A stretch of 64,000 nucleotides of DNA. Origin: Tubulanus polymorphus (Eukaryota; Animalia; Nemertea). Below the pieces are notes generated by a model that had not been told where the DNA came from, did no database searches, and worked only from the letters and a program-made list of their open reading frames with translations. Shown in pieces: positions 1 to 64,000 of the stretch; position 1 is the stretch's first letter, and each line of letters starts with the position of its first letter. The translations under genes were made by a program, and so were the position numbers. The stretch spans positions 4,692,778 to 4,756,777 of the forward strand of contig NC_134030.1 in assembly GCF_964204645.1 (NCBI RefSeq), given 5' to 3'.

Positions 1-1523
1 CATGGGTAGAGATGCGCGAAAACCATGCAACCTAACGCTGCAATTGCTAAGAACATTCTCAAATGTGCGGTGACATCCAATTAGAATTTTACGGTCATTC
101 CTCACCAAACTCGGATCAATACATTTCAGCTCTTAAACCCATTATAGTGAACAGTGAAATATGCCCGGACAATGTAGCGGAGGTTGGGCACAACTAAAAG
201 ATCCGTTTTGAAAATATGTCAACACACATCATTCGACACGCACCATTATTATGGTTCTCATTACAGTTGAATAGTTCTCAAGTACTTCTCAGAACTTCTC
301 GATAGTTTTGTGAATACGGATACTCCATGCTACTCACTAACGTGATGATGCTATTTATCGAAAGCTAGAACAGGCTTTCAGATCACGATACACCATTAGC
401 TCCGATTCGACGATGAAAGATCCAGAAATGCATTTTTTACATCATGTAAAAGAAATAGAAACGTTCTACGGAGACTTATTATATCTTCATGAAAAACGTT
501 GTTATTTTCGTCACCGTCATGCTACTCATCCACGTTCAAATTTCTTTTTCTGATGCCTCGGTGTTCGATCATTTATTTATCATTTCTCGCACCCAGAGAA
601 ATGTGACAGCAAGAGATGCGCTGCCACAGTATTGTTTCAGTGCGTATCGACGGTCGGGATTGATAGCAATATCCATCTACCAATAGCACGTCCATTTCCT
701 GTTGTACAATGTACTTGTCGATTTCCTTTCGATGAATCTTTTCAGAGACTGTGTGTACTGGTGGCTCGTGACCTTGCGACCGTTTCGAAACATTCTTTTC
801 ATAAATATTAGAATAAAGAACATCGGAACTGCTCAAAAACGATTTTCTTCGCGCATCAATTTTCGTGTACGGAAACTTAACCCGTGCATGACGACTTCGC
901 CCTCAGATCAATGATCGAAAGGAATCGACAGACTTATTTTAAGTTCATTTTAGCCCGGTCGATAGATATTCCAATTTACTTCGCCGAAAACATAGCCTAT
1001 ACGCTGTCTGATTTGCTCTGACGGATAACTAAATTATGGTCTCGCATCAACACAACAATCGTTCCACGGAACCCCGAGGCGTTGCTTTTCCGATTCGCTC
1101 AAATAGAAAGTGTTCTGAAATGAGTTCCGATACGGCTTTTAGTCGATGAACGATTTTTTCATCATCAAATACTTAATTAATTTCCTTAATCATGACTGCA
1201 TGCATCAAACGACTAATTAGTTTTCGGTTCAGTCGACATATCTGCAAGCAGGTGTAGGGATCTTCCCGATTAACTAATGACTCTTTCTTGACGTGAAGAT
1301 GGGTGATTTGCTTCACATTTCAGACATATACCTCAAGTACGGAAGCGTCCTGGGGACATGAGATAAATAAATATGTTCGGAATTTATTCTGACATAATAT
1401 CTCGGAATAAAATCGCCAAACTTTCTAACTTAATCGAAATGCCTTTTTTTCTGACATATTACTTTGTTAAAATTAGTTCTAATTCGTAGGATGGTATCTT
1501 GGAATGAAATATTCAACATTAAA

Positions 1524-1682
<159 letters not shown>

Positions 1683-4600
1683 AACCTTATCGATCACTCG
1701 CATAGAAGAAGTACTAGTTCGGTAAAAATCTATATCTATACTTTGGTAAACAATACACGCAACTTTGTCGATCACTTCGTTTGAAAGGGATTTATACTAG
1801 AAGAGTTAACCAGGTACATTCCGTAAATTTTCTCATTTATGCAATTCTCAAGATACATGCATACACTCAACTCTCATCAGGATATTCAGTGAACTTGTCG
1901 TAAAATATCGTTCATTTCCTTTTCGACCACATACAAAGGCAATTACTCCTAACCAGGGTGATGGATATCGTTATTTCATGCTCGGTAAATCATTATTTAT
2001 GGCGACATGTTGTATTACAGTTTATATCATGTGAATGCGTTTTATGTACGAATACAGACAGATACGTTTTGTGGCGAGTCAATTCACTTTAGCGCGCTTG
2101 CGATGAAGGTCTAGTTTACTATACTGATTAATTGAGAAATGTATGAGCGCGTGATATTGAGTGCAAAACGCTGTTTAGGGATTTCGGAGATTTGACTTTT
2201 TTTCAAATCCGCTGAATCATAAATAGTTAATACATAGAAAAGTACATGCAAAGTAGAGCGTAGATGCATATTGCTTAGTTTTGAATTTTTGGAAATGAGA
2301 AAGTCACGAAACTAGGTTCGTATGTTTTGATCTGTCAGCGAATAACATGCAATGACGCCTTTAAAAGGGGTATACGCAGCGAGCAAAATGCTTTTAAATG
2401 CCAATATCACATTGCAAAATGAAGCAGACACTTTTCGCCTGTAAGATGAAGAATAAATGGACCGTAGCAACCATTTCGAGAGAATGGACTGCAAGAGAAT
2501 GGGGAAGGCTGAATAAAAAGGGACAGTGAGGAAAAGAAAAATTGAATGCAGCATAGAGATAGGCTTCATTATATATCTCTTGCTCGTAGCACGTGGAAGA
2601 AATTTTCTGGTCTCTAATTTGTCCAGCACACGTAGCCTGTGATTGTGGTGATTTGTCAATGTTGTCTAATCCTCACTGGACACGGTACGAAGGGATCATC
2701 TTCACTACGTGCCTTGAATCCAATCTAAAGATTGCTTTATGCGGTTTGTGTGGACGCCATTCCAACAACGCGGTTTTTTCTGCGTCTGTTCGATAACTAT
2801 AAAGCGGAGGGAGTTGGATCAATCTTTCAACTAGAAAGCCGTTATCGAAACAAACCAAGCTAACGGGATAAAACATCGTTCTAGTGATTAAATAAAGCTT
2901 ATAGGAGCAGAATTTGGATTACTGCTTTCCTCAGATAAATCCCTGTCGGAAATGATGCGTCGGGTATCACATGAAGACGCATTTGAATAGGGATTTGTTT
3001 GTATCTTAACCCTCCTCCCGTCAAATAGAGATAGTCTTCCAATTTGAGCTAGAATCATTAAGAGACGCTAGCATTTGTGAAGATAGAAATTGAGTAGTGT
3101 GCAAACAATTCGCGCACAGTCTCGTGTTTCCAGTACTGCCGATTTAGCACTATTATTACGTACCCCTTCGTGGGGTATTTGGTTTCAATTTCAGTGGACA
3201 TTTACCTATAAAATACTAATTGATTTTTTTACCCAGGTATCTGAATGTATAGATAGCCGTTACGTGCGTATGTAAATGATATTCGCGGAACACGCATGCC
3301 ATAGGTTGTTCGCGGTGTATCATCAATCTTACCGTTTATTGCTAGTACATACTGTCTGCAATGTTCTGATAACGAGCAACCTGGGTTCGTCGTCACAGCC
3401 GCGTCTTCGACGAACAGGTTATTACACCTGCGAAGGATAAACGATTGTCAGAACAGATCCGATTTAATTAGATTACTAGAGACGTATATACCGAGTGATT
3501 TTCTTCGATAGACTTGCCCATTAAGAAGCCATTCGATAATACAAGAATATCAGGCGAATATCAGAGAAATAGCGCAGATCTTTGATGCTTCGGTTAAAGG
3601 CTATCAAAGAAACGATTCTCTATTTTTCATTAGGGTCTAACCATTCGACAGAAAACCCTATTGTTATTCCCTCGATTATTATCATTTCGCCCGTTCTTTT
3701 CACAATTTAGCTGCTTAGAGTCTACTACCATCCTCACTTCACTATTATTCAAGAAAAATGTTCCAATTATAATCAGACATGAATATATGTAATGATACCG
3801 CGCCTGAAATGTTTACGAATCATCGCCTTAAAGTCGCTGTCTGGTGTAAAGCGGTGTTTCCGGTTAAAACTTTATTCTTAAAGGCATATACATGACCAAA
3901 GCCCCCTATTCTCGTTTATTAATGGAAAGTATTTTATTTTGCTTTCGTTTTTTTTTCCTTTTTTTCTTTCTTTCTAAGGGTACCAACGTTACGCAGCCTC
4001 CGGACTTTGCAGGGCCTACATAGCATTCTGTAACTGATTGTATATACATAAGTTTTACATATTCTATGCAAATGAAGTTTATCGTATTGTCTCAATTTGC
4101 GATGAGATGTTGTCGCCTACTGTGTGAATTGTCATCTGTGTTCGTGATGAAGAAATATCATATTATAACCATATATAGAGAACTGCAAGATTATTTCCAT
4201 AGCTGTGCATTCCCTTCGTGATATCCTCACTAATGATTTATAACAATCAATGCAAGAAATCAACCCGCGCGAGCTCAAACGTATTAGATTTTATTGCAAT
4301 TTTTCACTTCGAAGATGCATCCCGATAGAAATTCGAGTTTGCGACGAATCAATGAAAAATGATCGATAGCTAGAATTACTATATGTTAATAGTCGAGAGT
4401 TTCACTTGATACGCTCCGATGAAACGTCATGGTATTTTCATCAGAAATCTCCGTTTCGTTCGCTGATTGATAGCGAAATTCGAGACGGGTTTAAAGGAGA
4501 ACTTTCAAACGAGTTTCCCGGGCCATTAGAAATAAATCCTCGGTTAGACGTAATCCTAGCAGAAATCTAGCCATCAAATATTCAAATGAATGTCGTATTC

Positions 4601-7600
4601 GATTTTCAGGTAATACGAATCTCGTTTGAACCACCGACACAAGCAGCTACAGTCGCTGCTCTCCCTTGTTATACATTTCCACGAAAATTCGTATTAACAC
4701 GATAATAAAGCGAAGATGTTATATACAACGAATGCGGGAATTCAGAGTGATATCTTACAGAATTATGTACATATTTATGTGAAATTATAGTATATGTCAA
4801 GAGTTGGCAACGATAGGTTATAGAGTCAATCGTTATTCCAGCGAAAAAAAGAATTTAAAAAAACGAAATAGGCCTATGCAAAAATTCCAACAACAATCGA
4901 TATAGTAACGAGAATAACCTTCATCGATATTATAACTTTTATAACATATTTATATATCTATCTAATTGTTTATAAAACTGAATGTTATATTATGTTATAA
5001 TTTCAATGTAAATAATGGTTATTATTAATTAATAATTATTAATCGTCATGTATAGTATACGTTTAGCTCTATGATAGGGAAATATGGTCTTTAGTGAAAA
5101 GATAGATCGTTTTAAACGCAAAATTTGAAGTAATGCGTTTTCGGTGTTGGTAGTTGCAGATGGGTATGTTAGATTGTGAGTGGTTGTGTTTACATTTTGT
5201 TAACAAGATTCTTCGATTTTACGCCGTTGAACGCATCTAAACAAGTGTAAACCGATCTCAACATTCGCAAACCACCAACCGGCTTCATACGCATAGGATT
5301 TTGCGTTTCATCGTTGTAATCTGACTGAAATCTACAGAGTCTAATCTCTTTCATAAAACGTATTCATCAAAATGCCACTCACGGTTTAATTAAATGAATT
5401 CAATTTATCAAATGTGATATATCGATGCTGCTATTACCGTGTTTCGCGTCAGCTGGGTCGTCTTGTTTCTACGCAATCGGCGAAGAATTTAATTTCATAC
5501 TCCCTCATTAATCTTAGACACTCAAATTGAAGACTTTCAATGTCCGTTTCTCAGCTGATAATCCACTCTTAAACTCGACGAGTATTACGTGATTTCCAAC
5601 ACTTAGTGGTCATCAGTTTTGGTCTGGCGTTAAAGCGGGTATAATCAATGTCGATCATTCGGAGTTGATGTAGCTCTGGGGATGGCAATATTCAAGCTAC
5701 ACTCAATCTTTATATCGACCACGGAATACAAGTGACTTGCATCGACTTGTGCAGTTAGGTCGTCGTTTTAAGGATGTCTTTATGTAAACACGCTGGATGT
5801 GTCTTTCGCTATTAAAAGCCTCGCATCAATTTTCGACTTCCTTTCCTACTTCTCGAAACGAAAACAAGAATATCCCCGCGGCAAGAAAAAATTCGATATT
5901 CTTATTCGGTAAACGTGTGTAGAATATCGATAATAGAATATGGAATCGATGGTGCGTTATTGCGCTAAACCGAGACAGACGAATTATCTGGTTTCGTTCC
6001 CGATATCTCATCTCTTTCTTTATCATCGCTTTGTTCTTTGGAACAGTCCTTCGCACCTGTTCTTTCCGCGATTGATTGCAGAAATCGACGACCTGCAGGT
6101 ACGACGACCGTGCGCTAAACAGAGAAGATACAGACCACAAATACGTATAGGAGATATCTAACCTCAAAAAGAAAAACGGTCAGAAACTCCCAAACTAAAT
6201 CCAATGATTAACTTGTACCTCCTCGATGATGTTGCCTCTCAGACTTTATAGTAAATTTAGACGTGTATACAACGCATCTTTAATGGCACGGGCTGCAGAA
6301 CACGTGTCGCTGCTTTGCAGTTATATTCCCTATTCTTTTCATTCATTGATTCATTTTTGCATTTTCCTCTCGAAAATACCTCTCCATTCTGTTACAATTT
6401 ATGTAGATATAGAGGAACATTTTCTCCTGAGGTCTCACGGCTATTATTCCACGTATTAACTCGCGGGTTTGGTTATAATTAGTTTGGGTTGCTTGGGTGA
6501 ACGCGAGGGAATTAAAGATAATGAAAAGACCGTGTAACGTAGAAATTAAGGACCATGTTCGCTTCAAATCAATGAACAAAACCACGACTTAATGTGCATG
6601 TCTTGATAAATTGGTTATCTATTAGTTTCCATATTATTCATTAAGCGCATTCGGTCGCAACGCGAGATTCTCATGCTAACTTGGGAAACGTAAACTCGTA
6701 TGCATTATCTTCCAGTATGTTAATTAAAAAGAATCGTGAGGGGGATGTGAAAAACATTGTATTCTACATGCCACATTTTATGAGAACTGATCGTGGCATG
6801 TTTTTCTTTATGGTTGTTTCTGTCGTCACATTACCCGGATAACAACTATCGCGGGAGCTATGAATGACGTAGCCGAGTGTACACCACACCCTTTTGATGA
6901 CATCGGAAACATGGCGGGATCAGAGAAGCCTTGGAAGTTATTATATCGTTTGTTCTATTGCGGAGGAGAGATAGAGTTCCACCTTCTATGAACTCCACGT
7001 TTAAAGAAACCTTGGCATTTATCTTAGAGATGACAACAGACTCGTCGATTTCAAAATCCAAACGAGTTAAATGATAAAGATAGATATCAGCAGTTGTACG
7101 CACGCCTGCCATAGAAAGCGCCTCTAATATTTTGATATGATTTTGCATAACTTTTTGAACTTCACGAGCTGTTTCGGTTGATGTCGATAAATGTAGGGAT
7201 GGAAAGCTACCTAAATTAACAACATTATAGCCTAACCTAACCTTAACCCCTTCATCGGGTATGTAAAAAACCGAGTTGATGTCGTTTTACGAGCGAAAGT
7301 CTAATGAAATTTTCAAGATTCTAAGATATGCGTGGCCATCGAGAATTAGTGCAGCCTGGGTTCATCTTATCGCAGCGTGAACAATCACCCTTCATCACCA
7401 TCTGAAAACTTCCCTCCACGCGGAATTGACACAATTACCGCAGAAGAGGAAATGTGCTGCAGACTGCTGCATTCAGATTATATACGTAGATGAAAATCAC
7501 ATCTTATGGAGATTACGGACAGGCGTGATAATCTAATAATAATAGCTGGTGTCATCATGACGTGACAGTAAAATGAAGTGACGGCGAAGGCACCCATTTT

Positions 7601-10600
7601 ACACAATCTTTTACAGAAAGATTTCCCAAGGTCATAGGAGCTTAGCTTTAAAAAGATGTTACCCACGATCATAAACGAGATTATTATCAAGCTACGATTT
7701 AGGGTAATCGTTTACTTTCGGTAAGTTTCAGAACCGTCTAATATCGGGAACCAGTTGATCTATAAGCCCTTGAATTTTCCAGGACATCCAATGAATGAGT
7801 GTAAATATTTCCTCGTGGTCCGGCTTTTGTGACGACACAGAAAGAAAAACCAATAAAGCTTCTAAAGACCTTTCTTTGCCGAGCAATCTTATTAAATCTT
7901 GCAGCCACACAAACCGCGTTGAAGAGCTACATCGCCGAGGACAACATCATGACGACGCGATATTAAACCTGGTAAGATGCCTGACTGTATGATGAACTAA
8001 ACGTTAGCCCCACAGCGATGCGCAAACAGAAAATGATTTGTTTCCAGGAAGAACAATAATCCTCTTACGTTTTTTTTATATATCTACATTCCTATGTAGG
8101 TTTTTTCCGCCATAGATTATACCTTGTAAAATAGGAGAGAAGCCTACAATTTTGGACATAACAGATAGAAACTAGATTCCAGATGGCAGATTGATCAAAT
8201 ATAGAAAATGTGTCAATCCGGAACTATGCATGCTGACCACCATAATACCCTGATTAAGAATCAACTCACAAGTCGCCGGCGGCATTTTTACGAGCACTGT
8301 GCTAAGTCAAACACGCAAAATGTCACGATGCACCGACGTGTGATGAGCTCTAGATAAATCTAATTTGTCGTACATTCTAGGTACTGGCAGCGATGGTAGT
8401 AGTCGTAGCAGACATTTATTACATGATCTTAAATACCGATTCGTGATAGTCTTGTTCGCGTTGGCATCTTATGATAATTGTCGCTAAAAAGACATCTGAT
8501 CAGTCGCTTGCCAGTTCAGGCTGGTTGGAGATGGTTAGAATGAACCGGAACCGAACTTTCCAGTGATGCACTTCGATTTAAAAAAAAAAACGAAAAAAAA
8601 TCTGCAAATTCGACCGCCGATCACACAAGTATATCTGTACTTGGATGTACTTCGATTTCCGATTTCAAAATCACATCCCCTGTTTCGTTCCCGGCAGGTG
8701 TGGTGGGTTTGTAAGGGATACCAAATCAAATCAAAACAAATCAAATCTACCAATCAAATATTACAGGGCCAATCCCTTCGTAAGATGAAAAAAAGACATC
8801 TGATAGAATTAGTCGACAAAAACCCACAATAAAAAGAAAAACTATCTGATAGAAGTTTCAAAAAATTTAGGTCTATGACTCGATTTCGATGATTTCACGC
8901 AACCATTTTCCTTTCGCGTTCGACAATTGTGCATCCCCACGATTTATTACACATTTTCTTACAACAAAACAAAAAGAATTCTTTTAATATTTTTTGCCAT
9001 TTGAATGAGCATTATTTGCCAAGAGACCCGACGTCGAACATACCTTCAAACGATAGGGGTTTATCAGGTATCGTTTACTACCACCTCGTACTCGTGTCGA
9101 TACGCGAATGACTCCAGGGGCAAATTTAATTGGGAAGAAATTCGAAACTGCTGACATTCCCCATATCTACATATCAAGCTATATCTTTTAGAAAAAAATC
9201 CTTAATATAGGTTCGTATATCTGAGTATCACGGAATCTAAACCGATGATAATTGATTTTTTAAAATTTTCATCGATAGAAATCTTCGATTTTATTGCACT
9301 AAGTGTTTAGATTTTGAATGTTTTAATTTATCATCAATCCGATATGGTTACATACATACGTTAAAAGGATTCTTAAAAAATTGATCTTGTTAGATTTTCC
9401 ATCAACATATCAAATATTAAGGCAATCGTAACGTTTGTTTGTGTGAAGTATTTTCGTCGTTAGGTTTTTTTTGGTAATCTTTTCAACGAAAATCTCAGAT
9501 CAACATTTCTTAATCCTACTACACCAGATCTAATTTGTTGCACGGTCGCTACGATTAGAATATGTATTGTTGATTATGTATGACAATGAAAATACTTACG
9601 TCATATTAGTTAGCATCGCAGTGACAATTAGAAACATTATAGTTGGGTATTGTTCCAGTATGTAGGTAGGCACTCTCACTCCGGTGAGTCCTGCATCATC
9701 TGCAGTGCGCGCGATATCGCGTGCAGCACGAGCTGATGCTGAGTCAACTATGATCAATCGATACAGACTGTCGCGCGCACCGCGCACACGTTTACAATGA
9801 TCATCTTCCGTCATCAAGACAAGTCTCATTGTCGAGATCATCAGAAAAAATTATCCTCTTCATGAAAACGAGGCCAATTCTGCTGAAAAATTCAAAATTC
9901 TTATGCGTTCCCCAAAACTAACCACAGCTCTCGGAAAGTTTATCTCAGTGGGCTTCGAACAACAATGTTATTTTTTATGTTTATTCACAATTTTTTACTG
10001 CGTTTATATTATGATTTCCTATAGATTTTGTATTCTATCATTTTCTTATCTTTATTGTTAAAAACCTGACTTGTATCACATCACACTAAGGACAATAACG
10101 ATATATTGAATTGAATTGATTTATCCATCTCTACTGCAGAAAACTAGCTAATTTTCTTCCCCAAACTGCAGCTGGCAAAGGTTTCTATTTTTATATGTCT
10201 GTATCCGCTTTCATAGCAACAAAAAAGAAAGAAACTGTGTTATAAGATTTGCTATCATTGTAAAAATATATCACAAATCAACATATTTTCTCTGGTCAAA
10301 ACATCATCCGATCTTTTGAATCCATGCTCTTTCTGTTGGTAGTCACGTCTATCCTCTTAGGTCGGTGAAAAGAGAGATAAAGATATTTCGCAGAGCTTAC
10401 TCTCATTTTTCTGATAGAAACTATTCCCATCCACGTGGATTAGTGTTGACGCTACCTGTGTGTACTGTACTTGTCGCGAGAAGATCAATGCAGTTTCCGC
10501 CTTGACCACGTGATTTTATCCGAGTATCACTGGTGACTCAATAAAAGCTTACTAGGACTCACTTCGCAATATAGATTTTCCAATAATATTTTTGCACCAC

Positions 10601-11584
10601 TACTGACGTAGTTAGGTGTATCATCGATATTTTGGAAACAGCTATATTTGCGGTGGTCCTTTAAAGAATTACTTATATTTGGCTGGTTCTATCGCTTGTT
10701 TGTGTTCGTTTATTCCATTCAATTATGACTATGTTTCTTCTGTGAAAATTCCTTCGAGAACAAGATCCATGAATGTTTATTTACTTATATAGATTTATAA
10801 AGTTGCTTAAGACCTAGTCCACGAGTGTTGGATTCGATGGGGTTTGCTGACGGTGTAAATCCCTGATTACCTATGACATGTTTGCAATGGTTCTCATGGG
10901 TTTTCAATCTAAGCACAAACCGATTTCCTGGCGACTCTCGAAACAGATCATCGGCAATAATTCCCATCATCTAACTTGATCAAGCGTGCTCCGATTGGGA
11001 TTGGTGGTGTCGCGCTGCTGGTGAGCTATACTTTCATTAGATAATATTGGTCATTGGTCACGGTAAGGCTCTACACATACCGCAATAATTATATGATTGG
11101 ATTTCAACTGTACAATGTGAATCTGATGTGCCATCGATCTATTTTGGAGTGCTGTTTTGGGAAGATACGTACCACAATGAGTGATTATTGAGGATTCATT
11201 GGGCACAAAGCCTTGCTTCGAATTGAACATATGACGTAACATCAAATTTTCAGTAGAACTAAAACTATATACCTATATCCAAAATGTCGCCCCTCACCGT
11301 TGTCTGAAGCATATTACATATATATTATATTTAGGTATGCCGATTTTGCTAGGAATAGCAAGAACAAAATCCTACTCGTTTCACAAATTATACGTGTTCG
11401 CAAATTATATACGTACAATATCATACGAGGAAAATTCAACACAACTGTGAAATTGTTATATGCATATACACCATCGAAGTATCATCATTTTATGATACAT
11501 TTTTCCACGCGTCGCATCATCGCTTTTTCAAGTCACTTCAACGGACCCAATCGACTTCGTGATTCAATACCGCTGAGTTTGAGT

Positions 11585-12616
11585 ATGACTGGAAACGTAA
11601 CTGTCGTCACCACTACGACGACTACTGTTACTACTCCGCAGTATGTTTGTCCATTAAACGGACTCCAAATACGAAAACATAAGCTTCAAATATACTTCAT
11701 TCTTCCCGTATGTATCATGGGAATATGCTTCAATATTTTCAGCTCCTTGGTTTTTAGGAAAATGTCTGATAGCGGGCAGGCAATGCGTCTCCTCATCCTC
11801 GTAGCACTGTCGGATATCATTTATCTTTCAAATACATTTTTAGACGGTCCGTTCCGTCATTTAATATTCAGAGCGATCTTCGGTGACCTCATGTTTTATC
11901 GACCAGATTTTGCGGTTTTTCCGCTGTGGAACTGGATACGAATTGCGTCCTACAAGTCGACAGTGACGATCCGCAATTGGATGGTAGTTCTAACAGCTGT
12001 CGTTAGATGTCTCCACGTGTTATTTCCGTTCTGGTCTCGGCGTTGTATCGATAAGAAACGGATCCATATTTGCACGTCCATTATTATTGTTATTTCGGCA
12101 GCTGTGTACGTGCCTCGTTATTTTGGTGGGAGAATAGGCACTGAAAAATGCCGCGGTGCTCCGCCACACTTTCCCCGTTTCAAGTTATTCAAACGAAGTA
12201 AAACCATTCATTACGTAGGCACTTGGATATATATGTTACTAACTATATCCATCCCAGCAGCGATTATCTTGTTCTCAAACGCAATTCTCTTATGGTCAGT
12301 ATACAGGTCGTTTCAACTACGAAAATCAATATCTACCGAAAAAAACAATGGACGTTCGTCCAGGAAGACTAAAGCGACACAACTAGTTTTAATAGCGACT
12401 TCTGTGTATCTGATTTGTGAATTACCACCTCTCATCACGAGGGTATGTAACTACTTCGTCAAAGTTAATTGGAATCCATTTCTGTTAGAAACTATATTCG
12501 TAGTTATAAATAATCTACCACCGATCGACTCGGCCATTAATTGCGTGATTTATTTACTTGCTAGTAGACAATTTCGGACAATGGCGAAAACGATGTGCTT
12601 TAAAAGTATTTCCTAA
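11585..12616 (+). CDS. Intronless class A (rhodopsin-like) GPCR, FMRFamide-receptor-like/orphan peptide or chemosensory type, copy 1
   Basis: Seven hydrophobic segments with GICFN (TM1), LVALSD (TM2), TAVVRCLHVLFP (DRY equivalent), ICELP (TM6), DSAINCVIY (NPxxY equivalent) and helix-8 QFR. In-frame ATG at 11585 precedes an N-glycosylated Thr-rich N-terminus; the ORF track's upstream TTG extension is not protein-like. Confidence 0.9.
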   Translation: MTGNVTVVTTTTTTVTTPQYVCPLNGLQIRKHKLQIYFILPVCIMGICFNIFSSLVFRKMSDSGQAMRLLILVALSDIIYLSNTFLDGPFRHLIFRAIFGDLMFYRPDFAVFPLWNWIRIASYKSTVTIRNWMVVLTAVVRCLHVLFPFWSRRCIDKKRIHICTSIIIVISAAVYVPRYFGGRIGTEKCRGAPPHFPRFKLFKRSKTIHYVGTWIYMLLTISIPAAIILFSNAILLWSVYRSFQLRKSISTEKNNGRSSRKTKATQLVLIATSVYLICELPPLITRVCNYFVKVNWNPFLLETIFVVINNLPPIDSAINCVIYLLASRQFRTMAKTMCFKSIS

Positions 12617-12814
12617 CTAACAATATAAACCTTTCGATTTGGGGTCATCCTTGAGTAACACGAAGTGTTGCCCTACCTATGTACCTTTCCTTCGTCCTTA
12701 ATCAACTACACTTCGGTTGTAGAATCGACTCTCTGTGTCGAAAGAATAGCATTGGGACAAATTACCACATCTATAGACTGTATTGTCTTTATTGTTTAGC
12801 AGAAAGGGGTATTT

Positions 12815-13025
12815 TTACAGTTTCGTTAGATCCGTTTCATTTGACTGAGTGCAGTACGATATCGACGAACATGAAAACTTGACTTCGTCAAGGTCTACGA
12901 GTTCATCGTTCACTTCATTGTCTAGATGAATCCCGATTACAAGAGGATACACGACAGTTGCGAACAGACTTCCGATCAGTGGTCCGATTAGCGGAATCCA
13001 AAACCAGCAGTTGTAGTTACGAAAA
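12815..13025 (-). pseudogene. Orphan duplicate of the aquaglyceroporin last exon (intact frame; possible alternative terminal exon)
   Basis: Reads FRNYNCWFWIPLIGPLIGSLFATVVY...LTKL*, near-identical to 20081-20288 with an in-frame 3-nt indel. Acceptor ttttcgcag is retained. No upstream aquaporin exons in this copy. Confidence 0.8.
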
Positions 13026-13305
13026 CTGCGAAAAGAAACGCAAAGATCATTTAACAAAGATAATTTCAAATATGCAAGATACAAATTAGTGGGGTGATGA
13101 TGAAGATGACTAAAGATTTTCTTATGGAACAAAAATTAAAATCTAGATGAAATTTTTAAAATATTTTCTATAGAAGATCATACACCAGAATATAATGCAA
13201 TGGCTTGAAAAAATGAAAAAAATAGAAAATGAAAATGGTGAAATAACTAAGAAAGATATAATAAAAAGAATTATTCCGTCAACATGTAACACAAAAGAAA
13301 AGTAA

Positions 13306-13680
13306 ATGTATTTATATTTATCATTTAAAGATTATTATTAGAAACCTTAATTAACAAAAGAAGATGTGGAAAATATAAAAGAAACATTCACAAACATATT
13401 AAAATATAATGTGCATATAAGAATAACAGATTCAATTAATTATGAATTCTTTTTAAATAAGATTGTAAATTTTTCAAACATCGATATTATAATTCCATTT
13501 GATGAATTAACAAACAAAAAGAAACAAAGAGACCGAGATGAAATGTGGTACAATATAGAACTTTATTTAAATGAGAAAAATGAAATGAAAGAACCTAAAG
13601 AAATTATAGAAAAACAATTAAATGAAAATGAAGAAACCACTAGTGATTTCGAGTATGATGATATTGATTTCATGTTTTAA
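13306..13680 (+). pseudogene. Unknown AT-rich gene of the Polinton-like fragment (frameshifted near 5' end)
   Basis: K/E/N/I-rich ORF 13366-13680 with an acidic tail. Its TAA overlaps the convergent PolB stop (ttaa, 13677-13680), a compact virus-like arrangement. Family not recognised. Confidence 0.45.
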
Positions 13681-16600
13681 TCACCATAAGGTAATGTTTT
13701 TATTCCATCACCCAAAATATGTCTTTTATCATCGAATGGATTTAAGCTAGTTTTTTCAACTTCATTAATGTACATCTCGTGATCTTCTGATCTGAAACAA
13801 TTAATTTTATGTTTCATTACAATTTAATTATATAAACATTTTATATTCTCTTGAAATTCTATATGTTTAGCAACCAAATGCTTTGTTATTCCTTTTAACT
13901 TTTTAGCTTCATGATCTTTTGTTCTATAACTATACATTTTACTTCTTATCCCAACAAATTCATGATAATTCATGATAAAATAATTCATGATCTTTTGGAT
14001 AATTGCTTAAGTCAAAATGATGTTTTAATGTTTTAAAAGTCTTTTGTTATATCATTTATTTTGATTTTTAGTATGTACGCATCCGTATTGACCGCTATTA
14101 ATGGAAATCCACAGTTAAGTTTCCCATCTTCAGTTGATAAATCATAAACATTATCTGATGGGTTATATATTTCAAATAAATCTTTAACTTCTTCAGTTAT
14201 TTCTTTTTCTGTATGCCTTAGATTAAAACAATTTGGCTTAGATTTAATCAATCCAATATTCATATCAAATTCTAATGAATTGCATAATATATTTTATCCT
14301 GCTAGAACAACTTTTCCTTTTTGAGCAAAAGATACTGATTTGTGGTTTTTACATCTTTTTGAACCATCTGCTGTGTAGAATCCTATAAAATACCATTTAA
14401 CATAATTATACACACCTGCTGAACCATCTCCCATAAAAAATCCTTTAATAAAATATTATTTTTCTTCTAATGTTTCTGGTTCTATATTATAGATATTATT
14501 AATTATTTCATCAAATGACATATGATTCATTCTTGGATAAAATCTTTTATGTAATAATTCATCTCCAATATTTATATCAGTTGGTTTTATTTCATCACCA
14601 TTTTGTTTAATTAAACTATGATCTTCAGTAACATCTACAAACCCTAATTTAGTTCTAACTCTATAAATCTTTTTATTTGTTTTATGTCTAATTATATTCT
14701 TTAATTTTTTCCATCCATTTCTTGTCCAAACATCCCTTAATCCATTTATTTGTATTAATTCTTTTTCACGATATGAAATATAAAGTTCATTTTGATTAGG
14801 CATTATTTCTGAAATTCTTCTTATTAATATTTGATTATCATATTTTAATAATATTAGAGTATCAGCTGTAACAGAATCAAAATATAATATTTCAATATGC
14901 TTTTCCCCAAAAAGTGGTTGTAAAACATTATAATAAAAATCATACATTAATAATTTTGATACTTCTAAAACAGTTGAACCTATGAGTATAGGTTTATTTA
15001 ATTTCATTGACGTTCTTTTTAATTTTACTGCTGTTAAATAATCTTCAAATCTTTTATTTCCTAAGTGGCTATGACTTGATTGTAAATGTCTCAATCGTTC
15101 AGAATTATTTACTAATTCAATTTCATTTCTATTTCTAATATTTTCACATGTTTTTCCATAAAAACTATTATGCATTAATTTTAAAAAACCTTTTTCAAAG
15201 TCTGTTTTAGATATTGTTCTCTGTTGAGTATTGAAATCTATATATTTTTCTAACCACTTCGATTGATTAAATTCAATATATCTATGTACTTTCTTTAATT
15301 TCATTCCTTGTTTTAGATAAAATTATAACATTCTTTAATGAACAATATAATTGTATTGATTATTTTGTGTTGATATTAATTTTTCAGTAAAAACATGATC
15401 TTTCGTTTGTATTTTTTTCTGATATTCACTTAGATAACTATCATCTACGGCTAAATGTTCTGGGCAATAAGGTAAGTTTCTTGTTTTAAACTTTATGTTA
15501 CCTGGATATTCTAAATCAACTACAAAGAAATAACCAATTGGAGCATCATCTTCTAAACTCATAATTGCGCTTTCCCAATTAGTTTTATCATCATTTTCAA
15601 CTTCTGTTAGTATAAAATTTTTATATGGTTGAGGTTGCATCATCGCCCAGCCATAAAAATTAGTTGCGTCAATATATAATAATTTATATTCATCATTTGC
15701 TTTAAAATACCTATCTCCCATAACACCACTAATTCCACCTATAATTAATTTTTCAAATAATAAAACTATGTCTGGTTCTTATAATACATCTAATTCTACA
15801 TTTGTATATTTTAAACCACATTGCCAAGTTGAACCGGGACTAGAGTAGCAATAACAAGGATCAATTTAAAATGATTTATATTAACTTCTCTAACTTTTTC
15901 AAATATGTCAGCCTATATCATAACATCTGATTTCAAGTATAAATCTACTAATTCACCATGATTTTTTACCTTAAAATGATTCCAAGTATTTAATGTTCTA
16001 TTAAAAACTTTCACATACTCATTTTTTAATTGATCATCAAATTGTTCTTTTAATAATTCTGTTACATCAAAATCATCGTGTGTTTTATAAAATGAATAAG
16101 GAATTGCACCTTTATATCTCAATAATTTAAAATCTTGTTAATTTGGATAATAATGTCGAGTAATAACAAAATCATTATCAACTAAACTTTTTCCTAAATT
16201 ATCTAATGAACTTGCTAGAAATCTATAAGAATCTAAGAATGTAATGCAACCAAATTGAAATGAAATACAATTTTCAGATGTTTTAGCTAATAGTTTAAAA
16301 TCATATTTTCTTACATTTTAATCATTTATAGCATTATATTCTTCTATTTCTTGATTAATTGCACCTAATTTTCCTGATAATTGTTTTATAAACAAGTGGG
16401 TATCATACCCTGATAAATTATGAAATAATATTGGTACGAAATCAACATTTTTAGCTTGTAAATTACAATCTTCATGAGCATCTCCACGATATTTTGAATT
16501 TAAATGATCATGACCTGTAACTTTTTTATCAAATGAATAAAAACGTCTTTCACAGTAACAACAATGAGTTGCATAATTAAAATCAATTTCATCTCCTTTT

Positions 16601-18397
16601 GTCATAACTATTCTTCTATTTTTGTTTAATAATTGTGCAAAATCACTTTCTAATTCAATTATTTTATTACAAAAATCATTTACTACATCTTCACCTCCTA
16701 AAGAAATATATTGACTTTCATATAATTCAGGATAATTTGATTTTATATAAATTCCATAAGCAGCAGCTCTTTGATGAACTTTATTAATTGTATTTATGAT
16801 TGGTGGGTCTTGAATAATGTCTTCATTTAATTCATTTCCTTTGTCCATTGATTTTAAAAATTGCTTTTTGTGGTATATTTCTTTTTTGATCAGTTAATAT
16901 TTTATTCAACGATTCAAAATCCCTACAAATTAGAAATGGCACTATATTTTTAAATTTATTATGCGTAAATCTCAATTCATAATCTTTTTCTGTTGGCATT
17001 ATAAATTTGCAAAAATCTTTATTATCACATAATTCTTTATGTTTTAATAATGCATTCTCAGTCAAAAATTTTGATAAACATTTTCTACATAGACAAATTT
17101 TACGATGGTGATCACTTTCTGTTCTAAAAAATAAATCTATTTGTTTTAACCACATAAAATGTTCATTTTCATCTTTCATCTTTATAACAAATCTATGACA
17201 TTTTCATCATCATAATATTCTGTTAAATATAAAGCTTCTAATGTATAATCTTTAATATTTTCACCTTTTGTCTCTGGTTATTGCATTAATTCGACAACAT
17301 TTATTTTTAAATTATTAACTTTTTCTATTTTAGGTATCATCTTTATAGTAACTGGATATTGGTCAATTTTATATAATGTTTCATATTTCCGGTAATCTGT
17401 TATTCTAAAACTATGCGTTATATCTTCTGTTGGGTATAAACAACTAATAATTGACCATAGAAAACATTTATTATCTTCATTTTGAACATTTATTACTGCT
17501 TTTGTTGTAAATGGTAATTTAATATAAGATGATGCTTTAATATCCTTTTCTGTTGTAAAGTTTGAATCATTTTTAAACATTTTATGACTTTTTGATGTTT
17601 TATCTCTTTTTGTATTATAAATATTTAAATCTAGAAATATAATTTCATCCAATGTTAAACCAGAACCCTCAAATATCTTTCCTCAATATGACGTTTGAAT
17701 TCATTAATTATTTTTTCTAATTTCTCTTTTATATGTGTTTCTGAAATTATTTCTTCAGAATATGTTTGAATATTATAATCCATTTTTTCTTCTGACGTTA
17801 TAAAACTTACTTTTCCAGAAATACTAATTTTTGGATAATCAACATCTGTAACAAAGTCAATTATTTTTTCCATTATTTCAATATATTTGCTATAATCTTC
17901 TCTTGTTGTACCTTTAAAAAATCCAAATAATATAGCTGCAGGACCAATTTTACTACGAAATGTTTCTAAAATTTCAATTGTATCTTTTATTTCTAGGGAA
18001 TCGATACAATTTCTAACATATTCCATATAAGGTTTATTTGAAATAGATTTAGTTTTTGAAGCTGGTTTTTTTACTTGTTGAGGTTTATCATCAAAATATT
18101 CTGTTCCTAAAATATTTTTATCTAAATTTTGTTGGTGTTTTTGTGATTCGAGATGTCTTTTATAATTCTTTTTTTTGCTATAAATTCATTACAAACATTA
18201 CATTTAATTTCATCTTCATTTAATCGTTCTTTTTTTCATTGGAATTTTCTGGAGTTTCAAAATCTATAACATTTTTTTTAATGATTTGCAATTTTTTCAT
18301 GTTGAGATTTATGTGATTAATCCATATATTTTTTACAATATGCACAATTATATTGATTTTTATTAACATCATTGTTTTCTGTCTGTCTCCCATTCAT
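13677..18397 (-). pseudogene. polB: Protein-primed family B DNA polymerase (pPolB, Polinton/adintovirus type), broken by several stops and frameshifts, intein-containing
   Basis: Motifs in order across ORF fragments: N-terminal C2H2-like fingers; SSYIKLP..VINVQNEDNKCFLWS; CRKC..H..LC; ExoI DFESL; HDH..KYRGDAHEDCNL; ExoII FHNLSGYD; FLDSYRFLASSLDKL; KGAIPY; ExoIII YLKSDV; GGISG; motif A DATNFYGWAM; motif B KLMHNSFYGK; motif C YFD|TDA; EFVGIRSKMY; KKLKGI; C-terminal FDDKRHILGDGIKTLPYGD*. Confidence 0.93.
14087..14875 (-). mobile_element. Intein (Hint domain) with degenerate LAGLIDADG homing endonuclease, inserted in PolB motif C
   Basis: 263 codons in one frame with two internal TAA (14456-58, 14294-96). 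Block A SVTADTLILL follows YFD; block B VDVTEDHSL; endonuclease motifs YFIKGFFMGDGS and YFIGFYTADGS; block F NVYDLSTEDG; ends LIAVN followed by extein TDAYILKI. Confidence 0.92.
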
Positions 18398-18474
18398 TAG
18401 GAAAAATTACTTATGGTGATGAGTGATTGTCGCTCTCTCGCTCTCTGGTATGAAACCCACATTCACCAATTACT

Positions 18475-20350
18475 AATGTGAATCTGGTGTGCCATCGATC
18501 TATTTTGGAGTGCTGTTTTGGGAAGATACGTACCACAACGAGTGATTATTGAGGACTCATTGGGCACAAGGCCTTGCTTGGAATTGAACATATGACGTAA
18601 CATCATATTTTCAGTAGAACTAAATCTATATACCTTTATCAAAAATGTCGCCCATCACCGTTGTCTGAAGCATATTACATATATATTATATTTGGGTATG
18701 CTGATTTTGCTAGGAATAGCAAGAACGAAATCCTACTCGTTTCACAAATTATACGTATTCGCAAATTATATACGTACAATATCATACGAGGAAAATTCAA
18801 CACAACTGTGAAATTGTTATATGCATACACCATCGAACATTATGGAATGGACTGGAAACATAACTGTCGTCACCACTACGACGACTACTGTTACTACTCC
18901 GCAGTATGTTTGTCCATTTCACGGACTCCAAATACGGAAACATAAGGTTCAAATATACTTCATTCTTCCCGTATGTATAATAGGAATATGCTTCAATATT
19001 TTCAGCTCCTTGGTTTTTAGGAAAATGTCTGATAGCGGGCAGGCAATGCGTCTCCTCATCCTCGTAGCACTGTCGGATATCATTTATCTTTCAAATACAT
19101 TTTTAGACGGTCCGTTCCGTCATTTAGTATTCAGAGCAATCTACGGTGACCTCATGTTTCATCGACCAGATTTTGCGGTTTTTCCGCTGTGGAACTGGAT
19201 ACGAATTGCGTCCTACAAGTCGACAGTGACGATCCGCAATTGGATGGTAGTTCTAACGGCTGTCGTTAGATGTCTCCACGTGTTATTTCCGTTCTGGTCT
19301 CGGCGTTGTATCGATAAGAAACGGATCCATATTTGCACGTCCATTATTATTGTTATTTCGGCAGCTGTGTACGTGCCTCGTTATTTCGGCGGGAGAATAG
19401 GCACTGAAAAATGCCGCGGCGCTCCGCCAAACTTTCCTCGTTTCAAGGTATTCAAACGAAGTAAAACCATTGATTACGTAGGCACTTGGATATATATGTT
19501 ACTAACTATATCCATCCCAGCAGCGATTATCTTGTTCTCAAACGCGATTCTCTTATGGTCAGTATACAGGTCGTTTAAACTACGAAAATCAATGTCTACC
19601 GAAAAAAACAATGGAGGTTCGCCCAGGAAGACTAAAGCGACACAATTGGTTTTAATAGCGACTTCTGTGTATCTGATTTGTGAATTACCACCTCTCATCA
19701 CGAGGATATGTAACTACTTCGTAAAAGTTGATTGGAATCCATTACTGCTACAAACTATATTCGTAGTTATAAATAATCTACCACCGATCGACTCGGCCAT
19801 TAATTGCGTGATTTATTTACTTGCTAGTAGACAATTTCGGACAACGGCGAAAACGATGTGCTTTAAAAGTATTTCCTAACTAACAATATAAACCTTTCGC
19901 TTTGGGGTCATCCTTGAATAACAACAAAGTGTTGCCCTACCTATGTACCGTTCCTTCGTCCTTAATTTACTACACTTCGGTTGTAAAATCGACACTCTGT
20001 GTCGAAAGAATAGCGTTGTAACAAATATTACAACATCTATAGTCTGTTTTATCTTTATTGTTAAGCAGAAAAAGGTATTTTTAGAGTTTCGTTAGATCCG
20101 TTTCATTTGACTCTGTGCAATACGAAAGCGACGAACATGAAAACTTCACTTCGTCGATGTCTACGAGTTCATCGTTCACTTCATTGTCTAGATGAATCCC
20201 GATTACAAGAGGATACACGACAGTTGCGAGCAGACCTCCGATCAGTGGTCCGATTAGCGGAATCCAAAACCAGTTGTAGTTACGAAAACTGTGAAAAGAA
20301 ACGCAAATATCATTTAACAAAGATAATTCAAATATGCGAGATACAAATTA
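18475..20350. repeat. Segmental direct duplication, copy 2
   Basis: Co-linear with 11114-13088. Its right side runs on into the intact aquaglyceroporin gene. Confidence 0.95.
18842..19879 (+). CDS. Intronless class A GPCR, copy 2 (paralogue of 11585-12616)
   Basis: Same 7TM motifs, about 20 amino-acid differences from copy 1 by eye. Start at ATG 18842 (MEWTGNIT) or 18821. Confidence 0.9.
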   Translation: MEWTGNITVVTTTTTTVTTPQYVCPFHGLQIRKHKVQIYFILPVCIIGICFNIFSSLVFRKMSDSGQAMRLLILVALSDIIYLSNTFLDGPFRHLVFRAIYGDLMFHRPDFAVFPLWNWIRIASYKSTVTIRNWMVVLTAVVRCLHVLFPFWSRRCIDKKRIHICTSIIIVISAAVYVPRYFGGRIGTEKCRGAPPNFPRFKVFKRSKTIDYVGTWIYMLLTISIPAAIILFSNAILLWSVYRSFKLRKSMSTEKNNGGSPRKTKATQLVLIATSVYLICELPPLITRICNYFVKVDWNPLLLQTIFVVINNLPPIDSAINCVIYLLASRQFRTTAKTMCFKSIS

Positions 20351-21461
20351 ACACATAAATAAGTGTAATGCCTTGCTTACCTGAATGTTTCTAGGCCCCA
20401 CCCGAAGATGGCTGTGAATATTCTGGGACCTAGATCTCTGGCAGGATTGATCGCGTAACCGCAATTATAACCGAACGAGATTCCCAAAAGAAATACGATG
20501 AATCCTACAATAACCGGCACGAGTCCTGATGATGGATTTACACCGTGTTTATGATCGGTTACAGCCAGTACGCAAATAACCAACAACATCGTACCAACTA
20601 TCTGAAATATGAAAACAAATTATTGCTCTATCAATTTGTACTTCATATTAAGATATGAAAATCAATTGCCCAAAACTACTGAAATAATTTATGAGTTTTA
20701 ATTTGACATTTACTTGATCGCCAAGTCCAGTTGCCCACGTAACGTGATCCAATGGATACGTGCTGAAAATACCGGCAGTTGCTAATGGTCCGGTCACACT
20801 TCTATTTCCACCATCAAAATTATTCAGTCCATCTATGGTAAAACAACGGGATCAGTTTCTCATAAGTTGATAGAAAGAACTTGTTATGTCTTTGAAGAAT
20901 TGTGGATTTTTTTCTTACCCAGATAAACGAAATAAACAAGTATCGAAGACAGAAAAGAGCCGATAGTTTGAGCGATGACGTATGCAGGTAAATAGCGCCA
21001 CCTGAGCTTCCCTAAAACTGCCATCGCGAGTGACACCGCTGGGTTCAAATGTCCACCTAGATAAAACAGACATCGATATAAAAGAAACGACTGTATCATC
21101 CTGAGCGGTGACATTGTGGCTGCGCAGGCCAATATACGTGACATGTTGTTGTAGTTGTACTTTACCAGAAGCTCCCGTTGATACAAACACTCCCATCGCT
21201 GCGCCCAGTCCGTACCCCCAGTTTACAGAAATATATGTCCCCATTTCCTTGTTGCTTAATACGGACTGCGCCACGGATCCATTGCCAAATGCCTGCAAAA
21301 ACGTATCGTTAAATAAATCGACCAAGCGCTGGAGGACATGGATACAGACAGAATCATTTACTTACGCAGAGCAAGCAAGTCCCTAGAATCTCAGCCAGAA
21401 ATGCCCTTCCAATTGGGCTTTTAATCGCGATTCTGTTTTTAAATCGGTCGTACCAAACCAT
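20081..21461 (-). CDS. Aquaglyceroporin (AQP3/7/9/10-like), 6 exons
   Basis: Exons 21461-21366, 21292-21166, 21056-20919, 20832-20714, 20601-20381, 20288-20081 with GT-AG sites and matching phases. Motifs AEILGT, SGGHLNPAVS, TAGIFSTYP, GYAINPARDLGPR (Asp after second NPA = glyceroporin), WFWIPLIGPLIG. Confidence 0.95.
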
Positions 21462-22612
21462 GGTAGCGAATATTTGATATTCAAAGCCACGTGTGTATAT
21501 CCGTTACACCGTTAAACCGTTATATCATTTAAATGAATGTTGATATTTACTTTGGGAAATACTATGTACGGTGTCAAGTGATGTCGAGGCTTATCAACTT
21601 GGTTGAGTGTGGAAACATAGAGTTCACGTGCAATGACATGCCATTGAACTGATAAAGTCCCATAGCACACGAGCGTACGTTAAACCACATAACATCGAGG
21701 CTTCTGATTAGATCAATGTATTTCATTTTTGTTGATACAGGTTCCTTATGGCTGTTAATCTCAGTACATTTCATTCAATATGAACTCTAATTTATGAGTC
21801 CGTGGATCCGATTACCTTGCAAATCACATTCTTGACACGATAATCTAACATGAGAATCTAGGACAAACACGATAACGATTAATAAGATATCTAATAAGTA
21901 ATTGCCGTTTCAGATATTAGACACTTTTACATTGGTAGATTTTTCAGTAACTTGTAATAAATATAAATAGAAAGTACCTGAAGCGTTTTAACGGGTTAAT
22001 GACTGAGCCGCGTTGAACCCTAAAAACGCCCGACCGCTGCACACGAGGAATGTCATTTGGAGAATTCTACATAACTTTGAAAGGATTAAACCTTTTCAAT
22101 CAATAAGCTACAATCCTTTAACGAGTTAATATATACATGAGATATGACGTTGTTTAATTGAATGTGTACACAAATTGAAAGACATTGACAAAACCAGTCG
22201 TATTCCTCGTGATCTCACGATCTAAGACGATACATCTTTGATGACATAAACTCACAAATACAATTCGGATCTTCAACCTTTGAATCGCTACTTTCCGGGG
22301 AAATTGGAATACCGTGTTCGTGTTAACTGGATTAAAAATGGTCATTTTATAGAATTATGAATAGATTTCTTTGGAATGAATGCTAGTGTTTCGTTGAGTC
22401 GAAGCAGTTTGTCGAAAACTCGGAATTATGTGCGTTCAAAATAGCGCTGAAGAGGTAAAACAGTCCAATCAGAACTGATTTCATATATCAATCCCTATAG
22501 TTATTTAAAGATTCATTCCACGAACAAACTGCGTTGGGAAGTAAATTGTGAATAATTGTCTAACACCTCCGAAACAATCCGTGAAAAACAACCGGCTAGG
22601 AAACAGCACAAC

Positions 22613-23602
22613 ATGAGTCACAATAATTGCGGAATTAATTCTTATGACCAGCCATTTTTACTTCTCGGGACAAAAGTTTCGGCGTCAAACGTGACGCGAA
22701 GAATTCCTTGGGATGAGGAATTCCTGGAAACTGAGAAATCTAACGACGCTTTAGCGATAGGAAATTCCGAAACGAATTCTCGAACGACTTCGTGCAATAC
22801 CGTTAGTGACACGTTAGCCAGCGATACTCGCGGCGATTCTTCCTGGAATTCGGCGATACCCGAGACGACAAACACAGCCGGTGAGAACGAAAAGAGATTA
22901 GTTCAGGAGATAAAAGTGCGTCGATCGGACAAACAGCAAGAAAGCGTCGTGGTCGTATCCTGGCGATCTGGAGATTCCGGTAAATCAGATATACCGAACT
23001 CTAGCGAACAAAAAAGACAAACCGATTCAAAAATGGCAGACACCGCAGGAACTGGTAGCAACTCGGATTTTAGATTAGACACTGAGGACTTTTCCAATTT
23101 CAGCGACGATTCGGATACCGAAGATTTCATGCACGCGAAAACTCGACAGTCTGTTAACAAAACTTGGCAGTATCAGCCTTTCTTGGCCAGTGACACACCA
23201 ACTATCTTAGAATCACCTCGTGGCTTCAAAGGAGGTAAAAAGATGGAGCGACGGGACCCGAGACTGCTCGTATCTCTCAGTACTGAACATCTATCCAGAC
23301 AAGTTCCGTCAATGCTGCTCGATAGCCCGAATTCTAGCAGGCGGCATTGCTCGGACGGCCGTCGTTTCAGCGGTGGCGACATCCAAGTCCGCAGCGAGGA
23401 AAATCTCTCGCACGAATTCAGACAATTAGAACTTGACGACTTAAAAGTTCCGTCGCCAGTTAAACATTTTCGTCGAGCTTCCAACGACTACGTTCGTAAC
23501 AGAAAAGCGTCGCTTACCTCGCGGAGAGATATAGAATTACCGCTTTACTCGCGCTACTTACAAAACAAATTAAATCAGAACGGTAAAATGGAAAGATTCT
23601 AA
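22613..23602 (+). CDS. Hypothetical single-exon Ser/Arg/Asp-rich, probably disordered protein
   Basis: ~330-codon open frame, more GC-rich than its flanks, with ATG at 22613 and AATAAA at ~23744. No recognisable domain. Confidence 0.6.
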   Translation: MSHNNCGINSYDQPFLLLGTKVSASNVTRRIPWDEEFLETEKSNDALAIGNSETNSRTTSCNTVSDTLASDTRGDSSWNSAIPETTNTAGENEKRLVQEIKVRRSDKQQESVVVVSWRSGDSGKSDIPNSSEQKRQTDSKMADTAGTGSNSDFRLDTEDFSNFSDDSDTEDFMHAKTRQSVNKTWQYQPFLASDTPTILESPRGFKGGKKMERRDPRLLVSLSTEHLSRQVPSMLLDSPNSSRRHCSDGRRFSGGDIQVRSEENLSHEFRQLELDDLKVPSPVKHFRRASNDYVRNRKASLTSRRDIELPLYSRYLQNKLNQNGKMERF

Positions 23603-23997
23603 TGTTGGAATAATCCATAAAAAACTTAAGTAGGGATGCTATCCAAACATGTCATAGTAATGTTTTTATTATTGTTAATATCCTACTTTGTATTGGGATC
23701 TGTTTGCAACACAACTGTTATATACTGTACGTGACCATATTTGAATAAAACTAAACTATGCTCCTTACTCAACCTTCGCTTCTAGACGATGATGACAGAT
23801 TCAAGTAGTCCAGTTTCCTTTCATTCGTCGCAATTTATTCACCGGAACAAACAAACTTTTCCGATAGTTTACGAAGCAGCGCGCATACCGCTGCGCGTTG
23901 CTACACATCATAACATCACCGCGATATTCAACGAGCAATTAAACCAAGCGACGCTTACTGAAGCTCGGACGATCTTTGTAAAAGCTCATCACTCTTC

Positions 23998-33986
<9,989 letters not shown>

Positions 33987-34273
33987 GTAAGTATATTATT
34001 TTAGTCGGTGCTGGTGACTCCATCTACTTAGATTACGATCATAATATCTTATTTTTGATTAAGAATATGATTTAATCATGTACATCATGGAAGGCAGTTG
34101 TGCATTTTTTGTACCGTAAGTATATATTTTGTTTACTATGTCTCGCAGAAGTATCTTTAATACGAAATATTCTGATGTAGTGATGTTTAGGATATAGCCA
34201 TTATAATAACCAGTCAAAGCCAGCCGGTAGGTATTTCATCAGTCATGTTTTTTGGTATACTAAGGTTTGATAT

Positions 34274-35248
34274 TCACCATTTTCGCGTACCACCGCATAC
34301 GAATATTGACCTAAGATCATTTCTAAAGCGTTTTCCACCTCCGACGCAGTACAACAAAAAGTTAATACCGTGGTTCACGTACAACATGTCATGCAAAATC
34401 TTTTCGATGGTGCCGTGGAACGTAAATGTTGCGCAGTTGGTCCTTTTAAGTTTAGGGTATATCGAATTGTAGACGAGTTTGATAGTGAACGGACTGACTA
34501 GAATCGTGAAAGTTATAGACACTAATAGCAGCGTCCTTGTTATTTGCGTTTCACTGAAACTGTCTTTGCCCTTAGCGCCCAGGTGTCCGTCGCTGGTTCG
34601 TCGTTTCCTGATACTTGCGATGATCAACACGTTACACATGAAGACGATCGCGCACGGTCCGACCGTATCAAACGCTAGTTTGACGACGGTGTCGACAAAG
34701 CGCACCGTAGCGGTAAACAGCTCGGAGCCGATGCACGTGTTCCAACCGGATAACACGTCGATTCCAGTCGTGAATACGAAAAAATAATGAAAGAACCGCG
34801 CCACCATGACTCCGTATAAAACCACCACTGAAATCTTGACATTGCGCATTCTGCATATTCGCATCGCTTTCAGCGGAAAAAGAGTCGCAATACTCCGCTC
34901 TATCGTCATGAAAGCTACTAACCACGCGGCCGTCGTGACGCCAAAACTGCCCAGAAATACACCCAGCTGACAGTAAAACGGGTGCGTATTAGTGTCGTGA
35001 ATACGCGCCGCCCACAGATAGTTGTGCAGGTACGACAGAAGTGGAATATTGTCGACGAAAGCAAGATTCGCCATCAGGAAACAGATCGAACTCGCGCGAT
35101 TCTTCTTCATAGTCATCACAGCCAGCGCCAGACAGTTACCGATAATACTAGGCACGACAAGCCCCATACGAATGTGCATGATGATGCCTTGGACATTGTC
35201 ACAGTTAAGCCGACTACTTTTCCCGGTTGTGGTGTTCGGATGCAACAT
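34274..35248 (-). CDS. Intronless class A GPCR, FMRFamide/peptide-receptor-like orphan
   Basis: IIGNCLAL (TM1), NLAFVD (TM2), FYC..AAWLVAFMTIERSIATLFPLKA (TM3), GPC (TM5), ILVSP (TM6), NHGINFLLYC..RFR (TM7/H8). First in-frame ATG is at 35248. Confidence 0.92.
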   Translation of the reverse strand: MLHPNTTTGKSSRLNCDNVQGIIMHIRMGLVVPSIIGNCLALAVMTMKKNRASSICFLMANLAFVDNIPLLSYLHNYLWAARIHDTNTHPFYCQLGVFLGSFGVTTAAWLVAFMTIERSIATLFPLKAMRICRMRNVKISVVVLYGVMVARFFHYFFVFTTGIDVLSGWNTCIGSELFTATVRFVDTVVKLAFDTVGPCAIVFMCNVLIIASIRKRRTSDGHLGAKGKDSFSETQITRTLLLVSITFTILVSPFTIKLVYNSIYPKLKRTNCATFTFHGTIEKILHDMLYVNHGINFLLYCVGGGKRFRNDLRSIFVCGGTRKW

Positions 35249-36148
35249 CCTCTTTTTCAAATCCCGCGCGAATGAAGGTGGAAGATCACTCTCAGTGTAA
35301 CTGAGAATGCGAACACGTTCTAATATCGGCGCATATTTACCCGTGAACGCCTCGAGCAACGGAGCTCAATAATTGCAGTCATTTTCGCAATATCGAAAAT
35401 CATTGAGAACAAAATTATTGCCATCTTCTAAAACGACGTATAAATAAGTACCAGCCAGTTTTACGACGTAAAACGTCAATCCAACCGGGTACGAAAAAAT
35501 TATCATTACATGTTACTTTAGAAAACTTCCGCGGGGAAGAAATCTGTACACAAGTGAAAATCAGGATCGATAACAAGGTGCTTTACCATCGTGTTGGAAC
35601 CTAAGTAGCACTATTCATATAACATTTTCACTTTAAGTTCAGTAAAATGACAAAGCTTTACTGACCGTAGGAAAAGTGGTGGCGCAGCCGAAGTTTATTC
35701 CTAATAAAACACATTACCTATGCTTTTCTTTTCTTTTTAATGAATATGTGGAACTTTGTCCTTTCGTTTTTTTTAAGTATCCTTCAGATATGTATAGGTA
35801 GTAAGAGATCTAGGTCATTTCAAACGGGTTAACTTTTTAATGATTGCTTCGTACTGAAAAGACCAAAATATTCAAACTCGTAATAATTTTCATAATTGAC
35901 CGTGTATATACCAGAGTATAGATATACTCGCTGGTAAATCTGATAGGCCTACACGCTGGATTTGTAGATATTAATCCCTGCAGCTCTGTGTGATATATGG
36001 ATTAACAATTCCAGTCTAATTAAAATCCGCACCGATGGTTTTGCAGCAGTGTTCTGGTATAAATAAAAGTTTGAATTTCCTCACGGAAATGCGCTTATAG
36101 TTAGGGACAGACCTCCGTTTGAATAACTCGTTGGCCTATGATGATATA

Positions 36149-38096
36149 ATGCGATGCAGTCAAGATATGTCAGGAGAAAGTGAATTATTTTGTCCTGAAT
36201 CGGTGGAGTGGCCAGGACTGCGTGTTCCGTGCGGATCTATAGTAGTGGCGATAGACATAGGTAAGTGATAAAAACGTCAACACTTAGAAAAATTTGCTCA
36301 AAATATACCCGAGGTTCGTCTTAAATCGACAAAAATGCAAGCGAAGATTTAGGGGAACTTGGCGGCGAGATACGACGATATTGATACTAGCCATCGTATT
36401 GAAAGAATATTTTCCAGGGAAAATCAACAATTTTTTTCCTCTAAATCTTAGGATGTAGTCTCATAAAGCTATGCCATTTAGTGGACGATTTGTGTACTGG
36501 TAAAAACGCAGCGGCGGACCTGCAAGAACCGTGTATACATTGTGAAAAGGTATCGTACATATTTCATTTACGAATAGATTCTTGAATATCAACATATGGT
36601 ATCAAAGAATTCATTCAATTTTTAGCAAGAAATCGGGTCAAACGTTCGAATGAATTTCATCAGTTTGAAAAACTCCGACATCGAAAAATGCATGCAGTAT
36701 ATAAAACAGTTGATGGAAACGACAAGAAAAAAACCAGTGATAATCGGGCTCGGAGTTGGCACGTTAAAACACAGAGAACGAATCAAATCTGAACTACGAG
36801 TCGAGTAAGAAAACCTCGGAATAACCTCGCAATAATCTATTGCGTTACGAATAATTATACATGCTAATTCATATTCATTAGGCTTCAGGAAAGCGATGAA
36901 TTCAAATGCTTCGCGAAAGCATTTCACAGCATCTTGGAAAATCAACAGTTGGCGGCATCGTTTGTGCTGCCTTCCGTTGATCCTGTAATCGACCACAGAC
37001 AGTTCGGTCTGGCTCAACCAACTCCGGATAACTCTCAAACGAACGACGATCAAGCGGATGAAATATTTCCTGCCATATTATGCGTATTGGGCTCCACGGC
37101 TAACTTTCTCAAAGTATGTCCTATACGTGTATACGTTGAAAAAAAATAACCGTCAATTTCCTTGTTATTCCAGTCCCCCGCAAAATTACATTTTTCATCC
37201 AGATTGACGCCGATGGAAGTTACACATATCTACACAACGTGAAACGGTGCGGTGTATTTTTCTATTCACTAGGCAAAATACTAACTGGTTGTGAGGTTAG
37301 TTAATTCAAAATTCGTGACGTGTCACATTGCAAAGTATGACGTCATTGCTCATAATTTTCAGACCTATGAAGAGTTGATGTCGCTGACGCGTGAAGGACA
37401 CGCCCCTAATTTAACAATCTGCTTGGACGAAATACTGACGGAAAAATACGGCGATGTTGATGGTGTTAGATTGAGCAAATCGCTTCAAAGTCTCGATTTC
37501 CGGGCAGAAACGTTGCCTTTCGGTCGGCTGATAAAAGATGGTCAGTTTCAACAGGTTATTCCCATAAACAAGAAACTCGATGACGCTGCTATGCACTATA
37601 ATCGCGAAAGCTTGTACTTCAAATAAATCTAGTTAACTTTCAAAGGTCTACTTAAAAAGAAACTTTTCTCGCAAAAGGCCGCTTTATTGATGGCGCATGG
37701 GTCTCCTTCGTCTGAAATTTATCATATTGTAGATTCATTGAAACCAACTAGAGAAGATATGGCCAGGGCTTTACTTCATACAGTTGCTGACGGTGTTATG
37801 GACGTAGCTGTGTTGCTCGCGAAGGAAACACGACTACGCCGGGTGTACTTCGCCGGATCTTTCCTTCGCGAAAATTTTCCCGCACGAGATTACCTTTCGC
37901 AAATGCCATACGCATCTATGGTGAGACCGTACACAGATCGAAACTTTCGCAAATGAGTTTAATTGTGGACTTTCTTTTTCACTAAATGGGTTTTCTTACA
38001 TTTCAGAATCGTTGGATGGTTAATGCCCGGTTTTTACGCCATGATGGTTATATTGGGGTGATGGGAGCCGTTTTGAATTGCGTAGGAAGTCAATGA
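36149..38096 (+). CDS. Divergent type II (fumble-family) pantothenate kinase-like protein, ~8 exons
   Basis: Spliced translation AIDIG|CSLIKL, MNFISL, GLGVGTLKH, SDEFKCF, FPAILCVLGSTANFLK, LGKILTGCE|TYEELM, PFGRL, REDMARALL, RVYFAGSFLR, ARFLRHDGYIGVMGAVL follows the eukaryotic PanK motif order. Confidence 0.82.
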
Positions 38097-39486
38097 AAGA
38101 CACAATATCCGATATAACGATGAACCCGCTCATTTAGAACCATCATTAAAAGACTGAATGAAACTGAATGCGATATTTATTCATGGAATGATGTGAAAAG
38201 CGATAAAAAAGCGAATTAGATAATGCAGGAATATATGCAGATATACTGTATAAGCATTTCTAGCGTTATTCACGTTTACAAATGAGAGGTTTCACTCTAT
38301 TGGATTCCCGAATACATCTGAATCATCTCATTTCAATCGCTAAACAGTCTCCAAAAAATAAATTATTGTGTGATCGGCATAATTGTTTCGCTAGTATATG
38401 GAATTTGGTGTCTAATACAGGCTGATTCTTTATTTGCCATAAGTAGACAGAACTTTCTGAAAAAATACCCAAAGTATTAACTTTGGAAATATTTCCAAAG
38501 TATAAGAATTTCACTGATCCCATATCGGCATTTAAACTACTCTACAATTGATATGACATGACACGACATGCGGCAAGGCCAGCAATAGTTGTGACATTTT
38601 CCAGCAGCACTTGCTACAACGACCTTCTGACTGAAGATATATATTCCGGATTTGATTAGGCTAGACTCGAGACACCAAAACAAGAAATCCTGTATCTCTT
38701 CTCCATCCAAACTTTGGTGATTCAAATTTCCGAATCTCATTACGAAGAATGTAATCTATCAATATCAATCATAAGAAAAATTTGAAAAAGAATTCCATTT
38801 TTAAGCCAAGGAAATCCTTCATGTCATCTGTAGCCGAACGGCCCGAAGTGCATGCAGCTGCTGCCCACCAGTACGTGCGCGGTGGCTCATTTTCTCAACA
38901 TCTACGCTCAGAATATGGAACAGGTAATAAATGCTATTATGCACGATGAAAATTGCGGTGCCGAATCCCAACCGTGCATTCACCTAAGATAAATATAGAT
39001 ATTTTACATGAATAAAATAGATATATATGTATATGCTGTAACCAATGAATTAATTAACTTCATGATTCGTGGAACGGATATCTATACAGAAAAAAATATA
39101 TAACAATTCTATAGGAAATCTAAATTACTCGTATCCAAATGACTGGATTATGAAATTTGTCACGAACGCCAAAACACTGCGAAAAGGGTATTTTATCCTT
39201 CGTGTTATTTGATAATTATTTCATTGTACGAACCATGAAGTTAACTCTACCGAAGCGCCACCTACTGTGGAGCTAAGGCGTGCCGTGAGTCCTTATATGG
39301 GATTCTCTCAATATCCAAATTATTTTTTTTCCTACAGCTTAGATTCCAAATCGCTGCGAGCACAATCATTTCGTTTTGCAGATAGGTTCTTTTCTTTTGC
39401 TTACTCAAATCGAAAAGACATTACTAAAAATAATTATAATGATAATTTTCTCTGAAATCTGGGGTGTTTAAAAAAGTATATTTAGC

Positions 39487-41287
39487 TTATCGAGAAAGGA
39501 ATTTCATTAAACCCGCAATGCACACCATCAGCGACCAAGCAAATGGTAACGTGTTAGGGGCAGCATTTTCAGTCGCGGTTAGAGTGTTAACATTGCATCC
39601 ATCGCTATCATCGCAACATTTCACGGTTACTTTAGTCACACCTGCTTGAAGCGGGCTCACTATTTCGCTCGGGCAGTTGTCGTAAGGAGCGCATCCTCTT
39701 AAGTAGAACTTGTCGGTTCCTTTCTTGTATATTGCAAACTGTAAAAAAAACATTCGTTCTCATGTATGCGATTGTAAATTATGTATATACGGGGTCACGA
39801 ATTCATGGGCGGTATAATCAATCTCAATTAAATAGTCGAAAAACATAGTCTCGAAACTTCTGACAACTAAATGAATCATGAATCATATTAAAACTGAACT
39901 TAAAGTCTATATGGTTTTTATTAGTTCAAAGCCTATGTTCTGTCTTATTTTCAACATCGAATGGATATACTTACTACGCATTGTTCAAAAGCATAACACG
40001 ATTTCGGTGGCGGCGATTTTGCCTCTGCTACACAATTTGGAGACAGTGAATGTGTATTGATTTTTGCGTCAGTTATCCCGGTGATCTGACCTGAAACAGG
40101 CCCTGTTTGGTTCCCAGTCGTCCCGGCGCATTGGTAACATTTCTTGATAGTTGGAACTATTATTACAGAAAATGACATGATAACAATGCATCTTACCACT
40201 CTCAAGATGGATTCTATAACTTTTTCGATGGGACACTGCGCGATAACATACACTTCATGCGTTTGAAGATTGACTGACTAACCTGGCGGGGGTGTGTACC
40301 CAGAGCAGCCTGCAGCCGGACAGCAACCTTGTTTTACAGCTGTAATAACGCCCGGTAAGATAGCTTTCGAGCATTGCGCCTTGGGGACACATGCCTTGAT
40401 GACAAGGGGTTCTGCGTTAAATGTGTATTCGGCTACCTAAAAAGACACATTGAACCTGGGCGATAAATATTTCCTGCATTTCGATGGTGTCCCATTCTAA
40501 GAGTGCTACAGTTTCATCCAGTTTCCACAACGGGAGGATGAATTTTTTGGAAGTTGTCTAATGCTTGCGTGCCATGCTTGCGGATGGTTACGTTTTGAAA
40601 TACCGATCCGCAACGATGACTGACTACAAATATTAACAATATAGAATCTTGATCTAAAGAATTACTACATTTTAACCTACCAGACATTCATCAGTTGCAT
40701 TTGTGCAATTTGTAGCGGCAGCACTGGTACAATTCAGGTCGTATTGAAGCGCTGCAACTCCTGTGCCTGCAGTTGTGTTCACGTGGCTTGCCAAAGTCGT
40801 AGCCGCTGCCACTGTTGCTGCACTGGTTGTGTTTGACCAACATTGTCGACAACCTTTTCGAAAAAACAAACCATTTATTTAATGGAAGCGAGTTCTGTGG
40901 TAGCGATTGAATTTTCTCCCGAGAGCTATTGGGGCCATTGAGAAAAAACTACTAATTTCCGGTTTGCATAAACTCACTTTTTGCCTGGACTAGAATTCCA
41001 GTGCCTACAACTGAAAGAAGAAGTAAAACAAACAAATTTATGACATGAAGTGTCTTGCAGATGAAAACTTTCGTAAAATGTAGAAGCTATATTGTTTTAC
41101 ATAACATACATAATATAAAAACCCTATTTCAATTATTTCTTCGGGCATCGATCTATTTCAAATCTTGCTTTCTTGTAAAATGAATATTTGCTTAATTCGA
41201 TGAATAAAATCGTTTTTCTTTTATCTTTTCTTTCAATGTTCTCAACTCACCCAACAGTAACACGGTAATAATCCCTTTATTGTCCAT
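39487..41287 (-). CDS. GPI-anchored protein with two three-finger (Ly6/uPAR) domains, 6 exons
   Basis: Signal peptide in exons 41287-41251 and ~41011-40978. Domain 1 CRQC...C..C..EC|..KAC..C..GCC..GCS. Domain 2 KCYQC...C..C..QC|..RGC..C..KCCDDSDGCN. Hydrophobic C-terminal GPI-type signal. Confidence 0.85.
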
Positions 41288-42021
41288 TCTTGTTGTTTTG
41301 TCTGCTTAGTTTAGTTAGTCCGTGTCCTTGCACTGCGCTGGTTAATGTGCGACAACGCCCTAATGGCGAATCATCGGCTTGATATACAGTTTACGAAAAA
41401 AAAAACAACCATACTCTAACGCATACTTCAAATACACTTCAAAATCATGTGATCGAGTTATGTGACTTCACGCAATAACGTATGACGGAATTTCTTGAAT
41501 TGTAATTGTATTATATTATATTCAGCAATATATAGATACCGCGGTACGCGATAGGAAACACCTTTTTGGTAAATCTATTTACAGATCGTTAGATTTCGGT
41601 TGAACATCATGATTGATTCTTCTTTTGAATGGCCGTGAAAGATGTTAAAATATGGTAGAAGCCATAAAATACGTCGAGTGTAAGAGAAAGCTATTAATGG
41701 GTAATACCGAGACATTCTGGTCAATTATTGCGTCTTCGTGACTTCTTGTTCTGGGAGTAAACTTTCATTCTGCGTAAAATCAACCTCTGTCCAGAAATAT
41801 ATTTTCATTTTCAACTCGAGGGCTCGACAGTTCAAAACGAAATTGAAAATTCGCTCAACTAACTAAATACTTGAGAAAAAATTTAGAGTCTTGTCGTTTC
41901 AGGTGTTTAAATCTGGAATGAAAAATCCAATCGTTTTGTGGGTCAGGTACTATCATACTGGAATGTATGATTAAATAAGGGTTAACGCTCAATATAGGAT
42001 AAGTGTAATTATCGAAACCTA

Positions 42022-42024
<3 letters not shown>

Positions 42025-42067
<43 letters not shown>
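42025..42067. repeat. (TA)n microsatellite
   Basis: Short TA run. Confidence 0.95.
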
Positions 42068-42070
<3 letters not shown>

Positions 42071-42990
42071 CGGTCAAGATGATCTCAACTAAGACGAGTG
42101 GGCCTATACGTTTTTCGCTAAACGTGGGTAAATTTTGTTTTCCCTGTCACTCATTTTGTGATCCCACATTCCACATTAACACAACCGAAACCAACAAACA
42201 ATTATTTGTCATGTCCCTGGCGAGTCGCTATCCCAATTAAATCGAAAAGATTAGCACGAAACTGATTTCAAGGTGATAATTCGGCTTAAATTAGTTAGAA
42301 TATATAGAGAATTTCAATAAGAATAGAATTTTAGATAATAGAGAGGCAAAGGATGACATCGTGAAATTAACGAAAAATGTTTGTAGCCGAGATAGGATAC
42401 AAAAAACTTCCGTGAAGAAAGTGCTCGAAAACTGAGGATGTAAAACAATAGTAATACTTTTCATTATCATTCACCCGATGAAGCACATTAGTAGCGAAAG
42501 CCCGCGCGTCAAATCAAATAACTCCACCCAGTTAATACGGCTCCTCTACGAATCTGCTTTGAACGCATGCTTGTAGATATAAGCTAAAAAAACAAGACAC
42601 TCGTTTTTAGTATTATTCAAGTTTATTGAACAATGATAAGTATTGAAAATATGAATGCAAATAAGGAATCGGACAGTCGTTTCTAAAGTTGAAATTACGG
42701 CCCCTGGCGGAGCGTGTCAGGGGACCGAATATCATATCAAATGCAAAATACGTTCATTCGGCATCGCCCGTGAATGACTTTGGAAACGTTTGGGCCAGAG
42801 TACGATCAACTTAGGCAATAACGCGATACAACGGGATGCTACATTCGCTATAATCTCAGCCAGTAAAAACAATTCGGTCTCGTTATTCTAAATCCCCATT
42901 CATAAAAACACATCACAATATCGATCGTCATGAAGGTCTTTAAGTTCAGTAAATAGCCGATCGATTATTGTAACATATCAGAAGTCCGAT

Positions 42991-45381
42991 CTAGTAGGTT
43001 GAAGTCGAAGAAACATTACTATTTTTACTATGAGGAAAGAATTTCGTGTTTATGAAACCCATATCTGCTTGCCATCGATAGTTATCGCTATTAGTATTGA
43101 ATATCTTATTCAGGACATAGAACGGACGGAATCCAATTTCTAGGGTTTTTTTCATATCTGCAGCGTACTGCCCCATGCTGAATCGTTTTTCTCCGAATAC
43201 GTGGTATTCGACTAGGTACTGTTTTACGATGTTTATCGTACCGTCTGACAATATATTATGCAGGACGTCGAATTCTGTGCCTTCGATATCGATTTTAAAG
43301 AAGTCGATAATCCTCTGAAAATACAACAAATCAACGAATAAATCGAATAAGGAATTCTTGAAATACGATTTTATGATTTACGTTTTTGAAATGAAGGATT
43401 CGAACCTGAATGATCATATATGACATAATTCCGATATATCGGAAAGAGAATTGCAACGAACATCTTCGTTCTTTTGAACTTACGTTCTCCCGTTTTACCA
43501 TTTTCAGAATGGATCTTACAGTTCGAACCTTCCATACTTGATCTGATTCGACGTATTCATCCTTTCTCGGAATAAAACTATCAGTGTCTGATCCACCAAC
43601 TCCCAGATCGTAAAACCAGACTTTTTTCGAATGTCTATGATCCGGTTTATTCATGCTATGATTAGGACGAAAAAACAAAATATAAAGAACATGTAATTTG
43701 CGTGTGAACGCGCTCTCTAATTAGGCACGGTCCAAATTTGGCCAGAGCCTGATCGGTGTCAATTTAGCCTGGGCCAAATCTTCTCCGTGTGATCGCGGCT
43801 ATAGAAATGTCTTAATCGCACATTAATTTTTGGTACGCGTAAAATCAATTTACGGGTATTGCTTATTACGGGTTTTACTACCTCGGATCAAACGCGTAGA
43901 CTTCACATCCGAATTTTTCCATTTGATCATCAAACTGCCATAAATTAGCGATCCTGCGTCAGATAGAAATAAGAAACAAAATATGATATATAAAATATAT
44001 GCGCCGGGTAACCCCGGAAGCCTTCTTTGTGCTATAGGGATCGGGACACACGTGTTTCGAGTTCTGGAAACAGTGCGGAATAGTTGAATGAAATATCAAG
44101 TGCCCAACACACACGAGGCCCGGAACGCTCGGAAACATGTTTCCGTCTGCTGTTTCCGTGTTTCAATGCGTCGTTTAAGTTGGGCTTAATCAAGCTATTA
44201 CTACATTACGTACCCGAATGAAAGAGCCAAACAACCAGGTTTAGGTGCAAACGGTTCATCGTGACAAACGTACCAGCTTCCTTCTCCACCCTCGCCATAA
44301 ATTTTACGATTTTTACACGTATACATGGGGCCTTTATTCATGTACCTAGTGTTAGAAAACAACGCAATCCATCAATGTAATAACACTAATTGTTATAATT
44401 GCTCACTCTTCTGAACCCTCTAGCTTACTCATATAAACTCTCCTGAAATTATCAAAAATCATCAACTTTCATTTCCTTCCCCTTTATTTCTTCATTTCCC
44501 TATCGTTTTTTTCCCTGGGTGCTTGCGACAGCGGCCTAAAGGCTTTGCTTGGCCCACACTGAAAGCTACTGTTCTCTCTCTCTTTTTATAATTGTGCTTT
44601 GTTTAAAAAAATTGTAAATTTTATTTTCTCTCAACCTGTGTACATAGCCTGTCATGCTTTCTGTGAAATAAATTTGAACTTGAACTTGAACTTGAACGCA
44701 TTGTTAGAACTATACGATATACACGGAAGCATAGATACATTGAGTTTAGAGGCTAACAGAAATATTAATCATCCGCTCTATAAAACACACACACCCTTTG
44801 ATTAAAGCCTCGCCTTCCCACCATTTCAGCGCAGATACACTTCCTGAAGAATAAAGCGAAAGAAATATTTCGAGATGTTTTCGCGGGGGTGAACCTAGAT
44901 ATTTTGAATTGGACAACACCTCCTAGGCCTTGTACATACATTACAGTACACGAAGAGCGAACACAGATAATGGGGTTTGGGCCCTCCCCAAGTGAGTATG
45001 TATACACATAATCGTATGAAGCTTTTATTCGATAAAAAATAGCGATTAAATGCGCGATAAAGAGTAATAGAAATTGAGGAAAAAATTCTTTTCATTGATT
45101 TATAAAAAAATGGCAAATGAATAAAACTTTGAATGTAACGCATATTTCCAGAATAGATAAAATGTATGTGCACAATCGATCTGCCGTTATTTACTCATCT
45201 GTCATTATCGTTATTATTTTAAACAGCTTTAGCAAATGTAATACGTGCATTCTTTCGACAAAATGTGCATTATCCTGGTGATACAAAATGTTACCTTACC
45301 GGGTTGTTGAGCTTCTGTAGACTTAGCACCAGCTAGATTGATAATGGCATACCGTAACGTCGATTCTTTACTTAGCAATTG
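42991..45381 (-). CDS. METTL24-like (Methyltransf_22/FkbM-type) methyltransferase; 5' exon(s) not located
   Basis: Exons give CKNRKIYG..GEGSWYVC..CLALSFG|IANLWQFDDQMEKFGCEVYAFDP|SM..VWFYDLGVG..VRTVRSI|IIDFFKIDIEGTEFDVL..VKQYLVEYH. Assignment of the upstream exons (~44795-44843, 45300-45381) is less certain. Confidence 0.83.
44500..44697 (+). mobile_element. Probable 3' end of a non-LTR retrotransposon (CR1/L2-like tail)
   Basis: AATAAA followed by (TTGAAC)x4. No ORF remnant identified and the left limit is approximate. Confidence 0.4.
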
Positions 45382-45593
45382 CTGTGTCGTTAGAAAAATA
45401 TAAAGAAAACCGAGTTTACGCGAAGCATCCAACCCGGAACATGTGTCACATTAAGACGATTGATAAGTCTTGGCTTTCGTGTCAGCTGACACTATATGAA
45501 AGTTAAAGAAAATATGTGAATAATTCTGAATTCCCAATGGTGGACGGCACCATTCGGTAGGAGGGCAGAAGTCGCGGTTGTCGAGTGTCTAAA

Positions 45594-46288
45594 GCCGGGC
45601 GTAGGTTGGCCTTGCGACGCGACGCGATCGTCGCGTTGCGTCATAAGTGGCCGCGCAAGTCGGTTGCGATGCGGTTTTCAGCGACTGTGTGCGACTAGTT
45701 GCTGCACGGTCGCGTCGCGTCGCAGAAAGTAGAACATGTGCGACTCATTGCGACTGGCGTCGCTGGCAGTCGCAACCCCGCAAGGTAGCGTAGGTCGGTG
45801 AGTCGTTGCGACGCGAACGTCGCTGGCGGTCGCAGTGAGTCGCAAGCCGTCGCAAGGCCGACCTACGCCCGCCTTAAGAGGAGTGGGTAAACCTATAGAA
45901 AAGTTCGTATTTCGCATCCAAATGGCTAGAGTTATACTTGATCAAAAGCTGCCACTTGGATGCGAAATAACTACTTATCTATAGGTTTACCCGCTCGCTT
46001 AAGGCGGGCTTAGGTCGGCCTTGCGACGGCTTGCAACTCACTGCGACCGCCAGCGACGATCGCGTCGCAACGACCAACCGACCTACGCTACTGCCAGCGA
46101 CACCAGTCGCAATGAGTCGCACATATTCTACTTTCTGCGACGCGACGCGACGCGACCGTCACAACCGACCTGCGTGCTGTTGCGACTGGCAGCAAGTAGT
46201 CGCACACAGTTGCTGACAACCGCATCGCAACCGACTTGCGCGGCCACTTGTGACGCAACGCGACGATCGCGTCGCGTCGCAAGGCCGA
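45594..46288. repeat. ~700-bp imperfect palindrome: two inverted MITE copies around a palindromic spacer
   Basis: 45594-45873 has its own ~26-bp TIRs (GCCGGGCGTAGGTTGGCCTTGCGACG / CGTCGCAAGGCCGACCTACGCCCGCC). 46003-46288 is its reverse complement. The spacer arms 45880-45927 and 45951-45996 also pair. Confidence 0.88.
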
Positions 46289-49200
46289 ATTGTACCGACC
46301 GCCATGGGAATTTAGATTTATTTACATACATAAGTTCGATAACTCGTCTCGCCGATGCAATAACGATAATTTGATATAGATCCTGCACTGTCACCGATTG
46401 AGTAAATATGATTCCGATAAACGATATGAGATACAGATTAAGTGTAGATTACTGTATAATTCTTTGATGACGTACGTGTACAAAAACTGCCACAACCATG
46501 AAAGATATAAGCGCAAGTATGACCACTACTTTTCTAGACAACTGAAAAGACATCCTGCTATCACTCTTATTCCTCAGCGTAATGAAATCTGTAAAATGAT
46601 GAGAATGAAAAAGAAATTCCAGCTGTCACCCGAAGTCACAGTCATGTTATTGTCAATCTTAGAGCGTATATAAGTCTACATGTCCCGGCAGTTTCCATTT
46701 CTGATGGTAAACTATAGTAGTTGTTGTTTTATCTATATTGAGACCTTAGATAAAGACACATTATAGAATCAGCTATCATAGAAAATACTGTCAATTCTAA
46801 TACAGGTTTCTCCCTATAACAAACTCTAATAGAATATATACATATCATCTTGTATGAACATATGATATTAAGTATGCCCCCGACCTTCCTTGGTAATAAC
46901 TGTATTTTCAAATCACGTAATGCATTATTATATCATTCTAGTTACTCTGATGATGGAGTTTAGATCCGAAAATCCGAAACTGTCAGACAATAGACGGTTC
47001 GATATGAACTTTGGGTTTTTACGTGTGATTAATATTAGTCTTCAAGTCGCCCGTGCCCGTTTAACTTCAAACAAATATATGTCTTACCTGAATCACGCAG
47101 GTTCTAACAGATAGAGCCACAGGTTTTAACAGATAGGCCATGTATCTACGTCTGATGTCACGTGGTTATTTATCTATTGAAATTCAGTATTGATCATTGC
47201 CTCTGAAACTATACTGGAAAATATGGTGCCGATTCTACAAATGATGTCACATACTTGCATTCTTCTGCAAATATTAGAACACAAGTCATTCTTATATTCA
47301 AAATGTGATGCTAAGATTCATCATTTTCCATTTTTGTGGCATTTAGGGTTCATATGAAATTCCGTGTTGTAATTGATGCTCCAGTCATAAGTCTGACATT
47401 TGATAATGATATTATTGACCTTATTATCGGTAGACAGATTTTATGTCGATACCGGAACACAGATGGATCGGTTCATTCGCGTTCACACACTCATTAACTT
47501 TCGTACCTGGAACTGTCCAATTGGAACGAACCAAATCACAGTGCGCTAAATTGGCAACATGTAGTTATGACTTGCCCCACAAGGTGTCGCCGTGAGTACT
47601 TTAACCCGAGATTCGTTGAGTCCCCTGACTGTTATTCATTCAAAAAACTTTTTATGACAGCAGTTTATCATTATATTTGGACACATCAATCAATTGTGAA
47701 TTCTAGGACATTTTCAAAACAATTAAAAGGGCAACACACACGATAGACATATCTGTTTGCCTACATTCTAAGGCGATGTAGAAATTAAATGTTGTGTGAA
47801 AACTAGAAAACGAGAGTCCATGATTTATCGTTTTAGATTCCATGTTTTATCATAATAGTAAATCTGAGTAGTCATGATAGTCCAGAAGCTTATCAGTATA
47901 GCGCCTTGGACCAACGATGCTTCAACTTAAAGCTTGATAGATTACGATTTTGGACCGGTAAAATAAGTGTTAATGACAGGAAAATACGTAAGGAACTCAC
48001 AATCAAAATCAATTAATTCGAAGTTTCGAGTTATCCATGTCTGAGTTAGGCGAGGTTTACAATAGAATGAATATCTTTGACAGGGTCATTTTCCATTCCG
48101 TCAACCCGATCAAATCATTACGGGGGGAGGGGGGTGCAGCGACGGCCTTTTATCGACTTGACTATAAAGGGGACTGGGAACTGAGCAGACAACAACGGAG
48201 GAAAAATCGATGAACAACGTTGAAAAATTGCTATACAATTTCTTAGAATTTTTTATTTTTACTCTTCATTTAAATAATTACAATATATTTCATTACATTT
48301 ACATACACATATATAGGTCGTGTATATGTATAATTACACACGATTGATAGAACAACACTTACAGCATATACACAATACCAGTTACTATTGTAAACAAAAC
48401 TCGGCTGCTAAGAAAAAACCAATCTCGATGACAACTTCAGCCAAATTAAATAGCAATCTTGTTTATCGATATCTTCAAATCTAAAAACTCGAAGTAATTC
48501 CGAGGTTTATTGTATTTCGATTTAGGCAATGATATCGCCATCTTGAAGTTGCAATCAAAAAACTGAATGCACAAAAATGAAATTAAAGTCTTAATAAAAC
48601 AACATATTAATCAAACACATATCGGATACCGAGTCCCATTTTCAGAGGCAAGTCAAGGCAATTAATTGTTCTATAGTTCTATCAACGCTCGGCAGCTGTA
48701 ATAATATCAATAAAAAACTACATTGTACATACAAAAAGCAAACCATTGTTCACAACCTTTTGTAAAATGAGGTATTTAAAATATTAACGAGGGCAAATAT
48801 ATGTGACTTACATAATCAAAAAAATGTCATCAGGCTATTGCAAAGTGTGGATGAGTTTACTAACGAGCAAAATCTTAAAATTAAGCTTCTTGGTTGGATG
48901 ATAATTGAACGAAGGTTTGGGACCCGACTCTAAAAGAACATGTAGTTGAAAAGTACTAAGAAAAAGGAAAGCAACTTTTAAGGTTATCAAGTAACCAGCT
49001 CAAACACTGCATGAACAAGCAATCATACTACAAAAGTACAAACTAACTTAGGTTAACTTAGTCACTTTCATTCATCCTTCTGACCATAGACTACAGAAGA
49101 ATTCCTCTTCTATGGTCATGTTCTGACTGTTGTGTCATGTTGTTTGAATTTCGGCTTTAATTCAGTATTAACCTTGGGAGTATCATCGATAAAAAAATAA

Positions 49201-49864
49201 TTGATCTGCTAAGGAAACAGGTTGTTCTGTTCATTCACTATCAAGCAGTTATTGTTACATTCAGTGGTAGCAGCATTTTTTTTAGATTTTTATCTATTAC
49301 TTGTATAAACTGTTAAAACTACATTGTGAATATTCTTTCTTTATTTTCTTTATCAATATGTCATTATCATTATGCATTGAATTAAAAATCAACCACTCTC
49401 TGTAAAATGCTTCGAAATGTTCAGCACAGTAAAAAATGATCCAAATAAGAGCCAAAAATCAAGAAAACTGATATCAGTAACTTGGAAACACAGTAAAAAT
49501 AGATATAAATGCAATTGTCAATTACTCTGTAAGTAAGTACAATCATTGTTTTAAAAAGATTATCTATCGGTCAAAGATTCAAATGTAGTGAAATTCGCCC
49601 GATCGCTCTGCGTGCATAAATACAATGCTGAATTCTCTTCAACATTAAAAATGTAGCAACAATAAGTAGATACGAATTTAGAAGATTGCACCAAAAAGTC
49701 AAAATGCAAAGGCCACCCTGCCCTACCCCAACCTTTGTAAGTATCTAAAATCAACTAATGAATTGAATGAGTAATAAATCAATCTCTTAGAAACTAATCT
49801 CATATTATTCAGAATAATTGCCATAAACGTCACTTTCAGATCAAAAATTAGATACAAACACCAG

Positions 49865-50162
49865 GGGCCAGTTGCACAGTCGTGACTTAAGTCCAAAAAG
49901 GGTCTTAAATCTTAAGACTGATCTTAAGTTGTTAGATTGGCTATAGAACTAAGTTGGTCTTAGACTGGTCTTAAGTCTAAGCCATGACTATGCAACCGGC
50001 CCCAGGGCCCAGTTGCACAGTCATGCCTTAAGTCCAAAAGTGGTCTTAAATCTTAAGACTGGTCTTAAATCTTAAGACTGGTCTTAAGTTGTTAGATCGA
50101 GTATAGAACTTAGTTGGTCTTAGACCAGTCTTAAATCGAAGCCATGACTATGCAACTGGCCC
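49865..50162. mobile_element. Head-to-tail dimer of a ~140-160-bp PIF/Harbinger-like MITE
   Basis: Each unit GG(G/C)CCAGTTGCACAGTC...GACTATGCAAC(C/T)GGCCC. CAG sits at the left flank, the junction (50003-05) and the right flank, like a shared 3-bp TSD. Confidence 0.8.
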
Positions 50163-51935
50163 CAGAGTGTTATATCAAAACCAGGGTGATTTCAAAATCG
50201 TATAACTATGAAGTGATTACCGATGCAACATTTAAACTGCAGCCGGACACATAGCTACAGCCAGCATTTATACAGAAACACACTTGACACGTTTACTTGT
50301 ACAGACTAGAATCAAATAATATCACCAACATTTAGATCACTATGTACACTACAGGTGGCAGCACCACTTGATCAGAAAATGTCGACTTACGATGGAAATG
50401 AAACATTTTATGTACACAATTCTTTCTATGATGGTTTAAATGCTCGGTTTTTCTATCAGATATTTCTCCATATACATATATCGTATTAAAGCATTCATTC
50501 GAACCATTCACTCTCAATGTCACATGAACAGTGTTGTTTTTCAGAAAATACGATGCACACCTTATCGTTGCGAAGATATTTCATACCTCCATGAAAAAAA
50601 TAACATACAATTTCTAAATTCATGATTTCATTCGTTGTATAATAAATTACAAATATGTAAATACGATGATTCCGCCCCATAACCTTACTGCAGTGATCAG
50701 CGGTACTCGCATACTGAATATCCAACCACAATTACACTGTAGACAACATCAATTTGTACAATTGTTTTTTAAGTACTGTTTCCGCAGGAGTGCCAACAAG
50801 CTCTGCATTGACTTCAAACTTCCGATCCATATCATGTCAATGTTGTACTTAATTGAAGAGTCGAGCTTTCCCGTCTATGAACCTCTAGAGAGATCTTTTA
50901 TTTACAAATGCTGTTTGCATGCTTGGGATGTACCGGTAGTGTCCTTGTGAAGAGATTGGACTTAATCGTATAGATCATTTACAAATGAATATCAATGTCG
51001 CTTTTTGTTAAAGCTCTGATCGAGACAGGATTACAGCAGTCAAGAGGTTAACAGAGATTCATAGAGATCGCAACGACCAAGATCAAAAATCCAGTCATAG
51101 TAATATAGACATTCAGACCCAACGCCACAGTTGTTGGTTTGGTCTGACTGTAATGTCAGTTCATTTTCAAGTAGTTGTCTGACGGCTGTGGAACTGGATC
51201 CAAAAGAGTTAACAATAGGAAGTCAACGAACAATACAAAGCTATGTGCATGAGCCACCTCTATATGAACATCTACAGCATTTAGTTCTAATGATATATTA
51301 TTATGCACCGACATTGCGCGTAGTAAAAAAAAAGAAGAAACAAGCTTTAAAATCCGATAACAACAAAAATCTTAAAATGCCAACAACATACGCCTTTTTA
51401 TGGATTGTTGAATGATATGTTTAAAAAAAACAACCATCGATCTACACATACATAATATATAAAATATTGTGTACTGAACTTTAACAGCGGACAACTGCAC
51501 ACATACAGTTACCAGCTACAAAGCGAGAGAGATGAGTTACATTTCTTTCAAAGGCCCAATATAAAATTGAAATGCCCTCTCTACATCAGGTTTTAAGATA
51601 CGAGATTCATGTCTTTTTCGATTGCTGCGCAAAAAAATCTGTTCACCACCAGACAATTCAGCGAAGATTGAGATTCATTTCAATGAGTGATCTTTGCGGA
51701 CGCAAAACTGCAGATGTTACGATTCAGTAACCGGTAGTTTGATTGATTGTACCCGGCTGTTATCCGTTGACACTAATTTGCGACGCATATTCATACCAAA
51801 AATCGGACATCGTTTATTTCACTACGGGGGCACCGTGTTTCGATCGCATCGCTAATGGCTGCCTGATCGTCGTACTGAAACACGCGAGCTACATCGACGG
51901 CACACGATATCGACGTCATGCCATCTATAGACTTT

Positions 51936-54900
51936 TCACGGAGTTAAATTGTAATCGCTGTAGTCGTGAACTTGTGGAATATCGGGCATACAAACGACAG
52001 GACTGCGTCTGTGCTGCATGTACGGGTTCTCATTACGCAGCGCGTCTAATGAACGATACGTTAAACTATGATGATCACTGAGACTCATGTGATCCGGAAA
52101 CGGGTTATTATTTTCTAACGTCCCTTCTGAAAAATACAAGAGTAAAAAAAAAACATCAGTGGGGAAACACAAATACTCAATTCATTTTCAATCAAATTAG
52201 AAATGGCACAATCAAGGGGACATAAAATTCTTTTAGGGCCTATCCCTGATCCCTGAAATTCATGGATGGTTGACAGTAGACTCCTCCTTAATCGGTACTG
52301 TTTATCCCGGTACTCCAGTAATTCAGTGGTTTTATAAGCAAACTTTTATCCTAGACACTACTAATTTGTTAACTGTACCGAATTAGGCATAGTCTTATTT
52401 ACCACTTCTGAATATCTAATTGCCTATTTCTTCAAATAAAATGGAAGGAGTTTTAATGAGTTTCAGACATTTCACTCAATTTAAAGGAGTTTCAAGCACC
52501 TTCAATAGCATTTTCCGTTTAGAATGAGTTTTAAGGAATCAAGGAGTTGTAGGGACCCTTTAAAGAATCTTACCATTGCTTCCGTCTGTGTTAGTTGACT
52601 GATCTTTCATCGGAGTACGATCGCGGCTGCCATGACGTTTCTTACGTCGTTTGTGTCGTAAATGCGGCGAATCGAGGTCATTACTGAAGTGGTCGTGCGA
52701 CCCGCTTAGAAAGTTATTCGGTCGCTGATTCGCGTATTGTTCGTGCGACCGCGGTATTTGGTCGTGCGACCGGTAAACGGGTAAATCACCCGGTCTATCG
52801 AGTCGTTCGTTCGAACGGTTCGGTATTTTCGACGGATCAGGCGGCTCCGGTTTAAACGTGCTTCCTCGTATGCGTTGATTCAGCTGTGAGTTGAATGTGT
52901 TGTTATATTCCAAACGATTAATGTCTTCTGTTCATGAAAAAAAGCAAATAAAACCATTTGTTACATGAGAATAGAGAAACAGAAATTGGATTTTCGACTC
53001 CAGGGGTGTTCATTAAGCACATTTGCCAACTGTAGGTCCGGAGATGCTAAGCTGACTTGGAAAGTGGTAGTGAAACGCTCAACAATCTGACCATTTTATG
53101 ACCTCCTACCTAATGTATGCACATACTTATGAGTACCAGGGTACACACACAAACAAAATCATTTTTGTTACTCAAACATACACGTATACCGAGTTATTTC
53201 AACGGTACGATTATTGTTAATTTTTTACAATGTTCTATTACTTTTATTTCAATAGCTACCTATCTATGCAGATCAGTTCTGGGTAGATATTGAAATAAAA
53301 GAGATCATAGCTTTTGATTTTTTTGGTCATAAGCAACAGCTTGCATATATGCTTTAAATGAACACTGCACAAAGAAAAAGATACAAATATAAAGATCAAG
53401 ATCAAGATAAAAATATAATAAAATATGGGTCTAGCGGCTTGAAGCTTCTATATATCTGATTCTGGAAACACTGGATATCAGATCATAGATATAATCCAAT
53501 AGATACTACATGAAGATTGACAACTAAAATAGCGACCTCTACTGGCCCTTACCTGCACTACTATTACCAACTATACTATGATGTTCGTATTGATGGCGAC
53601 GATCTAAACTATTATAAATACCACCGAGATCCTCGCGACGTCCACCATTTAATATTTCTTGTAGACTATGAGCCAAATCACCATTTGACTGAAAATAACC
53701 GTATTGAAGTATTGAGCGCATGAACTGTGCAAAACCCTTCCAGAGGATATCAGCATATCGCATACGTATATCATTGAAAAAACTCTTAATATTGCTCCTG
53801 CATCATAAATATGCCATTATAATCTACCGATAATTGAATGAGGTACTAATCAATGTAAGAAGTAATTGAAACGCAGTAATCCGTTAAAAATATGATTGAG
53901 GAAACAACCAAAACTTTGTGGTCACAATAGACCTTCAATTTCTTAAACTTTTAGTCTTTACAACTGAGGGATTAATCTTAAAATTAATCAATACTCTTTA
54001 ACAACAAGATAAGGAATAAGGCCATGCTCAAAAGGTAGTTAGTTAACTGGTAGACAAATACCATGGTAACAATGCAATTTCGATTGTCACAATGGCATTT
54101 ATCGACTGGTTAACTCTAACCATCTACCTTTGAGCAACTAACCCCAAAATGGCTTCACAAAGTCAATCATGATTCAGTAAACTCCTACCTGTACATTTTG
54201 TATGTTTTCATTCATGAAGGAATGTGTGTCATATTGCGTCATCGGATTCACATTGATGTTCACTTTACTGCCCAACGTGCTGCCACCTAGATACCCGTTA
54301 CAGATACTACCATTAGCGTAATGTCCCGGGCTGCCGATCGGGTTTATATCGCCGTTCAGGGCGTTCAACGCGAATCCGCCGTTCATATATTTCTTACGGA
54401 TGCTATCACTATGAATACGCTGTGACGAATCCTGGAATTTGCTGCGGAAATTTGCGTCCAGCGCTGCAATAAAATGCATCAAATATAATACAGTTGAAAT
54501 AGTTATCCATAAAACAACAAACAGTTTGTATTTTTTTCGCATATCTTTATCTTGATGTTTTTCAATATTCAGTCAAACCTTTCAAGGGAAACGTTCTATA
54601 CAGATTCAGGAGGGGTAAAGAAGGGGTGAGAACATTAAGATACAAAATGTTATGATACAAAATCGCCACTATACTGGAAACTACTGGTTTTGGATCCACG
54701 GTCTGATTCAGGAAGGGGTGTACCCCTAAAATAAGGTATATCATATAATTAAAAGGGCACCGTGGGAAAAATTAATTAAAAAAAACTGAACTAATTTTTG
54801 GAAATACAAAGGACAAGCTAACTTTTTAGGTATCAGTTGGATATTTTTCATTTTCCCATAAAATTTCAGGGCAATCTTTAGGGGGTGCGCACCCCGCACA

Positions 54901-57900
54901 ATCCCCTTGGAAATGCCCCTGAACTAGATGAGACAAAAATCTGTATTTTGTGTGTATTTTTGAGAAACTGTATTTGTTTCTTACCCATCATGCGTCTCTG
55001 TTGACGCTGTTTCCAACCACACATAACCATGAATATGACGAGTAGTAACATCATTACTCCGAGTACAATACCGAGTACCATATACAACAGAGTGCTACTC
55101 GACTGAGTACTCAATTTCCTCTCGACGAAATCATCATCAGTATCCTTGGTCTGTTCAAAAAGAAAATCTTAGTCTCAGAATCTCATTAACTAGCTGAAAA
55201 ACTAACCATCGAAAAAAAGACATTTTTGAGAAATGTACCTTATTATTTTTTACCTTATTCACGATATCAAAAATGTTGATATCTTTAGAAATGTGGCCGT
55301 GACCGTGGCGATTGATTCCAAATGTGTTACTGTGATGATTGTGCGCGTGGTCATGGTGCGATGTGTGGTCATGTTTCGAGTCAACTACTGGGAATAAGCC
55401 TGTTTTTGGTTTGCCATCGACAGCTGAAAAACGCAAACAATCCTAACCCATTAACGCCTCATTCAGGGTTCAATGTCTGATAAGCCGCTATTCTGATAGA
55501 GCATTCAAAAAACACATGGTCCCTACTAAGAAGACCTACTTTTATGACCTTCCCAAATATCTACGTATATATATATAAGTATGAATGTAAATACCTACAG
55601 TATGTTCAATATCATATTGATTGGAAACTTTTCATATTTGAAAAAAGACATCCCCGAAGTAGGGATGCCCTCTTAAAAAAGAAATTAATAATGCAGCTAA
55701 TACCTCCAACATCTTAACTATCATTTTAGAATCAAAACCTATCTGCTCACTTACGTAAAGTACGTTTAACAACTGTATTGCTGAAGTCGCTAGCTCCCGC
55801 CGAGTTGAAACACTTCATTTTGATCTGATATTCCGTATCCGGAAGCAACTGAGACAATACGTGTCGCACGTGTTGACCTCCGAATATTGTACGGCGAATA
55901 TAATCCTCGCCTGAGTCAAACGGGCGATAAAATATCACAAATCCTTCGATAGCCATCGTGTCGATCATTAGATGCTAAAAACATTACAAAAAGCAAGAAT
56001 TAATGTTGAGAAATGGGTGCTTCATTGAAGTGAACATCACACTACAGGGAGATTTCAACATTTTAGTGGTGACTGGTAGATAAAGATGATTTTCAAGAAA
56101 GATTGCTGAAGAAAGGACCCTTTGGGCAAGCAATTGATGACTCAGAACTATTATTCTAGATGGGTACAAAAAATTTTCAATATTTCTGAATATTCTGAAA
56201 ATCTATCAAATTCCCAAAGGAAATTTTGAAATTCCTAAGTTTTTCCAATTTCCTAGTACTGTGGAAAACATCGAGAGAAAGAAATTTGAGTTAATGATTT
56301 CTTTTAGTTCTAACACAAACCTTCCATCGCAGTGCTATTGCTCCTCCTGGTAATGGATTGACCTCAACTATCACTGGCCCAGCTACCGGACGTTTGGGCC
56401 GATGTGCTGGTACTGCTTCCAACATAAACTTGTCAGATTTCGCTCCATCTTTGTTGTCGTTGTTGCTATAAACAGCCACAATGCGGAATCTATACGTATC
56501 ACCTAAACACAGAAAATAATTGTTGAGTACAACACATACAAGATGAAGTCATATCTCTTTTTCTTGAACATTAGAGTTCAATTCAACTAGGAATGTCAAT
56601 GAAATCTCCTGTACCTGGTTTTAACCCTTTCACTTCGTATTTGCGGTGACTATCAGCTATGTCCTCGTCAATTGTGTGCCAAGTCGCTCGTTTTTTCTTC
56701 TTGCGATTTTTATGGATCGTGCGGTATTGAACGCGGAAGAATGCGATCGGCAGACCGTCATTCAGCGGTACGTCCCACTGGAGCATTACCGACGTGTCTG
56801 ATAGTTTACTGACTTCCGGGCGAGATGGTGGAACCATTTTCACTATGAAATAGAATATAAATTATTATGAAGACATATATTCGATATCCTGGACACAGGT
56901 TCAGGTTTTGAGTTGAGATTGTAAACTAGAGTTAGGCAAGAAAACAAGTAGTATAAGTAGGTCAACTGATCTTATCAGAAACCATGAGCTTTCACTATCA
57001 ATGTGTGGTAGCTTCATCAGATGATCAGGTAAATTTCGAATAATATCAACATGACCTACATGTACCGGTACTAATTGTTTTCTCATTAAAATTGATAACC
57101 AGGTTAACATGGCTCATCTTCAAATCTACTCCAGAGGTAGCTAAATGATAATAAACTAATTCTAACCCAACAGCTAATTCACATCTGTGGAACCAGGTTA
57201 CACTGAACTGTACAAAGCATCATATAAACAACAATAATTCGTATTAAGTCTATACACAGTTTCACAATTTTTGATTCACAGTTTTCATTATGAACTGACC
57301 TGGTACAATCGACGATGGATTCTCTACGTCTGCTGCGGTCGGTTCTTCATCGACGTGTATGATCGACGGTCGTCCTCGATTCCGATTTTTCTTGTTCTTT
57401 CGTTTTTTGTTCTTTTTCTTCTTGTTCCGTCGGCGGCCGGCGCCACCTCGGTTACCGCCGCCGGCGTTCTCGCCGAATTTCGCCATCGACGACGACGTAG
57501 GGTCAGAGAGGTCGTAGTCTCCGTCGAGCGATCCCCAATCGTCATCATCGATATCATCGACCTCGTCACCTCGCACAACCTCGTTATTCAACGATGCATC
57601 CGTTTCATCATTATAATCTTCCTCCCCCCAATGATCGGGTAAAATTCTATCATCTTCTTTAACTCTATTATTCACAGACTCATTATTTCCATCATTGAAC
57701 GTTTCTCCATTATCATTCCCTTTATCATTACCGTACTCATAATCAGCATCTTCGTAATCATCCACATTTTTCTCTTTATTATCCTCATAATTATCAGGAA
57801 CCACTGGGTCTGGCTCCTCGACTCCTTCGGGTCGACCTCGTTCGTCGAAATACTCCTTTACAAATTTATTGTCGTCTGACTCTGATTGCTCCTTAGTAGC

Positions 57901-60900
57901 CGGTGCTTTGTAATCGGCTTCGAAGTCAAAATTAGTCGAGGCGTTCTTTTCCGCCACTGGTAACAAACTCTCTTCTATCAATTCTTTGACATCATCAACA
58001 TTTTCATCAGCACCAGAAGGACCAGCAGCCTCATCTACTGTTTCATTCTTATCACTGGCAGCATGATTTATAGACTCAGTAGTTGTTGCAACATCCGTGA
58101 CCTCCTTATTCATATCTGTGACGTGGTGTCTACCAGTCACTTCATCCACTGAAACAATAATAATAATCATAAACATTATAAATGGTAAATTTCCTTCAAA
58201 CTCTGTAAACTGATTTATATTCATCTGCATCTGATATTTTTAGGGTACCTTTCGGAGGCTGAACATCTTCTACTAGTTCATTGTCCTCTTTGTCATTTGT
58301 TTCACTTCCATCATCAACATCTTCCACTTTATCCTCACTTTCAAAATCTTCTTTATCTTCAGCTTCTACCACTGGAGGTTGGGCAGTTACAACATCCTGT
58401 TTTTCATTGTAAGCCTTAACATTTTCAACCTCCTCAGGGATGATGGAATCCTCATTTTCACTGACTGGTAGTGGTGGCGATGATGTTGTTGTAGATGGTT
58501 TTAATGTAGTTGTAGTGGATATAGTGGTAGTAGTCGATGTTGTTGGAGGTTCTGGAGTTGTTGTCGTTGTAACGGGCAGCTTTTCGTCGATGTCCTGGAA
58601 CTGATCTTTAGTCGGTGGAATCTGCGACGGTCCCGTGTTAACGACACCAGCTGGAAATATATACCGAAATGCAAATCTAGAGATGAAACATGAATGGTGA
58701 GGTATCTGAGTTACATAAATACAATATCAGCATCCAGTTGCTCAAAAGTTTGTTAATGAATGGATAAATACCATAGTAGCAATGTTGTATCGAGTACCTG
58801 CTGATGTGTGTAGTAGTATTATAAGTGTGATTGAAGCTCTAAAGGTTTGTATGATTGGCTGTAACAAATCTTGCTAGCTACTGTGATGGTTAGCTCGCTA
58901 TTTAAATCGAAATTAAGGTTGGGGATTGGGGCTTCCATGTAGTAAGAACTTAAGTTTTTTCAGCTATAGTCGGTATAGAGTTAATAATTGGAAAATATCT
59001 GGGTTAGTGAGCAACTTACGTAGTACAATGAGATAAGCAGATGCCGTGGTGAAGCCCATTCTATTGGATGCCAGACAGATGTACTCGCCAGCATCCGTCA
59101 ACTGCCCATTGAATATTTGTAAACTGCCGGTTGGCGATACGTCATGACGTTCATTCAACGCGTAATCGAGCGGAGTACCGTCCTTCAACCAGCTGACCTT
59201 CGATGCAGCATCAGCGATACACAACAGCGTAATTGTTTGACCTTGAACGGAGGTCAAGTTCGACGGCCCCATCGTGATGATCGGCTTTGACACAGCTGAA
59301 AATATCGGATTTCAACATTACATGAAAATAAGAGCAGTATTAGAATAATAGTTATAGTTCAATATCTATCATTTGAAAATTACCCGATTCTGGCTCCAAA
59401 AAACGCCGTGAAAATGAGTCATCAGGAGCTATTGACTGCGGTTTAGTCGTCGGATCTTTATAGCCCCACTTTTTCACTTTCAGTCGAGCAATCGCGAACG
59501 CGTGGCCGATTTTACTCTCAGCAAAACACTGATACAATCCAGCCTCGTCCATGGTCACATCTCTGATCGTCATAGTGGTCGCTAAATGAATGGAAAAAAT
59601 AATCCATGTAATGAATAAAAATTTCAATCTCGATCTAGATATTACGATCGACAGGCTTGTGGTGGGTAAGAGTTGTTTAGTTTAGTTTCATGCAAAATTT
59701 ACCAAATGAACTGGATCCCATAGTATAAGCAATGAGCTTGTTTTAATTGGACTCAGAAGTCAAGGTCTAAAGATTTGCTCAGAATTGAAGTTTAGAGCAG
59801 TTTAGGGTTGATGAGGAGAGTTCCTTGGGAAACTTGGTCAAACGAACTGGATCCCAGAACAAAAAAAAAGAACAACACTGGGAAAACTGCTGGATCAGAA
59901 TTTTAAGCTCCATACATAAGAATAACATGGGTGGTGAGATATCTGAAGAACAACAATGAAAACTCAAATAAACGACATTAATAAATGGCTGCACTAGTGA
60001 TGAAAAGTTAGCAGCAACAGTGATTATTTTCAGGACAAGGTCATATATAAGACACCTGCCTTTTAGAAGATACAATGTATTCCATACTGAAGGCACATCT
60101 ATAGAACACATTAATGGAATTAACACAAAATATGTAAATTGTGATCAAATCAGCTAAAAAGTAAGTGATTCGATACGCTAGGATTGTAAATGAAAGGGGA
60201 ACACATCAACAGTTTACAGCGATATATTCCTTACCATTTATACCAAAATCCATATTCCATGCTGATTTAAGTATGCATAAATATAAAATCATCTTTATAC
60301 AGAATACATGCACCTAAACCAAACATTTTCATTTCAAATTATTTCGCCATCTATTCAATCTAGTTCCAAATTATCATGATTTATTCCATATAAGTTCAAA
60401 ATGCTCTACTGTTTGAATTAAGAAGTTTGTTGTCATCATGCGGGGGCTACAGTAGTAAATTCTTACCGTCAATAGAGATGAGACTGTCGCGATAAAGAGG
60501 TTTCGCGTTATGGAACCAAGAAATACGTGCTCCCGTACGAGCCTCCGGTTCGCATCTAAACGTCACTGAATCGCCTTGCGAAACGACCTGACTCCTCGGC
60601 GCACGTTTTATACTGGGAGGTTCTGTAAAGGAGGGAATAAAGAATGAGGATAAATGCTTATACATGTATACATTAACAATGCTTCCAGTCTGTGAGTATC
60701 AGAATCAGGGGCATTCAAAAAAATATTCCAAGAAATAAAAATTTCTTTTCAGAGACAGAAAACAGTTGCAGAGACGCTGATCAATTTATAACATCATCAC
60801 AAAGATGGCATAATCAGGAGCATCAGAACTCGATGCTTAACTTGTACGCTTACCTAACACCTCTAATATAGTATGGCGCGATGTTGGCGCCCCCTGGAGG

Positions 60901-62996
60901 TTATCGGCTCGACAGACATACGTTCCGCTGTCCTGCACCTGTACATCTTTTAGAATAAGGTTTCCGTATTTTTGTTCGAAACGGCCGTCGGGTAAGATAG
61001 CGGCGACTCGCTCCCACGTAACGACCGGCACGGGAGAACCAGTCACAACGCATTCCAGAGTAACGTCCTGACCGCGAATAACAGATACATGCTGCTGCGG
61101 CGCCAACACAACTTTCGGGGGTTGATTATCAACCGGCGCTGAAAATAATAACCATTCTTTTCATGAATCTTACCGAAAACAGTATCACAATAATCAGAGT
61201 CTCTACAGATCAGTCATTCCTGTATACAAGGAGTTTTTAAGGTAGATAATTTCAGATTTTGTGGAAGTTTCTGCATCACATTCATATCTCGACTACAGTA
61301 GACATAAATTAGTACTGTTTATCTGTTTATCAGTACTGTTGATTTGATGGTTTTGTTAGAAGATTTCTATCCTTTACATTAACTAAACTCGGTTTCTAAT
61401 CCAGTTATTGCTCAATTGGGTTTGAAGAAATTGTGGGCCCAACTATCAATTTAGGCATAGTGTAAAAATACAAACATTTCTAATTGCCTATTTCTCAAAA
61501 TTAAAGGCGTTTGCTCAAATTAAGGAATTTCAAGCACCTTTAAAAGCACTTTCTATTTAAAGTTTTCAGGTATCAAGAAGTCTTAAGGACCTTGATGATA
61601 GTCATTTACTTCAACATTTAGGATTTCCACGAAATGAACATTGGGGTCTTACCGTGTACTTTGAGAGTAACGAGTTGGTGTGATTCTCGTACTTTATCCG
61701 TCAGGATATTCTCAGCTCGACACCGATACGTTCCTTGATCAGCCTGACGTACCTCCGATATTTGTAAACTACCCGACGGCAATATTTCATGTCGATCTGC
61801 AAGAATTTGTATTCAGAATGAGATTTCATTTTAATAGTACCGAGTTTACAATTGATCAATAGTCAAATTCTAATCCAGGCCCCAGATCCAAAGTTCTGAT
61901 TTGTATAGTAATGCAAATTTATAGTGATGTCATGGAGTCAGCGTTTCTATTTGCTTATAGTTCTATGAAATAACTCATTCAAAATGAACTAATTTCAACT
62001 CCCTAGTTAACTTGAAACTCACAACTGTGGAACTGGATTCAGATGAGAGGAAACAGTGGAACTGAGGGTAGAACTTACTAGAAGCGGAAGCGTCGAAGCG
62101 ACTTCCGTTTATTTGGAATGATACGAGAGGTTCAGGTAAACCGTAAGGCGGGTGACACGGTATCAAAGCTACGTTGCCTTCCGTCGTATTCACTATTAAA
62201 CTAGGTTTCTCTTCGCTGTCAAACTTCTTGATATCTGAAATGATGAGCCAACGAAAACATGAAGAATAGGACTGAAGAATGAATGAAGCAGACCTGACTA
62301 CCTGATGACTGTCACAGGATTGTCAACTAGTGACGGAGTGACGTACCGATGTCGATGTGGATATCTTAAACTAACTGTAATAGTTTTCCTCAAAAATGAG
62401 AGTAATTTGGCATCAAAAATTATAATTCAATGGATAAAGAACTAGAAATCATCCCGATCATGACAGGATTTTGACAACTCTTACAAGGCTCTTTCTTCCC
62501 ATTTACAAATACCCTGATTTTTCCATGTGATTACACAAAATTCCCTGAATAAATCTGAGAAATTTCTAGGTTTAAAATGTAACAATTCAATTATTCCCCG
62601 AGTTTTCCAGGTTTCCCAGGTTAAAAAGAGTAGAACAACTCTCAAATAGTAGTCGTAGTTAGGTATTTTTTATAGGTAGCAAAAATATCATATAACTACA
62701 CTTACTAGCCCTGCGGACCTCGACGGGTCGACTGACGATCGATCCTAAAGGCGTCGTAGCTACGCAGTGATACGTGCCCGCGTGCGGTTTATGACTACGC
62801 GTGTGTTTGAATGATTTTATATGCAGAATACCCTTCGTGATGATGACGCCTTGGTTTTCGTTGGTCGAGATGAAGTCACCGTTGTAAATCCAACGAATAC
62901 GCGCGTCCGACGGGTGGACTTTACAGTGCAATACGACTTTACCGTGAGGTCGCGCCGTCACTGAGTCCGGCTCACGGATAAACCGAGGCAAATCAT
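51936..62996 (-). CDS. ihog: Ihog/CDON/BOC-family Hedgehog co-receptor (5 Ig + long linker + 2 FN3 + TM + cytoplasmic tail); signal-peptide exon not found
   Basis: Ig exons at ~62996-62707, 62235-62077 + 61796-61653, 61138-60855, 60622-60468 + 59582-59383 and 59296-59020. FN3-1 PPSRPEVSKLSDTSVMLQW..FFRVQY..YRFRIVAVYSNNDNK. FN3-2 IEGFVIFYRP..YQIKMKCFNSAGASDFSN. TM LLYMVLGIVLGVMMLLLVIFMVMC at ~55085-55015. Confidence 0.9.
52375..52560. repeat. Dispersed repeat, second copy at ~61450-61592
   Basis: Shared blocks ttaggcatagt, tctaattgcctatttc, tttcaagcacctt and terminal ggacc in two ihog introns. Confidence 0.6.
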
Positions 62997-63103
62997 CTGA
63001 AATATAGAAAAAATATACTCAATGATTGTCAAATTCGTTTCTTTAATTTCTTTATTTGCTATGGACTGGATACAGCAAGCACCTTGCTTTTATCAATAAT
63101 AAT

Positions 63104-63339
63104 CAGGGTGGCCACTTTTATTTGAATTGCCCTTTTCCTGACTGGATCTGCTAAGAATCTAATCAATTAACAGAGTAAAAATATGTAGACAAAAAATGAA
63201 TAGATGGAAACTTTTTGAATTTACACACGATCTAACTTTCTCAACAAATTCCCCTGACTTTTCCCTGATTTTTAACTTTTTTACAAAAATTCCTGACTAT
63301 TCTCTGACTGTTTTAAAGAAAAGAAAAGTGGCCACCATG
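63104..63339. mobile_element. hAT-like MITE
   Basis: TIRs CAGGGTGGCCAC / GTGGCCACCATG, 8-bp flanks ataataat / ataatgat (7/8 match), internal ttccctga repeats. Confidence 0.72.
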
Positions 63340-64000
63340 ATAATGATAATAAATATAGCTGCAAAGCAGGGATACTGGTTTTCTGCCTAGCTGCACTGCT
63401 GTCAGTACAACTGAAGGAAAATACAGAAAATTGTTAAGATAATGATGACAAAAAATTGAGTCCTCATCTGTATTTGGATTTCCTTTTTTTAGAGAAAGCT
63501 GTCATTTGGATAATTCCTTTTGATTGTTCCAACTACGACTTTGACTAAAACGAGTTTCAACTGTATTCATTTAATACACCGACTACACTTGATGGAGACA
63601 CGAGAATCGAATCAGGAGTAAAAAAAAATCTCCCGACGGATTCAATCATCAATCGCTCTAACAGAGAGAGACATCGAATCTATCGATCGCGTTGACATCG
63701 ACGACGACAACAATGTCAACGTTAATCGCCGCGACGATGAAAATAAGATCATCGATCGGCGTGTCTGAATATCGTCATAGCGATGACAGACGGATCCGAT
63801 TGAAAATATCCCGATACTTATCATTATAGATAATCAATGCATTTTGTTATTAGATATTGAATCTAAGTCTAGTCGATGTATAGGGAATTTATTAGACCTA
63901 TTTCAATAACTCAGATGACGGATCCGCCGATGGAAATTTTCGAATAAATGAAAACAAATTAAAATGTTTGTAACTTGCTGAAAATCTGATCGACTTCTTT

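Follow-up and report, generated by a model that had tools for sequence, protein, structure and literature searches.

Inteins of the pol-c kind interrupt archaeal PolI and the PolB of giant viruses; in Mimivirus the insertion site reads YGD|TDS (PMC549080, in the part available), and the intein described here sits at the same position of motif C. Iridoviridae and other large DNA viruses also carry inteins in their DNA polymerases (PMC5784728, available sections). Nuclear scaffolds that carry viral-like DNA polymerases with an intein are known from Klebsormidium, Tetrabaena and a labyrinthulid, according to the accessible text of PMC10710043; the accessible main text of that paper contains no mention of Polinton, Maverick, animal or metazoa. 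The available parts of PMC5784728 and PMC8529194 state that inteins are absent from metazoan genomes.

In the Polintons' protein-primed DNA polymerases (pPolBs), insertions of HNH and VSR nucleases have been described (PMC10748475 and PMC11161782, as far as accessible), and a single sentence in the accessible text of PMC11071308/PMC11161782 suggests that the nuclease inserts of Polinton polymerases stem from intein invasions. The searched text and supplements of PMC10748475 and PMC11161782 describe no Hint domain or splice junction for these inserts. The word "intein" does not occur in the available main text and supplement of PMC10748475, nor in the available main text and the searched part of the supplement of PMC8502044. 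A literature search that took in the accessible portions of PMC12220804, PMC3671162 and PMC5718144, and that lay outside subscription journals, RepBase, InBase and bioRxiv supplements, returned no description of a Hint intein in the pPolB of a Polinton or adintovirus.

Here we analyze a stretch of 64,000 nucleotides (the window) from the ribbon worm Tubulanus polymorphus (contig NC_134030.1). The account that we favor, and which we regard as quite probable, is that it holds a decayed LAGLIDADG intein in motif C of a ribbon-worm Polinton pPolB, that the kin of this intein are predicted to splice and likely home, and that the lineage probably came from giant viruses.

The intein and the polymerase that it interrupts

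An AT-rich stretch from about 13089 to 18447 holds a broken polymerase and one convergent broken ORF. The features of this region and its flanks, in positions of the window, are:

11114 to 13088, plus strand: first copy (A) of a direct repeat of the host; contains an ORF for a Srw-type GPCR at 11240-12616 (Pfam); 95% identical to copy B
13089 to 13680, plus strand: convergent broken AT-rich ORF, 5' end cut; no informative family match
13683 to 14086, minus strand: C-extein, starting with the +1 Thr (TDA), with frameshifts and stops (tblastn)
14087 to 14875, minus strand: intein of class-1 type, Ser1 to Asn263, with two in-frame stops (profiles, fold and translation)
14087 to 14149, minus strand: C-terminal splicing region with block F VYD, the GFPLI signature, the penultimate Val and Asn263 (translation and relatives)
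14363 to 14395, minus strand: second LAGLIDADG motif, block E, WYFIGFYTADG (Pfam and relatives)
14395 to 14396, minus strand: approximate point of a 91-residue endonuclease deletion relative to intact P0003 (alignment)
14423 to 14452, minus strand: first LAGLIDADG motif, block C, FIKGFFMGDG (aligned relatives; 71% DNA likeness to the second motif)
14540 to 14875, lower end approximate, minus strand: N-terminal part of the splicing (Hint) region, containing Ser1 (block A) and TEDH (block B, 14629-14618) (TIGR01445 and invariant columns)
14876 to 18358, minus strand: N-extein of a Polinton-type protein-primed PolB, interrupted by frameshifts and stops (tblastn, queries P0003 and P0126)
18433 to 18447, minus strand: AG-rich motif upstream of the polymerase, a possible single element end; no partner repeat found
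18475 to 20350, plus strand: second copy (B) of the host's direct repeat; contains an ORF for a Srw-type GPCR at 18812-19879 (Pfam); 95% identical to copy A

On the minus strand positions 14875 to 14087 make up exactly 263 codons, which read SVTADTL...CGFPLIAVN when the frame is translated through its two in-frame stops at codons 140 and 194. The insert is preceded by ...HIEILYFD and followed by TDAYILKIK, and it splits the YFD and the TD of polymerase motif C. The sequence-only reading of this DNA had described a 263-codon intein with Ser1, a block-B TxxH, a block-F VYD, a terminal Asn and a +1 Thr; translation and alignment recovered every one of these (TEDH at residues 83-86, VYD at 243-245, Asn263), and S1, T83, H86, D245 and N263 are invariant columns in an alignment of 54 sequences. 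That reading had also taken the frame to be continuous apart from the two stops. This holds inside the intein but fails for the surrounding polymerase, where the parts aligned by tblastn contain some seven frame changes as well as 14 stops, a few of them in alignment ends that overrun.

With X placed at its two stops, the window intein scores 33.5 bits against the TIGR01445 (intein_Nterm) profile over residues 2-88; the intein call is thus more than chance, since the cut-off of this profile is 24.5. The Pfam families Intein_splicing (E 1.9e-6) and LAGLIDADG_3 (E 0.0019) are also matched, both under their gathering scores, so that the profile check proposed earlier came out positive with only TIGR01445 above its cut-off. 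An AlphaFold model built from the 54-row alignment has a mean pLDDT of 89. Its best fold matches in the PDB are endonuclease-bearing inteins (7qsu at E 1.5e-8), and among the matches listed all those with E<=0.001 are inteins; the best named viral fold matches are giant-virus DNA polymerases. The intein call is therefore backed by a Hint profile as well as by structure.

One might suppose that the insert is a non-splicing Hint domain of the Hedgehog or BIL-like kind, or a nuclease domesticated by the host. The penultimate residue, which among 116 related inteins is His in 34 and Lys in 59, is Val in the window copy, and the sub-threshold Pfam scores point the same way; a penultimate His is, however, common but not obligatory in class-1 inteins. 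Both splice junctions are complete, the insert splits a catalytic motif, intact relatives keep all motifs and the top fold matches are true inteins, while the window copy itself is broken. The probability of this explanation is in our view practically negligible. These results confirm that the segment is a genuine intein, which belongs to the known pol-c kind and occupies a host protein of a new class.

The endonuclease part of the intein has been damaged. Compared with three intact relatives, the nearest of which has an intein of 354 aa, about 91 residues are absent between the two LAGLIDADG motifs; the motifs themselves are present but the full nuclease domain between them is missing, and to judge from this alignment the endonuclease of the window copy is degenerate. 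The earlier proposal of a nested system, with an endonuclease in an intein in a virus in a host chromosome, therefore stands for the intein, the Polinton-type extein and the animal host, but has to be qualified for the endonuclease, which is internally deleted. The window copy is dead because its polymerase is broken, its intein contains two stops and 91 residues of its endonuclease are gone. A natural mini-intein was considered as the main reading and turned down, since the nearest relatives are full length, though the deletion may be family-wide.

The polymerase itself was identified from its exteins. By inspection the N-extein contains a vOTU-like CFLW motif, and it includes an EndoVII-like insert and motifs A and B. 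It is 39-68% identical to four pPolB relatives (56-68% to P0003 and P0126) and gives no alignment at E<0.01 to three PF00136-type exteins or to P0004. The alignment proposed in the sequence-only reading thus places the extein with the Polinton-type pPolBs and not with the giant-virus PolBs, and a grouping with RNA-primed NCLDV or cellular PolBs was not seen with any of the three PF00136-type exteins. The relatives match Pfam PF02945 and, weakly (50-67 bits), PF03175; the latter is passed by P0003, P0005, P0286 and P0296, while P0126 falls short, and a sequence search of the PDB with P0126 gave no pPolB match. From these Pfam scores and the published description, the window polymerase appears to belong to the divergent "Beta" PolB class of PMC8502044 (available text). 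The labels Alpha and Beta as used here denote Pfam scores and mutual divergence, set against the accessible description in PMC8502044 and not against a reference placement.

The best match to the exteins, P0126 (69% identical), reads YFD|TDSYILKIK and is the empty form at exactly the window site. When a 581-residue extein query was used, 148 of the 150 best cluster representatives gave no intein match; the two positive ones are P0132, a 167-aa pPolB fragment with the same junction, and a giant-virus-type PolB. The insertion is likewise absent at the exact site from 82 of the 97 rows of the extein tree described below. The site, YxD|TDS of PolB motif C, is as in the available part of PMC549080, and the nearest inteins outside the pPolBs are at YGD|TDS, which agrees with the pol-c-equivalent site that had been claimed from the sequence. 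The idea that the TDA of the window is a decayed TDS was ruled out, as TDA is found in five of the 82 empty relatives and in P0430.

The element in its animal host

The window element can be described as a 5.3-kb Polinton-type fragment, judged by its gene content, and not as a complete element. A terminal inverted repeat pair with a target-site duplication was not found between 10500 and 21000. Ends with AG repeats are known from Polintons. Pfam detected no integrase, packaging ATPase, protease or capsid among the 42 window ORFs scanned (59 ORFs have at least 100 aa, and the fragment is truncated). The label Polinton hence rests on the polymerase, because the fragment is without a second terminal repeat, an integrase or a capsid gene.

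The element is surrounded in the window by GPCR, Ig, WSC and lectin exons. The GPCR at 34274-35365 matches a Tubulanus polymorphus NCBI protein, encoded on a 23-Mb contig, with 100% identity across 80% of the query, in support of the animal host proposed earlier. Carriage by an animal is shown for the window copy only and not for its intact relatives.

Raw reads give further information on the copy number. In run X5 the depth is about 5-14 in the flanks and 127-270 over the element (127 and 239 for its two intein bins); these values refer to 12% of the run at a likeness threshold of 90%, with both directions summed by hand. The depth on the element, intein included, is about 25-fold above that of the flanks, and 8042 of 10086 X5 reads are only 90-95% alike to the window. 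The same excess is seen in runs X1 and X2 of a second study, from which the window itself may derive, while X6 shows nothing. Because of the excess in depth and the prevalence of reads that are only 90-95% alike, the element represents a diverse family with roughly 25 copies per host genome copy, or a free virus. In most of this family the intein is present, at least with its N-terminal half. That the depth is lower over the C-terminal half (127 versus about 240) could be an effect of the 90% likeness threshold.

The reads also show that one of the two intein stops is private to the window copy. A joint of five reads skips nearly the whole intein, and the resulting junction seems shorter, by two codons, than its natural empty counterpart; it is either an empty allele or an imprecise loss. 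Another read joint, which goes back 60 at the two endonuclease motifs, has single-copy depth and was not counted as proof of a longer allele.

Contamination, or free viral DNA that was mis-assembled into an animal scaffold, is a highly improbable explanation of the locus, even though the element lies in an error-prone place between two host repeats of 95% identity and a free virus could give the high read depth. In addition no read or contig spanning the junction of element and host was found among the 16 pieces listed (there were 2534 others). The stops and frameshifts throughout the element are, however, what an old insertion would show and a replicating virus would not, and three runs, taken from two studies with the same species label, give high depth for element-related sequence. 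The call of an intein in a pPolB would survive even a mis-assembly, because intact intein-bearing pPolBs exist independently.

Intact relatives, mobility and origin

An intein search among longer proteins gave 156 matches. Among the 120 listed, pPolBs rank first, with a full intein (333-354 aa) in that same position. Five of them are long uninterrupted proteins of 1504-1693 aa that combine pPolB and intein (P0003, P0004, P0005, P0008 and P0009). A profile search among shorter proteins produced 352 matches; of the 117 new ones listed, 79 have a pPolB intein as their closest kin, and a piece of pPolB extein is detectable in 40 of the 79. Scanning viral contigs with a single sequence yielded one weak match. 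Many intein-bearing relatives are on ENA contigs of hundreds of kilobases. By tblastn a pPolB was absent from all 161 intein loci of the metagenome and viral-contig relatives (80 of at least 251 and 80 of at least 345 confirmed ones). The search for intein-plus and intein-minus relatives that had been suggested from the sequence was thus productive, with intact pPolB+intein proteins on one side and the empty P0126 and P0296 on the other. The fact that intact and empty alleles exist elsewhere makes the finding wider than a single fossil.

All eight full-length pPolB inteins examined keep Ser1, TEDH, VYD and the terminal Asn, and all eight keep both LAGLIDADG motifs with their acidic residue. 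Self-splicing is accordingly predicted for the inteins of the intact relatives. The splicing chemistry of class-1 inteins is established. An intact element would make a polymerase precursor in which motif C is split; an acyl shift at Ser1, helped by the Thr and His of block B, would be followed by transfer to the +1 Thr, helped by the Asp of block F, and the terminal Asn would then cyclise so that YxD and TD are rejoined. The polymerase would need splicing in order to work, because YxD-TD otherwise stays split. Splicing would also free the endonuclease. With its two motifs it could cut the empty site of co-resident or co-infecting elements, and repair would copy the intein in, together with a few flanking codons. 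The site may at the same time shield the intein, because an imprecise loss would ruin the active site.

Plus and minus alleles occur among close relatives. P0293, with the intein, and the empty P0296 are 99.5% identical over 574 residues and have identical flanks. In the P0005 cluster (136 members) the 15 members listed comprise seven with the intein, six without it and two that do not cover the site; the 13 that cover it are on contigs of 95 kb to 1 Mb. The identity of P0005 to its six empty sisters is 0.98-0.99 from -60 to -12, drops to 0.65 and 0.64 in the two 12-residue stretches that border the site, and is 0.91-0.96 beyond +30. Compared with an intein-bearing sister subfamily, P0005 is 0.70 identical before the site and 0.92 in the 12 residues after it. 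This pattern would fit either co-conversion during homing or the survival of cleavage-resistant empty sites; both readings need an active endonuclease.

The distribution of the intein was followed on a tree of N-exteins, which comprises the 97 of 173 candidates that have a locatable site and 200 upstream residues; 15 of them contain the intein. The intein state changes six times on this tree. In a subset of 39 rows, picked after the 97-row tree had been viewed, there are 6-7 changes, and the AU test rejects a single intein clade (p 4e-5). These counts do not separate gain from loss. Within the Beta-like class three intein lineages (A, B and C) match three extein lineages. The pPolB P0004 matches PF03175 strongly and, by inspection, has a VSR-like motif; its extein can hardly be aligned with other pPolB exteins (best E 0.003) but its intein is 44-49% identical to theirs. 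From these identities P0004 appears to be the clearest jump between polymerase classes.

Such a distribution could also come from one ancient entry, vertical descent and many precise losses, with homing having ceased. The parallel intein and extein lineages of the Beta-like class are in line with this scenario, as is the slightly greater variability of the intein (97.9%, versus 99.0-99.7% for the N-extein) among seven copies of the P0005 cluster, and the change counts are blind to the difference. Nevertheless we consider it unlikely: the same intein is found in the barely alignable, Alpha-like P0004, P0005 has a donor-like flank, and both endonuclease motifs persist in all eight full-length inteins although the lineages are only about 45-50% identical. 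In the reading that we prefer, the mobile one, the intein would have entered a subclade of the divergent, Beta-like pPolBs once, long ago, and would then have gone through cycles of gain and loss among close relatives and at least one jump to the Alpha-like, VSR-bearing class.

The source of the intein was examined in two phylogenies. In a quick tree of 116 inteins (118 were cut out and two mis-cut rows dropped) nine pPolB inteins make up one side of a branch with an SH-aLRT support of 81. A careful tree of 55 hand-picked rows, without archaeal pol-c inteins and rooted on topoisomerase inteins of the same family, unites 12 pPolB inteins with three inteins of phage-type PolB (phrog_262) with a support of 100/99. 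This group is the sister of 15 PolB pol-c inteins (95/92) within a larger pol-c group (97/97), so that the pPolB inteins nest among the pol-c inteins of PF00136 PolBs; as a clade of their own they reach 59/68. Four of the sister polymerases are on IMG/VR contigs: P0016 (L086), P0018 (L083) and P0030 (L091) on giant-virus contigs labeled GVMAG, and P0027 (L085) on an unlabeled viral contig. The GFPLI signature at the C-terminus is common to the window intein and the giant-virus PolB inteins.

From this tree the simplest reading would be that the intein entered the Polinton polymerases from giant viruses. The donor is not fixed, because the three long-branch phage-type inteins fall with the pPolB inteins. 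A mobile intein with a phage-type or an unsampled donor, or a transfer from Polintons to giant viruses, could explain this grouping, and the root of the tree rests on an outgroup from the same intein family. However, the phage-type intein (one representative) is only 29-35% identical to the pPolB inteins, compared with 40-44% for the giant-virus inteins, and the phage-type branch is long (1.08); furthermore, it is the giant-virus PolB inteins that share the GFPLI signature, and the inteins of giant-virus type show more diversity and lie around the pPolB group. We therefore judge these alternative donors to be very unlikely and retain the giant viruses as the probable source. Direct homing between distant polymerases was judged implausible in the available part of PMC549080; for this reason the intein probably crossed between the classes in an infrequent, illegitimate event at the D|TD motif that they share, after which ordinary homing may have taken over.

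Comparison with described systems

A more far-reaching scenario can be drawn from these data. Active selfish inteins that splice themselves may reside in animal chromosomes; derived from giant viruses, probably in co-infections, they would still home among the integrated copies of both polymerase classes, drive escape changes of the active-site motif and have given rise to stand-alone endonuclease genes. Polintons in animal cells would then depend on protein splicing for their replication. We advance this scenario tentatively, and on balance with more doubt than confidence.

The results mean that inteins have reached an animal genome through a virus-like element and in many copies, and not in a cellular gene. 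They turn the published guess of an intein invasion of Polinton polymerases (PMC11161782, accessible text) into an observed case with splice junctions. An intein that is common to polymerases without detectable sequence similarity can serve to mark that giant viruses and Polintons have been in physical contact, and such contact bears on the question whether Polintons replicate as parasites of large viruses. The near-identical plus and minus alleles offer a testable homing cycle in integrated elements.

The nuclear scaffolds described in the accessible text of PMC10710043 are like the present locus in that a virus-derived polymerase intein was endogenised in a eukaryotic nucleus; their hosts are algae and a protist, whereas the window case is metazoan and multicopy. 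Iridoviridae include animal viruses. The viruses treated in the available sections of PMC5784728 are also eukaryotic viruses with polymerase inteins, but they are large and non-integrating and their PolB is RNA-primed. The HNH and VSR inserts resemble the window insert as nuclease domains inside Polinton polymerases; the window insert differs in being a complete intein in the catalytic motif. Polintons/Mavericks, adintoviruses and the elements with a Beta PolB (PMC8502044, available text) share with the window an OTU-bearing divergent PolB with a weak PF03175 match, a multicopy state and integration in animals, although the window has only the 5.3-kb fragment of such an element. With the pol-c inteins, finally, the window intein has in common the Ser, Asn and +1 Thr junctions and the combination of Hint domain and two-motif LAGLIDADG endonuclease, and it is 40-44% identical to those of giant-virus PolBs. 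It differs from them in its host protein, a protein-primed PolB with no BLAST-detectable similarity to their PolBs, and in its carrier, which is a Polinton-type element in an animal genome.

Host sequence around the element fragment

The AT-rich Polinton-type fragment that holds the intein-split polymerase is flanked on both sides by a 2-kb host duplication. Its two copies, which are 95% identical and comprise two Srw-type GPCR genes, lie to either side of the fragment. In copy B, about 100 bases are missing close to where the ORF region starts. There may be a connection between this duplication and the truncated state of the element.

Host and repeat features of the window
11114-13088, host repeat copy A, one side of the element fragment, Srw-type GPCR gene
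18475-20350, host repeat copy B, other side of the element fragment, Srw-type GPCR gene
31030-32159, host exons, WSC and C-type lectin domains
37633-37956, host exon, pantothenate kinase (Fumble)
42991-43377, host exon, FkbM methyltransferase
45608-46286, imperfect inverted repeat, 680-base, 79% identity, MITE- or foldback-like
57262-63018, minus strand, host exons, multi-Ig protein with acidic tail

Empty alleles and stand-alone forms of the intein

The surroundings of motif C are changed in the empty alleles from the family of P0005, an intact intein-bearing protein-primed polymerase (pPolB); they read YFD-TDA, YTD-CDS or YGD-TDA (P0282, P0284, P0285, P0286, P0288, P0289). It is possible that these altered surroundings represent an escape from the endonuclease. 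Separately, short contigs of 784-1213 bases deposited as Bartonella carry Polinton-type pPolB fragments (P0128, P0517-P0519), which are probably animal-host DNA within bacterial assemblies.

The pPolB-type intein also exists on its own: a multicopy family (P0355, P0486, P0487, P0489, P0494, P0381, P0423, P0360, P0374) encodes it in stand-alone ORFs roughly 365 aa long and forms clusters of 55, 14 and 6 members on contigs of up to 825 kb. These ORFs share an 11-residue leader that starts at its own Met, and they end just 4-7 residues past the terminal Asn. The stand-alone form looks like a free-standing endonuclease gene that was spun off with extein stubs.

Related inteins in other host proteins

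Type II topoisomerases contain the same intein family, inserted at DQD|TDG (P0041, P0055, P0059, P0061, P0067, P0089, P0114). Because this site resembles the D|TD junction of the polymerase, the comparison suggests that the family has jumped between unrelated genes at a common short motif. A related intein occurs at D|TDG in phage-type family B polymerases of phrog_262 (P0081, P0094, P0102); in the tree these three inteins sit on a long branch and group with the pPolB inteins.

Follow-up and report, generated by a model that had tools for sequence, protein, structure and literature searches.

Inteins at the pol-c position (site III) of DNA polymerase B (PolB) are already known from Nucleocytoviricota, for example in Mimivirus R322 (PMC549080, in the accessible part of that paper), in HaV01 and in Pandoravirus. 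These inteins are inserted in motif C, carry Ser1, a terminal Asn, a +1 Thr, a TxxH motif and a LAGLIDADG endonuclease, and are about 340-355 aa long when uninterrupted. The archaeal pol-c inteins, such as PI-PkoII (PDB 2cw7), share the site (YGD|TD) and the architecture. As far as the accessible texts go, a eukaryote-wide survey lists inteins from fungal and protist nuclei, plastids and NCLDVs, with only Hedgehog/Hint domains in metazoans (PMC5784728, PMC7765530), and reviews confine inteins to prokaryotes, unicellular eukaryotes, fungi, plastids and large DNA viruses (PMC7765530, PMC5784728). Virus-linked spread and non-allelic spread of inteins have been described in Anaeramoeba (PMC10710043), in a study whose accessible text contains polinton, metazoa and protein-primed 0 times.

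For the protein-primed DNA polymerase B (pPolB) of polintons, one sentence in the accessible text of Krupovic et al. (PMC11071308) suggests that nuclease insertions stem from intein invasions. HNH and VSR insertions in Polinton and adintovirus pPolBs were described by Jeong et al. (10.1101/2023.08.22.554363), in whose accessible text 'LAGLIDADG' has 0 occurrences, and 'intein' has 0 occurrences in that of the adintovirus paper (PMC8502044). The literature searched contained no account of a Polinton pPolB with an intein; subscription journals, InBase and supplements, which lay outside that search, could hold one.

Here, we report a known intein allele in a host protein class and a host kingdom for which no described case was found. 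The locus lies in a window of 64,000 nucleotides, the whole stretch of DNA that was analysed. With the Nucleocytoviricota pol-c inteins it shares the features given above, whereas its host is a pPolB in animal nuclear DNA, it belongs to a clade of its own, and the window copy is a pseudogene that has lost the middle of its endonuclease. The archaeal pol-c inteins match by profile (E=9e-10), but they are distant and form the outgroup in the tree. The HNH and VSR insertions likewise place a nuclease domain in pPolB; in the accessible text, however, no splicing domain is described for them, whereas here a full predicted Hint splicing domain lies in the active site and empty alleles exist. Virus-linked spread into eukaryotic nuclear DNA and non-allelic moves are shared by the inteins that reside in the nuclei of fungi, algae and Anaeramoeba (PMC5784728, PMC10710043), but the accessible text of those surveys lists no metazoan carrier and no pPolB, whereas here a mobile element of an invertebrate genome carries the intein. 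In the present case, inteins occur in multi-copy elements of animal DNA, though they are usually called absent from animals. Overall, the window intein is best explained as a decayed pol-c copy in motif C of a Polinton-type pPolB. The ancestor of this intein probably passed a single time, in the distant past, from a giant-virus polymerase into the pPolB family and likely spread afterwards among the elements through homing.

The window intein and its host gene

The sequence at 14875-14087, read on the minus strand, was confirmed to be a LAGLIDADG-type intein in motif C. Its 263 codons (14087..14875, minus strand; Ser1 to Asn263, +1 Thr) are inserted in frame between YFD and TD of motif C of PolB, the catalytic site (pol-c site YxD|TD). 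The insert starts with SVTADT directly after YFD and ends with IAVN directly before TD. The class 1 intein residues are all in place, namely S1, T83 and H86 of the TxxH motif, N263 and T+1, and the block WTRNGW..IIRHKTNKKIYRVRTKLGFVDVTEDHSL was found as well. In the splicing domain, the TxxH of block B (TEDH, 14618..14629, minus strand) is invariant across alignment A2. The blocks F/G (14087..14146, minus strand) have a short 'CGFPLI.xN' end. The same end recurs in the inteins of pPolBs, of one giant-virus subgroup and of three T4-like phage polymerases.

In Pfam, the window intein matched Intein_splicing (E=1.9e-6, 28 bits; curated cut-off 35.8 bits) as well as LAGLIDADG_3 (E=0.002), both matches falling below the curated cut-offs. 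A Hint fold was predicted by a model from an 11-row alignment (pLDDT 76; 33 for the single-sequence model). This model had 22 PDB matches at E<=0.001, those listed being inteins and the best being 7qst (E=1e-8). Its named viral fold matches were giant-virus polymerases, from Megavirus, Pithovirus, Pandoravirus, HaV01, Marseillevirus and Klosneuvirus.

The endonuclease is heavily damaged. Alignment A2 shows that LAGLIDADG motif 1 (block C, 14420..14455, minus strand) and LAGLIDADG motif 2 (block E, 14360..14395, minus strand; also matched by Pfam LAGLIDADG_3) are both kept, and that 91 residues between them are absent. The junction of this in-frame deletion of about 91 codons, which removed the endonuclease middle and block D, lies at 14396..14401 (minus strand), as indicated by alignment A2 and by reads of other copies. 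In addition, two in-frame stops are present at 14456-14458 and 14294-14296. Because of the two stops and the 91-residue loss, the window intein is unable to be produced or to home. These results show that the window copy is a dead, pseudogene intein.

The host gene is a broken Polinton-type pPolB gene (13683..18376, minus strand), which was delineated by tblastn with P0392, an uninterrupted database protein, at 40-81% identity. Its reading frame is split into 7-8 pieces, and the 7 stretches in which stops were counted contain 14 of them. The protein-primed PolB family PF03175 matched the window piece below the cut-off (E=7.7e-5) and matched the intein-bearing relatives P0002 (5e-17) and P0003 (9e-32). 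The closest insert-free relatives, with an 83% identical extein (P0122), are empty and read YFD|TD at the same place; hereafter, filled and empty denote exteins with and without the intein at YxD|TD.

The preliminary description, made from the sequence alone, had placed the intein at exactly these coordinates, with an SVTxDT start, a WTxxGW block and an AVN end, and had taken its host for a protein-primed polymerase. Both assignments are borne out, the latter by PF03175, by the P0122 extein and by the extein tree. It had also read the lack of a penultimate His as a giant-virus sign. A penultimate His is usual in class 1 inteins, but it is not obligatory. The lack is real, the window residue being Val, yet the ten pPolB inteins with a C-end have H in 5, K in 3, S in 1 and V in 1 (the window copy), and the 187 other pol-c inteins include 88 with H, 70 with K and 3 with V. 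As H, K and V all occur among pol-c inteins, the penultimate residue was dropped as a marker of origin.

Filled and empty copies in the same species

Other copies of the AT-rich island that contains the gene are known through raw reads, mainly of run X5 from another study with the same species label, of which 12% was read. At 80% likeness, the depth was 542-557 just outside the N-terminal end of the intein and 220-265 within it. Position 14876, the first base outside the intein, is where 112 reads depart from the window sequence, and 68 reads skip the intein. These counts give about 45% of the copies as filled and the rest as empty, a rough estimate with related subfamilies mixed in.

The damage to the intein is largely private to the window copy. 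At the deletion junction (14398-14399), 142 reads of other copies depart from the window sequence, and at the two stop codons 244 of 249 and 112 of 114 reads differ from it. Since nearly all reads differ there, the stops and the deletion belong to the window copy or to a few copies.

We also observed that window 14039-14398 fits the reads of other copies less well, that 270 reads depart at 14038, and that CpG is unusually frequent at the 3' splice junction. Two subfamilies may have recombined to give the window copy, in which case the endonuclease deletion would mark the point where they join.

A family of intein-bearing protein-primed polymerases

In a search of 5.8 billion proteins, the best matches of the window intein were pPolBs with the same insert, which took ranks 1-10 and 12 among the best 120 listed (345-151 bits). 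The same intein was found in at least 17 protein clusters with a visible pPolB extein and in contig L018; three further fragments (P0221, P0238 and P0293) were assigned to pPolB by similarity only. P0002 is 63% identical to the window intein over 255 columns. When uninterrupted, the pPolB inteins are 333-354 aa long with a complete endonuclease, which is full-length in P0002-P0009. From their motifs, we infer that these uninterrupted relatives undergo protein splicing, and they are candidate splicing and cutting tools evolved in animal nuclei. The extein tree comprises 77 exteins, 61 of which are empty at YxD|TD and 16 of which are filled.

Other databases yielded few relatives. No relative was found in the viral contigs searched with P0392 and P0002, P0002 had no match in the plasmid records, and the phage records gave only two weak matches. 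The metagenome search returned one pPolB locus among its best 80 loci, namely L018, which is 4.2 kb long and contains the polymerase alone. The GTDB genomes gave 29 loci, among which the archaeal ones were weak and three were stronger (L177-L179); these three look like viral contigs misbinned into GTDB genomes.

The intein-free near relatives P0392, P0123-P0125, P0130 and P0132 and their cluster members sit in many cases on contigs of 4.6-7.2 kb, approximately the size of the island, and P0122 sits on 16.9 kb. The element may be a short unit of a polymerase and one ORF.

Two Polinton-type polymerases carry bacterial names, P0424 (Ca. Thiodiazotropha, from a lucinid clam) and P0129 (Sulfurimonas). 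A bacterial origin on the basis of these source labels was rejected, as both probably represent host DNA that contaminates MAGs. P0424 is a hint that the intein is also present in a bivalve.

Phylogenetic placement and the probable donor

In a FastTree phylogeny of 278 inteins, all 18 pPolB rows formed one clade (98*). The same clade was recovered by IQ-TREE from 45 selected rows (6 of 6 pPolB inteins, 100/100) and from 48 selected rows with seven archaeal pol-c inteins as the outgroup (100/99). The two smaller trees were calculated with LG+G4, without the long-branch P0086 and P0090, the phage rows P0080/P0093/P0101 and redundant rows. In the 48-row tree, the pPolB clade lies within three nested starred nodes of giant-virus-type pol-c alleles (96/96, 95/95 and 99/95). 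This nesting was recovered separately by the splicing-only (154 columns, 98*) and endonuclease-only (203 columns, 97*) trees. The pairwise scores of the window intein were 352-194 bits (median range) against other pPolB inteins, up to 163 bits against giant-virus-type alleles, 145-150 bits against T4-like alleles, and at most 50 bits against 10 archaeal alleles.

Within this nest, the pPolB clade is the sister of a giant-virus clade with a short motif, not a part of it, and the pairing is weak in the whole-intein trees (81/71). The short motif is a C-terminal block G that is one residue shorter, with a 20-residue spacing. It was present in 10 of the 11 pPolB rows measured, the eleventh being a fragment without a C-end, and in 26 of 207 other pol-c rows. 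None of the 8 pol-b and none of the 20 topoisomerase II inteins had it, although the 20-residue spacing also occurs in 4 of 10 archaeal alleles. Among 80 viral contigs, the short-motif loci were all on giant-virus MAG contigs (10 of 10). The genes near these loci include P8 minor capsid protein, RFC-like ATPase, WLM and MscL, neighbours which we take to be typical of Imitervirales.

The pPolB inteins are 41-45% identical to the short-motif giant-virus and T4-like inteins, whereas the corresponding exteins align only at chance level. Therefore, a lateral move happened whatever the root, and the transfer of the intein between unrelated polymerases is well supported by these comparisons. A giant virus is favoured as the donor. 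It is the likeliest donor, but not the sole option, because T4 gp43-like phage polymerases carry the same subtype.

The preliminary description had assigned the intein to the giant-virus pol-c type, matching it to Mimiviridae/Phycodnaviridae, and had proposed a jump from an NCLDV polymerase into a protein-primed one. The giant-virus type stands, on the scores and the nesting given above, but neither of the two families could be attached to the sister group. Grouping with archaeal alleles, which would have spoken against the assignment, is far off, whereas T4-like phages do share the subtype, and a T4-like sister of the pPolB inteins was not rejected by the AU test (p=0.124).

The direction of transfer could also have been the reverse or indirect, the short-motif subtype having been born in, or passed via, Polinton-type elements or phages before it reached giant viruses. 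The sister-group position is compatible with such a route, and trees in which the pPolB inteins branch off outside the giant-virus alleles were not rejected by the AU test (p=0.11 with a pol-b outgroup, p=0.145 with an archaeal outgroup). In addition, the T4-like scores come near the best giant-virus score, and three long-branched phage alleles, when kept, adjoin or fall among the pPolB inteins (278-row and quick 69-row trees). Conversely, all of the outgroup layers around the short-motif clade are of the giant-virus type in the 48-row tree, and giant-virus-type alleles make up about 215 of the 278 rows, as against 6 rows of phage alleles in two tight clusters. We consider the reverse or indirect route unlikely, although it retains some weight.

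The T4 gp43-like phage polymerases with the short-motif pol-c intein are P0016, P0213 and P0216 (phrog_262, E 1e-77 to 1e-163). Their inteins group with the giant-virus subgroup in the 45- and 48-row trees, and an intein exchange between giant virus and phage is likely. A second phage-like PolB group (P0080, P0093 and P0101) has a more distant pol-c intein. Closely related inteins, nested among the pol-c inteins, were also observed in type II topoisomerases (P0040, P0052, P0054 and 17 more) at TDQD|TDG and TEGD|SAA, sites that look like motif-C mimics.

Age of entry and signs of homing

The Beta-like pPolBs (the Alpha and Beta labels were deduced from the accessible part of PMC8502044) and P0002 show intein identities of 46-50% and extein identities of 41-50%. 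Furthermore, three pPolB intein subgroups follow three extein clades. That the intein has diverged as much as the extein and that its subgroups follow the extein clades point to an old entry of the intein. The transfer was probably ancient, into an ancestor rather than into the window element; a jump into the window element itself is contradicted because the nearest relatives form one old pPolB intein clade. Thus, of the jump proposed in the preliminary description, the lateral transfer holds and the recipient does not. The separate intein and extein trees that it had called for give a similarly divided outcome: the best trees nest the pPolB inteins among giant-virus pol-c alleles as it predicted, with alternative placements not rejected by the AU tests, but these inteins form an old pPolB-specific clade whose three subgroups track the extein tree, which is part of what it had named as counter-evidence. 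Contact with giant viruses is debated for animal Polintons, and the allele that giant viruses and Polinton-type elements have in common provides a dated marker of it.

At the level of close relatives, the distribution of the intein is patchy. The 16 filled exteins among 77 require 12 changes, at least 9 of which are forced by starred branches, in counts that do not distinguish gain from loss. Filled and empty alleles occur together in 90% clusters, with exteins that are 97-99% identical. Between P0364 (filled) and P0367 (empty), 6 of 746 extein residues are different, and all of these lie away from the site. For P0004 (filled) and P0359 (empty), the count is 22 of 1191 residues; 12 of the 22 lie at -6..+39 of the site, and in this region six filled members differ from P0004 at just 1-3 residues. 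Such clustering at the site would be expected either from co-conversion or from resistant empty sites. These near-identical filled and empty pairs, together with the site-clustered differences, point to homing of the intein among element copies. With filled and empty copies side by side in one genome, homing among repeated elements can be put to a direct test.

A jump over a larger distance is suggested by P0003, whose extein is unalignable to the others and whose intein is 42-49% identical to theirs. Because of this disparity, at least one jump occurred between deep pPolB classes; its exact position is not fixed, as monophyly of the pPolB inteins without P0003 was not rejected by the AU test (p=0.208).

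The three matched subgroups and the similar divergence of intein and extein in Beta-like pPolBs would also be expected if the intein had been inherited vertically from a pPolB ancestor and lost precisely many times, with little or no present homing, and the change counts are blind to gain and loss. The P0003 intein, however, requires a lateral move. In addition, most members keep a full-length endonuclease, and the keeping of a full-length homing endonuclease needs a supply of empty sites. The coexistence of filled and empty alleles at 97-99% extein identity, and within one species, also argues against such inheritance, which we regard as improbable.

That the window element received its intein recently and directly from a giant virus, during virophage-like co-replication, is very improbable. 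The allele is of the giant-virus type, and, in the accessible text of PMC11296320, Polinton-like viruses (PLVs) travel with entomopoxviruses and occur with giant viruses in animals, gene flow included. However, the pPolB clade largely refutes such a jump, the nearest relatives being pPolB inteins rather than viral ones, and the equal divergence of intein and extein described above is that of long residence. The GC content is also the same in the intein (0.246) and the extein (0.24), a weak clue as the donors are AT-rich too. Moreover, the subtype reached T4-like phages as well, which means that helper-type contact is not required.

A proposed route for capture and spread

Ancient capture followed by homing could have proceeded as follows. 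An uninterrupted intein would excise itself and restore the catalytic YxDTD of the polymerase, as judged from Ser1, TxxH, Asn and the +1 Thr. The splicing domain would be under selection as long as the element replicates, because a failure of splicing would kill the polymerase. The donor would have been a giant virus of the short-motif subgroup, and this first capture is the least certain step. For this capture, the shared YxDTD codons would have had to be cut or broken, and the lesion repaired with hardly any homology. When compared with 13 viral loci, the flanks of the window site agree at only 9-14 of 18 bases on the upstream side and at 7-9 of 18 bases on the downstream side. A match of this extent is too small for ordinary homologous repair, and therefore a rare microhomology-type event would be needed. 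The case shows that very limited DNA homology may suffice for a LAGLIDADG intein to enter a new protein family. Donor and target would have had to meet in a single cell on one occasion, and that cell may have belonged to a protist or to another animal. Virophage-like dependence would be unnecessary, and the virophage-like contact suggested in the preliminary description is hypothetical.

After capture, the LAGLIDADG endonuclease would cut empty copies, and repair from a filled copy in the same nucleus would spread the intein, in line with the filled and empty pairs, the patchiness and the site-clustered differences. At least one later jump would have led into the very distant pPolB class of P0003. 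The window copy later lost the middle of its endonuclease and became a pseudogene. More broadly, we lean slightly towards the view that a homing lineage captured from giant viruses still invades empty Polinton-type copies in animal nuclei, as a natural gene drive in a transposon family. This lineage would have crossed two deep pPolB classes, and the allele would hop among giant viruses, T4-like phages and pPolBs via the few shared motif-C codons.

The AT-rich island and its surroundings

The host gene lies in an AT-rich island (13089..18474), with a GC content of 0.24 as compared with 0.385 in the rest of the window. In run X5, the read depth is approximately 250-350 on the island and 10-21 on its flanks, that is, at least 15-fold higher, and the copies are mostly 90-95% identical; island sequence is also present in runs X1-X3. 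These results indicate that the island is a decaying multi-copy family in the species. The island could have been an artefact, that is, contaminating viral DNA or a misassembly, given the sharp GC contrast, its position between two near-identical host blocks and the fact that none of the listed reads and contigs could be shown to bridge its ends, but its many stops and frameshifts, its depth in X5 and presence in X1-X3, copies that resemble a decaying repeat family and the location of many relatives on contigs of 0.1-1 Mb make this extremely improbable.

No integrase (rve), capsid, packaging ATPase or protease was found in the island pieces or in 70 other stop-free window segments of at least 85 codons, a search that short or decayed genes could escape. 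No terminal inverted repeats were found between the island ends, and the copy may be truncated; nor did the island show a short target-site duplication as in Polinton/Maverick. Nor was a capsid or integrase gene observed next to any of the intein-bearing pPolBs, and the label 'Polinton-type' therefore rests on the polymerase. A small convergent ORF of 109 stop-free codons (13351..13680, plus strand) has the read depth of the rest of the island and had no family match.

The window is invertebrate animal DNA, as judged from its Srw-type GPCRs and its Ig/FN3, lectin and aquaporin exons. To the left of the island lies a host block (11114..13088, plus strand) that contains an Srw-type GPCR gene of a single exon, and to the right lies a copy of the same block (18475..20350, plus strand), which is 95% identical to the left one. 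These two 2 kb blocks are direct copies on either side of the island, and the duplication may be linked to the insertion. Further host genes are located at 20887-21222, 25341-31515, 34274-35359, 37633-37953, 42994-43377 and 56586-63018 and comprise an aquaporin, C-type lectin/WSC exons, another GPCR, a pantothenate kinase, an FkbM methyltransferase and Ig/FN3 exons. In addition, an imperfect palindrome of 680 bp at window 45608-46286, with a self-match of 79%, is possibly a miniature transposon.
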